Under the pieces are notes generated by a model. That model saw only the letters and a program-made list of their open reading frames with translations, was not told the origin of the DNA and did not search any database. The position numbers were made by a program, and so were the translations under genes. From Candidatus Angelobacter sp. (GTDB taxonomy: Bacteria; Acidobacteriota; Terriglobia; Terriglobales; Acidobacteriaceae), in NCBI GenBank assembly GCA_036521855.1, contig DATDGY010000085.1:87-64086 (forward strand): a stretch of DNA of 64,000 nt, written 5' to 3'. Positions 1-64,000 of the stretch are shown piece by piece. The number at the start of each line of letters is the position of its first letter. The stretch's first letter is position 1.

Positions 1-634
1 AAGCCGGCCAGACCTGACTCCTGTGGATTTGTCACTGCCGAACTGCTGCTCAACCTTAAAGATAGTCCGAATTGAGAGCGGAATCACTTGGCTTCACGGC
101 TTGCTCCGGTGCCTGCCGCAAGCCCGTATAAACGGCCCGCCGGGAAAGCGAAATGGGTCTTGCCGGAGCGCACCGCCGCCGCATTTGGCAACCTAGGTTA
201 GTCGCATTACGAGCAATGTCAAGGGAAAACAAATCTCTGGCGGCGATTCGTCGCCAGGAAAAACCTCATCGCAATCGCTTTCTAGAGCACATCCAGAGGC
301 GTATAGTATGCTTGCATTTCGTTTTCTAGAAATCGTCTTACGCCAAGTCTTTCAGCTCGACAACCCGAATCAACAGAAGGGTGGAGCAACTTCATCTCTT
401 CACTTGTAGAGCACTAGGCGCCCTCGCCTGTGAAGAGGCTGCGCAGCTGGGGGCGGCTGCGGTCCAACCTCGATTAAGAAAGACAGACTGCACCACCACC
501 GAAAAGCTTGTGAATCCTGCTTATCGGGAGCTATGATGCAACCGCATGAATTTCTTGAAATCGCGGATATTGGGCGGAACGCCCAGGGTTTCCCGCCGAC
601 TCCGACGGGCGGACCGCTCCTCTTGGGAGGCAAT

Positions 635-1888
635 GTGAACAAATCATTCTTGCTTCGTAGATACCTTTTGCGGCTAACTTCATTGGCGCTCCTGGCGGGA
701 AGTGTGGCGACCCTGCCGGCGGTGGCCCAAGGTGGCGGCGACGCCATTACCGTCGGCGTAATCTTGCCCATCACCGGGAAAGAAGGCAAGCCCGGCCTCT
801 ACCAGAAGGAAGGCATCGAACTGGCCATCAAGCAGATCAACGACGCGGGCGGAATCTTCGTGAAGGAAAAGGGCAAGAAACTGCCGGTCAAGGAAGTTTT
901 CTACGACGACGGCTCGGACTCCGCCAAGTCGGCATCGCTCACCGAGCGGGCCATGAGTTCTGACAACGTGACCGCCGTTCTCGGCGGCTATTCCACTTCG
1001 CTGGGCGAAGCCGAATCGGTGATGCCCGATCGCTACAAGACTCCCTGGATCACCCCCGGCGCCGGCGCCACTGCCATCTTCGCTAAAGGTTACCAGTTCA
1101 TCTTCGGCTCGTTGAGCCCCGTGGCCCTGATTGGCACCACCACTGGGCAATTTCTCGGCAGCCTGGTGGACCAGGGCAAGCTCAAGAAGGGGCTGAAAGT
1201 CGCCATCGTGGTGGAGAACACCGATCACGGCGTGGATTACGTCACCGGCTTTACGGACTGGCTGAAAAAACACCCCGGTTATTTTGAGATCGTGCTGAGC
1301 GAAAAATTCGAATTGGGCGCAACAGACTTCTCCGGAATCCTGCAGAAGGTCAAGGGCTCCGGCGCCGACATTTTTCTCTCTGACGCTCACCTGCCCGACT
1401 ACATCACCATGCATCGCCAGTATCTGCAGAACGGGCTGCATCACCAGATGGTCAGCTACGGCGCACGCGGTCCGGAATCCGATGCTCGCAAGGCCCTGGG
1501 CGAGGGCACGAATTACATCTTCGCTGGCATCTGGTGGTCCAAAGATCTGCCGTATCCGCAAGCCAAGAAATTCACCGCCGACTACAAAGCCTTCACCGGA
1601 CATGACGTGGATTCCTGGTATGCCGCGCCCGCATATGACGCCATGCGCATCCTGGCCCAGGCCATTGAAGCCGCCGGCTCGCTCGACAAAACCAAGATTC
1701 GCGATGCCCTGCGCAAGGCGCAACTAAAAGACTCCATCCTGCCCGGCCAGGTGCTCAAGTTCAGCGCCAATGGGCAGTCCGAGTATCCCTTTGTGATCAC
1801 CCAGAACAAACCGGGCAACAGAGTGGATATCGTCTATCCCAAGGATGCGGCCACAGGAGAGCCGGTAGCGCCGACGCCGGCCAAGTAG
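635..1888 (+). CDS. ABC transporter substrate-binding protein, branched-chain amino acid type (LivJ/LivK-like)
   Basis: ORF 533..1888. Signal-peptide-like N-terminus (LTSLALLAGSVATLPAVAQ) followed by type-I periplasmic-binding-protein-like sequence. First gene of a livHMGF-type cluster. Start placed at in-frame GTG 635, preceded by GGGAGG at 625-630; ATG 533 is the longest alternative. Confidence 0.85.
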   Translation: MNKSFLLRRYLLRLTSLALLAGSVATLPAVAQGGGDAITVGVILPITGKEGKPGLYQKEGIELAIKQINDAGGIFVKEKGKKLPVKEVFYDDGSDSAKSASLTERAMSSDNVTAVLGGYSTSLGEAESVMPDRYKTPWITPGAGATAIFAKGYQFIFGSLSPVALIGTTTGQFLGSLVDQGKLKKGLKVAIVVENTDHGVDYVTGFTDWLKKHPGYFEIVLSEKFELGATDFSGILQKVKGSGADIFLSDAHLPDYITMHRQYLQNGLHHQMVSYGARGPESDARKALGEGTNYIFAGIWWSKDLPYPQAKKFTADYKAFTGHDVDSWYAAPAYDAMRILAQAIEAAGSLDKTKIRDALRKAQLKDSILPGQVLKFSANGQSEYPFVITQNKPGNRVDIVYPKDAATGEPVAPTPAK

Positions 1889-1904
1889 CCCGGCGCGTGA
1901 GCTC

Positions 1905-2837
1905 ATGAACTTTGCCCAAGGCCTGAATCTGCTGATTGCAGCGCTGCTGCTGGCCGGCATTTACGCCGCCATGGCCGTGGGGATGACGGTGATTTACGGC
2001 GTAATGCGCATCGTAAACTTGGCCCACGCGGGCTTCCTGATGCTCGGCGCCTACTTCGCCTTCGAACTCTTCGACCGCTTCCACATCGATCCGATTTTGG
2101 GCGCCGCGCTGGCGCTGCCTGCATTCTTTCTCTTTGGCATGGGCGTGCATTGGCTGCTGGTGCGCTGGCTGCCCAAGTCGGAGACGCCCACCCTGGCGTC
2201 CTTGCTTCTGATGTTCGGCTTCTGGCTGGTGCTGCAAAACGTCGGTTACCTCGTCTGGGGCAACGACGACCGCTCCATCACCACACCGCGCACGCTCTCA
2301 GCGGTGACAGTTGGACCGATCTCCGTGCCCGAAGTCAATCTCATCGTCTTCGCCGCCGCGGTGGTCTGCCTGATCATTTTGCAACTGATCTTCAACCGCA
2401 GTTGGTTTGGACGCTCTATGCGCGCTTTGATCCAGAACCCTTACGCTGCACAGATCGTGGGCGTGGACGACGAACGCACCTCCCGCCTCACCTTCGGCCT
2501 GGGTACCGCCTTCGCCGGATTCGCCGGAGCGCTGCTGGGGATGATCTACACCTTCAGTCCCGACTTTGGCCGCCCGTTTCTGCTGCGTTCGTTCGTCATC
2601 ATCGTGCTCGGCGGATTGGAATCGGTTTCCGGTGTGGCTCTGGGCGCGGTGGTTCTGGCCCTGGTGGAAATATTCACCCCTTATGTTCCCATACCTTGGT
2701 ACTGGGGCCGGTGGTTCATATACTATTTGCCCGACAGTGTGCAGCCCGCCGTCTCATTTGCCCTGCTGGTGGTGGTGCTGGTGATTCTGCCTAAAGGGTT
2801 GGCCAGCCTCTTTGCCAGAAAACGGCGGCTGACGTGA
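1905..2837 (+). CDS. livH: branched-chain amino acid ABC transporter permease (LivH family)
   Basis: 310-aa polytopic membrane ORF with LivH-like sequence (VIYGVMRIVNLAHAGFLMLGAY). Overlaps the next permease by 4 nt. Confidence 0.9.
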   Translation: MNFAQGLNLLIAALLLAGIYAAMAVGMTVIYGVMRIVNLAHAGFLMLGAYFAFELFDRFHIDPILGAALALPAFFLFGMGVHWLLVRWLPKSETPTLASLLLMFGFWLVLQNVGYLVWGNDDRSITTPRTLSAVTVGPISVPEVNLIVFAAAVVCLIILQLIFNRSWFGRSMRALIQNPYAAQIVGVDDERTSRLTFGLGTAFAGFAGALLGMIYTFSPDFGRPFLLRSFVIIVLGGLESVSGVALGAVVLALVEIFTPYVPIPWYWGRWFIYYLPDSVQPAVSFALLVVVLVILPKGLASLFARKRRLT

Positions 2838-3782
2838 GACTTCCCTCTTCTCCCGGCGAATGGCTGAAAGTCGTTTTGCCGTGGCTCCTGCTCGCGGCAT
2901 TGCTGCTGCTGCCGCTGGGCGGTCTCAGCCCCAACATCATGAAGCTGTTGTTTATCACCGCTGTCTGGACCACCACCAGCGTGGCCTGGAACCTGCTCGG
3001 CGGCATGGCCGGCCAGGTGTCTTTCGGCTTCGCAGTTTTTTACGGCTTGGGCGCTTACACCACCGGACTTCTCATGCATGCCGGGTGGAGCCCGTATCTG
3101 AGCTTTCTGGCCGGCGGTGTGGTTGGGGCCGCGGCATCGTTTCTGATAGGACTGCCCACCTTCCGCCTGCGCGGGCCATATTTTGTGATCGCCACCATCG
3201 GCGTGACCGAAGCCGTCCGCGTGGTCATGAACAATCTCGACATCACCGGGGGCTCCAGCGGCTACCGCATTCTCGAGACCAGGCCCTTCAATCCCCTGGA
3301 GCACTACTACACCGCCATTGGCGCGGTGACCGTGGCCGTGGCCGTGTCTACGATCATCACTCGCAGCCGGTTTGGATTGGCGTTGCGCGCCATCAAACAG
3401 GACCAGGACGCGGCCGCCGATATCGGCGTGAACCCTTATTCCACCAAGCTGAAGGTCCACGCTGTGGCTGCGGCCCTGACCGCGATTGCCGGCGGGATCT
3501 ATGCCCGCCGGGCCGCTTTCTTCTATCCTGGAGACGTCTTCGCCTTCCAGACCGGAATCTCCATTCTCTTGATGCCGGTGATCGGCGGCATCGGCACGGT
3601 ATGGGGCGCGGTGCTGGGCGGCGTGATTTTCGGTTTTGTGGAAGAAGAGCTGGTCGCGAATTTTCCGAACGTGCATTTGTTGCTCTATGGATCGCTGTTG
3701 ATCCTGATCATTCTGTTCGAACCCGACGGCCTGGTGGGCCTGCTGCGCCGGCTGGCGCGGCTGGTGAGGAGCGGACGAGATC

Positions 3783-4529
<747 letters not shown>

Positions 4530-4725
4530 CAGAGGAAACGTGTTTCACCTGTCATCTTGAGATCCATCCACCACGACACCCCATCCCGAACGCCCGCGAC
4601 CCTGAGCTTGCGAAGGGAGTAGGGGGAGGGACCGGCTCCGCTGTCGCTACGCGTGAGCCGAGAAAACGAGAGATACGTCTTCTAAGACTTTTCTCTCTGC
4701 CTCTGATAGAGTTTGGCCACGAACC

Positions 4726-5511
<786 letters not shown>

Positions 5512-5517
5512 GGCAGG

Positions 5518-5610
5518 AGGGTGGAGCAGGCCTTCAGGCCTGCGCTGAAGCAGTAAAAGAAATCAATGTGTATGGCGGCCTACCGCAGGCCTGAAGGCCT
5601 GCTCTACCCT
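5518..5610. repeat. 27-bp inverted repeat (one mismatch) whose arms are themselves palindromic; probable bidirectional terminator or REP-like element
   Basis: Left arm AGGGTGGAGCAGGCCTTCAGGCCTGCG (5518-5544). Right arm CGCAGGCCTGAAGGCCTGCTCTACCCT (5584-5610). Each arm contains GCAGGCC-TTCA/TGAA-GGCCTGC. Lies between the convergent livF and mutS-like genes. Confidence 0.7.
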
Positions 5611-5680
5611 CTAGCGCCTTGAATCTGTCGAATTGAATCAGGGGCTTCAGCTCCCGGCGTGCAGCCGAAAGCCCGGCGCT

Positions 5681-7537
5681 TCACACATCCAGCCCGATCG
5701 AGCGCATCAGTTCCAGGCCGTTACTCTTGGTAACCACGCCGTCGCGCAACTTGTAGTCAAACGTCATCTTGCCGCCAGCAAATTCGTCCTGAAAGTGGAC
5801 GTTCCGCGAGTGGCCATCCAGAGCGCCTCCGATCTCGGTAAGCGCCAGGTCGTGGGTGCTCAGCAAGCCGATGGCGCCGCGCTCCACCAAGGCGCGCACC
5901 ACGCCTTCGGCCCCAATGCGGCGGTCTTTGGAGTTGGTCCCTTGCAGCAGCTCATCGAGCAGGAAGAGCAACGGCGGACCGTCGCCGGCCAGGTCGAACA
6001 GACGGCGCAGGCGGGTGATCTCGGCGTAGAAGCGCGAACTTCCCTCCTGTAGCGAGTCGTTGATGCGGATGCTGGCGCCCGGCTGGAGCGGGGTCAGCCG
6101 CAAACGCCGTGCCCGTACCGGCGCTCCCGCCATGGCCAGCACTACGTTGATGCCCACCGCGCGCAACAGCGTGCTCTTGCCGGACATGTTCGACCCACTC
6201 ACCAGCAGCACGCGCACGCCGTCGCACACCTTAACGCTGTTGCGAACGCAAGCCGCCGCCGGCAGCAGGGGATGTCCAAGCTCCTCGCTGTCCAGGCACG
6301 CTGCGCCCTCCGCGAATTCAGGAAAAGGGTCCGCCGGATGTTCGTAGCTATACGCGGCCAGCGAGAGCATGGCCTCGATCTCGCCGATGGCTTCCAGCCA
6401 CCCCCGCACCTCCGGGCCGTGGGCGCGACGCCAGCGTTCCGCGGCCAGCGCCAACTGCACCGAATACATCAAGGGGACGTCGAACACGCGGACAAACAGG
6501 TTGTCGCGGGAATCGATCAGGTCGCCGATGGTTCCCAGGCGCGCGATCGCCCGCGACGCGCTCATCCCACCTGCAGCGCCGCCTTCATGCGAGGTAAGAG
6601 CACGTTGCAACGCCAGCAATCGCGGCGACTGAAAACTGTGCTGCTCCACTCGCGTCAGGACGCCGGAGAGCAGAGCCAGATCACGAAGCGCATGCTCGGC
6701 GCCGTGCAGGACTTCTTCCATCGGCTTGCGCAGCCGGTACATCACAGCGCCCTCGGTCAACAGCACCAGGAGCAAAGGCGTGATGGTTCCCCAATAGATC
6801 CATACCACCACGCCGGCCACCGCCAAAGCCGCCAGAACTGTAGCCAGCAGACGCAGCGGCGGCCATCCCATTCGGTTCGGCGCCTCCGCCCATTGCACCA
6901 GCTCTGTGGGATGCACGCCCACGCGGGCGTCTTCGCCCAAGACCGCCAGGTCTTCGCGGAGATCGATCTGGCCGCGCAGCTCAGTCACGGCCTCATGCCG
7001 CTCTCGAACCTGTTCCACCGGAGACGGCGCCAGCAGCCACGCCGCCAATCGTTCTTCGCCCATGCGCGTGCGCGCCGTGGAAAGCAGCTCAAACAGACCG
7101 CCGCGACAGAACAAATCGAGGTCTGCTGCGTAGACGTGATGAGGATCGGCAAAGCGCTCGCCGGTCTCTCCGCTTCCCATCCAACGGTCTTCGATCCGGG
7201 CCAGTCCGTTCGAGTAAAACTTCACCGCCCGCCCCGCCAGGTCGCGGGCCCGCAGGATGCGCGAATGAAAAGCCGCCAGGGTGATGAACGCGGCCAGGAG
7301 CGCCGCCAACCACCACGCGGACAGACGATGTCCATGGAAGGTTTCCCAGGCCATGACTGCCGCAGCCAGGAAGATTCCGAGACGAATGTTTCCCAGACGG
7401 ATGTGAATCTTTTCGTAGTGAGCGGCGCGATCCTCGCGCGCCCGCAGACGCCGCTGATATTCCTCGCCAGGGAGCACGGCTTTGAAGATAAATGAGTCTG
7501 GCGGCTCCCGGCAAAAGCTCCGACGAAGAGCGGCCAT
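5681..7537 (-). CDS. MutS-related protein (MutS domain V ATPase with N-terminal transmembrane region)
   Basis: 618-aa ORF. Walker A GSNMSGKSTLLRAVG, LLFLLDELLQGTNSKDR and STHDL motifs typical of the MutS ATPase domain. Several hydrophobic helices in the N-terminal third. No mismatch-binding domain recognised. Confidence 0.8.
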   Translation of the reverse strand: MAALRRSFCREPPDSFIFKAVLPGEEYQRRLRAREDRAAHYEKIHIRLGNIRLGIFLAAAVMAWETFHGHRLSAWWLAALLAAFITLAAFHSRILRARDLAGRAVKFYSNGLARIEDRWMGSGETGERFADPHHVYAADLDLFCRGGLFELLSTARTRMGEERLAAWLLAPSPVEQVRERHEAVTELRGQIDLREDLAVLGEDARVGVHPTELVQWAEAPNRMGWPPLRLLATVLAALAVAGVVVWIYWGTITPLLLVLLTEGAVMYRLRKPMEEVLHGAEHALRDLALLSGVLTRVEQHSFQSPRLLALQRALTSHEGGAAGGMSASRAIARLGTIGDLIDSRDNLFVRVFDVPLMYSVQLALAAERWRRAHGPEVRGWLEAIGEIEAMLSLAAYSYEHPADPFPEFAEGAACLDSEELGHPLLPAAACVRNSVKVCDGVRVLLVSGSNMSGKSTLLRAVGINVVLAMAGAPVRARRLRLTPLQPGASIRINDSLQEGSSRFYAEITRLRRLFDLAGDGPPLLFLLDELLQGTNSKDRRIGAEGVVRALVERGAIGLLSTHDLALTEIGGALDGHSRNVHFQDEFAGGKMTFDYKLRDGVVTKSNGLELMRSIGLDV

Positions 7538-7584
7538 TCATCTCCGTGAGAAAAGGTCTCGGAGCTACGTTTCGTTAGAGGGAA

Positions 7585-7968
7585 TCACGCCGCCTGCTGT
7601 GCCCTCAGGCGGTTCTTCAGCCCGGCCACGTCGAAGTAAACCCAGTCTTCTACTGCCTTGCCTCCTTCCACGCGCAAGATGTTCACACCCTCGAACACCA
7701 CGGGAGCGTTGGCACTCTTGCCGGTCGTTTTGAATCGAAACACGACCTTGTTTCCCTGCTCAATGATGTCGGTTGCCTCGGTATGAAAGTTAGCCAGCAT
7801 GTCGCGGTGCCGGCTTATCGTCTGCTTGTAAGCATCCCTCCCGGTGCTGGCTCCGTCAATTTCGGGTTCATGGCGAATAAAGTTCGGGGAAAGCACCTCG
7901 TCCACGATTCCGAGCTTTCCCGTGTTCCAGCACTCAACCAGCTTTGCCACGATTTGTCTGTTATCCAT
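7585..7968 (-). CDS. SnoaL-like / ester cyclase family protein (NTF2-like fold)
   Basis: 127-aa ORF. The pattern VECWNTGKLGIVDEVLSPNFIRH ... and VEDWVYFD is typical of SnoaL-like polyketide-cyclase-fold proteins. Confidence 0.7.
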   Translation of the reverse strand: MDNRQIVAKLVECWNTGKLGIVDEVLSPNFIRHEPEIDGASTGRDAYKQTISRHRDMLANFHTEATDIIEQGNKVVFRFKTTGKSANAPVVFEGVNILRVEGGKAVEDWVYFDVAGLKNRLRAQQAA

Positions 7969-8216
7969 AATTCAGGCCCTCTTGAAATGTTCGATGCAGA
8001 CTCTCGGCAGCGCTCTGCCCCAAGGCCTCGGCCCGACACCCGCCCGCCTAGCGGCATAGAGCACGAACAAACAATTCAGAGAGCTGCGGGATGCCATCAG
8101 CTTCCGACCGCCGCCCCTGGGCTTCCTGAGCGCAGCCTGAAGACCGCATCCCGCATTCGAGAGATGGCCGGAGTCGAAGTTGAGACGTCTTGCGCGCGTC
8201 TGAGCGCGCAGGCGAA

Positions 8217-8402
8217 ATCCTGAGCGAAGCGAAGGAACTGCCGCAGGCATCCCGGAAATATTTCGCGTTTGAATGCAACGTCAAGGCATTCTCGCTAGAC
8301 AGCCTGGGGAGAATTCCCTGATGCAAAATGGCAGACGACGCACCCTCGGGATCCTTCGACTCCCCCTCAGTCGCCTAGCTCCTTCGGGGTCGCTCAGGAA
8401 AC
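8217..8402. repeat. composite palindromic repeat element; the right arm belongs to repeat family R1
   Basis: Left arm ATCCTGAGCGAAGCGAAGGAAC (8217-8238) is complementary to the end of the right arm GGATCCTTCGAC...GGGGTCGCTCAGGAAAC (8343-8402). The right arm is about 83 percent identical by eye to 10602-10661. Confidence 0.6.
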
Positions 8403-8517
8403 CCAGGGTTAAAAAGTCTCAAAAAACACCCCCATCGTTTCCTAAAGGGCCGCTCTTCCACCATTCGAACGGCAACGAAAGACTCCTATTTCCCTCGACA
8501 TCAAATGAGCATAGCTC

Positions 8518-8547
8518 TTGACAGAGTTGACGATATTGTTGTATAAA
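8518..8547 (+). promoter_or_regulatory. near-consensus sigma-70-type promoter (TTGACA-18 nt-TATAAA)
   Basis: TTGACA at 8518-8523, 18-nt spacer, TATAAA at 8542-8547, in a locally AT-rich patch. No annotated gene for about 270 nt downstream. Confidence 0.5.
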
Positions 8548-8768
8548 ATATACATTATCGTATGCCTCTTAGCGTCGCCAAGCCGTTTCAGCACTTCGCT
8601 CCTCGGCTCCAATCGCCCGAATTGACCCCAATTTCAGGCCAATTCGTGGCTCATTTTGCCGGTTTGGAGATGAGCTTCTTGGGGTGTCGCCGCCTAAATC
8701 CTTTCAAATCCTAGTTGGACGGGGGGAGGAGGTAAGGGGGGCTATGTAGATCGGGTGATCGGAAAGAC

Positions 8769-8805
8769 TTGGTAATTGGGTAAGTTGGTCATTGGGTAAT
8801 TGAAA
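8769..8805 (+). repeat. GGTAA-rich repeat (family R2)
   Basis: TTGGTAATTGGGTAAGTTGGTCATTGGGTAATTGAAA is nearly identical to 30636-30673 (2 mismatches by eye). Confidence 0.7.
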
Positions 8806-8824
8806 GACAGACAACGCAGAGTTT

Positions 8825-9190
8825 ATGCAAGGCACGAATCAACCCGGGACAGCGGTTACAGGACGCGCGCTGGAGCAGCGTTACGCCTATTACCGACGCT
8901 GCCAGCAGTGGCGTCGCAATGGCGAGCAATGCAAAGCGCCGGCAATGAAGAGCGAGGCCATTTGCTATCGTCACGCTGAGCAGGCAGACACCGAACGGCG
9001 GCGGCAAGAGCAGCGGCGCGAGTTGCTCTCCCGGCCGGGCGTGGGGCTGGGAAGCTTCAACGCCATCCAGCGCACCATCGCCGCGGCGGCGCGGGCGCTG
9101 CTCGAGGGGCGGATTGACGACAAAGTTACAGGACGGCTGATCGTCGAGATACAGACTGCTTCGCAGCTCCTGTGGCAACAACAATGCTTG
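8825..9190 (+). CDS. small Zn-ribbon-like protein of unknown function; 3' end undefined because there is no in-frame stop until 12814
   Basis: The first ~120 codons of ORF 8825..12814 look protein-like: C-x9-C-x10-C-x2-H (RRCQQWRRNGEQCKAPAMKSEAICYRH), then a helical segment SFNAIQRTIAAAARALLEGRIDDKVTGRLIVEIQTASQLL. From memory this resembles small acidobacterial hypothetical proteins. After ~9190 the frame enters a repeat element and then the antisense of fpg. Confidence 0.35.
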
Positions 9191-9224
9191 AACCACAGAG
9201 GACACAGAGGAGCACCGAGGAAGG
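9191..9224 (+). repeat. ACAGAGG-type short repeat (family R3)
   Basis: AACCACAGAGGACACAGAGGAGCACCGAGGAAGG. A related copy lies in inverse orientation at 58019-58050 (ATCCACCACGGAGACACGGAGGCGCGGAGAAA on the minus strand). Confidence 0.4.
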
Positions 9225-9403
9225 CAGAACGGCGATCGACTGTAATCCGGGAGGACGAGCGCGATCGCCAGGAAAGGTGCGGCCCGGCCAGAGCCGAACA
9301 GATGCGGCGCAGAAAAGCACCCGAGAAAACGCCTGCGTTGTCGCGCCGGGAAAAAGACAAAACTGTATTCGCCCTGCCCTCGCTTGCCGGCGTCAGCGAT
9401 GCC

Positions 9404-10327
9404 TCACCCGCTGCCTTTGCCGGGGCGCAGCTCCTCGAGTTCTTCGAGCGAACGCGGCCAATCTTCACGCAGCAGGCGGCTCAGGGAACGGTCGGCCAGG
9501 AGCTTGCCTCCGGTCTGGCAGCGCGCGCAGTAGTTGGTCTCATTGGAGGCGTAACGGATGCGTTGAATCTTGGCCCCACAGCGGGGACAAGGCTCTCCGT
9601 AGCGGCCGTGGGCGGCCATCCCGGTGCGGAACGCGGTGACCTTTTCGGGAAACTTCTGGCCGGCTTCAGCGCGGAGCTTTTCCGTCCACAGGGTGAGGGT
9701 GTGGCGCGTGGCGTCGTAGAGACGGGTGACCTCTTCCGAGCTGAGGCGCTGTGTCAGAGCGACCGGCGAGAGCCGCGCTTCGTGGAGGATCTCGTCAGAG
9801 TAAGCGTTGCCGATGCCGCTGAACGATCGCGGATCAGCCAGCGCGCGCTTGAGTGTGTGGTTCGAGGCCGTGAGCACGGCAGCGAACCGGTCGCGCCCTG
9901 CGGAGAGCACGTCGATCCCGCCGGGATCGAGCTTGGCCAGCTCCGCCTCCCCGCTGACCACATGCAACGACGCGCGTTTGCGGGCGCCGGCTTCGGTGAG
10001 GGTCAGCGTCCCGGAATCGAAGTCAAACGCGGCCAGGATGCGGCGGCCGTCGGGAGTAATGGCGCCGCCGTCCTGCTTCTTCTTCCAGTGCAGGCGGCCG
10101 GCGATCATGAGATGCAACACCAGCCAGAGATCGTTCTCCAACCCGATAGCGATACGTTTGCCCAGGCGCCGCAAGCCGGTCACCCGCTGGTTCTCCGCCG
10201 ATGCAATGGGCGGCGCGGCGGTGCGCAGCAACGACGGCCCCGCAATCCGAACGCGCTCGAGAACGTGGCCGAGAACGCGCTGCTCCAGCGCCTCAATGTA
10301 AACCGTGATGTCGGGCAGTTCCGGCAC
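9404..10327 (-). CDS. Fpg/Nei family DNA glycosylase / AP lyase
   Basis: N-terminus (M)PELPDITVY with catalytic Pro2/Glu3, H2TH region, and C-terminal zinc finger CPRCG...CARCQ. GTG start at 10327 with AAGAGG upstream. Confidence 0.9.
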
Positions 10328-10601
10328 TGGAAAGCCTCTTGCATCGAGCCAATCAAGAATTGCAAATTATTGCATGCAGAAGCCCGAGACGCAGCTTGGT
10401 ACTGGAAATCACCACGCCGCCAGGGCCCGCCATTTCGACCAAGCCCGAGGAAGTCCGCGCAGCGGACGACAGAGGGCGCTAGGAGAAATCTCGAGGATGC
10501 TGGTTCCTCCACGCCGATTCGGGGAATTCGCCCCGGAAGCCGTCCCCGAAACATAACGCAGTTTGGGGAGAATACCTCGTATCGGCATGGCCGAGGATGC
10601 A

Positions 10602-10661
10602 TCCTCGGGATCTTTCGACTCGCCCTCAGTCGCATCGCTCCCTCGGGCTCGCTCAAGATGA
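10602..10661 (+). repeat. repeat family R1, second copy
   Basis: TCCTCGGGATCTTTCGACTCGCCCTCAGTCGCATCGCTCCCTCGGGCTCGCTCAAGATGAC aligns with 8343-8402. Preceded by the perfect palindrome CCGAGGAT-GC-ATCCTCGG. Confidence 0.6.
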
Positions 10662-10711
10662 CAGTCTCTACAGTCTCTATCGATGAGATTCACAAGTGCC
10701 GCCTACCATCT

Positions 10712-11146
10712 TCAGTTTCGTGCTGCAACGAGCGCCGCGAGCCGCGTGGGAGCAATGAGCCGGTAGCTGGTATTCAGCAGTTCCCTGACCTCATCCCAAT
10801 CGACCTTGCCCCTATCCAGGCGAAGCGCGATCCAACCTTTGGAGGCGAGATACGCCGGCAAATAAAACCGCCGCGGCTGGGCTTCGGCCAGGGCAGTGTT
10901 ATCTCCGGCAAAGACCTTGCAGGTAACAGCAACGATGCCGTCGCCATGATGGTCGTTCAGGAAATACGCGAAGGTTTTCTTCCGAACCAAGAATGCAGCG
11001 TGCAACCCATGGACGCGGCGCGACGCCTCCGGCAGCACCAGAGCCATCTGCGTCACCTGGATGAGGCGCGGGTCTTCACCCAGCGACTCTTCACCCAGCG
11101 GCACTTCGCCGGTTTGCTTTGCTTTTGCTTTATTTCTCGCCGCCAT
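10712..11146 (-). CDS. MmcQ/YjbR family DNA-binding protein
   Basis: ORF 10712..11251. The C-terminal pattern FYLPAYLASKGWIALRLD...VDWDEVRELLNTSYRL is typical of YjbR-like proteins. Start placed at internal ATG 11146; the upstream extension does not look protein-like. Confidence 0.65.
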   Translation of the reverse strand: MAARNKAKAKQTGEVPLGEESLGEDPRLIQVTQMALVLPEASRRVHGLHAAFLVRKKTFAYFLNDHHGDGIVAVTCKVFAGDNTALAEAQPRRFYLPAYLASKGWIALRLDRGKVDWDEVRELLNTSYRLIAPTRLAALVAARN

Positions 11147-11308
11147 GTGTTCAACCCAACTCGCCCATTTTATTCGACCGTCGTCTCGCGTGCAGAGGGA
11201 CGGCCGGAATTCCACGACTCTCCGGGGTCGGACTGCCAGCAGAGCGTACAAAAAGGTTCGAGAAACCTAAATTCCACTTGGGATGAAGTAAATGATATCC
11301 CCACTCAT

Positions 11309-12619
11309 TCAGAACGTGAACATGTCATGCAGATCGTTGCCCAACTGATTACGGGCGTTCAGCGGAGGCAGGCCGAAAGTCTCCTGAATGAAGCGCAGGA
11401 TCGAGACGTCGTCCATCTGGACATGCGAGACGTAATTGAGCTTGGCGTAGGGCGAGATCACCAGCATGGGCACGCGCGCGCCGTAGCCCTGGGCGTTAAC
11501 TTGCGGCGGGGGCACATGGTCCCACCAGCCACCGCTCGAGTCCCAGATAACGATGATGGCGGCGCCGGCCCAAACCGGCGAGGCCTGCACCTCGCGAATC
11601 AGGCTGTCGAGCCAGGCCGTGCCCGCGGATACCGGAACACCCGCCCCGGGGTGCATATCGTGCAGCGGGCCCGGTTGCATCATCACCAGAGACGGCAGTT
11701 TCCCGGCGCCAAGATCCTTCGCGAACTGGGAGAGATCACGAACGTAGGACGAAGAGTGAGCATCGCTGAAGAATTGAAACGGGTTTTCCTGGGGAATATA
11801 CCCGTTTCCGCACTGGTTGAGATTTTCCTGATACCACGCCCAAGTAAGCCCGGCCCGCACCATCTGGTCGCCCACGTGGGGAAAGCTGTAGGGCACTTTG
11901 GCCTTGGCCTGGGTGTTGCAAGGCGGATAGAAGGGCTGGATCTCGCTGGGGTTGTTGTCGTCGTCGGCGGCCACCAGGTAAAGCTGGTTGGTGGGGGCAT
12001 CGCTCATGGCGGAGGGGAAGAAGTTGTCGGCCAGGGCGAATTGCTCCGCCCAGCTCCACAGTACGGCCATGCCCGGCGTGGTGTTGTCATAGTACCCCAT
12101 GGCCACGTCGCCATTGTAGAAGGCGTACTTGTCCATTTTGCCGTGGTCCCAGAGCTTCAGGAACGTGCTGCGGCTGTGCGACAGGTCCGCAGGCGCGGTG
12201 TTCTTCAGCAGGCTCGGGGTGATGATATTGCCTTTGGAATCCTTCTGGCTGTACCCGGGCACGTTCGGATTAATGCCGTTCACTCCCGGGAACGTTCCGA
12301 AGAGGTGATCGAACGACCGGTTCTGCATGATCACCACGATCACGTTGATGATGCTGCCCTGCGGCGTGGGAGTGGGCGTTGGGGTTGGAGTGGCAGTGGG
12401 ACTCGGCGTGGGAGTTGGAGTTGGAGTTGGAGTTGGACTCGGAGTGGGCGTTGGAGTTGCTGTCGGAGTTGGCGTCGGTGTCGGAGTTGGGGTAGGTGTG
12501 GGCGTTGGGGTTGCTGGGGGATCCGGCGGCGGAGCCTGGAGTTGGTTACTGGCGCCGCCACAGCCAAAAATCAAACTCAGGCAGAGAACGCCGAGTATGA
12601 ATTGATGGGCCCGACCCAA
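11309..12619 (-). CDS. phosphoesterase family protein (phospholipase C / AcpA acid phosphatase type), predicted lipoprotein
   Basis: ORF 11309..12763. Phosphoesterase signature [15 protein letters not shown]. Start placed at TTG 12619, preceded by GGGAGGGA. Signal peptide with lipobox LIFGC, then a (Thr-Pro)n linker. Confidence 0.8.
12362..12532 (-). repeat. coding low-complexity tract: about 57 codons of Pro/Thr dipeptide repeats
   Basis: [57 protein letters not shown]. Degenerate 6-nt periodicity on the DNA. Confidence 0.9.
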
Positions 12620-12818
12620 GGTTCCCTCCCAGGTACTTTGAACCGAGTAGCCGGCCGCGGGGTTGGCTCGCCATCCGGCGGCCCGCAGCACCCGGAGTTT
12701 TCGCAAATGCGGCGCGGGGTGGCTGCGTCCCAGGCCGGTACGGGCGGAAATTTTTTGCAACAAATTTTCTTGCCGCTTGACACGCGGCGTTACAATCCAG
12801 AGTTACACCCCTAAAATT

Positions 12819-14192
12819 ATGGCGATTGCTCCCGCAGAACTTCCTGTAATCAAGGCTGCCGGCGGAATCTTGCTGCGCAGTACGCCTCGCGGTGAAGAAG
12901 TGATGATCGTTTACCGCAACCGTTATCAGGATTGGACGCTTCCCAAGGGAAAACTCAAAGACGGCGAATCGTTCCCGGAAGCGGCCTTGCGCGAAGTGGA
13001 AGAGGAGACGGGCTGCTCGTGCCGGCTGGGCACGTATCTGGGGGCGATCAGTTATGCCTACAACGGCGTCCCCAAGGTGGTGATGTTCTGGAAAATGGCG
13101 GTCATTGAGGAGAAGCCCGTCGAGGCCAATGAAGAGATTGGCGACGCCGCATGGATGCCCGTGGCGGCGGCGATGCAGCGCATGACCCATGCCCAGGAGA
13201 AATCGCTGCTGGCGCGCCTGGCGGGCACACCTCGGATCATGCCGCCCCAGTCCGAAGCGCCGCCGGTTGAGCGTGCGCCTGCGCTCGCACCCGAACCGGC
13301 GCCCGAGCGAAAAGCGAACGTTCCCGCACTGCCCGCGGAAATTCCCTGGCGTGGGCAGGTTCTTGGACCGCGCCAAGACTTTTCCAGCGAAGAGAGGAGC
13401 ACCCACGCTCGGTTGTCGCGAGAAATGGAGACCTTCCGGGTGGAGTTGGCTTTTCTCGAGCGGCGGAGCCAGCAGCTCGACAAGTCCTGGGTGACGGCGG
13501 CCAGCGAACACCTCAAACATGGCAAGACATGCCTGGAGGACAATGACATTGAAGGCGGCATGGAGGACCTCCACGCAGCGCGTCGATATGCGGTATTGGG
13601 ATTGAACCCGCCGGAATTGGCAGCGCGCGCCCAGGTTCTCCGCGAAGAAGCCCGCAAGATGCCTTCGTGGCGCTCCGGAGCCATCCAGAGATTGCTGGCT
13701 CTGCCCGATGAAAAGCTCACGGTGGCGCGGGTGGCCGATGCCATGGCCCTGCGCGACGAAGAACGTGTCGATCAGTACTACACGGCCAGGATCGCCGGCA
13801 GCCGGCTGCGCGTCCTGCTGTTGGTCTGCGGATTGGGCGTGGTCGTTCTCTGGCTGTTGATGTTCCTGGGCGGCTGGGTCCGCGAAGTGGCGCCGGTGCT
13901 TATCTTTGGTTTGCTGGGCGCATCCGCCTGCGCCGCGCAGTCGCTGATCCACGGAAAGAGCGAGTCCAGGGCGCCTAACCTTTATGTAATGCTCGCGCCG
14001 GTTTTGTTTGGAGAAGTAGCCAGTCTGGCCGGTTACGCCGTCCATCAGTACTTGGTCACCACATTCGACCCGGGACAACCCCATCTCAACGCCTTGTTCA
14101 CCCTGGCGTTCCTGTTTGGATGTTTGGGGCAGCTCTTGCTGGCGCGCTTCACCGGGGTTTCCCGGCAGCGGCCGGCAATACGGCCAACGTGA
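12819..14192 (+). CDS. NUDIX hydrolase domain fused to a coiled/charged linker and a C-terminal 4-TM region
   Basis: ORF 12663..14192; start placed at ATG 12819 (MAIAPAELPVIKAAGGILL). Nudix box GKLKDGESFPEAALREVEEETGC. Four hydrophobic helices in the last ~130 aa. Confidence 0.75.
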   Translation: MAIAPAELPVIKAAGGILLRSTPRGEEVMIVYRNRYQDWTLPKGKLKDGESFPEAALREVEEETGCSCRLGTYLGAISYAYNGVPKVVMFWKMAVIEEKPVEANEEIGDAAWMPVAAAMQRMTHAQEKSLLARLAGTPRIMPPQSEAPPVERAPALAPEPAPERKANVPALPAEIPWRGQVLGPRQDFSSEERSTHARLSREMETFRVELAFLERRSQQLDKSWVTAASEHLKHGKTCLEDNDIEGGMEDLHAARRYAVLGLNPPELAARAQVLREEARKMPSWRSGAIQRLLALPDEKLTVARVADAMALRDEERVDQYYTARIAGSRLRVLLLVCGLGVVVLWLLMFLGGWVREVAPVLIFGLLGASACAAQSLIHGKSESRAPNLYVMLAPVLFGEVASLAGYAVHQYLVTTFDPGQPHLNALFTLAFLFGCLGQLLLARFTGVSRQRPAIRPT

Positions 14193-15545
14193 TTGACAAG
14201 CGCCGGCCCACAGATAGAGACCACCTCGTCACAACCGCTGGCGAGGCGCTTGGGCTTGTTCGACGCCACCATGCTGGTCATGGGTGGAATCGTAGGCGCG
14301 GGCATATTTATCAATCCGCACGTCGTCGCCCAGCGCGTGCACACGCCGGCTCTGGTTCTGGGAGCGTGGCTGGCCGGCGGCGCCATCGCGTTGGCGGGCG
14401 CGTTCATCTGGGCGGAGCTGGCCGACCGCCTGCCGCGCGTCGGCGGGCAATATGCCTACCTGCGCGAATCATGGAATCCGCTGGTCGCGTTCCTTTACGG
14501 CTGGGTGCTGCTCTTGGTGATCCAGACCGGTGGTATGGCTGCAGTGACGGTTACGTTCTCCCGCTACTTCCTCGAGCTGACAGGCGTTCACGCTCCTGAG
14601 TGGCAGATGGGAATCATTACCTTGCTCGCGCTTACGCTGGTGAACTGCCTGGGCGTGCGCGAAGGCAGTGCAGTACAGAGCCTGCTGATGGTGATCAAGA
14701 TCATCGCTATCGGCCTGCTGGTCGCGGCCGGAGCGTTTCTGATCCGGGGCCACTCTGTCGCCTGGAAGCCACTGCTGGACCAGCCAGTATCGCCGACCCT
14801 GCTCTCTGCGTTCGGCGCGGCCCTGGTGCCGGTGGTATTTGCCTACGGCGGATGGCAAACCGGCGGCTTCGTCGCCGGAGAGATGACGCATCCCCGCCGC
14901 GACCTTCCCCGGGCGTTTGTGCTGGGTGTGGGAGCAGTGACCTTGCTGTATATGTCAGTGAACTACGTGTGTGTGCGGGCTTTGGGAGTGAGCGCGCTGG
15001 CCCAGACCGGGACTCCAGCTTCTGCCGTGATGCGTCTGGCCATGGGACAGCGCGGGGCCACCCTGATCGCTCTGGGCATCGCCGTGTCGACTCTGGGGTT
15101 TCTGAGCCAGAGCGTACTGACGGCGCCGCGAGTGTACTTTGCCATGGCCGAAGATCGAGTGTTCTTTCGCCAGCTCGCCTGGGTGCATCCGCGAACCCGG
15201 GTTCCGGTGATTGCCATCGTGGTGCAGAGCGTTTGGACGCTGGTGATTCTGTTGTCGGGCAGCTACGACAAGATCTTGAACTATGTCACCTCGATGGACG
15301 CTATCTTCTGGACGCTCACCGGCGGCTGCGTCTTCATTCTGCGCCGTCGCGACACCACCAGCTCGAGTTTTCGCGTGCCCGGACATCCCTTCACCACAGC
15401 GCTGTTCTGTCTGGTCTGCGCCGGAGTGGTGGCCAACACCATCTACACTGACCCGCCGCATACGCTGATTGGCATGGCCATCCTGGCCACCGGCGTGCCG
15501 GTGTACTACATTTGGAGAAGTTGGAGAAAAACAGCCCAGGCATGA
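14193..15545 (+). CDS. amino acid permease (APC superfamily)
   Basis: 450-aa, ~12-TM ORF with N-terminal APC signature LGLFDATMLVMGGIVGAGIF. TTG start directly abuts the TGA stop of the upstream gene. Confidence 0.85.
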   Translation: MTSAGPQIETTSSQPLARRLGLFDATMLVMGGIVGAGIFINPHVVAQRVHTPALVLGAWLAGGAIALAGAFIWAELADRLPRVGGQYAYLRESWNPLVAFLYGWVLLLVIQTGGMAAVTVTFSRYFLELTGVHAPEWQMGIITLLALTLVNCLGVREGSAVQSLLMVIKIIAIGLLVAAGAFLIRGHSVAWKPLLDQPVSPTLLSAFGAALVPVVFAYGGWQTGGFVAGEMTHPRRDLPRAFVLGVGAVTLLYMSVNYVCVRALGVSALAQTGTPASAVMRLAMGQRGATLIALGIAVSTLGFLSQSVLTAPRVYFAMAEDRVFFRQLAWVHPRTRVPVIAIVVQSVWTLVILLSGSYDKILNYVTSMDAIFWTLTGGCVFILRRRDTTSSSFRVPGHPFTTALFCLVCAGVVANTIYTDPPHTLIGMAILATGVPVYYIWRSWRKTAQA

Positions 15546-16663
15546 CCTCCACGCGAAGCACCGCCGGCTCGGGTTACATGCAATGGGCCAAGCTCCACTC
15601 CGGCGCCAGATTCAATCTGGCCACCAGCGGCATGGCCAACCTGCCGTTGTCCGAGCTGGGAATGAAGATCGAGCAGCTGGAGATCAACGGATCTTCCAAC
15701 AACTACGGATACGAGCCGCTGCTGGAAGCGATCGCCCGCCGCTATCGTGTGCCGCGGGAGTGCGTGGTCACCGCGATCGGTACATCACTGGCCAACTACC
15801 TTGCTCTGGCTGCCGCCACCGAGCCTGGAGACGAAGTCCTGGTGGAACAGCCGGCCTATGATCCGCTGCTGGGCGTGGCACGATACCTGGGACTCGACAT
15901 CAAGCGTTTCCAGCGCCGCCCGGAACAGAAGTTTGCCATCGATCTGGCCGATCTGGAGCGCAACCTGAGCCGGCGCTCGCGTGTGATCGTCATCTGCAAC
16001 TTGCACAACCCCAGCGGCGCCCTCACGCCGGATTCAAACCTGCGCGAGGTTGCGACACTGGCGCGCAACGCAGGAGCTTATGTCCTGGTGGATGAGGTCT
16101 ATCGCGAAATGATGTTCGAAGCCGAGCCTCACACTGCTTTTCACCTCGATCCCGAGCGCTTCCTCATCACCAACAGCCTGACCAAAGCCTATGGGTTGAG
16201 CGGGCTGCGTTGCGGATGGGTGCTGGCGCCGCCGGATTTGGCGGAGCGCATGTGGCGTATCCATGACATCCATAGTGGAACGTACTCTTATCCGGCGGAG
16301 TTTCTGAGCGTGCTGGCTTTTGACCGGCTGGCGCAGATTTCCGCGCTGATGAAGCCCATGTTGGACGAAAATCGCCGGCTGCTCCGCGAGTTCCTGGCGC
16401 GCCGCGATGATCTCGATTATTTCTGGCCTGAATACGGGACTGTGGTGTTCCCGCGTCTGAAGGCCGGCAGCGTAGACGGTCTTTGTGACCGGCTGCGCAG
16501 CGATTTTGAAACGACGGTCGTGCCCGGCCGCTTCTTCGAGTCGCCGGACCGCTTTCGCATCGGCGTAGGCATGGCAACGGAGTCGGTCGACGCATCGCTC
16601 GAACAGTTGCGACGCGGGCTGGACCGTTATCGGGCGTCTTTGCGCGCCGCGGCGCCTACATGA
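15542..16663 (+). CDS. pyridoxal-phosphate-dependent aminotransferase (class I/II)
   Basis: ORF 15512..16663. ATG 15542 overlaps the permease stop (ATGA). PLP-lysine motif NSLTKAYGLSGLRCGW. Confidence 0.85.
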   Translation: MTSTRSTAGSGYMQWAKLHSGARFNLATSGMANLPLSELGMKIEQLEINGSSNNYGYEPLLEAIARRYRVPRECVVTAIGTSLANYLALAAATEPGDEVLVEQPAYDPLLGVARYLGLDIKRFQRRPEQKFAIDLADLERNLSRRSRVIVICNLHNPSGALTPDSNLREVATLARNAGAYVLVDEVYREMMFEAEPHTAFHLDPERFLITNSLTKAYGLSGLRCGWVLAPPDLAERMWRIHDIHSGTYSYPAEFLSVLAFDRLAQISALMKPMLDENRRLLREFLARRDDLDYFWPEYGTVVFPRLKAGSVDGLCDRLRSDFETTVVPGRFFESPDRFRIGVGMATESVDASLEQLRRGLDRYRASLRAAAPT

Positions 16664-16677
16664 CAAGAAATCGCGCT

Positions 16678-17055
16678 TCAACCACGGTCCGCGCCAAACT
16701 TTCCTGCGCCGCGGCTGGCGATGAAGAGGAACAAGAAGCAATTAAGAACCGCCAGTTCGCCCTGATTCACGATGGGGAAGAAATGCTGACCCCAGCCGGC
16801 GTGGACCTTGAAGTAAGCAAACGCCATCTCGCCGCTGGCGATGAACGCCGCGAAACGGGTGAATAGGCCTAACAAAATGAGAACGCCGCACCCGAACTCG
16901 ATGATACCGGCCGCAAGCATGAGAGGCACATGGACCATCGCATGACCGCCGAAGGCGCCGAACAACTTTTGAGCCCCATGGCAAAGGTAGAGAAATCCGG
17001 AAACAATGCGCAATGCAGCGTAAGCATACGGCTCCAGGCGACTGAGGAACTTCAT
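16678..17055 (-). CDS. DoxX family membrane protein
   Basis: Start placed at ATG 17055 with AAGGAGGAAG upstream. MKFLSRLEPYAYAALRIVSGFLYLCHGAQKLFG is a typical DoxX N-terminus. Four TM helices. Confidence 0.8.
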   Translation of the reverse strand: MKFLSRLEPYAYAALRIVSGFLYLCHGAQKLFGAFGGHAMVHVPLMLAAGIIEFGCGVLILLGLFTRFAAFIASGEMAFAYFKVHAGWGQHFFPIVNQGELAVLNCFLFLFIASRGAGKFGADRG

Positions 17056-17192
17056 GGTGTCGACTTCCTCCTTCTTGAATGGATCGTGGCTGCTGAGTCT
17101 AAATGCGGGCCGGGCATCTGTCGAGGGATTCCCTGCGCCGCAAGGAGAGCAGGTGCCGGAAATCTGTTTGGTCACACCAAGGAGACGCGACT

Positions 17193-17696
17193 ATGAAATG
17201 GCTTGCGAAATGGCTGATCCTGGTGGCATTGGTTCTGGCGGGAACCGTGCTACTGGTCATCTTGATCGGAGCGCTGCTGCCGCGGAAGCACGTAGTTTCG
17301 CGCAGCGTTTCCCTTCCTCGGCAGCCCGAGGTGGTCTGGGACCTGATCACGGGCCCGCCCGCGTGGCGTCCTGACATCCAGGGATATCAGGAGTTGCCGG
17401 CCAGCAACGACCATCGCATGTGGCGGGAAACCGATCAACACGGGCAGACCATCACGTTCGAAGCCGTCGAGGTTCTGCCGCCGCGCCGCCTGGTGACACA
17501 TATCGCCGATCCCAAGCTTCCCTTCGGCGGAAGTTGGACTTACGAGATCACCCCTACAGGCACGGGCTGCTCGTTGACCATTACCGAGAACGGCGAGGTC
17601 TACAATCCGCTGTTTCGTTTCGTTTCCCGCTTCATCATCGGACATACGGCAGCGATTGACGCCTATATCAAAGCGCTGACGGCCAAGTTGGCCTGA
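17193..17696 (+). CDS. SRPBCC family protein (polyketide cyclase/dehydrase-like) with N-terminal membrane anchor
   Basis: ATG 17193 preceded by AAGGAG. TM helix, then an SRPBCC-like fold pattern (VWDLITGPPAWRPDIQ ... FRFVSRFIIGHTAAIDAYIKAL). Confidence 0.7.
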   Translation: MKWLAKWLILVALVLAGTVLLVILIGALLPRKHVVSRSVSLPRQPEVVWDLITGPPAWRPDIQGYQELPASNDHRMWRETDQHGQTITFEAVEVLPPRRLVTHIADPKLPFGGSWTYEITPTGTGCSLTITENGEVYNPLFRFVSRFIIGHTAAIDAYIKALTAKLA

Positions 17697-17764
17697 TTAC
17701 CTAAGGGTGTTATGGCGGCAGCGCAGTTCGGCCACGCAAACCTGGGAGACGAGGGCTTTCGGTC

Positions 17765-17796
17765 AAAAAAAGTCCGCCGGGACTCACCCGGCGGAC
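17765..17796 (-). terminator. Rho-independent terminator of TonB-receptor paralog 1
   Basis: Minus-strand RNA: GUCCGCCGGG-UGAGU-CCCGGCGGAC followed by U7. Confidence 0.85.
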
Positions 17797-17821
17797 GCGA
17801 AAGGAGAGGACGGCTGACGAA

Positions 17822-20800
17822 CTAGAACCTGAAAGCCCCGCCAAAGATAAGCCTGCGGGTTGCCACGTTTTGGGGAACGATGGCGACGGCGGAAACGGTA
17901 TCGCTGACGTGCGGGTTCCCGAAGCCATTGAACGCCCCGAAGTTGCCGGCATCTTCCAGGAACGGATCAACGCTCTGAAAGTTGGGATGATTGAGGACAT
18001 TGACGCACGTCGCTCGGAACTCGAACGACGCACGCTCTTTGATATTGAAGCTCTTGGAGACGGCCAGATTGCCGATGTTGGTTCGGGCATCCTGTACAAC
18101 GTTCCTGGCCGCGTTGCCAAAAGGCGTGCCGAAGATGCTTTGTGCAGTCCCGCCGTTCATGATAAAGCGCACCTGATTGCTAGTGACCGCCACCGCTGCC
18201 CCATGCTGGGTGTTAATGGCGTTAACACTGATTAACTGGCCAGGAGCCAGTGAACAACCCACGCTGAAAAGAGAACAGGCGTCGCCGGCGAAAATGCCCA
18301 CTGCTGTCTCGGGGGCGTTGAGGTTCCCGACAAAGGGACGAGCGGAATCGAAGCCGAAGTTGAAGGCGGCCAGGAAAGCACTGTCATAGAAATTGCCGGC
18401 GGCGGTGAGAGTCGCCAGTCCACTGGCCTGGACCGGTGTGTAGCGCTGTCCCGTCTGGAAGAGGTAGTTAGCGGAGATGGCCCAGCCTCCAAGTATATGA
18501 CCGACCCAGCCGTGCTGTTCCCTAAAGAACGGCAACTGCTCGCTGCCCAGCACGTAGAAGGTATTTGGGTAGTCCAGCCCGGAGAACGAATACTCACCGT
18601 GGACAGGTTGCGTGGGGTTCTGCGGAACCGCCAGGGTGTTCCCGGCGCCCAAACCGAGATTGCCTGCCGTAGAAAAGATCTCGCTCACGTTATCCGAGGT
18701 CTTGCTGTAGGTGTAACCGGTGCGCAGGGTCAGTTGATTGTATAGGCCGTTGGCGCGGAACTCGGCCTGCACGGCGTTGTAATGCGAGAAACCGTCGTTC
18801 GTGCGCTCGCGCACGACGCCGGGGCCGCAGGTCACGCGCCCCAGGTCCGTACCGGCGCCCGGTCCAATCTGTGCGGTTGCCGGGCAAGGAGTCAGGCCGG
18901 GAGGAACAAATTGCGGGAAAGCCGGCTGCAGAGCGGAGATAAAGGGGTTGCCATCCACGGTCTGGAACAGATGCAACGCGTGGTTGCCCACATACCGGAC
19001 TTCAACGGCCGAGTTCTTGGCGACTTCGCGTTGGATACCGAAGCTCCACGAACTTACCTGGTCAGGTTTGAAGTTAGGAACAATCGCCGTGTTATTGAAG
19101 ACTTGAGGATCAAACACTCCTCTCTGGAGAAACGGGCTCAACAGCGTGCGGACGTTGGGGCCGGTTGGCACGGCAGGCATCGTGATCGAGCCCACGGACG
19201 GGCCGCTGAAGGTCTGCAGAAATACCTGCGGAGAAGAGGTGGCGACGTTGAGGTAAATATTGTAGTACGGCGGATCGTAGGAAAGACGATAACCGCCGCG
19301 GATGACAGTCTTGCCGTGGCCCGTGAGCATGCCTCCGCCCTGCGGAGCCCAGGCAAAGCCCACGCTTGGACCAAAGCTGTTGTAAACGCCGGGAATGCCC
19401 GGGTTCGTGCTCACCGAGAGCGGCAGGGTCGGAGGCGCAATCCAGAGAGCAGTGGCCGGATTGAGTTGTTGCTGGACAGTCAGCGTGTGCAGGAGATCGG
19501 CGGGCTTACCGTAATAGGTCCAGGTAAGGCCCAGGTTCAAAGTCAAGCTCCGATTCACCTTCCAGTCGTCGCCGACGTAAGCGAAGGTGTCATATTCCTT
19601 GAAGCCAAGCTCAGGCACACCGTTCGCTATTTGCACGCGGTTGGGAGTGTTGGCAAAGAAAGCATTCCAATCGGTGAAGCGAAAGGTGCCATTGATGTTT
19701 GGCAGGAAGACATTGGGTGATTGCTGGTAGGTCCAGTTCACGCCGGCCTTGACCGTATGTCTGCCTAGAACGTAGTTCCAGTTGTCCTGCGCTTGCCAGG
19801 TGTTAACAACCCGCCCCTGGGGCAGGTTGTTGATCGGACCGAACCCCAGGTTGACAGCGGGGTTCGAGAAGGTGATTTGCGACAGCGCACTGGTGAGCTG
19901 GCCTACCACAGGAACGGTGTTGCCGATGGAGTTGCCACCGAATTCAACGTTCAGGCGGCCGTATGCCAGGCGCAGTTCATTGACCATGCGGGAACCGAAG
20001 TTGTGGGTCCAACTGGCCAGAACCGCCTGGGCCAAAGCGGGCTCATTGATCGGATAGCCGGCAGCCGCGCCCGAGAGGCCGGGATCGACGCTGAAGAGAT
20101 TGTTGCGGTTGAAAATGTAACGGGCCACAAAGGTGTCGTGATTCAACGTCACATCCGTTCGGGTGAAGAAGTCGTAGACGTGACGGGGCGTCGATAGTGT
20201 ACGCGTCAAGGTGCCGAATTCGGCTTGCGGACAGGCGGCGACCACTCCAGTCGTCACATTTTGCGGGACCGGATTGCCGCCTGAAATCGCGAACGGCCCG
20301 AACTTGGCCAGTGAAGCCACGGCCTGTGCGGACGCGCCGGTCGGGAAGCAGGAAGCAAGCGCCGTCAGACCCGCGGGAGTCGGCGTGATGGCGCCGCTGG
20401 GAAATGGAGTATTGGTGCTTACGAACTGCTGGTTGAAGCCGCCGGCCAGGAAAAACCTGTTCTTCACCCAGGGACCGCCCAGCGTCACTCCCGTGAATTC
20501 GTCGTTGAGGCGCGGCGGTTTGGTGAGCGGGTTTCCGTTGGCATTGACGGCGAAGTTTTTCTGGAAGTTGGTCATGGAGTTAAGGACGGAATTGTTTTCG
20601 TAGCCATAAATGCTACCGTGCCACTGGTTGCCTCCCTGTTTGGTAATCACGTTAACTACCGAACCCGCATTACGCCCATATTCCGGACCGAAGTTGTTGG
20701 TAACCAGAACGTACTGGCTGACCCACTCCGGATCGGTGACAGTCAGGCTCGGCCCGGCCACGCTATTGTCGTTGTTGTTTTGGCCGTCAATTTGCTGGTC

Positions 20801-21385
20801 ATTGTTGCGGCCGCGCAGGCCGTTCACCCCAAATCCCACACCGCCGTTGAAGTCTGCAAAAGCGTTGTCGCGCGAGGAGGCAACGCCCGGCGCAAACAGC
20901 GCAACGTAATCCAATCCTTCGTTCGCCTCCAGGCCGGGCTGCGTGGTCAGAGTCTGGCCGGAGAAAGTGTTGGTCACCTGCGCCTGCGTGGATTCGATCA
21001 GAGGCGCAGCCGCGGTAACCTCCACCGTGGTGGTGGCGGATCCAACCGGGAGTTTAAGTGTGCCCAAACCGGTGTCATTCCCCGCGACTACGGTGATGTG
21101 GGTCTGCCGAATCGACTGGAACCCCGGAGCCTCGATTTCAATCGTGTAGTCGCCGGCCGGGATCAGGTTGAAGCGGAAGGAACCTGCGCTGTCGGTTGTG
21201 GTCGACTGCGCGTTCAACGTCGCTGTGTTGGTCGCTTTTACCTTCGCGTCTTTGATGACTGCGCCCTGTGGATCGGTGGCCGTTCCTGAAATGGAGCCTT
21301 TTAGAACCTGCCCCACCGCTATCACGGACAAGATAGCCAAACAAAGCACGACAAGGACAACGAGCCTGAAAAACCTTGGTCGCAT
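17822..21385 (-). CDS. TonB-dependent receptor-like outer-membrane protein with N-terminal carboxypeptidase regulatory-like domain (paralog 1)
   Basis: 1187 aa. Signal peptide; GSISGTATDPQGAVIKDAKVKATN (CarboxypepD_reg-like); plug/barrel-like sequence; C-terminal FGGAFRF ending in Phe. Confidence 0.9.
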   Translation of the reverse strand: MRPRFFRLVVLVVLCLAILSVIAVGQVLKGSISGTATDPQGAVIKDAKVKATNTATLNAQSTTTDSAGSFRFNLIPAGDYTIEIEAPGFQSIRQTHITVVAGNDTGLGTLKLPVGSATTTVEVTAAAPLIESTQAQVTNTFSGQTLTTQPGLEANEGLDYVALFAPGVASSRDNAFADFNGGVGFGVNGLRGRNNDQQIDGQNNNDNSVAGPSLTVTDPEWVSQYVLVTNNFGPEYGRNAGSVVNVITKQGGNQWHGSIYGYENNSVLNSMTNFQKNFAVNANGNPLTKPPRLNDEFTGVTLGGPWVKNRFFLAGGFNQQFVSTNTPFPSGAITPTPAGLTALASCFPTGASAQAVASLAKFGPFAISGGNPVPQNVTTGVVAACPQAEFGTLTRTLSTPRHVYDFFTRTDVTLNHDTFVARYIFNRNNLFSVDPGLSGAAAGYPINEPALAQAVLASWTHNFGSRMVNELRLAYGRLNVEFGGNSIGNTVPVVGQLTSALSQITFSNPAVNLGFGPINNLPQGRVVNTWQAQDNWNYVLGRHTVKAGVNWTYQQSPNVFLPNINGTFRFTDWNAFFANTPNRVQIANGVPELGFKEYDTFAYVGDDWKVNRSLTLNLGLTWTYYGKPADLLHTLTVQQQLNPATALWIAPPTLPLSVSTNPGIPGVYNSFGPSVGFAWAPQGGGMLTGHGKTVIRGGYRLSYDPPYYNIYLNVATSSPQVFLQTFSGPSVGSITMPAVPTGPNVRTLLSPFLQRGVFDPQVFNNTAIVPNFKPDQVSSWSFGIQREVAKNSAVEVRYVGNHALHLFQTVDGNPFISALQPAFPQFVPPGLTPCPATAQIGPGAGTDLGRVTCGPGVVRERTNDGFSHYNAVQAEFRANGLYNQLTLRTGYTYSKTSDNVSEIFSTAGNLGLGAGNTLAVPQNPTQPVHGEYSFSGLDYPNTFYVLGSEQLPFFREQHGWVGHILGGWAISANYLFQTGQRYTPVQASGLATLTAAGNFYDSAFLAAFNFGFDSARPFVGNLNAPETAVGIFAGDACSLFSVGCSLAPGQLISVNAINTQHGAAVAVTSNQVRFIMNGGTAQSIFGTPFGNAARNVVQDARTNIGNLAVSKSFNIKERASFEFRATCVNVLNHPNFQSVDPFLEDAGNFGAFNGFGNPHVSDTVSAVAIVPQNVATRRLIFGGAFRF

Positions 21386-21472
21386 TTCCTTATCCCCCTT
21401 ATGTCGGAGTGAAAAACCCTATACACGCAGCCGGGAACGAACTGGGGCCGCACATTGCTTGAGGATGGAGAC

Positions 21473-21488
21473 AGCAAGTGAACTGCCA
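21473..21488 (-). promoter_or_regulatory. sigma-54 (RpoN) -24/-12 promoter of paralog 1
   Basis: Minus strand TGGCAG-TTCAC-TTGCT versus consensus TGGCAC-N5-TTGCW. About 85 nt upstream of ATG 21385. Positionally conserved with 25445-25460. Confidence 0.65.
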
Positions 21489-21579
21489 CGACGCATCAGA
21501 GAGAGTTTCTCCCCTTCCATCCAGAAATTTGGAGAGGGTGAGTTCCCGGATTCCGTTTCTGGGAGCCCGAGCTGCCTGT

Positions 21580-21603
21580 CTGCAAACTCTTTCACGTTTG
21601 CAG
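21580..21603. promoter_or_regulatory. palindromic upstream site, candidate enhancer-binding-protein UAS (paralog 1)
   Basis: CTGCAAAC-N8-GTTTGCAG, centred about 105 nt upstream of the -24 element. Conserved with compensatory change at 25549-25579. Confidence 0.5.
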
Positions 21604-21735
21604 TTGGCTTCACACGGGCCGGCAATCCCGTGCACACTGACGGCAGGACCGGGCATTGCGGATGGGGCAGGAATGAGAGACTCCTGCGTCGTCGAACTAA
21701 GCCTTTAGCACAATATCTTTCTGCATCTTTCTGCC

Positions 21736-21763
21736 AAAAAAATCCGCCGGGACGGCCCGGCGG
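21736..21763 (-). terminator. Rho-independent terminator of TonB-receptor paralog 2
   Basis: Minus-strand RNA: CCGCCGGG-CCGU-CCCGGCGG followed by AUUUUUUU. Confidence 0.85.
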
Positions 21764-21792
21764 TTTAGGAGAGGAAGGAGAAACGCTTGAAG

Positions 21793-24700
21793 CTAGAATC
21801 TGAAAACGCCTCCGAAGATGAGTCGGCGGCTGGCCGAGTTAGGAAAGTTGATGGTGCCAGGGACGTTGTTGCTGACCTGGGGATTGCCAAAGCCGTTAAA
21901 CGGAGTGAAGTTGCCGGCATCCTCCACGAACGGATCGACGCTGGAGAAGTTGGGATGATTGAGGACGTTGACGCAGCTCGCCCTGAACTCGAACGAAGCT
22001 CGCTCCCTGATGTTGAAGTTCTTGGAGACGGACAGGTTGCCGATGTTGGTCCGGGCATCCTGCACAATGTTCCTGGGCATGTTGCCAAAGGGCGTACCGA
22101 AGATGGTCTGTGCTGTGCCTCCGTTCATAATGAAGCGCACCTGGTTGCTGGTAACTGGTATTGCAGCCCCATGCTGAGTGTTGATAGCGTTGACGCTGAT
22201 CAACTGGGTGGGGGAAAGTGCGCAACCCGCGCCGAAGAGCAGGCAGGCGTCACCGGCGAAGATGCCCACGGCCGTCTCCGGGGCGTTGAGGTTCCCGACG
22301 AACGGACGGGCGGTATCGATGCCGGAGTTGAACGCCGCGATGAAAGCCGAGTCATAGAAGTTTCCCGCGGCGGTCGCGTTTGCCAGTCCGCTGACCTGGG
22401 CGGGCGTGTAGCGTTGTCCGGTTTGGAAAAGGTAGTTAGCGGAGATGCCCCATCCGCCAAGGATATGGCCAGCCCAGCCGTGCTGATTCCTGAAGAATGG
22501 CAACTGCTCGCTAACCAGCGCGTAGAAAGTATTCGGGTAATCCAGGCCGGAGAACGAGTATTCCCCATGGACCGGCTGGGTTGGATTCTGCGGGAAGGCC
22601 AGAGTGTTGCCGGCGACGAACGTGCTGAAGATCTCGCTTACATTGTCCGAGGTCTTGCTGTAGGTGTAGCCGGCGCGCATCGTCAACTGTTGATACAAGC
22701 CGTTGGCGCGAACCTCAGCTTGCACGGCGTTGTAGTGGGAGTAACCGCTGTTCGTCCGCTGGCGCAGGACGCCCGGCCCGCAATTGACACGGCCCAGATC
22801 GGTGGGGGTTGGTATCCCAGTCACCGGGCTAGGTAGGAAGGGCCCCACCTGCGCTGTCGCCGGGCAAGGAGTCAGGCCGGGAGGAACAAACTGCGGGAAA
22901 GACGACTGAAGGTCGGTGATAAAGGGGTTGCCGTCCACGCTCTGGAAGAGATGCAGGGCATGGTTTCCGACATATCGTACCTCAACCACCGAGTTCTTGC
23001 TGACCTCCCGCTGGACGCCGAAAGTCCAGGAGCTGACTTGGTCGGGCTTGAAGTTGGGAACGATGGTGGTCTGATTGAAGATTTGGGGATCGAACACTCC
23101 CTTCTGGATGAAGGGAGCCAACTGCGCGCGCACGTTGGGCCCGGTAGGCGTTGCCTGCAAAGGTAATCCGGCTGCACTGGTGCCCGTGAAAGTTTGCGAA
23201 AACACCTGCGGCGCCGAAGTGGCAACGTTGAGGTAGATGTTGTAGAACGGCGGATCGTACGACAGCCGGTAGCCGCCGCGGATGACGGTCTTGCCTCGGC
23301 CAGTAAGCATCCCTCCGCGCTGCGGCGCCCAGGCGAAGCCTGCGCTCGGCCCAAAGCTGTTGTAAACGCCGGGAATGCCGGGGTTGGTGGTCACGGAAAG
23401 CGGCAGAGCCGGGTTCCAGAGCCGAGTGGCCGGATTGAGTTGTTGGTTGACGGTAATCGTATTGAGGAGGTCGGCGGGCTTGCCGTAATACGTCCAGGTC
23501 AGGCCGAGATTCAACGTCAAATTCCGAGTGGCCTTCCAGTCATCGCCCACGTACGCAAAGGTGTCATATTCCTTGAAGCCTAGCTCCGTAACTCCGTTCG
23601 CGATCGAGACGATCGACGGGGTGTTGGCAAAGAAACCATTCCAGTCGGGAAACAGGAATTGTCCATTGACGTTAGGCAGGAAGGTGTTGGGCGACTGCTG
23701 GTAGGTCCAGTTAGCGCCGAGCTTGAAGGTGTGCCGGCCCCTGACGTAATTGAAGTTGTCCTGCGCCTGCCAAGTGTTGACGAAACGGCCCTGGGGAAAG
23801 GTGTTAGCCGGTCCAAAACCTACGTTCGCCGCGGGGTTTTGAAAGGTAACGTTCGTCAGCGCATTGGTGAGTTGGCCCACCTGCGGAACCGTGTTACCGA
23901 TGGTGTTGCCGCCAAACTCGACATTCAGGCGTCCGTAAGCCAGGCGCAGCTCGTTTACCATGCGGGCGCCGATGTTGTGAGTCCAACTGGCCAGAGTGGC
24001 CTGGCTCAAAGCCGGTTCGTTGAATGGATATCCAACTGACGCACCTTGCGCGCCGTCATCCAGGTTGGAGAAATTGCTGCGGTTGTAGATATAGCGGGCC
24101 ACAAAGGTGTCATGCGACAATTGCACGTCCGCCCGGGTGTAGAAGTCATAGGCGCGGAAGGGCGTAGAGAGATTCCGGACCACGGTGCCGAATTCCGCTT
24201 GCGGGCAGGCAGTGACTACGCCGGTGGTGACGTTTTGCGCGACGGGACTGCCGCCCTTCACGGCAAACGGTCCGAACGAGCTCACAGCCGCCACAGCTTG
24301 CGCACCTGCTCCAGTCGGGAAGCAGGAAGCGAGCGCGACCAGCCCTGCTGGAGTCGGCGTAATACCCGAACTGGCAAACGGTGTGTTGGTGCTCGTGAAC
24401 TCCTGGTTAAAGGCTCCGGACAAGAAAAACTTGTTCTTGACCCAAGGACCACCGAGGGTCACGCCGGTGAATTCGTCGTTCAGCCGGGGCGGCTTGGTGA
24501 GTGGGTTTCCGTTGACGTCCACATCGAAGTTCTTCTGGAAGTTGGTCATCGCGTTGAGAACAGAGTTGTTCTCGTAGCCGTAAATGCTGCCATGCCACTG
24601 GTTGCCGCCCTGCTTGGTAAGAACGTTGACGACCGAACCGGCATTGCGTCCGTATTCCGGCCCGAAGTTGTTCGTAATCAGAACATACTGGCTGACCCAC

Positions 24701-25362
24701 TCCGGATCGGTCACGAACAAGCTGGGCCCAGCCACGCTGTTGTCATTGTTGTTCTGGCCGTCAATCTGCTGGTCATTGTTGCGTCCGCGTATGCCATTCA
24801 CGGAAAATCCCAGCCCGCCGTTGAGGTTGGAAAAGTTATTGTCGCGCGAGGGGCTTACGCCCGGTGCAAACAACGCGATGTTGTCCAGCCCTTCGTTGGC
24901 TTGCACACCGGGCTGGGCGCTTAGGGTCTGACCCGAGAAGGTGTTGGTGACCTGTGCCTGCGTGGACTCGATCAGCGGGGCAGCGGCCGTGACTTCTACC
25001 GTGGTGCTGGTATCGCCGACTTCAAGCTTGAACGAACCCAGGCCGGTATCACTGCCGGCGACAACCGTGATGTGGGTCTGCTGCAGCGTTTTGAAGCCTG
25101 GGGCCGAGATTTCGATCTTGTAGTCGCCGGCGGGAATCAGGTTGAAGCGGAAAGAACCGTTGCTGTCGGTGGTTTCGGTCCGTTCGTTCAATGTGGCTGT
25201 GTTGGTCGCCTTGACCTTCGCGTCCTTGATGACTGCGCCCTGCGGATCGGTGGCCGTTCCAGAAATGGAGCCTTTCAGAACCTGACCCACCGCCGCAACG
25301 CAGAGAATAAGTGCCAAGCTAAACGCGACAGGGATTAGAAGCCTTACAAACCTTGTGTGCAT
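21793..25362 (-). CDS. TonB-dependent receptor-like outer-membrane protein with carboxypeptidase regulatory-like domain (paralog 2)
   Basis: ORF 21793..25461. Start placed at ATG 25362 (MHTRFVRLLIPVAFSLALILCVAAVGQ) with GGAGA upstream. Roughly 75-80 percent identical by eye to paralog 1. C-terminal FGGVFRF. Confidence 0.9.
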   Translation of the reverse strand: MHTRFVRLLIPVAFSLALILCVAAVGQVLKGSISGTATDPQGAVIKDAKVKATNTATLNERTETTDSNGSFRFNLIPAGDYKIEISAPGFKTLQQTHITVVAGSDTGLGSFKLEVGDTSTTVEVTAAAPLIESTQAQVTNTFSGQTLSAQPGVQANEGLDNIALFAPGVSPSRDNNFSNLNGGLGFSVNGIRGRNNDQQIDGQNNNDNSVAGPSLFVTDPEWVSQYVLITNNFGPEYGRNAGSVVNVLTKQGGNQWHGSIYGYENNSVLNAMTNFQKNFDVDVNGNPLTKPPRLNDEFTGVTLGGPWVKNKFFLSGAFNQEFTSTNTPFASSGITPTPAGLVALASCFPTGAGAQAVAAVSSFGPFAVKGGSPVAQNVTTGVVTACPQAEFGTVVRNLSTPFRAYDFYTRADVQLSHDTFVARYIYNRSNFSNLDDGAQGASVGYPFNEPALSQATLASWTHNIGARMVNELRLAYGRLNVEFGGNTIGNTVPQVGQLTNALTNVTFQNPAANVGFGPANTFPQGRFVNTWQAQDNFNYVRGRHTFKLGANWTYQQSPNTFLPNVNGQFLFPDWNGFFANTPSIVSIANGVTELGFKEYDTFAYVGDDWKATRNLTLNLGLTWTYYGKPADLLNTITVNQQLNPATRLWNPALPLSVTTNPGIPGVYNSFGPSAGFAWAPQRGGMLTGRGKTVIRGGYRLSYDPPFYNIYLNVATSAPQVFSQTFTGTSAAGLPLQATPTGPNVRAQLAPFIQKGVFDPQIFNQTTIVPNFKPDQVSSWTFGVQREVSKNSVVEVRYVGNHALHLFQSVDGNPFITDLQSSFPQFVPPGLTPCPATAQVGPFLPSPVTGIPTPTDLGRVNCGPGVLRQRTNSGYSHYNAVQAEVRANGLYQQLTMRAGYTYSKTSDNVSEIFSTFVAGNTLAFPQNPTQPVHGEYSFSGLDYPNTFYALVSEQLPFFRNQHGWAGHILGGWGISANYLFQTGQRYTPAQVSGLANATAAGNFYDSAFIAAFNSGIDTARPFVGNLNAPETAVGIFAGDACLLFGAGCALSPTQLISVNAINTQHGAAIPVTSNQVRFIMNGGTAQTIFGTPFGNMPRNIVQDARTNIGNLSVSKNFNIRERASFEFRASCVNVLNHPNFSSVDPFVEDAGNFTPFNGFGNPQVSNNVPGTINFPNSASRRLIFGGVFRF

Positions 25363-25444
25363 TCCATTGTCTCCATTACATCGGAATAAAAGCTCTGCAG
25401 AGCCAGCCGGGGAACAATCCTGGGTCGCATTGCTCCATAGAGAA

Positions 25445-25460
25445 TGCAACTCAAGTGCCA
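25445..25460 (-). promoter_or_regulatory. sigma-54 (RpoN) -24/-12 promoter of paralog 2
   Basis: Minus strand TGGCAC-TTGAG-TTGCA, a perfect match to TGGCAC-N5-TTGCW. About 80 nt upstream of ATG 25362. Confidence 0.7.
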
Positions 25461-25548
25461 CAAGGATTCAGAGAGAGCAGCCCCTTTTCCCTCCAGAATT
25501 TTGAACATTCTGAGTGGCCCGATTCCGTTTCTTGGAACCGGAGCTGCC

Positions 25549-25579
25549 GCTCTGCAAACCCTTTCACTGCTTGCAGAGC
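25549..25579. promoter_or_regulatory. palindromic upstream site, candidate enhancer-binding-protein UAS (paralog 2)
   Basis: Minus strand GCTCTGCAAGC-AGTGAAAGG-GTTTGCAGAGC. Same spacing to the -24 element as in paralog 1. Confidence 0.5.
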
Positions 25580-25672
25580 TCTTCACACTTGGATCGGAGG
25601 TTTAATGTGAGTTCCTAAGAGGTGAGGGACGCTGTCTCGTAGACACTCAACGCCGGCGCGTCGCGGCCGCTC

Positions 25673-28600
25673 TCAAACCACGAAGTATTTTGCCTGCGGA
25701 TGATGGACCACGATCGCAGAAGTGGATTGTTCAGGCTCCATGTGGTAGCCGGTGGTCAGGCGCACGCCGATATTTTCTTCAGGTTTGAGCAACGCAAAAA
25801 TCTTGGTCTGGTCTTCCAGGTTCGGGCATGCCGGATAGCCGAAGGAATAGCGCGAGCCGCGATACTTCTGGTGGAACAGGTCGCCGACGCGGGGCGCGTC
25901 GTCGCCGGCGAAGCCCAGTTCCTCGCGCACATTTTTGTGAAACAGCTCGGCTAGCGCCTCCGCTGTCTCCACGCTCAGTCCATGCAGGTACAGGTACTTC
26001 GTGAACTCGCCGGCGTCAAACAATTTCTTGGTCTCCAGGGACGCGCGGTCGCCGATGGTAACCACAGAAACGCCGATGACATCGAATTGTCCTGACTGCT
26101 TGGGCAGAAAGAAGTCGGCGATGGAGAGCTTGCGTCCTTCGCGCTGGCGCGGGAAAGTAAAACGCTCGATCTCGGCGCCGCCCGGCGAATCGTAAAGGAC
26201 AACGTCATTGCCTTCGCTCTGGCAGGCGAAGTATCCGTAAACAACTTTTGGCTCGAACCAGCCTTTCGCCACTACCTCTCTTTGCAGATCATGAAAGATC
26301 GGAACGTACTTTTCCTCTACGAGCCGGGCATAGTCCGCTTGCGAAGCAGTTTTGAGCTGCCACTGGTTCTTGAAGAGCGCCGTGTGGTTGATGTAACCGA
26401 AGATCTCGTCCAAATCGAAGTCCTTGCGCACGCGCACCCCATAAAAAGGAGGCTTGGGAATATTGGGCGCCGCTTGCACGACCGCGGAACGCTCCGTGCT
26501 CAGCGACGCCTCTCCGCCCGAAGCGGCAACTGCCTTGGCAAACTGTTTGACTTTGCGGCCTTCCTCCAGGCGGATCTCGCGTTTCCCGTTGGCCGAAATC
26601 AGGTCGTCCATGATATGCAGGCCGGCGAAGGCATCGTCCGCATAGAACACGGAATTGGTGTACTCTCGGCGCAGATCATCTTCCACGTACTTGCGGGTGA
26701 GGGCGGCGCCGCCGCAGATCACCGGAAACTCGAGCTTCTGCGCTTCCAGGTCCTGGATAACGTACTTCATCTCCAGCGTGGACTTCACCAGCAAACCGCT
26801 GAGGCCGATGGCGTGGGCGCCGTGCTCCTGGGCCGCGGCGATAATCGTGTCCGATGGCTGCTTGATGCCAAGGTTAACTACCTTGTAACCATTGTTGCTG
26901 AGGATGATGTCCACCAGGTTCTTGCCGATGTCGTGAACATCGCCCTTCACCGTGGCCAGCACGATGGTTCCCTTCTGCGCGCCGTCTTTTTTCTCCATCT
27001 TAGGCTCAAGATAGCCGACAGCCTGCTTCATGACTCCGGCGGAATCGAGCACCGAAGGCAACTGCATCTTGCGGGCGCCAAACAGTTCGCCCACCGTCTT
27101 CATGCCGTCAAGCAGGACGTTATTGATCAAATCCAAAGGAGAGTAGGAGACAAGCGCGTCTTCCAGGATCTGCTCCAGCGATCGCCGCTGTGCGCCTTCG
27201 CCCAGTCCTTTTTCGCCGTTGATGATGCATCGCTTCAGCTTGTCTTCGACGGAGAGCGACTCCACCGGCGCGGCTTCCGTCTGCGGCTGCTGGTCGCGAC
27301 CGGTGAAGTGGGCCAGATAGGCTTGCAGCGGGTCGCCGTTCGCGCGATCAAAATAGATCAGTTTGCGCGCCAGCTCGGCTTCAGCTTCGGGAATCTTGTA
27401 CAGCGGGTAAATCTTGGCGTAGTTCACAATGGCCATATCCAGGCCATGGTCCACGGCTTCTTTCATGAACACCGAGTTCAGCACCCGCCGCGCGTACGTA
27501 TTCAGGCCGAAAGAGATGTTGCTCACGCCCAGGATGGTCTTCACCTCCGGCAGCTCCCGCTTGATCTGTTTGAGCGCGTTCAGCGTCTCGATGCCGGCGT
27601 TGCGGTATTCTTCCTGGCCCGTAGAGATGGGCAACGTCAGCGCATCAAAAATCAGGTCCACGGGGCGGATGCCGTACTTCTCCGTGGCCAGTTTGAAGAT
27701 GCGCTTGGCAATGGCGGTCTTCTTGTCGGCGGTCAGCGCCATGCCTTCTTCATCGATGGTCAGGGCAATCACCGCGGCGCCATAGCGTTTGGCCATGGGC
27801 AGGACTTTGGAAGTGCGCTTCTCGCCGTCTTCCAGGTTGATGGAATTGATGATGGCCTTCCCCGGTATTCGCTTGAGGGCTTCTTCGATGACGTCGGCCT
27901 CGGTGGAGTCAACGAGGATCGGCGCCGGCACACGGGTGGCAACCTTCTCCAGGATCGAGCTGATGTAGCCCTTCTCGTCCTCGCCCACAATGGCACAGCA
28001 GAGGTCGAGCATGTGCGAGCCTTCGTTGGCCAGCTTTTTGGCCAGGGCCAGGATGTCGTCATACTTGCCGCCCCGGACCATATTCTTGAAGTGCTCCACG
28101 CGCGTGGTGGTGTTCATTTCTTCGGCCACGATCAGGGGTTTGGGGTCCAGGTCAAGCGGCACCATGCTGTAAGCGCTGGCCGCCGCCGCCGTGACAGTTA
28201 GTTCGCGACGCGCCGGCTCCAGGTTGGCGCAGGTATCCGCGACAACCTTAATATGCGCGGGCGTGGTGCCACAGCAACCGCCCACGATGCGTACGCCGTA
28301 TTCGGTGATGAACTTCTTGTGATATTCGGCGAGATCATGCGGCGTGAGGCGGTAGTGTGCGACCCCGCCGACGTTTTCCGGCAGGCCGGCGTTGGGCAGC
28401 ACGGAGATTTCTTTCGGCGCATTGTGGGCCAGATAGCGGACGGAGTCGTTCATCTCCTTCGGCCCGGTGGCGCAGTTCAGCCCGATGATCTCGCAATCGT
28501 AGGGCTCAAGCGCTGTCTCCGCCGCGCCAATGTCGGTGCCCAGAAGCATGGTTCCCGTAGCTTCCAGCGTCACTTGCGTTTGTACTGGCAATCGCTTCCC

Positions 28601-29137
28601 TGCCTGCTTCATGGCGTCGAAGACGGCGGCCAGGGCGATCTTGGTTTGCAGAATGTCCTGTGAAGTTTCAATGAGCAAAATATCCACGCCACCAGCGATC
28701 AGGCCCAGCGCCTGTTCAAGATACGACTTCCACATCACTTCGAAGCTAGTCTGCCCGAGTGAAGGCAGCTTGGTGGTCGGCCCCATGGACCCGGCAACAA
28801 ATCGCGGCTTGCCGTTGCCGGAGAAGTCGGCGGCAACTTCCCGGGCCAGTTCCGCCGCGCGCTTGTTGATCTCGTGGACCTTATCTTGAAGAGCGAATTC
28901 ACGCAGGACCAGGCTGGTGCCGCCGAAAGTATTGGTCTCCACCACGTCGGCGCCGGCTTTGAAGTAGGCCGCATGGATGTCTTTGATCATGTCCGGGCGG
29001 CTCAAGACCAGGACTTCGGAGCAGTTCTCTTTGCCCCAGAAATCGTCGAGCGAAGGATTGCGCTCTTGAATCTGAGTGCCCATGGCGCCGTCGTAGATGA
29101 CGACGCGTTCGCGAACTGTTTCTAGAAAGGATTTCAT
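25673..29137 (-). CDS. metH: cobalamin-dependent methionine synthase
   Basis: 1154 aa. N-terminal homocysteine S-methyltransferase domain, pterin-binding domain, B12-binding motif GDVHDIGKN, and C-terminal AdoMet-activation domain. Confidence 0.95.
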   Translation of the reverse strand: MKSFLETVRERVVIYDGAMGTQIQERNPSLDDFWGKENCSEVLVLSRPDMIKDIHAAYFKAGADVVETNTFGGTSLVLREFALQDKVHEINKRAAELAREVAADFSGNGKPRFVAGSMGPTTKLPSLGQTSFEVMWKSYLEQALGLIAGGVDILLIETSQDILQTKIALAAVFDAMKQAGKRLPVQTQVTLEATGTMLLGTDIGAAETALEPYDCEIIGLNCATGPKEMNDSVRYLAHNAPKEISVLPNAGLPENVGGVAHYRLTPHDLAEYHKKFITEYGVRIVGGCCGTTPAHIKVVADTCANLEPARRELTVTAAAASAYSMVPLDLDPKPLIVAEEMNTTTRVEHFKNMVRGGKYDDILALAKKLANEGSHMLDLCCAIVGEDEKGYISSILEKVATRVPAPILVDSTEADVIEEALKRIPGKAIINSINLEDGEKRTSKVLPMAKRYGAAVIALTIDEEGMALTADKKTAIAKRIFKLATEKYGIRPVDLIFDALTLPISTGQEEYRNAGIETLNALKQIKRELPEVKTILGVSNISFGLNTYARRVLNSVFMKEAVDHGLDMAIVNYAKIYPLYKIPEAEAELARKLIYFDRANGDPLQAYLAHFTGRDQQPQTEAAPVESLSVEDKLKRCIINGEKGLGEGAQRRSLEQILEDALVSYSPLDLINNVLLDGMKTVGELFGARKMQLPSVLDSAGVMKQAVGYLEPKMEKKDGAQKGTIVLATVKGDVHDIGKNLVDIILSNNGYKVVNLGIKQPSDTIIAAAQEHGAHAIGLSGLLVKSTLEMKYVIQDLEAQKLEFPVICGGAALTRKYVEDDLRREYTNSVFYADDAFAGLHIMDDLISANGKREIRLEEGRKVKQFAKAVAASGGEASLSTERSAVVQAAPNIPKPPFYGVRVRKDFDLDEIFGYINHTALFKNQWQLKTASQADYARLVEEKYVPIFHDLQREVVAKGWFEPKVVYGYFACQSEGNDVVLYDSPGGAEIERFTFPRQREGRKLSIADFFLPKQSGQFDVIGVSVVTIGDRASLETKKLFDAGEFTKYLYLHGLSVETAEALAELFHKNVREELGFAGDDAPRVGDLFHQKYRGSRYSFGYPACPNLEDQTKIFALLKPEENIGVRLTTGYHMEPEQSTSAIVVHHPQAKYFVV

Positions 29138-29358
29138 CTCGGCTCAGTCGAGACCCTTCTTGACTCTGCTTTGACGGGGTTCCCGCTGTGCTCTCTATTG
29201 TAACCGCTCAGCGCTGGATCGGCTTGGGCGCGGATGCGATGGGTAACGGCCCTGGCGACTTGGGAAGTACGGTCCTGTTCGACGTGTGATTGGGCTCGAG
29301 CTGCGGCGTGACGAAAGGCGTACCATTAAAGGTAGCGAAGGAGAGAAGGTGGAAACCA

Positions 29359-29631
29359 ATGCTTAGACCTGTTGCTCCACGTCCCTCCGCCAACGAGCTT
29401 CATTCCGGCATATCCATGCACCGCATTCGCGCCGTGTATGCAGGCGTCGGCGACGGCCCGGCAGGCTTGCTGGCTGCGGCAGGGGTCATTGTCGTGTGTC
29501 TGTTGGGGTTCCCCCATGCTCGCTGGTTCCTGCTGGCAAGTATTGTTACCGGGTTCATCGCGGCCGTGGCATTCCGGCGCTGGTACCAGCGCAAGCCGAT
29601 TGAGGTCGAGCGCCTCTCCCTCCGCAAGTAG
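29359..29631 (+). CDS. small membrane protein (2 TM), unknown function
   Basis: ORF 29290..29631. ATG 29359 preceded by GAAGGAGAGAAGGTGG. Two hydrophobic helices (LLAAAGVIVVCLLGF, FLLASIVTGFIAAVAF). Confidence 0.4.
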   Translation: MLRPVAPRPSANELHSGISMHRIRAVYAGVGDGPAGLLAAAGVIVVCLLGFPHARWFLLASIVTGFIAAVAFRRWYQRKPIEVERLSLRK

Positions 29632-29719
29632 CAGCCGGCGGATTTCGCTTCTCTTGACGAGTTTAACGAGAGACGGGAATGAGCTTCGCTGGTTTCCCTT
29701 CCAAGGTTTTGGGAGCCTC

Positions 29720-29748
29720 TTGCTGTTGGTCTTTCGTTCATTTGTAAT
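29720..29748 (+). promoter_or_regulatory. possible sigma-70-type promoter for the ytxH-like operon
   Basis: TTGCTG (29720-29725), 17-nt spacer, TGTAAT (29743-29748). 44 nt upstream of ATG 29793. Confidence 0.3.
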
Positions 29749-29792
29749 CGCGCCAACCGGGTGATACCATCGCTCTTTCTGGAGGTCATCCG

Positions 29793-30092
29793 ATGTCGGA
29801 CAGAGATAGCGGCAACAACTTTATGTGGTTTCTGGCGGGCCTGGGTTTTGGCGCCCTGCTGGGCGTGCTCTACGCTCCCCGCTCCGGGCGGGAAACACGC
29901 GATGCCATCCTGAACAGCGCGCAAGAAGGCAAAGAGTATCTGAAAACCCGCGGTCGCGAGGCGCGCGAAACGGTCAACACGTGGGTGGACCGCGGCAAAG
30001 AGGTCGTCGGCCGCCAGAAAGAGCAGTTCAGCCAGGCCGCTGACGCGGCGCGCCAGGCTTATCGCGAAGCCAGCGAAGGCAAAAAAGGCTAA
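29793..30092 (+). CDS. YtxH domain-containing protein
   Basis: 99 aa. N-terminal FLAGLGFGALLGVLYAPRSGRETR is the typical YtxH motif. RBS GGAGG upstream. Confidence 0.8.
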   Translation: MSDRDSGNNFMWFLAGLGFGALLGVLYAPRSGRETRDAILNSAQEGKEYLKTRGREARETVNTWVDRGKEVVGRQKEQFSQAADAARQAYREASEGKKG

Positions 30093-30116
30093 CGCTCTAA
30101 GAGGTTCCCTACCCGA

Positions 30117-30635
30117 GTGACCATCAACGGCACCATGCTGCTCTTTGTGATCGTGGCTGCAGCCGCCATCGTTCTGCAGACGGTGATCCTCTTTGCCCTG
30201 TACAAGATGATGCAGGAGACGACTTCCCGCATGGAAAAGCTGGCCGGGCGAATGGAGGCGCAGACCACGCCCGTCCTGGTCACAGCCCACGCGATCCTGG
30301 ACGATGCCCAGCCGAAGCTCGCGGAAATCACCAGCAACCTGGCCGAGAGCACGGCCCTAGTCCGCTCTCACGTGGCCCAGATGGCGGAAGCCACCGGCGA
30401 AATCGTGGATCGAGCCCGCATGCAGGCCGCGCGCCTGGACGCACTCGTCAGCAGCACCGTTGACAAAATCGAAGTGACCACTGACTTCGTGCAGCACAGC
30501 GTGCTCGGTCCGGTGCGGCGCGTCCAGGCGATCGTTCAGGCAGTAAGCGCAGGGCTGAGCTTTCTGCGCGCCAACCGCGCGCGACGTCGCGCGGAAGCCA
30601 GCAACGGCGACGTGGACGAAGAGATGTTTATTTGA
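30117..30635 (+). CDS. membrane-anchored coiled-coil protein (DUF948-like), unknown function
   Basis: 172 aa, GTG start. One N-terminal TM helix, then a helical region. Adjacent to the ytxH-like gene, as is often seen for such pairs (from memory). Confidence 0.55.
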   Translation: MTINGTMLLFVIVAAAAIVLQTVILFALYKMMQETTSRMEKLAGRMEAQTTPVLVTAHAILDDAQPKLAEITSNLAESTALVRSHVAQMAEATGEIVDRARMQAARLDALVSSTVDKIEVTTDFVQHSVLGPVRRVQAIVQAVSAGLSFLRANRARRRAEASNGDVDEEMFI

Positions 30636-30740
30636 ATTGGTAAATGGGTAAGTTGGTAATTGGGTAATTGAAACGAGGGCTTGAACGAGCAGTGTGTTTA
30701 GACAAATTACCCGTTTACCAAATTATTCAATTACCAAATT
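30636..30740. repeat. GGTAA-rich repeat (family R2) plus a partial inverted copy; candidate bidirectional terminator
   Basis: ATTGGTAAATGGGTAAGTTGGTAATTGGGTAATTGAAA (30636-30673). GGTAAATGGGTAA (30639-30651) can pair with TTACCCGTTTACC (30707-30719). GGTAATTGAA (30662-30671) can pair with TTCAATTACC (30727-30736). Lies between convergent genes. Confidence 0.65.
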
Positions 30741-30750
30741 TCTTATTCCT

Positions 30751-32910
30751 TCACCTTCCAAACTTCACCATCACATGCCCGCCGGGCATGATTTTCGACC
30801 CGGGCGCCGGTGATTGATCCCGGCCCACGCCGCTGCCGCTGACCTCAAGCTCGATTCCGGCCGACTGAGCTTCCTCCAGGGCCGAGCGCAAGGCCTTACC
30901 GTGAAAATCAGGTACCACTACACTGCCGCCGACGTCCAACACGACGGTCCCTCTCGGCGGAATTGCATTGGCAATCAGGGCCGACACGGGCGGGTCCAAT
31001 GTCTTGGTTGCGATGGAAGTGGATTCATTTGGCGCACGCGACGGCGCGTTCGCAGCGACCGCGGGCTTCTCCACGGTGTCCTTTTGCTGCGCCGGCTCGG
31101 GTGGAAGCACCGCGGGAGTCGCATTGGTATCTTCCTGGGCAATGTAGTCCGGCGCCGCTTCGCCGAGGTCAGTATCTTTCGCCTGAGCGCGCAAGATTTG
31201 ACGGCGATGGCCTTCGTTTTGCAAATCTAGATCGTGGGGCACGTTCAGGTATTCCAAGACCTGCTGGGTCACGCGCGAGAAAACTGGCGCGGCTGCCGAA
31301 CCGCCTTCATGGGTTCCCGCCGGCGAGTCCAGCACCACCAGCACACTAACTGCGGGATTGTTGACCGGGGCAAAGCCAGTGAACGAAGCAATGTAATGCG
31401 ACTTGGAATAGCGTCCGGTGGCGGGATCGGTCTTCTGCGCGGTGCCGGTCTTGCCTGCGGAGCTGTAGCCATCAAGGATGGCCTTCACGCCGGTGCCGCG
31501 CAGAACCACCCCTTCCATCATCCGTTTCATCTGCGCCGCCGTCATGGTGGAGATTACGCGCCGTCCAGCGGCGGGATGAAACGCGATCAACTGTGGCGTG
31601 GTGCGCGGCGGCGTGATGCCGGCGACGATCCGTGGCGGCACCAGAACGCCGTCGTTGGCGATGGTGGAAGCCATGGCGATCAGCTGCAGCGGGGAAACCC
31701 CGATCTCCTGCCCCATAGAGATGGCGCCGATGCTGATCTTGGACCAGCGGCTGGTGGGCTTGGTCAGACCACGGGTCTCGCCGGGAAGCTCGATGCCGGT
31801 TTGCGAACCGAAACCGAAGGCGCGGATGTAGCGGTCAAATCTTTCCTCGCCCAAACGCAGCGCGATCTTGATGGCGCCGACGTCACTCGAGTTCTGCAGC
31901 ACCTGGGCGATGGTCAGCGCGCCGTAAGGCTTGTGGTCATGGATCAGCCGTCCATTGAGCACGATGGAGCCCATCTGGCAGTCGACCACTTCGTCCGGGT
32001 TGGTCAGCTTCTCCTCCAGCGCGGCCGCCAAGGTGACGATCTTGAACGTCGAGCCGGGCTCGTAGATGTCGCTGACGGCGCGGTTCTTGCGCGAATTGGG
32101 ATCGGCGGTGCTGAAAGCGTTGGGATTGAACCCGGGTGAGTTGGCCAGCGCCAGGATCTCGCCGGTATGCGGATTTTGCACAATGATTGTGCCGGATTCG
32201 GCATGCGTCGCGGCCATGGCCTTGGCCAGCTCGTGGTCGGCCATGTATTGGATGTTTTCGTCGAGAGTGAGGACCACGTTTTCACCAGGTTCCGGGTTCT
32301 TCTCCACGCTGCCGAACCAGCGCCGCTTGGCGTCCATGGTGATGAGCATCTTGCCCGGCTTGCCGGTGAGCCTGGAATCAAACTGGCGCTCCAAGCCGCC
32401 CAGGCCCTCGTCGTCCAGGCCAACGTAGCCTAGAACCTGCGCCGCGAGTTCCCGCTTGGGATAAGAACGCTTCGACTCTTTCTGAAAATAAATTCCCTTC
32501 AAGTTGAGCGCGCGAATGCGGGCGCTGGTCGCGGGGTCCAGTTTGCGCGCTACCCAGGCAAAAGCATGGGAGCCGCGCATACGATTCTCGATCTCTTGCG
32601 AGTCGCTGTTGAGGACCCGGCCCAGAATCGCCGCGGCGCCATGGATGTCGGGGATCTCGGCGGGGACGGCGAACACCGAGTCGGCGCGGACGCTCATCGC
32701 CAGCTCGTTTCCGTTGCGGTCGTAGATGTTACCGCGCACCGGCGCCACGTCGATGCTCCGCTGCTGCTGGCGCGCGGCCCGCTGGGCGAAGTCACCGTAG
32801 CTCACCACCTGCAGCCACATCAGGCGGAGGCAGATCACCAGAAACCAGAAAGCCACGAATCCGGCCAGCCAGTAGAGACGGACATTTGAGTTAGCGGATT
32901 TTGTGGCCAT
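30751..32910 (-). CDS. ftsI: peptidoglycan D,D-transpeptidase FtsI (class B PBP) with C-terminal PASTA-like domain
   Basis: 719 aa. N-terminal TM anchor, PBP dimerisation and transpeptidase regions (STFK active-site motif in YEPGSTFKIVT; SSD; KTGT). Follows ftsL in the dcw cluster. The last ~60 aa resemble a PASTA domain. Confidence 0.9.
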   Translation of the reverse strand: MATKSANSNVRLYWLAGFVAFWFLVICLRLMWLQVVSYGDFAQRAARQQQRSIDVAPVRGNIYDRNGNELAMSVRADSVFAVPAEIPDIHGAAAILGRVLNSDSQEIENRMRGSHAFAWVARKLDPATSARIRALNLKGIYFQKESKRSYPKRELAAQVLGYVGLDDEGLGGLERQFDSRLTGKPGKMLITMDAKRRWFGSVEKNPEPGENVVLTLDENIQYMADHELAKAMAATHAESGTIIVQNPHTGEILALANSPGFNPNAFSTADPNSRKNRAVSDIYEPGSTFKIVTLAAALEEKLTNPDEVVDCQMGSIVLNGRLIHDHKPYGALTIAQVLQNSSDVGAIKIALRLGEERFDRYIRAFGFGSQTGIELPGETRGLTKPTSRWSKISIGAISMGQEIGVSPLQLIAMASTIANDGVLVPPRIVAGITPPRTTPQLIAFHPAAGRRVISTMTAAQMKRMMEGVVLRGTGVKAILDGYSSAGKTGTAQKTDPATGRYSKSHYIASFTGFAPVNNPAVSVLVVLDSPAGTHEGGSAAAPVFSRVTQQVLEYLNVPHDLDLQNEGHRRQILRAQAKDTDLGEAAPDYIAQEDTNATPAVLPPEPAQQKDTVEKPAVAANAPSRAPNESTSIATKTLDPPVSALIANAIPPRGTVVLDVGGSVVVPDFHGKALRSALEEAQSAGIELEVSGSGVGRDQSPAPGSKIMPGGHVMVKFGR

Positions 32911-32919
32911 AGGAAGAAA

Positions 32920-33047
32920 GCACTCAGCAGTCAGTATCCAGCATTTCAGCCCTCAGCTCCTCGACACCAAGGGTGGGCCCACAACGAACCATGGCCTTCC
33001 ATCAAAATGCCCCGCGGGCTGAATGCTGACAGCTGATTGCTGAGTGC
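32920..33047. repeat. long imperfect inverted repeat (about 32-nt arms) between ftsL and ftsI
   Basis: Left arm GCACTCAGCAGTCAGTATCCAGCATTTCAGCCC (32920-32952). Right arm GGGCTGAATGCTGACAGCTGATTGCTGAGTGC (33016-33047). In ftsI-sense RNA the hairpin is followed by UUUCUUCCU and then the ftsI AUG. Confidence 0.7.
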
Positions 33048-33151
33048 TTCAAAAAAACGCATGGCGGCTCCAGCAGGTTTTCCAGAGTCCGCCATAAATT
33101 GGGCCGGCGTTATGCCGCCCAAACCGTTAACCCAACACTCGATCTTCGCGC

Positions 33152-33628
33152 CTATTGTGCCGAGATCACAGCCACCGGAGAAATCTGGGCAATGACGCGC
33201 CCGGCGCTGTCCTCCGTATCCAGGCGGACCACCTGTCCCGGATCCGGCGCCTTCAGTCCCATCTGCTGCGCCAGGAGATCAATCCGCCCTGGGTCGCGTA
33301 GGGAGGCCTCTTCCAGCTTCAGCGCGCGGTTCAGGTCCGCAAGCCGGTCCCGTTCCGATCGCTGGGCCTCAATGCGATAGCCATACTCGACGGCGCGGAA
33401 ATGCTGCCAGGTGTAGAACATCACAACCAGGAACAAAGCGGCTACGCTGGCGGAGAGCATGCGGATTTCCCGCCGGCGCTGCGGGTCAGAGACCTTGACC
33501 ACGCGGGAGTTGTCGATCGTCTTGTGGAAGTAAAACTCCGGAGTGATCCCGGCAACACACCGCCGCGCTCCCGTGCGCGGTCCCACCGGCGTAATCATTC
33601 CCGTAATGTTCATTGCCCCGGCTGCCAT
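33152..33628 (-). CDS. ftsL: cell division protein FtsL
   Basis: 158 aa. Single TM (LSASVAALFLVVMFYTW) followed by a coiled-coil segment. Sits in the canonical position between rsmH and ftsI. Confidence 0.75.
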   Translation of the reverse strand: MAAGAMNITGMITPVGPRTGARRCVAGITPEFYFHKTIDNSRVVKVSDPQRRREIRMLSASVAALFLVVMFYTWQHFRAVEYGYRIEAQRSERDRLADLNRALKLEEASLRDPGRIDLLAQQMGLKAPDPGQVVRLDTEDSAGRVIAQISPVAVISAQ

Positions 33629-33775
33629 CTATGCCACCTCAACCAGTTCAGGGGACTCGATCCGGCGGAGCGGATCGCTATACAAGTCCGTTTTGGTGTT
33701 CTGTTCTTCGCGGGCATGCCGCTCCGCGCGCTCCACGCTTCTGATCAACTCTTCAATCGTCATGCCTTGAAACAT
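33629..33775 (-). CDS. small ORF (48 aa) between rsmH and ftsL, unknown function
   Basis: Not in the ORF track because it is under 60 aa. ATG 33775, MFQGMTIEELIRSVERAERHAREEQNTKTDLYSDPLRRIESPELVEVA, TAG at 33629-33631 directly abutting the ftsL ATG (33628). Weak RBS. Confidence 0.3.
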   Translation of the reverse strand: MFQGMTIEELIRSVERAERHAREEQNTKTDLYSDPLRRIESPELVEVA

Positions 33776-33891
33776 CGTTGTATCTTCGCTTTCTCGAGGG
33801 AACTTTTTTCCGGGGTGGCGCCGTTGGAATAGCGGGGACCTGAAGTTTTCTTTCGCCCAAGTAGAGGAAGGCAGCGCCTCCCCGGAAACTT

Positions 33892-34884
33892 TTATCGATT
33901 CTCGCGCCGCTTTGGCCTGCGAGAAACCGAATCCTGTGTTCGTTCCGCGGCCCGCAGCTTCGCGCTGCGCGACCGGGGATTGCGATCGACCTCTTCTTCG
34001 CCGGCTATCACCGGCTTCTTCGTTAGAACCGTGTAGAACCCTGATTTTGCGCCGCCGCGCAAAGCATCTTTGACGATGCGGTCTTCCAGGGAGTGAAAGC
34101 TGATCACCACCAGCCTTCCTCCCGGCCTCAGGACGCCCGGCGCGGCTTCCAGCAGCGCCTTCAGATCATCCAACTCGCGGTTTACGAAGATTCGGATTGC
34201 CTGGAAAGTTCTCGTCGCGGGATGAATTCGTTCCGGAGCTCCATGTTTCATTGACCGGAGCGCAGCCGATATAACCTTTGATAGATGAGCGGTACTTCGT
34301 ATCGGCCGCGCCCGGACAATGGCTCTGGCGATTCTCCGCGACCTCCTTTCCTCACCGAATTCGTAAATCACATTCGCCAGGTCACCCTCGCGCATGTGGT
34401 TTACCACTTGATCGGCGGTGCGTTCGGCATGCGGGTCCATACGCATGTCGAGCGGCCCTTCCGCCTGAAAACTGAATCCGCGGGCCGGATCACCGAACTG
34501 CAACGAACTCACGCCCAGATCGGCCAGCAGCCCGTCCGCGCTGGCGGACGGGACATGCTGGGGGAGATCAGCGTAGGAGCTGTGCAACAAGGTGACGCGC
34601 GGCTGCTCGCCTTGGATATCGGCGAGCCGCTTGCGGGCGTGCTCCAGCGCCTGGGGGTCCTTATCGAAGCCAATCAAATGACCCTGTGGGCCAAGGCGTC
34701 TTGCGATTTCTAAGCTGTGTCCGCCCAAACCCAGGGTCGCGTCGATATAGACGCCGCCACGCCGGATTGCCAAAAAGTCGATCGCTTCTTTTAAAAGAAC
34801 TGAAACATGGCCGGCCTCTGGTCCACCGCCATGCGCCCCCTCGGGGGCTTTGGCTTCGTTCCTGCCAAAATCCTCGTCCGCCAC
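33892..34884 (-). CDS. rsmH: 16S rRNA (cytosine1402-N4)-methyltransferase
   Basis: 330 aa. HVSVLLKEAIDFL, DATLGLGGHS and SFHSLEDRIVK motifs. GTG start shares one nt with the mraZ stop (TAGTG). Confidence 0.95.
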   Translation of the reverse strand: MADEDFGRNEAKAPEGAHGGGPEAGHVSVLLKEAIDFLAIRRGGVYIDATLGLGGHSLEIARRLGPQGHLIGFDKDPQALEHARKRLADIQGEQPRVTLLHSSYADLPQHVPSASADGLLADLGVSSLQFGDPARGFSFQAEGPLDMRMDPHAERTADQVVNHMREGDLANVIYEFGEERRSRRIARAIVRARPIRSTAHLSKVISAALRSMKHGAPERIHPATRTFQAIRIFVNRELDDLKALLEAAPGVLRPGGRLVVISFHSLEDRIVKDALRGGAKSGFYTVLTKKPVIAGEEEVDRNPRSRSAKLRAAERTQDSVSRRPKRRENR

Positions 34885-35324
34885 TAGATGCCCAGTTCGT
34901 CGAGAGTCTTCTCATCCTCAGCCGTGAACGGGTTCTCTTCGATGTCCCTGCGATACGCCTCGATGCTCTGCACTTCCAGGTAGGTCAGGTTGCCGACCAC
35001 GGCTACCTCGCCTTTGATCCCCGCCGATTCACGTAACAACGACGGAACCAGCAGCCTTCCCTGCCCGTCGATCTCCACGACTTGGCCGTAATAGTTGGTG
35101 CGGTTCAGAAACTTTTTCTTGGTCGGGTTGAAATTCGAGAGCCTGGCCAGCTTTTCCTCGATCCGCTGCCATTCCTCGTAGGGATAAACTTGAGCAACCT
35201 TTCCGTCCACGCTGGTGATGTAAAATTGGGTGCCGTACTTCTCGTCGATCAGACGCTTGAATTCCGCCGGCACCTTGAGCCGTCCTTTTTCGTCCACGCG
35301 AGTTGGATGGTTGCCGCGAAACAT
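34884..35324 (-). CDS. mraZ: division/cell wall cluster transcriptional regulator MraZ
   Basis: 146 aa. MFRGNHPTRVDEKGRLKVPAEFK and a second DxxGR repeat (EIDGQGRLLVPSLLR). Confidence 0.95.
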   Translation of the reverse strand: MFRGNHPTRVDEKGRLKVPAEFKRLIDEKYGTQFYITSVDGKVAQVYPYEEWQRIEEKLARLSNFNPTKKKFLNRTNYYGQVVEIDGQGRLLVPSLLRESAGIKGEVAVVGNLTYLEVQSIEAYRRDIEENPFTAEDEKTLDELGI

Positions 35325-35453
35325 GCTGTCTGACGACTGCTCCGGCTACCGCCGGCAAAAATAAAAAGGAGGCGAAAACGGTAATCTCTTGCTGAATTTC
35401 GGGCTCGGTCACGCCGTTTTTGGGGGCTTCTGGGTTCATTTGCCCTTTGCTCT

Positions 35454-35543
35454 ACTTTGGACCACTTACCCCTTGATCGAACCTCTTGATACCACTTTCA
35501 ACCACTTTGGACCACATCCTACGCTTAAATGGTTGCCTGTCAA
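35454..35543 (-). promoter_or_regulatory. predicted Pmra promoter with phased GTGGT (MraZ-box-like) direct repeats
   Basis: Minus strand: TTGACA (35543-35538), 16-nt spacer, TAGGAT (35521-35516). Immediately followed by GTGGTCCAAAGTGGTTGAAAGTGGT, i.e. GTGGT at 35515-35511, 35505-35501 and 35495-35491 with 10-bp phasing, plus a fourth at 35465-35461. Confidence 0.5.
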
Positions 35544-35687
35544 GGACTTTTTTTGAGGTATCATCTGGAATCAGCACTACACCAACCCTCTTCCCGCCTC
35601 TTGTGGAAGGGCGATCGCCAGAACACAAGGCATTGTGTTTACCTCCCTGGTTCGACCCTGCGAAGAACACATTCGAGCCGCTGAGCT

Positions 35688-36845
35688 ATGCCGAAAACGT
35701 CTTCTTCTCATCGGCGCGATTCACTCAGTTTGTCGGAGATCGTCCGCTTCCGCCTGGCGCGGCATCATCTTCTGTCGCCAGGACAGCCAGACGCAGTGAT
35801 TCTGGCCCGCGATGTCTGTGGCATTCAGGCGCAGGTCATGTCGGCGGCATTTCTTCAGCTCTGGACACGCAACCATGCGATCACGCGGGCGGAGATTGAA
35901 ACCGCTCTCTGGCGGAAGCGCTCTCTGGTGAAGACATCATTGATGCGACAGACGCTGCATCTTGTTCCCGCCAACGCTTTCCCCGTTTACATCGCGGCTC
36001 TCAGGACCAGCCGGGTGGCCGGAGCCCTGCGCATCATGGGCAAATTCAAGATTTCTCGCGAAGAAGCCGGCGCTCTCACCGCGCTGATCATGGAGGCTCT
36101 ATCCTCCGGGCCGCTGGGCCGCGCCGCCATTGCGGCCGCGGTTCGCCCCAAGGTCAGCAAGCGCGTGCGCGCCTGGATGGAAAAAGTATGGAGCATCGTC
36201 CGCGTTCCGGTTGCGGAGGGCTTGATTTGTTATGGCCCCGGCGAAGGAAACGAGGTCACGTTCATCCGCGCGGACCAATGGCTGGGGAAACAGCAGCACG
36301 TCGCTGAAGAGCCAGCCCGGGTAGAATTGTTGCGCGCCTATCTGCGCGCTTACGGCCCGGCCACGCTCACGGATTTTTCGCATTGGTCGGGCATGCCCGC
36401 AGGCGAGTTACGACCGTTGCGTGAGCTTCTCGGAAACGAACTAGTCGAGATTGAAGTAGAAAAGAAGAATTGCCTGCTGCTTCGTGAAGATCTTGCGGCT
36501 TTGGGTCAAGAGGGGCAGGGGCCAGACTGCGTTCGGCTGCTTCCCTATTTCGATCCCTACCTGCTGGCCCATCGCCAAAAGGACCATCTCATTGAAGCCA
36601 GACACTACAAGCGTGTGTACCGGAACCAGGGCTGGATCTCGCCCGTGGTGCTGGTAAATGGGAGCGTGGCCGGCGTCTGGTCGTACAAGCGCCAGGGCCA
36701 GATGCTGCAAGTCACTATCGAGCCGTTGCAAAAGCTCACGCGTACCGTGCGAACAGCCCTTGCTCGGGAAGCCGGGTCATTGGCCGGCTTTTTCGAGAGC
36801 ACTCTGGAACTTGCGATCCGAACAACGGCCACAATCAGCGAGTAA
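35688..36845 (+). CDS. winged-helix DNA-binding domain protein (YcaQ/AlkZ-like, putative DNA glycosylase family)
   Basis: 385 aa. N-terminal LSLSEIVRFRLARHHLL...DVCGIQAQ pattern and overall length are typical of the YcaQ family (from memory). Confidence 0.65.
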   Translation: MPKTSSSHRRDSLSLSEIVRFRLARHHLLSPGQPDAVILARDVCGIQAQVMSAAFLQLWTRNHAITRAEIETALWRKRSLVKTSLMRQTLHLVPANAFPVYIAALRTSRVAGALRIMGKFKISREEAGALTALIMEALSSGPLGRAAIAAAVRPKVSKRVRAWMEKVWSIVRVPVAEGLICYGPGEGNEVTFIRADQWLGKQQHVAEEPARVELLRAYLRAYGPATLTDFSHWSGMPAGELRPLRELLGNELVEIEVEKKNCLLLREDLAALGQEGQGPDCVRLLPYFDPYLLAHRQKDHLIEARHYKRVYRNQGWISPVVLVNGSVAGVWSYKRQGQMLQVTIEPLQKLTRTVRTALAREAGSLAGFFESTLELAIRTTATISE

Positions 36846-36882
36846 AAAACCCAAGCCCCGGAAGAATGACTCCTCCGGGGCT
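36844..36882 (-). terminator. Rho-independent terminator (usable from both convergent genes)
   Basis: AGCCCCGGA (36854-36862) pairs with TCCGGGGCT (36874-36882). On the minus-strand RNA the hairpin is followed by UGGGUUUUUU. Confidence 0.75.
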
Positions 36883-36915
36883 CTTTGGCCAATTCCAACT
36901 ACAGGAGAGAGCGTT

Positions 36916-37416
36916 TTACTTGCCGTGTTTATCGTGCCGGATGTCGCGCCGGTCATGCTTAATGTCTTTCCTGTCGGCGCGAGCGTCCTTGCGGTCGTTG
37001 TGCAGGTCTTTCTGGTCCTTGTGGATGTCGCGATTGTCAGCGTGTAGATCGTTCCTGTCGCCGGCAATATCCCTCTTGTCTTTTGCAAGATCTTTCCGGT
37101 CTTTGCCGGCATCCTTGCAATCGGCCTTGTTGCCTTCTTTGCAATCCTCGCGGTCGTCGCGCAGGTCGCGGCGGTCCTTGGCCAGGTCTTTCTGGTCCTT
37201 GTTCAGATCACGCCGGTCCTTATTGCGATCAGCGCGATCTTGATTGAGGTCTTTTTGATCTTGATGGATGTCTTTGCGGTCTTTGCTTAGGTCGTGTTTG
37301 TCTTTGTTCAGGTCGTTCTTGTCGTTCCCCAGATCGCCGTTGTTGGTTTGGGCATACATTGCGGTTCCGAGTCCCAGCACTGCCAGGGCCAGCAGATACG
37401 TCAAGTGTCGTCGCAT
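36916..37416 (-). CDS. secreted highly charged heptad-repeat protein (16 x D-x-x-D-[LI]-x-x around a C-x7-C loop)
   Basis: ORF 36916..37542. Start placed at ATG 37416 with AAAGGAGAA upstream. Signal peptide MRRHLTYLLALAVLGLGTAMYA. The mature part is almost entirely D/K/R/N/H/Q heptads. Confidence 0.7.
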   Translation of the reverse strand: MRRHLTYLLALAVLGLGTAMYAQTNNGDLGNDKNDLNKDKHDLSKDRKDIHQDQKDLNQDRADRNKDRRDLNKDQKDLAKDRRDLRDDREDCKEGNKADCKDAGKDRKDLAKDKRDIAGDRNDLHADNRDIHKDQKDLHNDRKDARADRKDIKHDRRDIRHDKHGK

Positions 37417-37619
37417 GGTTCTCCTTTCGTCCCCTCCAAGGTTGAAAGTCGCTCGCCAGGCAGTAACACTGCAGGTCTCGAATAGTTGCGCGTGGCGGGA
37501 GCGGCAGAAGGGTGACTTCCGTCGCGCCCGCACCGACACCATGAGTTTATGATTAGACCAAAGATTTCACGAGCTTGCGGTCGCTCCAAGGTTCGTCCGC
37601 TCACTCCGATTGCGACGGC

Positions 37620-38609
37620 TCAGCACGGTCCAAGTTCGTGCGGATACAACAGGAACATGGGCGGCTGATTCTTGCGCAGCGATTGGTTGACGTCAAGGGT
37701 CCAGTCTTGAGGATGGGACAGCCCGTGCGACTCCACTTGCAGCCGATAAAAGACGGTGATCATGCCGAACGTCTGTCGCGCCTTATAACGCACTTGCTCC
37801 TGCACCTTGGGATCGTTCAGGTTGTAGGCGCCTTTATCAGGGCTGGCATCGACAACGGTGAGTAGCAGTCCGCCACTGTTGGTCACCAGGGGGTAGAAAT
37901 TGGTGTCGCCGTCTTGAAGGACCATCACGCCGGTCAGCGGCGTGGAGTAGGCCAGCCCCTGAGACGTGGTTGAAGTAATGGTCGAGGTCGCAACGGTGCT
38001 CTTGGCAATGACCGGCCCGAGCGCCAAACCGAACACGCGCAGATGATGGTCGGCCACGGCCTTGGCCACGGCTTTCGGGTTGGTCTTATGGTTGCCCTCC
38101 AGGTCGGCTGCAATTACTACGATGGCATCGCCGACCTTTGGTTCGGAGAACCATCCAATTCCCTCCATCAGCGCATCGAGAACGCCCTGCTTGCTATGGG
38201 TTGAGCCGCCCTCGGCAGCCAGTGCCCGTGCGATTTCGGAAGGATCACCGCCAAACTTGGCTTCGCCGCCTGGACCTCGAGCTGTAATGAGGGCCAGCGA
38301 ATCCTCGGGACGGCTGGCGCCAACCAGCGCGTTCACTAGTTCAGTCGCCGCTTGGCGCGCGTTCGCGGAAAGCTTAGCGCCGGTATCAACAACAATAAGC
38401 ACCCGACGCGGACCGTTATCGAAAACAAGGGATTTGACGGTTGAACCCTTCGACGATAGGAAGTCTTGGGCCGACAGCCCACGGAAGGTCTCGCCGCCGG
38501 TGCTGATGACGCCGACCGGCACCTCGATGGCGCTGCAGGCCTGTTGTGCAGAGCCGATAGCAGACATGCCAGCTAACATGATGAATAAAAAAGGAATGCG
38601 CGAAGCCAT
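37620..38609 (-). CDS. secreted VWA-like domain protein (acidobacterial VWFA-related type)
   Basis: ORF 37620..38699. Start placed at ATG 38609 with GAGGAGGG upstream. Signal peptide, then a VLIVVDTGAKLS... Rossmann-like VWA pattern with a degenerate MIDAS motif. Confidence 0.65.
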   Translation of the reverse strand: MASRIPFLFIMLAGMSAIGSAQQACSAIEVPVGVISTGGETFRGLSAQDFLSSKGSTVKSLVFDNGPRRVLIVVDTGAKLSANARQAATELVNALVGASRPEDSLALITARGPGGEAKFGGDPSEIARALAAEGGSTHSKQGVLDALMEGIGWFSEPKVGDAIVVIAADLEGNHKTNPKAVAKAVADHHLRVFGLALGPVIAKSTVATSTITSTTSQGLAYSTPLTGVMVLQDGDTNFYPLVTNSGGLLLTVVDASPDKGAYNLNDPKVQEQVRYKARQTFGMITVFYRLQVESHGLSHPQDWTLDVNQSLRKNQPPMFLLYPHELGPC

Positions 38610-38717
38610 ATGAAAAGACCCTCCTCTTTGAACCATGCTCCGAGAGGATAAAAGTATATCCCAAGCTTCGACCGGCGGCCCGGTTTTAGCCATCACCACG
38701 GCGGGAGCCGGTAGATT

Positions 38718-38924
38718 TCAAACTCGGGCGCGCCGCCGGCCACCCAGCACCCGGCTGGGCAGGAAGATGATGGTTTTCAAGAGCTCCAGTACGCCGTCCA
38801 CCGCGATGCCCACGATACGGAATGGGAGAAGAATCAGCCATACCAGGGGATACAATACCAACGCCAGCAAGGCCAACGGCCAGCAAAAGAACAGCAGGAT
38901 GCACCACAGGAGAAAAGTCACCAT
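38718..38924 (-). CDS. small hydrophobic membrane protein (68 aa)
   Basis: Two clear TM helices and a C-terminal basic tail. Located between fhs and the VWA-like gene on the same strand. No obvious SD. Confidence 0.4.
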   Translation of the reverse strand: MVTFLLWCILLFFCWPLALLALVLYPLVWLILLPFRIVGIAVDGVLELLKTIIFLPSRVLGGRRRARV

Positions 38925-39080
38925 AACACTCGACTATACGCGGGCAGGCGCCGGGAAGTTCCATCCCCGATTCCGACTCTGGCGCCGGATGCGCATTCCC
39001 CGGCGTCTCCAAAGGGGGCCTTGTGGAATTGAAAATCGGTTCGACAAGAAGTCGTCGCAGGCAACTCGGCCGCCTGGTGA

Positions 39081-40694
39081 CTAAACCCCAACAATCATTC
39101 CCTGGGCGTCGATGTCGACGGTCGCCGCGCGGGAAACTTTGGGAAGGCCGGGCATCAGCATCATGTTCCCGGCGATCACCACCACGAACCCGGCGCCTGC
39201 CGAAAGCGACGCATCGGTCACGTTCAGGGTCCATCCCGAAGGCGCGCCCAGGAGCTTGGGATTGTCTGAAAACGAATACTGTGTCTTGGCGATGCAGACC
39301 GGCAGTTTGCTGAAGCACCAGTCTTTGAACTGCTGCAGCTTCCCGCGCGCTTTGTCACTGAACTGGACGCCCGCGGCTCCATAAATATTGCAGGCCACCT
39401 TGGTGATCTTGTCTTCTAGAGCGTCTTCCAGCGAGTAGATCGGCTGGACGTTCGGGCTGGGATTCTTGGCAATCGTCTCGACGACTTTTTTTGCCAGAGC
39501 TTCGGCGCCGGCGCCGCCCTTGGTGAAAGCCTCGCTCAACGCGCCGGCCGCTCCGTGCTGGGCGCAGTAGTCCGCCATGCGGCCGAGTTCGGCCTCCGTA
39601 TCCTTGGGGAAGCGATTGATGGCCACCACCACGGGAACGCCAAATCGTTGCAGGTTGCCGAGGTGCCTGGCCAGATTGGGGAAGCCGCGCTCCAAATCGC
39701 CTTCGCCCTGATTGCGCAGGCTCTGCACGGTGGTCACCAGGACAGCACACGCCGGCGGAATACCCGAAGACCGCATGACGATATCAAAATACTTTTCCGC
39801 GCCCAGATCAGCGGCAAAGCCGGCTTCGTTGACCACGTAATCGGCGAGCCGGATTCCCATGCTTTGCGATATCACGCTGCTGGTGCCGTGGGCGATATTT
39901 CCGAAGGGACCGGTGTGCACCATGGCCGGCGTGCCCTCGGTGGTCTGGACCAAGTTGGGCAGGATAGCGTCGCTGAGCAGCGCCATCATGGCCCCGGTCG
40001 CGCCTAGATCGGCCGCACGTACCGGGGCCCCGGAACGTGAAACGCCGATCACGATGGCATCGAGACGACGCCGAAGATCTTCAAGGCTGCTGGCCAGGGC
40101 CAAAACCGCCATAACTTCCGAGGCCGCCGTGATCACGAAGCCGGTCCCACGAGTGAGCGACCCCTTTTTTTCACCGATGTCAATGCTGATGCGGCGCAGG
40201 GCCCGGTCATTCATGTCCATGGTGCGGGGCCAGGTGATCTGGTTGGCATCCAGGTCCAACTCATTGCCATGAAAAACGTGAGCATCGATCAGCGCGGCGA
40301 GCAGGTTATGCGCCGAGGTGATCGCGTGGAAATCACCATGGAAGTGGAGGTTGATCTTCTGGCTGGGCTCGATCTGCGACTTCCCGCCGCCCGCGGCGCC
40401 GCCCTTCATCCCAAACACCGGTCCCAGGGAAGGCTCGCGGGAAGTGATGATGGTCTTGCAGCCGATGCGTTCCAGCCCTTGGGTTAGCCCAATGGACGTG
40501 ACCGTTTTGCCCTCGCCTGAAGCCGTGGGCGTGGTCGCCGTCACCAGGATCAGCTTGCCCCGCGGTGAGAACGCGGGATCTGACAGGATCTCCAGTTTCA
40601 GCTTGGCGCCATAACGGCCCATGGGCTCGAAGTAGGTTTCGGGTAACTTCAGTTTTTCGGCAATAGAAGCAATAGGAAGCAAATGATGGCTCAT
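39081..40694 (-). CDS. fhs: formate--tetrahydrofolate ligase
   Basis: 537 aa. TPTASGEGKTVTSIGL P-loop region and overall FTHFS sequence. Confidence 0.95.
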   Translation of the reverse strand: MSHHLLPIASIAEKLKLPETYFEPMGRYGAKLKLEILSDPAFSPRGKLILVTATTPTASGEGKTVTSIGLTQGLERIGCKTIITSREPSLGPVFGMKGGAAGGGKSQIEPSQKINLHFHGDFHAITSAHNLLAALIDAHVFHGNELDLDANQITWPRTMDMNDRALRRISIDIGEKKGSLTRGTGFVITAASEVMAVLALASSLEDLRRRLDAIVIGVSRSGAPVRAADLGATGAMMALLSDAILPNLVQTTEGTPAMVHTGPFGNIAHGTSSVISQSMGIRLADYVVNEAGFAADLGAEKYFDIVMRSSGIPPACAVLVTTVQSLRNQGEGDLERGFPNLARHLGNLQRFGVPVVVAINRFPKDTEAELGRMADYCAQHGAAGALSEAFTKGGAGAEALAKKVVETIAKNPSPNVQPIYSLEDALEDKITKVACNIYGAAGVQFSDKARGKLQQFKDWCFSKLPVCIAKTQYSFSDNPKLLGAPSGWTLNVTDASLSAGAGFVVVIAGNMMLMPGLPKVSRAATVDIDAQGMIVGV

Positions 40695-40920
40695 AGACGC
40701 AAACCAATGAGTGTATCCTCAGAGCGCAAATTCCCGCAAGACACAAAAGGGCACATCGCTCGCAGAGACATTAGTGAACAGATTTCAGCGGGCCGTTTCG
40801 GGCTTTCCCGGCAGGGACAGGTTTGAGATGAACGAGCGATAGAAGGTCTGATCACGGTTTCCGAGGGCACAGCTGGCTTCAGACACGAACAACCTGTAGA
40901 TTGGAACGGGAGAAAGACTG

Positions 40921-42579
40921 ATGGCCACCTGTTCGTCCTGCGGCGCGGGAGTCCTCGGCACTGGACGCTTTTGCTCCACCTGTGGTGCGGCACTTGCCTC
41001 GGATGATCTCGAAACGATGGATTTTGGCTCCGCGCCGAACCGGCAGTCCCAGCCGCGGCAGCAGCGTTCCGGGTCGGGTCTTCGACCGGCGAGTTCGTCG
41101 CAGAACTTGCTGACGGAAGGACGATTTCTTCCCGGCCGCTTGCTCGCCGGCCGATATCGCATCATCGCCTTGCTGGGCAGAGGCGGTATGGGCGAGGTCT
41201 ATCGTGCCGACGATCTGACCCTTGGCCAGCCGGTCGCACTCAAGTTCTTGCCTGAAGATGCGACGAAAGATGAAACGGTCCTGGAGCGGTTTCGCAATGA
41301 GGTCCGGATCTCGCGCCGCGTTTCTCATCCCAATGTGTGCCGTGTCTACGACGTGGGTGAAGTAGACGACCATGCTTTCTTCACCATGGAGTATGTGGAT
41401 GGTGAAGATCTGGCCTCCCTGCTGCGGCGCATTGGCCGCTTGCCTGCAGATAAGGATCTGGAAGTCGCCCGGCAGCTCTGTGCCGGGTTAGCCGCTGCAC
41501 ACGCCAAAGGCGTGCTGCACCGGGATTTGAAACCGGCGAACATTATGCTCGACGGCCGCGGCCAAGTGGTAGTGACCGATTTTGGCCTGGCCGGACTGGT
41601 AGAGCAGATTCCGGGCGCTGATGTGCGCAGCGGAACCCCCGCCTACATGTCGCCCGAGCAGCTCGCGGGCAAGGAAGTCACCGTCAAAAGTGACATTTAC
41701 GCCCTGGGTCTGGTGCTCTACGAGATTTTCACCGGCAAACGCGCTTTCGATATCGAGTCGCTTTCCGAGCTTGCCCGCGCTCGCAGCGAGTCTGCGCCCA
41801 GCAAGCCATCTACGCTGGTGAAGGATCTTGATCCTGCGGTAGAACGAGTGATTTTAAGATGCCTGGAATCCGACCCGTCGCTCCGGCCTGGCTCGGTGCT
41901 GAACGTCGCCGCCGCGCTGCCAGGCGGCGATCCGCTTGCCGCTGCCCTCGCCGCCGGCGAAACACCTTCTCCGCAGATGGTCGCCGCCGCCGGCCAGGCT
42001 GCGGGACTTGCGCCGCGGAAAGCGATTGTTTGCCTGATCCTGGCCGCCGCCGGTCTTACGCTCTTTACCTATCTTGCGCTCAAGACCAGCGGCATGGGAA
42101 AGCTTGGCCTGGAGCTGTCGCCGGACATCCTGTCGCAGAAGGCCAAGGAAGTCGTTGTCCATCTTGGGTACGAGGCAAAGCCCGTGGATACTGCCGCCGC
42201 GTTTTCTTACGATTCGGATTTAGGGGCTTTCTTTGACTCTCTCGAGAAGAACGATCGCCATCCGGATTGGGACAAATGGCTCGCCGGCCGGCCGGGAGCT
42301 TTGACCTACTGGTACCGCCAGAGCCCCCAGTACCTGATGCCCACGGACTTCCACGAGTTCCTGCTGACTCCGGGAGTCGCAACCCAAAACGATCCCCCGC
42401 TCGCGCTCTCAGGGATGGTGAGCCTTGCCCTGGATACGCGAGGGCGGCTTGAGTCTCTCGAGGCGGTTCCGCCTCAAGTGACGGAAGCCGGGACGGAGTC
42501 GCGGTCCGTCGACTGGAACCAGCTCTTTGCAGCAGCTGCGCTGGACCCCGCCCAGTTCCAGACGGCGACACCGATGTGA
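40921..42579 (+). CDS. serine/threonine protein kinase (N-terminal zinc ribbon, kinase domain, TM, extracytoplasmic region); probably the 5' part of a frameshifted gene
   Basis: CSSCG...CSTCG zinc ribbon. Kinase motifs VALKFL, HRDLKPANIML, DFGLA, GTPAYMSPE. TM helix AIVCLILAAAGLTLFTYLAL. Confidence 0.85.
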   Translation: MATCSSCGAGVLGTGRFCSTCGAALASDDLETMDFGSAPNRQSQPRQQRSGSGLRPASSSQNLLTEGRFLPGRLLAGRYRIIALLGRGGMGEVYRADDLTLGQPVALKFLPEDATKDETVLERFRNEVRISRRVSHPNVCRVYDVGEVDDHAFFTMEYVDGEDLASLLRRIGRLPADKDLEVARQLCAGLAAAHAKGVLHRDLKPANIMLDGRGQVVVTDFGLAGLVEQIPGADVRSGTPAYMSPEQLAGKEVTVKSDIYALGLVLYEIFTGKRAFDIESLSELARARSESAPSKPSTLVKDLDPAVERVILRCLESDPSLRPGSVLNVAAALPGGDPLAAALAAGETPSPQMVAAAGQAAGLAPRKAIVCLILAAAGLTLFTYLALKTSGMGKLGLELSPDILSQKAKEVVVHLGYEAKPVDTAAAFSYDSDLGAFFDSLEKNDRHPDWDKWLAGRPGALTYWYRQSPQYLMPTDFHEFLLTPGVATQNDPPLALSGMVSLALDTRGRLESLEAVPPQVTEAGTESRSVDWNQLFAAAALDPAQFQTATPM

Positions 42580-43655
42580 CTTCGCTGGCGTCATCGGATG
42601 TGCGAACGGCGTGGACAGGAAAATGGCCCGGGACAGGGCAGCCTCTGCGCATTGAAGCCGCGGCCTTCCATGGCAAGCCGGTGTTTTTCTCGCTGATCGG
42701 GCCTTGGACAGTGCCCCATCGCATGCGTCCGGATCAGCCGAAACCGGGACAGCAAGCCGGCAATCTTCTCCTTCTGGCAATAGTGATCTTGGTTGCTTCC
42801 AGCGCAGCATGGCTCGCGCGCCGCAACTATATCCAGGGCCGGGGAGACCGCCGCGGCGCGTTCCGATTAGCTACCGTCGTCTTTACCATGCTGATGATCT
42901 TGTGGCTTTGCCAGGGACATCTGGTTCCGTCGTTGGACCTCTTCCTGCCTTTGGTTTTGGCGATCAGTACGGCACTTTTGTATACCGGCTTGATTTGGCT
43001 TCTCTATCTCTCCCTCGAGCCATACGTTCGCCGCCACTGGCCGCAGACCTTGATCTCTTGGAGCCGTCTCCTGATGGGGCAAGTACGGGACCCTCTGGTT
43101 GGCCGTGACCTTTTGCTAGGCGTAGTCCTGGGCGTTTTCTGGCTGCTGATCTTTCAAGTCCGGCTCTGGTTGACCATGCGCATGGGCGCGCCTCCGGGCC
43201 TTTATTCCACGGAGTACCTCTCGGGCGCTCGTCTGGCGCTCGGCTCCTGGCTCGGCAACATTCCCGGCAGCATCCAGGGAACTCTGCTTTTCTTCTTTCT
43301 GCTTTTTCTTTTGCGCGTCCTTCTTCGAGGAGAGTGGCTGGCGGGAATCGCGTTCGTGGCCATCTGGACGACTCTGAAGACTTTGGGAAGTGGGCATCCT
43401 CTGATTGACGCCACCATGTGGACGCTGCTCTACGCGGCAGCGGTGATTATGGTCTTTCGCATCGGCTTCATAGCTCTGGCCACCGCAATATACTGCGCGG
43501 ACCTTCTGTTGAACGTGCCCCTCACCCTGGATTTCTCGCTTTGGTATGCAAGCAATACTCTATTCCCGCTGCTCAGCATCGTTGCCTTGGCCGGCTGGGG
43601 TTTCTACAACGCGCTCGGCGGACAGAAATTATGGAACGCTGACGCGTTCCAGTGA
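42576..43655 (+). CDS. polytopic membrane protein; probably the 3' part of the upstream kinase gene
   Basis: GTG start overlaps the kinase stop (GTGA). About 8 TM helices. The N-terminal soluble stretch continues the extracytoplasmic region of the kinase. Confidence 0.6.
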   Translation: MTSLASSDVRTAWTGKWPGTGQPLRIEAAAFHGKPVFFSLIGPWTVPHRMRPDQPKPGQQAGNLLLLAIVILVASSAAWLARRNYIQGRGDRRGAFRLATVVFTMLMILWLCQGHLVPSLDLFLPLVLAISTALLYTGLIWLLYLSLEPYVRRHWPQTLISWSRLLMGQVRDPLVGRDLLLGVVLGVFWLLIFQVRLWLTMRMGAPPGLYSTEYLSGARLALGSWLGNIPGSIQGTLLFFFLLFLLRVLLRGEWLAGIAFVAIWTTLKTLGSGHPLIDATMWTLLYAAAVIMVFRIGFIALATAIYCADLLLNVPLTLDFSLWYASNTLFPLLSIVALAGWGFYNALGGQKLWNADAFQ

Positions 43656-43893
43656 AGGCAGACTTCCGCGGCTGACACAGTGCGGACGCGTCAAGTTTTC
43701 AGCAAACTGGGTAGTAGCGTCTAGCGATTCGCTTGCGAGTCGCGGGCCTTTTGGCAGACGTTCATCGCGCTAGCGATGAACCCTCGTATCACATGGGGTT
43801 TATTGCCAGGAAACTGATCCACTGCCGCAAACTGGTGTCCCGATTTCTCAACCAATTTTCGAAGAAGTGATACCCTATGAAAAGCCCTCTTGC

Positions 43894-43970
43894 GCGCCCG
43901 TAGCTCAGCTGGATAGAGCGATTGCCTCCGGAGCAATAGGTCGGGAGTTCGAATCTCTCCGGGCGCGCCA
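43894..43970 (+). tRNA. tRNA-Arg (anticodon CCG)
   Basis: Hand-folded cloverleaf. Acceptor GCGCCCG/CGGGCGC. D-arm GCTC-AGCTGGATA-GAGC. Anticodon arm ATTGC-CTCCGGA-GCAAT. Variable AGGTC. T-arm GGGAG-TTCGAAT-CTCTC. Encoded CCA. Confidence 0.92.
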
Positions 43971-44037
43971 GTAATTCGTTTTACGATCTGACCCGCGGAC
44001 CTGTCGGAGCTGGACGTAGCGGCGTTATACTCTGCCG

Positions 44038-45675
44038 ATGCCGTCAAGCGAGGATATCTTAGCGGCCCTTCGCCGGTATTGGGGCTACGACTCTTTCCGT
44101 CCTCTTCAGGAAAGAATTGTTACCAGTTTGCTTTCGGGCTATGACACCTGCGTGGTGATGCCCACAGGCGGCGGAAAGTCCTTGTGCTATCAGCTGCCGG
44201 CTGCTATGCGACCTGGCAAGACAGTGATTGTTGTTTCACCTCTGATTGCGCTCATGCACGACCAGGTGATGCAACTGACGCAGATGGGGATTACAGCGGG
44301 CCAGTTGAACAGCTCTCTCCCCGGCAACGAGCAGTTTAAAGTCGCGCGCCAAGCGGCGGAAGGCCAATACCGGTTGCTGTATCTTTCACCTGAGCGCCTT
44401 GCGCGGCCAGATACGATCGTGTGGCTCAAGCGCGTGCCGATTTCGCTGTTTGCCATCGATGAGGCGCACTGCATTTCAGAATGGGGGCACGAGTTCCGGC
44501 CGGATTACCGCCAGCTTAGCTCCTTGCGCGAGCATTTTCCCGATCTTGCCCTGGCCGCGTTTACCGCCAGCGCCACGCGCAGGGTGCGGCATGACATCAT
44601 TGACCAACTTCGTTTGCGCAATCCGCACAAATACATTGCCAGCTTTCATCGCTCCAATCTTCGGTATGTGGTGAAGGAGTGCGATTCGGAAACGCAATCT
44701 ACCCTTTTGGTCAAGGCACTGCACCGTTATGCGGGGAGCAACGTAATTGTTTACGCACCCACCATCAATCAGGTGGAGCAGACGGTTCGCTTCCTGGAGG
44801 CACAGGGAATTCCAGCGGTCGCCTATCACGGGAAGATGGAGGCCGCAGCACGCAAGCGCAACCAGGAATGCTGGATGTCGGACGAGGTGCGGGTGCTGGT
44901 GGGCACGATCGCTTTCGGGCTTGGAATTAACAAGGCCTGCGTCCGGGCTGTGATCCATCTAGCGCTTCCGAAATCGCTGGAACAGTACTACCAGGAGGCC
45001 GGCCGGGCGGGACGCGATGGACAACCTTCCGATTGCGTTCTGTTGTGGCAGAAACGAGATGTTGGCCTGCTGGCGTATTTCATTGATCAGACCGCAGATC
45101 CGGCGGAGAAGCGGCGCGGCTGGCAGCACTATCGCGATATATGCGGTTACGCTCAATCACGGGTGTGCCGCCATCGCCAGATTTGCCTGCATTTTGGCGA
45201 ATCCCCTAAGTGGCGGTCCTGCGGAGCGTGTGACGTATGCGCCTCCGCGCCTGAGTGGCTTACGTCGATCGGCGCGATTGCAGGACGCTCGGAGCCACTG
45301 AGCGCCTTTCCTCCTGTCGCCCGACGGCGAACTTTGCCGCCGTCGGCGGAACCTGTGGTTCCCGAAGGAAGTAATGAATTGCGCGAATACCTCCGCATGT
45401 GGCGACGTGGCGTCGCCAAGAAGCAAGGCATTCCCGCTTTCACCGTGATGCACGATACGTCCTTGGACGATCTCTGCCATGTGATGCCGGAATCGATCGC
45501 CGCGCTCCGCCAGGTTTATGGCTTCGGAGAACGCAAGACTGAAACTTATGGGCGCGAGATTCTGGCTGCGATCAGCCGTTTCCGCCAGCGCGTCCGACCC
45601 GCTCAGACGACCGTGAAAGAACTGCCGCCCCGGGAGAAGACGCTGATCTCACAAAAAGGTTCTGAAGAGGTTTGA
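44038..45675 (+). CDS. recQ: ATP-dependent DNA helicase RecQ
   Basis: 545 aa. FRPLQ motif 0, PTGGGKS, DEAH box (FAIDEAHCISEWGHEFRPDY), RecQ-Ct zinc-binding Cys cluster, C-terminal HRDC-like segment. Confidence 0.9.
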   Translation: MPSSEDILAALRRYWGYDSFRPLQERIVTSLLSGYDTCVVMPTGGGKSLCYQLPAAMRPGKTVIVVSPLIALMHDQVMQLTQMGITAGQLNSSLPGNEQFKVARQAAEGQYRLLYLSPERLARPDTIVWLKRVPISLFAIDEAHCISEWGHEFRPDYRQLSSLREHFPDLALAAFTASATRRVRHDIIDQLRLRNPHKYIASFHRSNLRYVVKECDSETQSTLLVKALHRYAGSNVIVYAPTINQVEQTVRFLEAQGIPAVAYHGKMEAAARKRNQECWMSDEVRVLVGTIAFGLGINKACVRAVIHLALPKSLEQYYQEAGRAGRDGQPSDCVLLWQKRDVGLLAYFIDQTADPAEKRRGWQHYRDICGYAQSRVCRHRQICLHFGESPKWRSCGACDVCASAPEWLTSIGAIAGRSEPLSAFPPVARRRTLPPSAEPVVPEGSNELREYLRMWRRGVAKKQGIPAFTVMHDTSLDDLCHVMPESIAALRQVYGFGERKTETYGREILAAISRFRQRVRPAQTTVKELPPREKTLISQKGSEEV

Positions 45676-45827
45676 GCTTGGAAATTGCCAGAGTTCTGAA
45701 ATCGTTCCTGGATCTCTTGCGCAAAGTCTGGGTGAACCCGGACCTCGTCTGGGGCTGCGGCCCTTATCGTAGCTGCCAGCGCCGCAAGCCTGTTGTGAGC
45801 GATTGCCTTTTCCCCGGCACACGTTTT

Positions 45828-46535
45828 TTATCCCTTGTTCGCCATCAGCAGCAACGCGCCAATACGCTTGAAGTCGCGCAGCTCTTCGGCATTCCTGAAC
45901 CACTTCCCCGAATATTGTCCCGGCGTGGGACTGCGGTCGGGGATGCGGCGTGCCTCTACGCCGTGAAAGCCGTGCTCGCTCAGCAAGACAATATATTCTG
46001 ACTCGGACAACGCCTGCACCGGGACCTTCAACTCTTGCATCCAGCGCAACGAATAGTGATTGTCTTTGTAGAGATTGATGAGGATGAATAACTTGCCTCC
46101 GGGTGCCAGCACGCGGCGCAGTTCGTCCAACGCCTTACCCTGGTCGGCGTAGTAGTAAAACGACTCCACCGAGAGGACTTTGCTGAAGCAGGCGTCCGTC
46201 GCGGGAATGTTCTCGGCTGATCCCCATAGGTAACGCACGTTCCTGACGTCCGCCGAAGCCTGTTCGGCTCGGCGAAGCATTTCGTCCGCGACGTCCAGGC
46301 CGACAACTTCGCCTGCTGTAACGATTCTCGCCATGCGACGCGAGGCCCAGCCGGTCCCGCAGCCCAGGTCGAGCACGCGGTCAGCCGGCTGCAGATCCAT
46401 CAGGGCAAGCGTCTGGTTGGTGATGTCGGAGTGGTGGTCCTCCATCTCGCCGCCGCGCCCGGCAGCCGCCCATTGGTTGAATTCTTGTTGAAGCTTTTGA
46501 TCGGCATCGGGGGGGGCGTCAGCTCTGGGGATCAT
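45828..46535 (-). CDS. class I SAM-dependent methyltransferase
   Basis: 235 aa. Motif I VLDLGCGTG. Methyltransf_11-like. Confidence 0.8.
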   Translation of the reverse strand: MIPRADAPPDADQKLQQEFNQWAAAGRGGEMEDHHSDITNQTLALMDLQPADRVLDLGCGTGWASRRMARIVTAGEVVGLDVADEMLRRAEQASADVRNVRYLWGSAENIPATDACFSKVLSVESFYYYADQGKALDELRRVLAPGGKLFILINLYKDNHYSLRWMQELKVPVQALSESEYIVLLSEHGFHGVEARRIPDRSPTPGQYSGKWFRNAEELRDFKRIGALLLMANKG

Positions 46536-46590
46536 GCGTCTATGCTACATTTTGAGGTTTGAATCTCTCAAGACCAGGGCTGCGAACTTC

Positions 46591-46755
46591 ATGTCTGGAC
46601 CAACCCAACCCGCGCCGCCTTCTCCGGAAGCGCTCTACTGCCCGAATTGCTCTCGCGAAGTCACTGACCCGTTGATTTGCGGCGACTGCTCCGCCGTGAT
46701 CTGCCGTGTCTGCGGGACACCACTCGAATCCTCTGCCGATCTCGGGATCGGCTGA
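46591..46755 (+). CDS. small double zinc-ribbon protein (54 aa)
   Basis: ORF 46534..46755; start placed at ATG 46591. CPNC...CGDC...CRVC cysteine pairs. No clear SD. Confidence 0.3.
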   Translation: MSGPTQPAPPSPEALYCPNCSREVTDPLICGDCSAVICRVCGTPLESSADLGIG

Positions 46756-46766
46756 ACAGCTGCTTC

Positions 46767-47963
46767 CTATATCGGGGTCGCCGTCTTCCGCGCTGGATTG
46801 AAGAACGGCAACTTGACCACGGTGGCCGTCACCTTTTGTCGGACCGCCTCGATGGTGATCTCCATCTGCAGCTTTGTGGCCGGCTGGGAGTGGGCCGTAT
46901 CCACACTGGCCAGCGCGATCATCTTCTTCAACAACGGCGACCAGGTGGTGGAGGTAGCCTTCCCCACCTGCTTGCCGCCGAGGTACACTGGCACATGAAC
47001 GCGCGAAGCCTGCGACGGCGCAGCCGGGGTGAGGCCGAACTTTTCGTAGCGTTCCTCGATCTCGACCCAGTCCATCTCCAGCCCTACCAGTTGCCGCGGG
47101 ACACCGTTCTTCTGCTGTTCCGCCAATGCGGCGCGCCCGACAAAGTTCACTTTGTCGAGATGCACCATGCGGCCCAAGCCCAGCTCATAAGGCGAATACT
47201 TCTGCTCCTGGATGAGCGCCTTCTTGCTGCTGTTGTAATCGACTTCGATGAGGAGCAAGCCGGCTTCAATGCGCGCCACATCGAGGGCGAGCATGCCGGC
47301 GGGATGAATATCGAAAGGCCGGCCGGCTTCCATGAGTGCATCCCAGACCTTGACGGCATCGCTCCAGGGCGCCCAGATTTCATAGCCGAGATCGCCCGTA
47401 TAACCAGTACGCGAAATGTCCACCGCCACATCCGCTATCCGCCCGCTGGTCATGCGAAAGTATTTCAGATTGGCGATGTCAGCTTTGGCCACAATCTTTA
47501 GCAGCTTGCCAGAGGTCGGTCCTTGCAGCGCGAGTGCCGCGACCTGCTCGGAGATGTCTTCGATCCGAACGTCCATGTTGAGGCCATTCTGGCGAAACCA
47601 GCGCAAGCTGGGATCGGCGGCTGTCCAGCGATACTTGTTCTCTTCGAGGCGGGTGATGGTGCCGTCATCGATCACCATGCCCTGCTCGTCGCACCAGCAG
47701 CAATAGATCACCTGGCCGGGCTTGACCTTGTCGATGTCGCGCGTGATCACCCGGTTCACGAGTTTCGTCGCGTCCTTGCCCTCGACCAAATATTTGTACA
47801 GGGGCGTGATGTCGATGAGCGCGGCGGCGTTGCGGATAGCGTTGTACTCGTGCTCGTGGTGCACCTCGTAGGTGCTCACCGTGTAGTATCCCGACCACTC
47901 GCGATAATTCAGGCTGTGGCACAGGGCGAACGTACGTTCGTGGAATGCGGTCCCAACGGGCAA
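46767..47963 (-). CDS. aminomethyltransferase family protein (GcvT-like, folate-binding)
   Basis: ORF 46767..48176. GcvT-like sequence (NAAALIDITPLYKYLVEGKDA...ALQGP). Start placed at TTG 47963 with GAGGA 6 nt upstream. A TATAAT box at 47993-47988 lies inside the longer ORF version. Confidence 0.8.
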   Translation of the reverse strand: MPVGTAFHERTFALCHSLNYREWSGYYTVSTYEVHHEHEYNAIRNAAALIDITPLYKYLVEGKDATKLVNRVITRDIDKVKPGQVIYCCWCDEQGMVIDDGTITRLEENKYRWTAADPSLRWFRQNGLNMDVRIEDISEQVAALALQGPTSGKLLKIVAKADIANLKYFRMTSGRIADVAVDISRTGYTGDLGYEIWAPWSDAVKVWDALMEAGRPFDIHPAGMLALDVARIEAGLLLIEVDYNSSKKALIQEQKYSPYELGLGRMVHLDKVNFVGRAALAEQQKNGVPRQLVGLEMDWVEIEERYEKFGLTPAAPSQASRVHVPVYLGGKQVGKATSTTWSPLLKKMIALASVDTAHSQPATKLQMEITIEAVRQKVTATVVKLPFFNPARKTATPI

Positions 47964-48114
47964 GTGAAATCCTCGGCTCGATGGACGATTATACGAAAAC
48001 CCTACCACTGTTGACACTGATGGCACTGATTCACGCGGATGCGCTGACGGGTTCTTGTACCCGATCAAGCGCGTTTTTTTTTTACCCTCTAGAATGGTAT
48101 TGGTCCCAACGCAT

Positions 48115-49770
48115 ATGGCTTCTTCCAACGGTTCGAAACCCAAATACGACGTGATCGTGATTGGCGGCGGCCACAACGGGTTGACCCACGCCGCTTATCT
48201 CGCGCGTGCCGGCAAGAAGGTTCTGGTGCTGGAGCGCCGCCACGTGCTGGGCGGAGCCGCGGTCACTGAGGAAGTGTTTCCTGGATTCAAGTTTTCTGTA
48301 TGTTCTTACGTGGTCTCGCTGCTGCGGCCGGAGATCATCCGCGACCTCGACCTTCCCCGCCATGGCCTGGAGATCCTGCCGCTGGACGGCACCTTCACCC
48401 CCATGCCCAACGGCGACTACCTGTGGCGGGTGAACGACCACGGCAAAACCCGGCGGGAGATTGCCCGCCACTCCAAGCTCGACGCCGAAGCCTACGAGGA
48501 GTTCGGCAAGGCCATGCAGGCCATGTGCCGCTTTGTGAAGCCGATCCTGGGCATGGTGCCGCCTGATCCATCGACGCTCAATCCGCGCGAGTTGATGAAG
48601 CTGTTGTTCCTCGGGAGGCGTTTCCAGGGCCTGTCCTCTGAAGACAAGTACAACCAGGTGCAGTTGATGACCATGAGCGCCGTGGACTTTCTCGACCAAT
48701 GGTTCGAGACTGACGTCCTCAAAGCCACCATGTCCGCCTCCGGCATCATCGGGACGTTTCTTGGCGTGCGCTCACCGGGGACCGCTTACGTTCTGTTGCA
48801 CCACTACATGGGCGAGATTGACGGCGCGTTCCGGTCGTGGGGATTCTCCCGCGGAGGCACCGGCGCCATTTCCAACGCCATCGCCGAAGCCGCGCGCGAA
48901 GCCGGCGCCGAAATTCGCACTCAGGCGGCGGTGGCGCGGATCATCGTTAAGAATAACCGCGCTCAGGGTGTGGTGCTTGGCAACGGCGATGAAATTCGCG
49001 CCGACGTGGTCTCTTCCGGCGTTGATCCGCGTCTCACTTTCATCAAGTTCATCGAAGACGGGCTTCTGCCGGCTGAATTCCTTGAGGATGTCCAACGGTA
49101 CAAGTTTCGCGGGTCGTCGGGTAAAGTCAACATTGCGCTCGATGGCCTTCCCGATTTCAAGTGCCTGCCGGGACCGGGCGCTCACCTGCGCGGCGCCATC
49201 TCCATTTCGCCCAGCGTTGAATATATGGAGAGAGCTTATGACGATGCCAAGTACGGCAACTTTTCCCGGCGTCCCTACATAGATATGGTGATACCTTCAC
49301 TCACCGACCCATCGGTCGCGCCGCCGGGAAAGCACGTGATGTCCTGCTTCGTGCAATATGCACCCTACAAGCTGCGGCCGGGATTGAATTGGGACGAGCT
49401 GCGCGAAACCTTCGGTAACAACGTGATCGATACCATCGCCGAATACGCGCCCAATCTGAAGAACATCATCCTCAACAAGCAGGTGCTGACGCCGCTCGAT
49501 TTGGAGCGTGAGTTCGGACTGAGCGAAGGCAATATCTTTCAGGGTGAACTCTCGCTCGAACAGCTCTTCTTCCTGCGTCCGGTGCCGGGCTACGCACAGT
49601 TTCGCACGCCGATCAAGAACCTTTATATGTGCGGATCGGCCACGCATCCCGGGGGAGGCATCATGGGAGCGCCCGGCCGGCTGGCAGCCCTGGAGATTCT
49701 GAAAGACGTGAAGACCACTCCACCGCGCGCAAAACCGGCGCGCGTCGGGGACCCCGAAGGAGCCAGCTAA
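48115..49770 (+). CDS. NAD(P)/FAD-dependent oxidoreductase (phytoene-desaturase/PYROXD2-like family), copy 1
   Basis: Start placed at ATG 48115. Dinucleotide-binding motif YDVIVIGGGHNGL. 551 aa. Confidence 0.85.
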   Translation: MASSNGSKPKYDVIVIGGGHNGLTHAAYLARAGKKVLVLERRHVLGGAAVTEEVFPGFKFSVCSYVVSLLRPEIIRDLDLPRHGLEILPLDGTFTPMPNGDYLWRVNDHGKTRREIARHSKLDAEAYEEFGKAMQAMCRFVKPILGMVPPDPSTLNPRELMKLLFLGRRFQGLSSEDKYNQVQLMTMSAVDFLDQWFETDVLKATMSASGIIGTFLGVRSPGTAYVLLHHYMGEIDGAFRSWGFSRGGTGAISNAIAEAAREAGAEIRTQAAVARIIVKNNRAQGVVLGNGDEIRADVVSSGVDPRLTFIKFIEDGLLPAEFLEDVQRYKFRGSSGKVNIALDGLPDFKCLPGPGAHLRGAISISPSVEYMERAYDDAKYGNFSRRPYIDMVIPSLTDPSVAPPGKHVMSCFVQYAPYKLRPGLNWDELRETFGNNVIDTIAEYAPNLKNIILNKQVLTPLDLEREFGLSEGNIFQGELSLEQLFFLRPVPGYAQFRTPIKNLYMCGSATHPGGGIMGAPGRLAALEILKDVKTTPPRAKPARVGDPEGAS

Positions 49771-49773
49771 CTG

Positions 49774-51363
49774 ATGCCGGAGACGCGCGACGTCGTCATT
49801 GTTGGCGGCGGCCACAACGGGCTGGTGACTGCGTTTTACCTAGCCAAGGCCGGCTTCAAGCCTCTGGTGCTGGAGCGGCGTGCGCGGCCGGGAGGCGCTG
49901 CTGTCACCGAAGAATTTCACCCCGGTTTCCGCTGCTCCACTCTGGCTCATTCCGCCGGCCCGCTTCTGCCGGAAATTTTGCGCGACATGCAGCTTGCCCG
50001 CCACGGCCTCAAGCTCATCACTCCTGACGTCGGCGTCACCGCACTCTCCCCCGACGGCCGCGCCCTGGTTCTGTACAACGACATCAGTCGCGTTGCCCAG
50101 GAGATCGCGAAGTCTTCGGCGAAAGACGCGGCCCGGTATCCGGTATTTCGAGACGCGCTGGCGAGCATCAGCCGTGTGATCAGTGAAGTCCTCACACTCA
50201 CTCCGCCGAACATCGATGATCCCAGCCGCGCCGACCTGTGGAGCATGCTCAACACCGGGCGCTCGCTACGCAAATTGGGAAAGAAGAATCTGTACCGACT
50301 GCTGCGCTGGGGGCCGATGGCTGTGGCCGACCTGGTCGCGGAGTTCTTCGAGACCGAACTTCTCCGCGCCGCCGTGGCCGCGCGCGGAATTTTCGGGACC
50401 GCGCTGGGTCCGTGGTCGGCCGGCAGCAGCCTGGTTCTGCTCCTTCGCGCCGCGGGCGATTCGCATCCTGCCGGTTCGGCTTGGTTCGCCGCAGGCGGCA
50501 TGGGCGCGATCACGCAAGCGATGGCAGCTGCGGCCAAGGAAGCCGGCGTCGAAATCCGCACCAACGCCGAAGTCAAGGAAGTCCGCGTTAAAGATAGCGT
50601 CGCCAATGGCGTAGTCCTCCAGAATGGGAATGAGATCGGCGCCCGGGCCGTCATTTCCAACGCCGATCCCCGGCGCACATTGCTCACGCTGGTGGATCCC
50701 ATACATCTAACCCCCGATTTCGTCATGAAGCTCCAGCATTACCGGATGCACGGAACGGTGGCCAAAGTGAATCTGGCGTTGTCCGCGCTGCCTAAGTTCA
50801 CCGCGCTCGGCGCCGCCGCCACCGACCAAGCCCTCCGCGGCCGCATTCACATTGCACCTGAGATTGACTATCTGGAGCGCGCTTTTGACGAGTCGAAGTA
50901 CGGCAATTTCTCGTCGCATCCGTATCTGGAAGTCGCCATCCCTTCGCTCACTGATCCGTCGCTTGCTCCTTCCGGCAAGCATGTGATGTCCATCTACATG
51001 CAATATGCACCGTTCAAATTGAAGAGCGGCAATTGGGCGGACCGGCGCACTGACCTGGGAGAAACCATGGTCAAGACCCTGAGCGAATACGCGCCGGACT
51101 TGCCCGGACTTATCGAGGACGGCCAGATCATCACCCCGCAAGATCTGGAAGACACCTACGGGCTGACAGAAGGACATATCTTCCACGGAGAACTGGCTTT
51201 GGACCAGTTCTTTACCATGCGTCCGCTACTGGGCTGGGCGCGTTATCGCACGCCGATTAAGAACCTTTATCTATGCGGCTCAGGAACGCATCCCGGTGTG
51301 GGCTTGACAGGAGGTTCCGGAGTCAATGCCGCGCGGGAGCTCGTGAAAGCCTTGCGGCAGTAA
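49774..51363 (+). CDS. NAD(P)/FAD-dependent oxidoreductase (phytoene-desaturase/PYROXD2-like family), copy 2
   Basis: 529 aa. DVVIVGGGHNGL. Clear paralog of the upstream gene (shared blocks such as PSLTDPS.AP.GKHVMS, YAP.L, NLY.CGS.THPG). Confidence 0.85.
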   Translation: MPETRDVVIVGGGHNGLVTAFYLAKAGFKPLVLERRARPGGAAVTEEFHPGFRCSTLAHSAGPLLPEILRDMQLARHGLKLITPDVGVTALSPDGRALVLYNDISRVAQEIAKSSAKDAARYPVFRDALASISRVISEVLTLTPPNIDDPSRADLWSMLNTGRSLRKLGKKNLYRLLRWGPMAVADLVAEFFETELLRAAVAARGIFGTALGPWSAGSSLVLLLRAAGDSHPAGSAWFAAGGMGAITQAMAAAAKEAGVEIRTNAEVKEVRVKDSVANGVVLQNGNEIGARAVISNADPRRTLLTLVDPIHLTPDFVMKLQHYRMHGTVAKVNLALSALPKFTALGAAATDQALRGRIHIAPEIDYLERAFDESKYGNFSSHPYLEVAIPSLTDPSLAPSGKHVMSIYMQYAPFKLKSGNWADRRTDLGETMVKTLSEYAPDLPGLIEDGQIITPQDLEDTYGLTEGHIFHGELALDQFFTMRPLLGWARYRTPIKNLYLCGSGTHPGVGLTGGSGVNAARELVKALRQ

Positions 51364-51377
51364 AATTGAGGTCGAAG

Positions 51378-52514
51378 ATGTCTTCCTATTCCAACACTCG
51401 CCCCGCCGTCGCTGTCTCCGAGGCCATGACGCTTCCCCAGCGTTATTACACCAACCCGGATTGGTTCCAGCGTGAGATGGAAGCTATCCACTTCGACATG
51501 TGGCTGTGCGCTGGTCGCACCGGCCAGATTCCCAATGCAGGTGACTATTTCGTCCGGACCTTCGCCAACGCCAGCGTCATCATCGTGCGCGACGACAAGG
51601 GTGGGATCCGCGCCTTCCACAACGTCTGCCGGCATCGTGGGACGTTGCTTTGCCAGGAGCATGAAGGCAAGTTCGCCGGGCGAATCCAGTGCCAGTATCA
51701 CGCCTGGACCTACAAGCTCGACGGTACGCTGGCCAATGCGCCGCACATGGAGAAAGTGCAGGGCTTCCGCGAAGCTGACTATCCGCTGAACAGCGTTGCG
51801 ACCGCGGTGTGGGACGGCCACATCTTCATCAATCTCTCGGCGCGGCCAATTCCCTTCTCTGAGCACCTTGCCGGGCTCGACCAGAAGTTCCAGCCGTGGC
51901 GGATGGAAGATCTGCAGATGGTCGAACGCCGTGTCTATCACCTTAAGGCAAATTGGAAGTTGATCGTCCAGAATTACTCAGAGTGTTTGCACTGCCCCAT
52001 CGTTCATCCTCAGTTGCAGAAGTTCTCTCACTACATGAGCGGCGACAACGAACCGCCGCAACCAACGTATCTCGGCGGGCGCATGGACCTGCGCGACGGC
52101 GTGAAAAGCCTGACGATGACCGGCAGCACCGACCGCTGCCCGTTGCCGGGATTGCACAAAGACGACCAGCGCCGCGTCTACTACTACTGCCTGCTGCCCA
52201 ACTTCTTCCTCAACCTGCATCCCGACTACATGCTGACATTCACGCTATGGCCGCGCGCCGTAGACCGCACTGAGATCGTCTGCGAGTGGCATTTCCATCC
52301 CGACGAAATCCGCAAGCCCGGTTTCAACGCGCAGGACGCCATCGAGTTCTGGGACATCACCAACAAGCAGGATTGGGAACTGTCCGATCTGGCGCAGCAA
52401 GGCATCAGTTCCAAAGTCTATCAACCGGGTCCTTACTCCAACCGCGAAGAACTGCTCCTGGCGCTGGACCGTTTCGTGCTGGGACGAGTACAACAGCCCA
52501 GGCAGGCGAAATAA
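51378..52514 (+). CDS. Rieske [2Fe-2S] aromatic-ring-hydroxylating oxygenase alpha subunit-like protein
   Basis: ORF 51273..52514; start placed at ATG 51378 with GAGG upstream. Rieske motif CRHRG-x16-CQYHAW. Mononuclear-iron region NYSECLHCPIVHP. Confidence 0.85.
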   Translation: MSSYSNTRPAVAVSEAMTLPQRYYTNPDWFQREMEAIHFDMWLCAGRTGQIPNAGDYFVRTFANASVIIVRDDKGGIRAFHNVCRHRGTLLCQEHEGKFAGRIQCQYHAWTYKLDGTLANAPHMEKVQGFREADYPLNSVATAVWDGHIFINLSARPIPFSEHLAGLDQKFQPWRMEDLQMVERRVYHLKANWKLIVQNYSECLHCPIVHPQLQKFSHYMSGDNEPPQPTYLGGRMDLRDGVKSLTMTGSTDRCPLPGLHKDDQRRVYYYCLLPNFFLNLHPDYMLTFTLWPRAVDRTEIVCEWHFHPDEIRKPGFNAQDAIEFWDITNKQDWELSDLAQQGISSKVYQPGPYSNREELLLALDRFVLGRVQQPRQAK

Positions 52515-52605
52515 CCGGTCCGCATTAAATCAGCGAAAACGAAATGACAGGTTTACAATCGTAGTCCATAGTACGCCTGTGACTTTGGTCTTGAGCGAGG
52601 ACTCC

Positions 52606-53394
52606 ATGAGCACAAAGTTGTGGAACTGGCGGTTATGGGCCGCGTTTGGTCTTAGTCTTTTGGCCCTGTTGGTCTATGTGTTCTTCTTTCGGGAAACGCG
52701 CGCAGTCTTCTGGCCGAGCTTGGCGCTTCTGGCCGCGGCTGCCGTGCTGCTGGTTTCAGGGCTGAAACTTGTCTTTCGCGACCCGCAAACGTATCGCGGC
52801 AAGATCGCGGGACCCATCCTCGCCACCCTCAGTCTCGGAGTTCTTGCGCTCTTCGGCTTCGTGAGCTATTCCGTCTTCAAGAGTTTCCCGGCCGCGCGTA
52901 ACGCGCCCAAGGTGGGCCAGAAAGCCCCGGAATTCACGCTGGCAGACATCAACGGCAATCCTGTTTCGCTGACCCAGCTACTGGCAACGCCAATCCCGGA
53001 CTCATCCGTCGCTGCACGTGCTCCAAAAGGAGTCTTGGTGGTCTTTTACCGAGGCTATTGGTGAGGCTCCTGCACCTCCGAGTTACGGGGGATTGAAAAG
53101 GCCTTGAGCTCTCTGGAAGGTTCGGGAATCCGTCCGGTAGCCATCAGCGCCGATACACCGGAAGAGTCGCGCGAGCTGTGCCGCAAAGCCGGCCTTACGT
53201 TTCCAATCTTGTCCGACCGCAGCGCAGAAGCGATTCGCCATTATGATCTCCTGGTGGCCGGGGCCGGCGAAGATGGCCGCGACATTTCCGGCACCGCGGA
53301 GTTTCTGCTGGATTCCTCCGGAACGGTCCGCTGGCGAAAAATGTACGAGACAAAGGCGGAGCACTTTGTAGAGGCAGCAAAGACACTGGATTAG
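52606..53394 (+). CDS. membrane-anchored redoxin/peroxiredoxin-like protein with in-frame TGA (53062-53064) at the first position of the CxxC motif: candidate selenoprotein, or else a pseudogene
   Basis: ORFs 52579..53064 and 53104..53394 share one frame with no other stop between them. The joined sequence reads VVFYRGYW-[TGA]-GSC-TSELRG. AhpC/TSA-redoxin-like fold follows (FPILSD, LLDSSGTV). Confidence 0.55.
53065..53103 (+). promoter_or_regulatory. SECIS-like stem-loop immediately downstream of the in-frame UGA
   Basis: Inner stem CCUCCG (53075-53080) pairs with CGGGGG (53086-53091), one G-U pair, loop AGUUA. Outer stem GGCU (53065-53068) pairs with GGCC (53100-53103). The loop G lies 18 nt after UGA. 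Confidence 0.4.
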
Positions 53395-53406
53395 CGTCCT
53401 GCAAAA

Positions 53407-55608
53407 TCAGAACTTCGCCAAACCTTCCATCGCTTTGTACAAATCATCCGCCTGGGGCAGGATCACGTCTTCGAGCGCCGGCTGGTAGGCGACGAAAGTA
53501 TCGGTCGCGGCCACGCGCCGCACCGGAGCGTCCAGGTCTTCAAACAGCTCATCGGCAATGCGCGCGGCGATCTCGGCGCCGTAGCCGAAGCTGAGCACAT
53601 CTTCGTGAGCCACGATCACGCGGCTGGTCTTGCGTACGGAAAGGGCGATGGCATCCCAGTCGTATGGGCTCAGCGTGCGCAAGTCAATCAACTCCACGCT
53701 GATGGATTGCTCGCGCTCGATTCTCTGCGCGGCCTGCAATGCTCGCGGCACCACGGCTCCATAGGTGATCACGGTCAGGTCGCGGCCTTCTTTCACCGTC
53801 TTGGCTTTGCCGAAAGGAATCATGTGCTCAGGACCGGGATAGGGCGCGCGTCCGAAAGTTTCACGATAGAGGCGCTTGTGTTCCAGGAACAGCACCGGAT
53901 CGTCGCAACGGATGGCGGTGCGCAGCAGGCCGTTGGCATCGAGCGCGTTGGAGGGGAAGCACACGCGCAGCCCGGGGATGTGGGTAAAGATGCTCTCGCC
54001 GCATTGCGAGTGATAGATCGCGCCGCCGGTCAGGTACCCGCCAATCGCCACGCGGATGACGACCGGACAGGAGAAGTTACCGTTCGACCGCCAGCGAATC
54101 ACCGGGAGCTCGTTGCGCATCTGGTGCATGGCCGGCCAGATGTAGTCGAAGAACTGGATCTCCACCACCGGCTTCAGCCCGCGGGTGGCCATGCCGATGG
54201 CGCGGCCCACAATGTTGGCCTCGGCCAGCGGAGAATTGAATACGCGGTCGCTGCCGTACTCCATCTGCAATCCGGCGGTGAGCTTGAAGACACCGCCCTT
54301 GCCTTTGATCTGTTTTTTCTTCAGGTATTCGTCGCGGCTGCAATCGGCAACGTCCTCGCCGAAGACCACGATCCGTTCATCGCGCCGCATCTCGTCCTTC
54401 AGGCAGGCGTTGATTAGGTCGGCCATGGTCTTGTCCGCGCCCTGGGGTTGGGGCTGCGACTGCATCGTGCGCGTATCGAGGTCGGGCGAATAGACATGGT
54501 TGTAGATTGAATCTTGCGCCGGCGGAGCGGCTTTCTCGGCGCGATCTGAGGCCACTTGGACTTCGTCATCCACCGCTTTCTCCAGCCGGTCAATCTCTTT
54601 TTCGTCGAGAATGTTCTCCCGCACCAGGAACATTTGCATGCGGGTGATGGGATCGCGCTGCGCGTCTTTCTGGCGTTCGGCGTCGGGGCGATACAGACGC
54701 TCATCGTCGGAAAGCGAATGCGAGTACGGCCGGATCACGTGTCCATGCACCAGCGCCGGGCCCTTCCCCGAACGGCAATGCTCCACGGCGCGCTTGCACG
54801 CAGCATAACTGGCCACCGGGTCGGTGCCGTCCACCTCTTCTATAAGCAGGTTGGGAAAATTGCTGACCAGCCGGGATACGCTGCCGCCCGCTGTCTGCAC
54901 TTCAACGGGAACCGAGATGGCGTAACCGTTATCTTCAATCAGGAACAGCACCGGCACCTTTTCATTGCTGGCTGTGTTCATGGCTTCCCAGAACTCGCCC
55001 TCGCTGGTAGTACCGTCGCCGGCCGAGACATACGTAACTTCATCGCCGTGAAACGTGACGTCCTTGAACTGGCGGTAATCGCCTTCATGTTTTGCCGCGG
55101 CTTCGGGATGTCTGCTGAAGTAACGTCCGGCCTCGGCGCAACCCACAGCTTGCAGAAGCTGTGTGCCTGTGGGCGAAGACTGGGTAACGATATTCAAGGC
55201 TTTGTAACCCCAGTGGGAGGGCATCTGGCGTCCACCGGAGCTGGGATCATCCGCAGCGCCCACGGCTTGCAGAAGCATTTCGTATGGTGTGGCGCCCAGC
55301 GCCAGGCACAACGCCCGGTCGCGATAATAGGGATAGAACCAGTCGTAACCTGGCTTCAACGCCAGTGCCGCCGCCACGGTCAGTGCCTCATGGCCGGCGC
55401 CGGAAATCTGGAAGAAGATCTTTTGCTGGCGTTTGAGCAGAATCTCCCGATCGTCGACCTTCCGCGATAGATACATCAGGCGGTAAATCTCCACCAGTTG
55501 CTGGCGGGTCAGGCCTTCGTACGTCTTTTCGGCTGGCTTCCCGGTTGACGGGGACGCTTCTGCCACCGCAGAGGCATTCCTTTTCGACTCAGCCTTGGTG
55601 ACGGCCAT
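53407..55608 (-). CDS. thiamine-diphosphate-dependent 2-oxoacid dehydrogenase E1 component, fused alpha and beta subunits
   Basis: ORF 53407..55815; start placed at ATG 55608 with AAAGGAG upstream. The N-terminal half is E1-alpha-like ([15 protein letters not shown]..., [13 protein letters not shown]). The C-terminal half is E1-beta-like (transketolase pyrimidine-binding and C-terminal domains). Confidence 0.85.
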
Positions 55609-55702
55609 GGGGCTCCTTTGGTACTTCCGGATAGGGTCGGGGCGTGTTAGGTGTACTGTCCATTTTAAATCTTCCGGTCTCGCCGGGCTATACTGAAAAA
55701 AG

Positions 55703-56422
55703 ATGATTCGCAAAAATCGCGCCATCCCCGCGCATGACATCAAGCTCTTGATCTTCGACCTCGACGGCACCCTGGTGGACTCGCGCATCGATCTCTCCAA
55801 CTCCGTGAATGCCATGCTGCGCCACTATGAGCGTCCGGAGTTGCCGGCGGAGGTGATTGCCGGCTACATCGGCAACGGCGCGCCCATGCTGGTGCGGCGC
55901 TCCCTGGGCGATCCCGAGGACGAAAATTTCGTCCAGGAAGCGCTGCTTTATTTCATGACCTACTACCGCGAGCACAAACTGGATACAACCTACGTTTACG
56001 ACGGCGTCAAAGAATCGCTGGACGCCATCCGCTCCAGCCGCAACGGCGCGGGATCGCTCAAAATGGCGGTGTTGAGCAACAAGCCCGTTGTCCCATCCCG
56101 CGGCATCGTCGATGCGCTCGGCCTGGGACAATATTTCTTCCAGGTCTACGGCGGCAACAGCTTCCCGACCAAGAAACCCGATCCCGCCGGCGTGCGAGTA
56201 CTGCTGGAGGAAGCCGGCGCATATCCGCAGGAAGCGGTCATCATCGGCGATTCTGACGTCGACGTCATCACCGCGCGCAATGCCGGGACGTATTCCCTCG
56301 GCGTGACTTACGGCCTCGCCCCGCACACGCTCGAAGACGCGCCGCCTGACGTGTTGATCGACAAGCCTCATGAGCTGGCGCTGGTTTTGGGCAAGAGAGA
56401 GCAGGGCCGGCTGTCGTTCTAG
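55703..56422 (+). CDS. HAD family hydrolase (phosphoglycolate phosphatase-like)
   Basis: HAD motif [11 protein letters not shown], motif II LSNK, motif IV GDSDVD. Confidence 0.8.
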
Positions 56423-56460
56423 ATCCATTCCCAGGTTGCCCTTCCTAGACAGAGAGAAAA

Positions 56461-56669
56461 GTGTCAGGGTACGACTTGAGCGTTTAGCCCAAGCAAGCGA
56501 AGCGCGCGAGGGCTGCGCAGTCGTGCCGTTAGCGCGAACAAGATTCCGGCTTTAGCCGCTGAAGATTTTGTCTTGTCGCTCCGCCTCCGGCTCCGCTCCC
56601 GCCTACGGCAGTGCGGTAGTGAGCGTACGCGTCGTCCGTTCGGCCCGACTGGAAGTCGTGCCCTGATAC
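56461..56669. repeat. ~210-bp element bounded by terminal inverted repeats (MITE-like or long-stem RNA)
   Basis: TCAGGGTACGACTT (56464-56477) versus the reverse complement of AAGTCGTGCCCTGA (56653-56666): 13 of 14 match, and flanking bases extend the match. Lies in the non-coding gap between the HAD and aquaporin genes. Confidence 0.5.
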
Positions 56670-56816
56670 CTGTCTCGCGGCCGGACACAGCAAACTTGGA
56701 TTGACATCAAACTCAATTTTCACATTACCCCAACCCTCCATTTCCGCTCGCCCCCTTGACACGTTGTGGAACAATACCCTGACGCATTTTCAAAGACATC
56801 AACAGGAGATCAGGCG

Positions 56817-57545
56817 ATGACTTCACCCTTCTTTGGGGAGTTCATGGGCACACTGGTGTTGGTTCTGCTCGGCGACGGCGTGGTGGCCGGCGTTCTGCTC
56901 AAACGTTCCAAAGTCGAAGGCAGCGGTTGGATCGTCATCACCACCGGCTGGGCTTTTGCCGTAATGGCCGGGGTTTTCACCGCCATCGCCTGCGGCAGCA
57001 AAGGCGCGTATATCAATCCCGCAGTGACGCTGGGGTTTGCCGTCTCCATTGGGGATTACCACAACGTCCTGCCGTTGATCGCTGCGCAGATGCTGGGGGC
57101 GATCGTGGGCGCGATGCTGGTATGGATACACTTCCTGCCCCACTGGCGGGAAACGCCCGACCCGTCGCTCAAGCTTGGCGTCTTTTGCACGGCTCCGGCG
57201 ATTCGCAGCGCCGGCGCCAATCTCATCAGCGAAATCATCGCTACCCTGGTGCTGGTATTCGTTGGGGCTGCCATTTTTTCGAAGACGGTCGCTGCCGTAG
57301 GCTTGGTCGGAAACATGGGACCATACCTGGTGGGCTGCCTGGTATGGGGCATCGGACTCTCCCTGGGCGGAACGACTGGCTATGCGATCAATCCTGCACG
57401 CGACCTGGGTCCGCGCATCGCCCATGCGATTCTTCCTATCGCCGGTAAAGGCGGGTCGGACTGGGGCTACGCGCCTATTCCGGTGCTGGGACCGCTGATC
57501 GGCGGTGCCATTGCCGGGGTGCTGATCCGCGTAGTGGGGTTTTAG
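56817..57545 (+). CDS. glpF: MIP family channel (aquaporin/glycerol facilitator-like)
   Basis: Start placed at ATG 56817 with AGGAGA upstream. Two NPA motifs (INPAVTLG, INPARDLG). Six TM helices. Confidence 0.85.
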   Translation: MTSPFFGEFMGTLVLVLLGDGVVAGVLLKRSKVEGSGWIVITTGWAFAVMAGVFTAIACGSKGAYINPAVTLGFAVSIGDYHNVLPLIAAQMLGAIVGAMLVWIHFLPHWRETPDPSLKLGVFCTAPAIRSAGANLISEIIATLVLVFVGAAIFSKTVAAVGLVGNMGPYLVGCLVWGIGLSLGGTTGYAINPARDLGPRIAHAILPIAGKGGSDWGYAPIPVLGPLIGGAIAGVLIRVVGF

Positions 57546-57719
57546 ACGAGCTCACGATTTGGCCTCTGCTAGTTAACATGCCCGGGCTTTCCACGCTTTC
57601 CGATTTGCGCGAAGCTATCGCCGCTCTTGGTCCGGAGTATGCGTCGATCAAGACATCGGCTGCTCGTTGATGGAAGCAAGTGTCGCCCCTCCGGAGCTTG
57701 ACATTCTATTTCCCGCGTA

Positions 57720-57971
57720 CCCAGGCCTTGCGGCCTGGGATACCCTTATGCCGCGCGTTGCGGCGCTTGCGCTTGATCGCCCTGTTTCAGAACCACGTTG
57801 CAGAGCCCCTTGCCACTATGTCACACTAAAGAGATTTGCATGACCCCAGGATCGTATCTGAGGACGGTCACAACAATTTTTTCAGCCGTCCCGCTAAAGC
57901 GGGACTCTAATTCTCGTGGACCTTGCCCCGGCACTGGCGTGCCGGGCTATTTTCATCCGTCCCTTCGGGAC
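57720..57971. repeat. cluster of five short GC-rich hairpins (REP-like) upstream of uvrB
   Basis: CCCAGGCC-TTGC-GGCCTGGG (57720-57739). GCCGC-GCGTT-GCGGC (57750-57764). GTCCCGC-TAAA-GCGGGAC (57888-57905). CCCGGCAC-TGGC-GTGCCGGG (57927-57946). GTCCC-TTC-GGGAC (57959-57971). Confidence 0.6.
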
Positions 57972-58070
57972 TGGAGCCGTGGACCAATGGCCGCGCTCGA
58001 AACATCGAGTGCCTGTCTTTTCTCCGCGCCTCCGTGTCTCCGTGGTGGATTTGCATCGTGAAGGACACTC

Positions 58071-60059
58071 ATGGACTTTCGTCTGACCAGCGACTACAAG
58101 CCTAAAGGCGACCAGGGCCACGCCATCGACGAACTCATGCGCGGCGTCTATGCCGGCGAGAAGCACCAGGTGCTGCTGGGCGTGACCGGCTCGGGCAAGA
58201 CCTACACCATGGCCAAGATGATCGAGCAGCTCAACCGGCCGGCGGTGGTGCTGGCCCATAACAAGACGCTGGCGGCGCAGCTCTACCATGAGTTCAAACA
58301 GTTCTTCCCCAACAACGCCGTCGAGTATTTCGTCTCCTATTACGACTATTACCAGCCCGAAGCCTACATTCCCGCGGGCGACGTTTATATCGAGAAAGAA
58401 GCCACGATCAATGACGAGCTGGACAAGCTGCGGCTCTCCGCCACGCGGTCGTTGTTTGAGCGGCGCGACTGCATTATCGTTGCCTCGGTAAGCTGCATCT
58501 ACGGCCTGGGCTCGCCGGAAGCCTATTACGGCATGCTGCTGTTTTTGGAAAAAGGGCAGAAGATCCGGCGCAGTGACATCGTCAGCAAGCTGGTGGAGAT
58601 CCTGTACGAGCGCAACGACGTTGACTTCAAGCGCGGGACCTTCCGCGTTCGCGGCGATATCATCGAGGTCTTTCCCACTTACGAAGACAACGCCTACCGC
58701 ATCGAGCTGTTTGGCGACGAGGTGGATTCGCTCTCCCAGATCGACCCCCTGTTCGGGACGGTCAAGCAGAAATACACGCGCCTGCCCATCTATCCCAAGA
58801 GTCATTACGTGATGCCGCAGGCGCAGAGGAACCGCGCCATGGAAACCATCCTGGAAGAGCTGGCCTGGTGGGAAAAAGAGCTGGAAAAAGAAGGCCGGCT
58901 GGTGGAGGCGCAGCGGGTGCACCAGCGCACGCGCTTCGACCTGGAGATGATCAAGTCGGTAGGCTACTGCCACGGGATCGAGAATTATTCGCGTCACTTC
59001 TCCGGACGCCTGCCCGGCGAGCCGCCGCCCACGCTGCTGGACTACGTGCCCCGCGATTTCATGATGTTCATCGACGAATCGCACCAGACCGTTCCCCAGT
59101 TGCACGGCATGTGGCACGGCGACCGTTCGCGAAAGGAAAACCTGATCCACTACGGCTTCCGCCTGCCCTCGGCGCTGGACAACCGTCCGCTGAAGTTCGA
59201 GGAGTTCGAGAACCGCGTGAACCAGGTGATTTACGTCTCGGCCACGCCCGGGCCCTACGAGCTGACGAAATCGGCCGGCGTGGTGGTGGAGCAGATCATC
59301 CGGCCCACCGGGCTGGTGGACCCCGAAGTCGAGGTCCGGCCGGTGAAGGGGCAGATTGACGACCTGCTGCACGAGATTCGCGACCGCGCCAAGAAAGGCG
59401 AGCGCGTGCTGGTTACCACGCTCACCAAGCGCATGGCCGAGGACCTGGCCGAGTATTACAGCGAGGTTGGGGTGCGCTGCCGCTACATGCATTCGGAGAT
59501 CGAGACCCTGGAGCGCATCAAGCTGCTGCGCGATCTGCGCCGCGGCGAGTACGACGTGCTGATTGGCATCAACCTGCTGCGCGAAGGCCTGGACCTGCCC
59601 GAGGTCTCGCTGGTCGCTGTGCTTGACGCCGACAAAGAAGGATTTTTGCGCTCCGGCGGTTCGCTCATCCAGACCGTGGGCCGCTGTGCCCGCAACGTGA
59701 ATGGTCGCGCCATCCTGTACGCCGACCGTATGACCGACTCCATGCAGCGGGCCATGGATGAAACCGACCGCCGCCGCGCCATCCAGCGGGCCTACAACCA
59801 GGAGCATGGAATCATTCCCCAGACCATCATCCGGCCGGTAGCCATGTCCTTGGCCGGCATCGCCGAAGCCGACTACGTGGATATGATCGATGCCGCCGAT
59901 GGGCTGCCCGACTTCAAATCACAGGAGGAGCTGGACAAGTACATCACCGGGTTAGAGACCGACATGCGTGAGGCGGCTAAGAGATTCGAGTTCGAGAAAG
60001 CGGCCAAGCTGCGCGACACCGTGCGCGAGCTGCGGACCAAAGAATTCCTGTTCACCTAA
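58071..60059 (+). CDS. uvrB: excinuclease ABC subunit B
   Basis: 662 aa. Walker [11 protein letters not shown], helicase motifs, C-terminal UVR domain ([15 protein letters not shown]). Confidence 0.97.
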
Positions 60060-60098
60060 GCGGGGGCCTGCCCCATTCCCCGCCGCCGATCTTCGAGT

Positions 60099-60398
60099 TC
60101 ACGACCTGGCTCGGGGCACTTCGATTCCGTAGGCTCGTTCGCGGCCTTCTTCGACTGCGAAGAAAGAGATCAGTGTTCCTGGAAAACCGAAAATGAAAGC
60201 AATAATCCGCCATCCGCTGCTTGAGCTGTTTTGGGCGCGCATACCGGCATACGAAATGTTGGCCAGTATCCACAGCCCTGAGACGCCGGTATCTGTGGCG
60301 CTCTGTGCAGCTACGCTCCCGCCATCCGCCGCCCAGGCGGACACCGGCACCAACCACATGAAGACCGTCAGACCAACCATAAAGAAGAGTCGGCGCAT
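60099..60398 (-). CDS. small exported/membrane protein (99 aa), unknown function
   Basis: ORF 60099..60569; start placed at ATG 60398 with GGAGG upstream. Signal peptide MRRLFFMVGLTVFMWLVPVSAWA and a second hydrophobic helix. Confidence 0.5.
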   Translation of the reverse strand: MRRLFFMVGLTVFMWLVPVSAWAADGGSVAAQSATDTGVSGLWILANISYAGMRAQNSSSSGWRIIAFIFGFPGTLISFFAVEEGRERAYGIEVPRARS

Positions 60399-60520
60399 GC
60401 TATTAGCCTCCGTCAACCGCCGTAATATACAGTAGGCTGCGTAGGGATGACGAGAATCCTGCTGATTTAGAATTCCATTTTCGGTACCGGCACCACCATA
60501 AGCCTGATTTCCCACGCGCC

Positions 60521-62476
60521 ATGCTTGCAGCCTGTCTCTTACTACTGATTGCCGCGATGAGCGGAACACTGCTCACGTTTCTCTATGACCGGCCCGCGCC
60601 GTTCGCCGCGCGCCTGTGCATGGGCGCCAGCGCCGGCCTGGTGCTGCTGGCCGCGATCGGGTTTCTCTTTGCGTTGTGGCTGGGTCTGGGCGCAGCCTGC
60701 GTTGGATTGACCACCGCGGTGATGCTTCTGCCACTACTTCTACTGGTGCGCAAGCCGTTCCGCGCGTGGGTGGCCCGTGAAATCAGGCTCGCCGCCCGGA
60801 CCGCGGCCAATGCCTTGCGCCATCCGAGCTCATATACCATTGCCTGTCTTGTTTTCTATATCGGCATGGCCATTTTGCTGGGCGTGGTGTTTGGCCAGGC
60901 GGCCTACGAGAACTCTGACGGCATTTTTACCGGCGCGAGAAACAACCTGGGCGACCTGACGCTTCACCTGCAGGTGATCAACAGTTTCGCCCAGGGCCAC
61001 AACTTTCCTCCGCAAGATCCCACCTATGCGGGCGTGCGCTTTGCTTATCCATTTCTCGTGGATTTTCTGGCGGCCATGCTGGCGCGGGTGGGCGCGGGAG
61101 TCATCGGCGCCATGTGGATCGAGAATATGGTATTGGTCCTGGCGCTGGTGGGCATGATCCATTACTGGACGCTGCTGCTCACGCGCAGCCGCCTGGCCGG
61201 GCTGATCGCACCCGCGCTGGTGATCTTCAGCGGAGGCCTGGGATGGACATGGATTCTCCAGGAAATCCACGCCACCTCCGATGGGCTCTTTCCCATGCTG
61301 GCGCATCTGCCGCACGACTACACCATCATGGATCTCCCCGGCATTCTCCGCTGGGGCAACTCGGTGACCACGCTGTTTGTGACCCAGCGCAGCATCTTGT
61401 TTGGCATGCCGCTGGCCATCTGCATCTTCTGCTGGTGGTGGAAATCGATTGCCGGCACCCGCGATGAAGCCATTCATGAAAGCCCCACCCGGCGCATGAC
61501 GGCCGCGGGCTTCTTCGCCGGGCTGCTGCCTTTGACTCACGCGCATACGTTTCTGGTGGTGATGGGCGTCGGGGTATGCCTGGCACTGCTCTTCCCCAGA
61601 TTGTGGAAGAATTGGCTGCGCTTTTTCGTGTTGGCCGGCATCGTTGCCCTGCCACAGCTGCTATGGCTGGGACGCGCCGGCGGCGTCCACGTGCAAAGTT
61701 TTGTGGCCTGGCAACCAGGATGGGACCACGGCGTCTATAATCCCGCGCTGTTTTGGCTGGTGAACACCGGGCTGTTCATTCCGCTGCTGATCGTCGCTTT
61801 GTTCTGGCCACCCCCGAACGCTTTGCCCAAGCGTGTGCTGATGTTCTATGCGCCGTTCCTGCTTTGCTTCATCGTCCCTAATCTCATCAGGCTGGCGCCG
61901 TGGGTCTGGGACAACATCAAGGTTCTCATTTACTGGTACGTGGCTTCGGCGCCGCTGGTGGCGTGGGTATTGGCCCGCTGGCTGACGCAGAAGTCCGCCT
62001 CGCGCTGGCTTGCCGCGGGCGCCCTTGCCGCCATGTTGCTCTCCGGTGCGCTGGACATTTTCCGTATCGCCAGCGGCCAGACCGCATACCGGGAGTTCGA
62101 CAACGACGGCATCACCATCGCCAGTGCGATATCCGAGCACGCGCCGCCCCGCGCGGTTGTTCTGCATGCACCTACCTTCTACTCTCCCGTCTTTCTCACG
62201 GGAAGGCCTTCGCTGCTGGGTTATCCTGGATGGATAGCGTCGCGGGGACTGGATTCCTTTCAGCGCGAATCCGACATCCGGCACATGTACGCCGGAGCAC
62301 CCGACGCGGACGCGCTCCTGGAGCGCTATGGAGTGGAGTACGTGCTCATCAGCCCCGCGGAACTGACGACGATGAAAGTTGACCCGAGGTTCTGGTCGAG
62401 TTACTCGCGGGTGGCGCAGATCGGTCAGTATCGTTTGTACCGGACCAACGTTGTCGAAGAAAGGGCTCCACGATGA
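60521..62476 (+). CDS. large polytopic membrane protein, possible GT-C-type glycosyltransferase
   Basis: 651 aa, more than 12 predicted TM helices, C-terminal soluble part. The stop overlaps the pfk start (ATGA). No specific family confidently recognised. Confidence 0.6.
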   Translation: MLAACLLLLIAAMSGTLLTFLYDRPAPFAARLCMGASAGLVLLAAIGFLFALWLGLGAACVGLTTAVMLLPLLLLVRKPFRAWVAREIRLAARTAANALRHPSSYTIACLVFYIGMAILLGVVFGQAAYENSDGIFTGARNNLGDLTLHLQVINSFAQGHNFPPQDPTYAGVRFAYPFLVDFLAAMLARVGAGVIGAMWIENMVLVLALVGMIHYWTLLLTRSRLAGLIAPALVIFSGGLGWTWILQEIHATSDGLFPMLAHLPHDYTIMDLPGILRWGNSVTTLFVTQRSILFGMPLAICIFCWWWKSIAGTRDEAIHESPTRRMTAAGFFAGLLPLTHAHTFLVVMGVGVCLALLFPRLWKNWLRFFVLAGIVALPQLLWLGRAGGVHVQSFVAWQPGWDHGVYNPALFWLVNTGLFIPLLIVALFWPPPNALPKRVLMFYAPFLLCFIVPNLIRLAPWVWDNIKVLIYWYVASAPLVAWVLARWLTQKSASRWLAAGALAAMLLSGALDIFRIASGQTAYREFDNDGITIASAISEHAPPRAVVLHAPTFYSPVFLTGRPSLLGYPGWIASRGLDSFQRESDIRHMYAGAPDADALLERYGVEYVLISPAELTTMKVDPRFWSSYSRVAQIGQYRLYRTNVVEERAPR

Positions 62477-63537
62477 AGATCGGAATTCTCACCGGCGGAG
62501 GCGATTGCCCCGGCCTGAACGCAGTGATCCGCGCCATCGTGCGCAAAGGCGTGTTTCATTACGACGATCAGTTCCTGGGCTTCATGGAAGGCTGGCGCGG
62601 CGTGTTGGAAGACATGGTCCAACCGCTGGATCTGGAGGCGGTCGCCGGCATCCTGCCCCGTGGCGGCACCATTCTGCGCACTTCGCGCACGAACCCCGCC
62701 CGGCAAGAGCGCGGACTGGAGACCTGCATCGAGAACCTCCACGGGAACGGGGTCGAGGTCCTGATCGCGCTGGGCGGCGACGATACGCAATCCGTCTCGC
62801 AAAGACTTTTTGAACTCGGCGTGAAAGTGGTGGCCGTGCCCAAGACCATCGACAATGATTTGAACGGCACCGACCTGTGCTTTGGTTTCGACACCGCGGT
62901 GAGCATTGCTACCGAAGCCATCGATCGCGTTCACACCACCGCCGAGGCCCACAACCGCGTGATCGTGGTTGAGGTTATGGGCCGCAACGCGGGTTGGATT
63001 GCGCTCTACAGCGGCGTGGCCGGAGGCGCGGACGTGATCCTGATTCCGGAGCGGGCCTTCGATATCGGTGACATCGCTGAGACGCTCAAGCGGCGCCATG
63101 ATCGCGGACGCTATTTCAGCATCATTGTCGCCGCCGAGGGCGCCCGGCTGGCGCAAGGCTCCGGCCTGATCACGGAAGGCGCAAAGCTCGACGAGTTCGG
63201 CCACGTTCGCTTGGGCGGTATCGGCAACGTGCTGGCCGCCGAAATTGAAAGCCGCACCGGCTTTGAGACTCGCACCGTGATCCTGGGCCACACCCAGCGC
63301 GGCGGCTCGCCTACGGCGTTTGACCGCATGCTGGCCACGCGCTATGGCGTGGGCGCCATTGACCTGGTCCACAAATCGGGCTTTGGCCGCATGGTGGCGC
63401 TCAAAGGAAATGAGATCACCGACGTTCCGATCACCGATGCCATCGCCCGCATCCGCTGCGTGCCCCAGGAGCTGATTGACGTGGCCCTTGGTTTGACCGA
63501 CCGGCGCTTGCAATCCGCGTATGGCTCACAAGTTTGA
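62473..63537 (+). CDS. 6-phosphofructokinase, with residues typical of pyrophosphate-dependent enzymes
   Basis: MKIGILTGGGDCPGLNAVIR. GGDDT and PKTIDND motifs (Asp and Lys where ATP-dependent PfkA has Gly and Gly). Confidence 0.88.
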   Translation: MKIGILTGGGDCPGLNAVIRAIVRKGVFHYDDQFLGFMEGWRGVLEDMVQPLDLEAVAGILPRGGTILRTSRTNPARQERGLETCIENLHGNGVEVLIALGGDDTQSVSQRLFELGVKVVAVPKTIDNDLNGTDLCFGFDTAVSIATEAIDRVHTTAEAHNRVIVVEVMGRNAGWIALYSGVAGGADVILIPERAFDIGDIAETLKRRHDRGRYFSIIVAAEGARLAQGSGLITEGAKLDEFGHVRLGGIGNVLAAEIESRTGFETRTVILGHTQRGGSPTAFDRMLATRYGVGAIDLVHKSGFGRMVALKGNEITDVPITDAIARIRCVPQELIDVALGLTDRRLQSAYGSQV

Positions 63538-63564
63538 GGGCACGGAGCGCGTGATCAATGAACA

Positions 63565-64000
63565 ATGACACAGCCTTCTTCCAGAGCGAAGCGCCGCAAA
63601 GCGCGGGCGCAACAAGCTGAGCCGTCCGCCGGGCAGAGGATCATCCCCGCGATAGCTCCTGCCGTCAGACGTCTGCGCCCCTGGCATTGGGCCGCGTTCA
63701 GTATCCTCGGCGCCGCCGCAGTTATCCGCTTGATCTACCCGGACATGAAGCCCCTTCATCACGATGAAGGAGTGAACGGCCTGTTCCTGACTACCTTATT
63801 CCGCAACGGTTACTATCACTACGATCCCAGCAATTATCATGGTCCCACTCTCTACTACTTTGCTTGGATCACCACCACCATCAACAGCTTCTTCTATGGC
63901 AAAGAGGGGCTGAGCACATCCGCCATACGGCTGGTGACGGCTTTATTCGGCGTCGGGATCGTTTGGCTCATGCTTTGCCTGCGCCGGCAGTTGGGGGATT
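63565..64000 (+). CDS. membrane protein, GT-C/ArnT-like (TIGR03663-like from memory); 5' partial, runs off the window
   Basis: Not in the ORF track because there is no stop in the window. ATG 63565. MTQPSSRAKRRK...WHWAAFSILGAAAVIRLIYPDMKPLHHDEGVNGLFL...YHGPTLYYF..., open to the window end. Confidence 0.6.
   Translation, partial: MTQPSSRAKRRKARAQQAEPSAGQRIIPAIAPAVRRLRPWHWAAFSILGAAAVIRLIYPDMKPLHHDEGVNGLFLTTLFRNGYYHYDPSNYHGPTLYYFAWITTTINSFFYGKEGLSTSAIRLVTALFGVGIVWLMLCLRRQLGD

Follow-up and report, generated by a model that had tools for sequence, protein, structure and literature searches.

Peroxiredoxin-like (Prx-like) thiol:disulfide oxidoreductase selenoproteins ('Prx-like 1', PF00578, with a UxxC or UxxU motif) have been described in the computational surveys of 2005-2008 and are listed in Table 1 of a 2026 review. 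They carry selenocysteine (Sec) at the first position of UxxC, have a selenocysteine insertion sequence (SECIS) immediately downstream within the coding sequence, possess many Cys homologues, and have a function that is known by inference alone; those described come from Deltaproteobacteria or marine samples. WP_010940744.1 and HEU0032618.1 are the respective exemplars of the 'Prx-like' and 'Redoxin family' selenoproteins in the literature. The SECIS elements of bacteria (E. coli fdhF/fdnG type; consensus of Zhang and Gladyshev) are stem-loops that follow the UGA directly and lie within the coding sequence, with a small apical loop in which a G is followed by G or U. The published constraints for such bSECIS elements specify a loop of 3-9 nt, an upper stem of 4-16 bp, a gap of 16-37 nt between UGA and loop, a minimum free energy of at most -7.5 kcal/mol, and a G among the first two loop bases, usually followed by G or U.

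Here, we describe a gene from Candidatus Angelobacter sp. that lies in a window of 64,000 nucleotides, by which we mean the whole stretch of DNA that was analysed. On the evidence below, positions 52606..53394 of the forward strand are very probably one selenoprotein gene, in which the UGA at 53062-53064 is decoded as Sec and whose product would be of the peroxiredoxin-fold thiol:disulfide oxidoreductase type. Comparison of homologous sequences shows a continuous conserved frame, a conserved TGA, Cys homologues in the same column, conservation of a hairpin at the RNA level, and a common protein fold. The gene is a predicted member of the already known Prx-like class, as the original prediction had supposed, with PF00578 and UxxC both present; this placement was made by domain, motif and description. 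Like the described members, it has Sec first in UxxC, a putative SECIS immediately downstream in the coding sequence, many Cys homologues and a function known by inference alone. Unlike them, it has three N-terminal helices as a predicted membrane anchor and a domain that is probably exported, it uses Sec near-exclusively (82 Sec forms against one Cys form among close relatives), and it belongs to soil Acidobacteriota and Verrucomicrobiota.

A redoxin reading frame interrupted by TGA

The following features of the gene are needed first.

52606..53394, + strand: predicted selenoprotein coding sequence, from homologue starts, the dN/dS downstream of the TGA, and Pfam
53062..53064, + strand: predicted Sec153 codon TGA, first position of W-U-G-S-C; TGA in 82/82 Sec-type sequences, Cys in the form L002 and in 39 relatives
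53071..53073, + strand: Cys156 codon TGC, second residue of UxxC, putatively resolving; invariant in 83/83 and aligned with the peroxidatic Cys of AhpE
52912..53334, + strand: AhpC/TSA (peroxiredoxin-fold) domain, residues 103-243; PF00578 at 6e-23 and PF08534 (Redoxin) at 6e-16

The two open reading frames at 52579..53064 and 53104..53394 share one frame, as had been claimed from the letters, and retranslation of 52579-53397 gave a single stop, the TGA at 53062-53064, within ...VVFYRGYW*GSCTSELRGIEKAL.... Homologues place the start at ATG 52606 and do not use GTG 52579, which yields a single gene of 262 codons including the putative Sec153, ending in TAG at 53392-53394, with a predicted product of about 28 kDa. 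That the protein continues across the TGA was also part of the original prediction, and the Pfam AhpC-TSA match of the read-through protein spans the codon. In the public annotation, the gene is split into a 152-residue 'hypothetical protein' and a 96-residue AhpC-TSA fragment; the first of these matches NCBI VI488_06740 of Candidatus Angelobacter sp. (Terriglobia) with 100% identity, in agreement with the acidobacterial host that had been guessed from sequence.

An assembly error at the TGA was ruled out, since the codon is conserved and a second assembly (Logan, run ERR4661006) is identical across 53020-53130, TGA included. A changed genetic code, with UGA read as Trp or Gly, was rejected as well, because TGA is the normal stop of 8 of the 18 Pfam-supported genes of the window and occurs internally in none of these. 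The JGI 'full-length' calls with W at the TGA column are genetic-code-4 translations of TGA, and such calls on short contigs, with TGA as Trp, carry the name "peroxiredoxin".

The Sec-type set comprised 82 sequences (the 80 best homologues from 80 species-representative genomes, one JGI metagenome contig and the window itself), and together with the Cys form L002 it made up a family set of 83. Carriers on long contigs include OY970256.1 (a complete Pyrinomonadaceae chromosome), CAVRCO010000008.1 (Verrucomicrobiae) and DATGHX010000066.1, and relatives occur in at least 439 genomes. The question of whether homologues carry Cys or TGA at this column found a clear answer: TGA stands in the identical column in 82/82 Sec-type sequences, which reach down to 44% identity and come from Acidobacteriota, Verrucomicrobiota, Dormibacterota and Chloroflexota (at least three phyla), within the family motif FYRG[YF]W-U-x-x-C-x-[SL]-E-[LF]-R-[GS]. 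The single close relative with Cys, L002, has TGC (CIMC) and sits eight nodes deep within the Sec clade, and 39 representatives of more distant clusters read FYRGxW-C-P-x-C, several of them with the same three-helix architecture. Of the 83 close relatives, 82 would thus retain Sec, which speaks against Cys as an adequate replacement for it. Among 120 listed database proteins at 59-82% identity, more than 70 stop at 151-156 residues, mostly at 152, and of the 150 best-ranking representatives of 50%-identity clusters, 49 terminate exactly at ...FYRGxW.

A competing explanation raised from the beginning was a recent TGC/TGT-to-TGA nonsense mutation, which would make the gene an inactivated Cys-type redoxin and the downstream frame its decaying remnant; the two frames of the public annotation and a hairpin whose energy is by itself unexceptional would both fit such a pseudogene. 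However, dN/dS downstream of the TGA is 0.04-0.17 with saturated dS, a signature of purifying selection that excludes decay and indicates that the region is translated, and since dS is saturated the homologues are not one recently spread clone. With the same column holding TGA across several phyla and with nucleotide-level constraint centred on the hairpin (see below), we give a pseudogene practically no credence.

A true stop at the UGA, which would leave a 152-residue membrane protein, with the redoxin part either absent or translated from an internal start and the hairpin acting as a pause or attenuation signal, is also highly improbable. An internal TTG start at 53104 does appear in the lists of open reading frames, and many assemblies have gene calls for C-terminal fragments; however, internal starts are not conserved, and the fragments begin variably inside the SECIS region. 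Made separately, the C-terminal part would be missing the preceding beta-strands and all of the UxxC motif and therefore would not be a folding unit, and the Cys-type relatives of the same architecture are single polypeptides.

Given these comparisons, we infer that the residue inserted at the UGA is Sec. A scan of all conserved TGA-interrupted frames in the related loci recovered only this redoxin family; the other TGA-interrupted clusters, considered as selenoprotein genes, turned out to be adjacent genes or shadow frames.

The hairpin downstream of the TGA

Two nested structures were delineated immediately after the TGA.

53075..53091, + strand: putative SECIS core hairpin, stem CCUCCG/CGGGGG with loop AGUUA (53081-53085); the family core is the five pairs of 53076-53080 with 53086-53090
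53065..53103, + strand: extended stem-loop of this sequence in the minimum-energy fold, GGCU 53065-53068 with GGCC 53100-53103 and CA 53073-53074 with UG 53094-53095

Both the hairpin CCUCCG-AGUUA-CGGGGG and the distance of its loop G from the UGA had been proposed beforehand and were recovered unchanged, with the stem beginning 11 nt past the UGA and the loop G (53082) lying 18 nt past the A of the UGA. The outer GGCU/GGCC stem, proposed with them, fared less well: it is contained in the minimum-energy fold of 53065-53106 (42 nt, -14.6 kcal/mol, against -9.1 kcal/mol for the 19-nt core), but it is specific to this sequence, as the fold of the alignment retains just the 5-bp core and the sequence of the lower stem is not conserved across the family. 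Folding energy was dropped as evidence, with z = -1.33 (23 of 200 shuffles fold as well) and z = 0.14 for a 70-nt stretch; since energy by itself is not unusual, it is the comparative evidence that makes the hairpin more than chance.

The core CUCCG-AGUUR-CGGRG forms its five pairs in 82/82 sequences, occurs once per locus, and has no register-shifted pairing above 61%. In four sequences, two neighbouring pairs have changed in a compensatory way (U-A into C-G, C-G into U-A), and because the covariation comes essentially from one clade it probably reflects a single event. At the codon level, synonymous-codon entropy is 0 at positions +4 (AAC), +5 (TCC) and +6 (GAG), Leu +7 is restricted to TTR, and codon +8 varies only between CGG (78 sequences) and CGA (4), compared with 0.6-2.5 bits, mostly 1-2.5, at other conserved codons of the gene. 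Demands of the protein account for a partial conservation of the encoded S-E-L-R-G peptide in Cys relatives, and constraint on RNA and on protein are separated in this region only by the synonymous-site argument. Cys-type relatives from Phycisphaerae have the same CPFCVSELRG peptide with the codons TCG/TCT, GAA/GAG, TTA/CTG and CGC, from which the hairpin cannot form, so that the hairpin is kept only in the TGA forms.

The claimed fit to bacterial SECIS geometry held at every published constraint. The loop has 5 nt, the stem of 5 bp common to all sequences extends to 6 bp in the window, and G is the second loop base, followed by U, with loop positions 1-4 (A-G-U-U) invariant in 82/82; the gap between UGA and loop is 16 nt (53065-53080), exactly the lower limit, and the energy threshold is passed by 76 of the 83 family members, that of the window among them. 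The putative element thus resembles known bacterial SECIS elements in following the UGA directly within the coding sequence, in its small apical loop with G then U and in a gap within 16-37 nt, and it differs from them in a conserved stem of just 5 bp, a gap at the 16-nt minimum, a sequence that is nearly invariant between phyla, and the lack of an Rfam match. An Rfam search of 53040-53140 returned no SECIS family, the sole match being a chance hit to CRISPR-DR47 (E = 7.5).

We therefore propose, from the comparative data, that this stem-loop would direct the reading of UGA 53062-53064 as selenocysteine, acting as a bacterial SECIS that would recruit SelB together with Sec-tRNA(Sec).

Predicted membrane anchor, redoxin fold and active site

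Further features concern the N-terminal helices and the active-site loop.

52639..52689, + strand: predicted transmembrane helix 1, residues 12-28; no K/R/D/E in any of the 83 members; helix 8-30 in the P0024 model
52711..52764, + strand: predicted transmembrane helix 2, residues 36-53; almost free of K/R/D/E in the family; helix 39-59 in the P0024 model
52813..52878, + strand: predicted transmembrane helix 3, residues 70-91; almost free of K/R/D/E in the family; helix 68-98 in the P0024 model
53293..53295, + strand: Thr230 codon, at the cis-proline position of thioredoxin-fold oxidoreductases; Pro in 78/83, lost in the small clade of the window

The three N-terminal membrane helices seen in the original prediction are supported by charge-free segments, residues 12-28, 36-53 and 70-91 of the window protein being without K, R, D or E, and by the equivalent helices in an AF2 model of the natural Cys form P0024 (pLDDT 83.7), which served as the structure in place of the window protein. 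The K+R count, averaged over family members, falls from 2.1 at the N-terminus to 1.0 in loop 1 and rises to 4.9 in loop 2 (residues 54-69), suggesting that loop 2 is cytoplasmic. These family-level positive-inside counts favour an N-in, domain-out arrangement, whereas the charges of the window protein alone are ambiguous; the shorter Cys relatives have signal peptides or lipoboxes. The three helices would accordingly hold the protein in the cytoplasmic membrane, with the peroxiredoxin-fold domain most likely facing the periplasm.

The domain itself scores 81.6 bits against PF00578 (cut-off 26), and its sequence matches in the PDB are M. tuberculosis AhpE (2.5e-8) and BCP proteins, with ResA structures at 6e-6. 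In the P0024 model, the CxxC lies at the N-terminus of a helix within a peroxiredoxin fold, and Foldseek gave TM-scores of 0.89-0.91 to AhpE and Bcp4. The family consensus is W-U-P-x-C with a cis-Pro loop R-P-A-E-F in 78/83, and the window protein has W-U-G-S-C and Thr230. In the small clade of the window both the cis-Pro and the Pro after Sec are thus replaced (T230 and G154), for which reason its chemistry may differ from that of the main family.

The TGA had been assigned to the resolving or nucleophilic Cys of a CxxC. It does stand at the first CxxC position, but its role would be that of the N-terminal attacking Cys, at what is the Thr position of true peroxiredoxins. At the W-U-x-x-C site, Sec153 would replace the attacking Cys of a CxxC oxidoreductase, with Cys156 as the resolving residue. 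In the cycle that we envisage, the selenolate would attack an oxidised substrate (a disulfide, or a sulfenic acid or peroxide), Cys156 would resolve the intermediate to form an intramolecular Se-S bond, and an envelope reductant would regenerate the enzyme.

A selenoprotein with a different chemistry, namely a Sec peroxidase that acts through a selenenic acid on H2O2 or lipid hydroperoxides at the membrane surface instead of reducing protein disulfides, is possible, if unlikely. All of the nearest solved structures belong to peroxiredoxins (AhpE, Bcp4, PrxQ), databases name the Cys relatives 'peroxiredoxin', and some relatives adjoin genes for MIP channels, DinB, or ECF-sigma/YCII/DoxX proteins, suggestive of stress responses. 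However, the peroxiredoxin signature PxxxTxxC is absent, with an invariant Arg149 at the Pro position and Sec153 at the Thr position, and the catalytic Arg of peroxiredoxins is replaced by Pro (78/83) or Thr. W-C-P-x-C with a cis-Pro is instead the signature of thiol:disulfide oxidoreductases, and the NCBIfam PrxU model scores only 18.3 bits against a cut-off of 270.

Returning to the thiol:disulfide oxidoreductase assignment, membership of several other families was rejected. Besides PrxU, the scores were 32.5 bits for SelL_rel_redox (NF040769; cut-off 120) and 51.1 bits for ResA (NF002854; cut-off 170), and the UGSC-containing selenoprotein model NF041046 had no match in the NCBIfam scan at E <= 0.01. 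The tetrapeptide of the window is literally U-G-S-C, as in the UGSC-containing selenoproteins, but the motif across the family is U-P-x-C, and UGSC is peculiar to the small clade of the window. From PrxU (TxxU), the family differs in having Sec at the Thr position (UxxC) and not at the peroxidatic position. AhpE and BCP (PrxQ) peroxiredoxins are its best matches in sequence and structure, with Cys156 aligned to their peroxidatic Cys, but their P...T..C/Arg catalytic signature is not kept. With TlpA, ResA and CcmG it shares a W-C-x-x-C-type site at a helix N-terminus, the R-P-A-E-F cis-Pro loop of most members and, in the predicted topology, a membrane anchor with an exported domain. It differs from these proteins in having three transmembrane helices as opposed to one, a fold closer to AhpE/BCP peroxiredoxins than to ResA, Sec for the attacking Cys, Thr for cis-Pro in the window protein, and no nearby cytochrome-maturation genes.

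Selenocysteine machinery, gene context and the wider family

ARAGORN, run on the window and on ~1.3 Mb of related loci, detected no tRNA-Sec, and tblastn with E. coli SelA, SelB and SelD found no selA, selB or selD in the window or in 84 related loci (~1.3 Mb). Selenoproteins have been reported in Acidobacteria. Around the 82 loci, we found neither a conserved gene neighbourhood nor an identifiable reductant gene; ECF sigma (DUF6596), YCII and DoxX_2 genes occur in 15-23 of the 82 loci and are absent from the window. A MIP channel gene adjoins Cys relatives, and among the Sec forms only the clade of the window has one, 3.5-4 kb away.

The absence of Sec machinery from these stretches fits, on its face, a UGA that is read through without Sec, whether as Cys through a SelB paralogue and a tRNA-Sec-like tRNA(Cys), as Ser or another residue by an acidobacterial 'allo-tRNA' opal suppressor, or by near-cognate read-through stimulated by the hairpin. 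tRNA-Sec-like tRNA(Cys) has been described in Firmicutes, Thermodesulfobacteria, Nitrospirae and Proteobacteria, and allo-tRNAs capable of stop suppression have been described in Acidobacteria. However, the loop, G position and spacing of the hairpin all agree with the SelB-type SECIS model, and a conserved local hairpin would be superfluous for a general suppressor. The recoded site is the attacking Cys of a CxxC, where Cys and Sec classically replace one another. The signal has persisted across at least three phyla although allo-tRNAs and selC* are lineage-restricted, and neighbouring genes use TGA as a normal stop. We consequently consider read-through without Sec very improbable and retain decoding as Sec.

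Wrong entries for this gene are present in public databases on a large scale, and could be corrected with the signature FYRG[YF]W-TGA-6 nt-TGY-NNC-TCC-GAG-TTR-CGG. The very short, near-invariant SECIS would also lend itself, as a minimal element, to studies of how SelB recognises its target outside Proteobacteria and Firmicutes.

Acidobacteriota and Verrucomicrobiota dominate soils, and to our knowledge their use of selenium has hardly been described so far. With this gene, the selenoproteome of both phyla would gain a Sec enzyme that is membrane-anchored and probably periplasmic. Many soil bacteria appear to carry this membrane-anchored redox enzyme, and the "stop codon" that splits it is almost certainly a Sec codon. 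As a tentative extension, the gene may represent an undescribed, soil-widespread family of membrane-anchored extracytoplasmic UxxC selenoproteins in Acidobacteriota, Verrucomicrobiota including Udaeobacter, Dormibacterota and Chloroflexota, with hardly any replacement by Cys forms and with a single shared near-invariant minimal SECIS (CUCCG-AGUUR-CGGRG, 16 nt after the UGA) readable by the SelBs of several phyla. If so, the gene would have spread between phyla along with its own recoding signal, and selenium would be a requirement for a redox function of the envelope in some of the most abundant bacteria of soil.

Conservation of the in-frame TGA

Straight translation across the ORFs 52579..53064 and 53104..53394 gives one frame, ...KGVLVVFYRGYW*GSCTSELRGIEKAL..., in which the TGA at 53062-53064 (*) is the sole internal stop, as the original prediction had stated. 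The surrounding DNA reads ...TTT TAC CGA GGC TAT TGG TGA GGC TCC TGC ACC TCC GAG TTA CGG GGG ATT..., and positions 53020-53130 agree base for base with an independent assembly (Logan, ERR4661006). Because homologues begin at ATG 52606 (MSTKLWNW...), we set the gene at 52606..53394 (+); with Cys placed at the stop, its product matches AhpC-TSA (6e-23) and Redoxin (6e-16) in Pfam over residues 102-250. NCBI VI488_06740 of Candidatus Angelobacter sp. (Terriglobia, Acidobacteriota), the organism of the window, is annotated "hypothetical protein" and shows 100% identity with the N-terminal fragment.

Scanning one genome per species across 185,579 species, we found at least 439 relatives and analysed the best 80 of these, one species genome each; all 80 carry TGA at the Sec column, with Cys found in other relatives. 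The 80 comprise 38 Pyrinomonadaceae/Blastocatellia, 17 Terriglobia, 12 unspecified Acidobacteriota, one Thermoanaerobaculia, one Polarisedimenticolia, six Verrucomicrobiota (Udaeobacter among them, and several on contigs of 0.2-1.2 Mb), one Dormibacterota, one Limnocylindrales and three bacteria without finer class, and the family consensus is FYRG[YF]W-U-P-x-C-N-S-E-L-R-[GS]. A protein search returned, among the matches listed, dozens of relatives at 59-82% identity, nearly all of 152 residues and sharing the end point of the window fragment. Downstream of the TGA, dN/dS is 0.04-0.17 with dS saturated, and this region is therefore translated and under selection. Both the 80/80 conservation and this ratio speak against a recent nonsense mutation creating a pseudogene, the alternative initially considered, and indicate that the TGA is conserved rather than accidental. 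The genetic code of the host is standard: TGA is the ordinary stop of 8 of the 18 Pfam-supported genes in the window, none of the 18 containing an internal TGA.

One close relative, the protein P0024 (encoded at loci L002-L004), has TGC instead, with the motif CIMC; a neighbour-joining tree nests it eight nodes deep within Pyrinomonadaceae Sec forms, with which it shares 66-68% identity, and it appears to be a Sec-to-Cys replacement. With P0024 as query, an exhaustive HMMER search of 1.84 billion cluster representatives yielded 6,936 matches; among the best 150 of these, 49 are N-terminal fragments whose last residues are exactly ...FYRGxW, many are C-terminal fragments beginning just past the motif, and 39 carry FYRGxW-C-P-x-C, which, together with P0024, puts Cys at the same column and bears out the proposal that the TGA occupies the Cys position of a CxxC. 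Several Cys forms (P0139, P0147, P0150 and P0167) share the three-helix N-terminus. Two proteins have other residues at the Sec column, Arg in P0169 (YW-R-PHC) and Leu in P0177 (YW-L-GSC), which could reflect genuine substitutions, errors in sequencing or anomalous translation. A sister group (P0121-P0123) with an equal three-helix anchor always has Cys, in the active-site context F-x-M-x-x-G-C-x-A-C as opposed to FYRGYW-U-P-x-C.

The candidate SECIS hairpin

The hairpin first proposed, CCUCCG-AGUUA-CGGGGG (53075-53091) with an outer GGCU/GGCC stem, is present in the minimum-energy fold. Its SECIS-like geometry, also part of the original prediction, agrees with all five criteria of the consensus model for bacterial SECIS elements that PMC13188914 summarises, the UGA-loop distance lying at the lower limit.

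Hairpin features compared with the consensus bacterial SECIS model
Apical loop: required 3-9 nt; here 5 nt (AGUUR)
Upper stem: required 4-16 bp; here 5-6 bp
Loop G: within the first two positions, usually then G or U; here G at position 2, then U
UGA to loop: required 16-37 nt; here 16 nt
Minimum free energy: required -7.5 kcal/mol or lower; here -14.6 (extended) and -9.1 (core)

Family-wide, 76 of 83 members (80 genome homologues, one JGI contig, the window and the Cys form) pass the energy criterion. Rfam holds no family matching the hairpin region, and the window sequence taken alone folded no more stably than shuffled controls (z-scores of -1.33 and 0.14).

When the 82 Sec-type sequences are aligned without gaps over 48 nt, the five pairs joining 53076-53080 with 53086-53090 form in all 82. 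Four sequences (L057, L078-L080) have CCUCG...CGAGG for CUCCG...CGGAG, a compensatory change that alters two adjacent pairs on both sides, and shifting the 3' arm by 1-3 nt lowers pairing from 92% to 39-61%. Codon usage offers what we consider the stronger argument for RNA-level constraint than these pairing counts. Synonymous entropy at conserved codons of the gene is typically 1-2.5 bits (all six codons are in use for the Arg of FYRGYW), compared with 0 at codons +4 (AAC, 63/63), +5 (TCC, 78/78) and +6 (GAG, 82/82) counted from the TGA, and 0.28 at +8 (CGG 78, CGA 4), where CGA occurs solely alongside the compensating change; Leu +7 is exclusively TTA or TTG, with CTG dominant elsewhere. Phycisphaerae Cys-type relatives with the identical peptide C-P-F-C-V-S-E-L-R-G use TCG/TCG/TCT, GAA/GAG/GAG, TTA/CTG/CTG and CGC, and the hairpin cannot form in them; it accompanies the TGA forms. 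At L002, the nested Cys form, the Leu codon is now CTT, altering the loop. The window has a single copy of the 15-nt SECIS motif, as does each of the 73 loci matching it, and every copy is inside the selenoprotein gene. These patterns argue that the hairpin is constrained as RNA.

The conserved TGA, the Cys homologues, the RNA-level constraint and the fit to the SECIS model uphold the candidate UxxC selenoprotein, and 52606..53394 is almost certainly a real selenoprotein gene whose UGA is predicted to be read as Sec. Selenoproteins have been reported in Acidobacteria; unusual suppressor-like tRNAs have been too, and because of these, among other points, we keep a small probability that the UGA is read through without Sec insertion.

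Active site and membrane anchor of the predicted selenoprotein

Among PDB sequences, M. tuberculosis AhpE matches best (2.5e-8); when the two are aligned, Sec153 lies opposite the Thr of T-x-x-C in peroxiredoxins and Cys156 opposite the peroxidatic Cys. The family does not retain the peroxiredoxin signature: an invariant Arg149 takes the place of the Pro in PxxxTxxC, and the catalytic Arg position is Pro in 78/83 members, inside R-P-A-E-F-L-x-D, which is where thioredoxin-fold oxidoreductases have their cis-Pro. The combination of W-[C/U]-P-x-C with a cis-Pro is the thiol:disulfide oxidoreductase signature. Modelled with AlphaFold (pLDDT 83.7), the Cys form has three long helices (8-30, 39-59 and 68-98) followed by a domain that resembles Bcp4 and AhpE with a TM-score of about 0.9 and has its CxxC at a helix N-terminus. 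Given this signature, the PF00578-type fold and the CxxC placement, the name "Prx-like thiol:disulfide oxidoreductase" fits as a predicted activity; under that name (PF00578, UxxC) it is an established predicted selenoprotein class, in line with the original assignment to a known bacterial class.

Curated NCBIfam models do not capture the protein: three scored below their cut-offs (SelL-related, 32.5 vs 120; PrxU, 18.3 vs 270; ResA, 51.1 vs 170), and the UGSC-containing model was not matched by the window protein. The window's small clade of eight sequences has U-G-S-C in place of U-P-x-C (Gly154 in the window, codon 53065-53067). The cis-Pro is replaced by Thr, Ile or Ser in four of this clade (the window, L005, L006 and L007) and in the JGI contig L001; the window reads G-T-A-E-F (Thr230, 53293-53295) vs R-P-A-E-F in 78/83 members. 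Active-site geometry in the small clade may thus differ from that of the main family.

Over the 83 sequences, K+R averages 2.1 at the N-terminus and 4.9 in loop 2; loop 1 has 1.0, offset by 0.9 acidic residues, and the 15 residues past helix 3 have 2.6. By the positive-inside rule, these family means would place loop 2 in the cytoplasm and the redoxin domain outside; the window protein on its own has ambiguous charge counts. Cleavable signal peptides or lipoboxes in shorter Cys relatives agree with an exported redoxin domain.

Genomic neighbourhood, annotation and novelty

The window consists of ordinary chromosomal DNA and contains no selenium-related genes. A Rieske ring-hydroxylating oxygenase and two amine oxidases lie 5' of the selenoprotein gene; 3' lies a convergent fused E1 dehydrogenase, its stop a TGA, and beyond it a MIP channel, uvrB and phosphofructokinase.

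Other features of the window
8825-12814 (+): 1329 aa, no Pfam match at E <= 1e-4
17822-29137 (-): three consecutive ORFs of ~1150-1220 aa each; the one tested, 17822-21385 (-), has CarboxypepD_reg and an OMP_b-brl_4 outer-membrane barrel, suggesting TonB-dependent-like receptors arrayed in tandem
56766-57545 (+): MIP-family channel
57927-57972 (+): Acido-Lenti-1 small RNA (Rfam RF01687, 57.2 bits vs cut-off 37), ~100 nt 5' of uvrB (58071-60059)
60521-62476 (+): 651 aa, no Pfam match at E <= 1e-4

In the window, as in the two relatives closest to it (L005:8477-9226; L006:14546-15319), the MIP channel is found 3.5-4 kb 3' of the selenoprotein gene, and in Cys-type Phycisphaerae relatives (L089:1116-1419; L090:1099-1389) it lies directly 3' of the gene; this proximity may mean that the two are functionally linked, through peroxide or metalloid transport, or may be coincidence. 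Neighbourhoods vary by lineage. Pyrinomonadaceae-type loci and the Cys form have a cluster with ECF sigma (DUF6596), YCII, DoxX_2, glyoxalase, DUF1428 and sometimes DinB (L002:6120-11167; 15-23 other loci, e.g. L036:2165-3592, L050:7792-8316 and L038:1325-1780), the first three each occurring in 15-23 of 82 loci. The window lacks this cluster; where present, it suggests that the gene belongs to a stress regulon. One Pyrinomonadaceae contig has a tmRNA gene (L022:926-1314 (-), tag ANSNELALAA) ~2.3 kb 5' of the selenoprotein gene.

A few "full-length" JGI entries read YW-W-xxC, and the DNA of one (L001) has TGA at that codon; these entries are therefore genetic-code-4 gene calls on short contigs, the gene caller apparently having picked code 4 for them. 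Such entries (L001:205-990, P0001, P0003-P0006, P0009 and others, all JGI/IMG) render the Sec TGA as Trp and name the product 'peroxiredoxin', a systematic annotation artefact by which selenoproteins are hidden.

We found no description of this specific family in the literature consulted. Judged from its sequences, the family would be distinguished by its membrane anchor, probable export, near-exclusive Sec, wide spread in soil phyla and minimal invariant SECIS. The kind of selenoprotein is known; what is new is a mis-annotated member with those traits.
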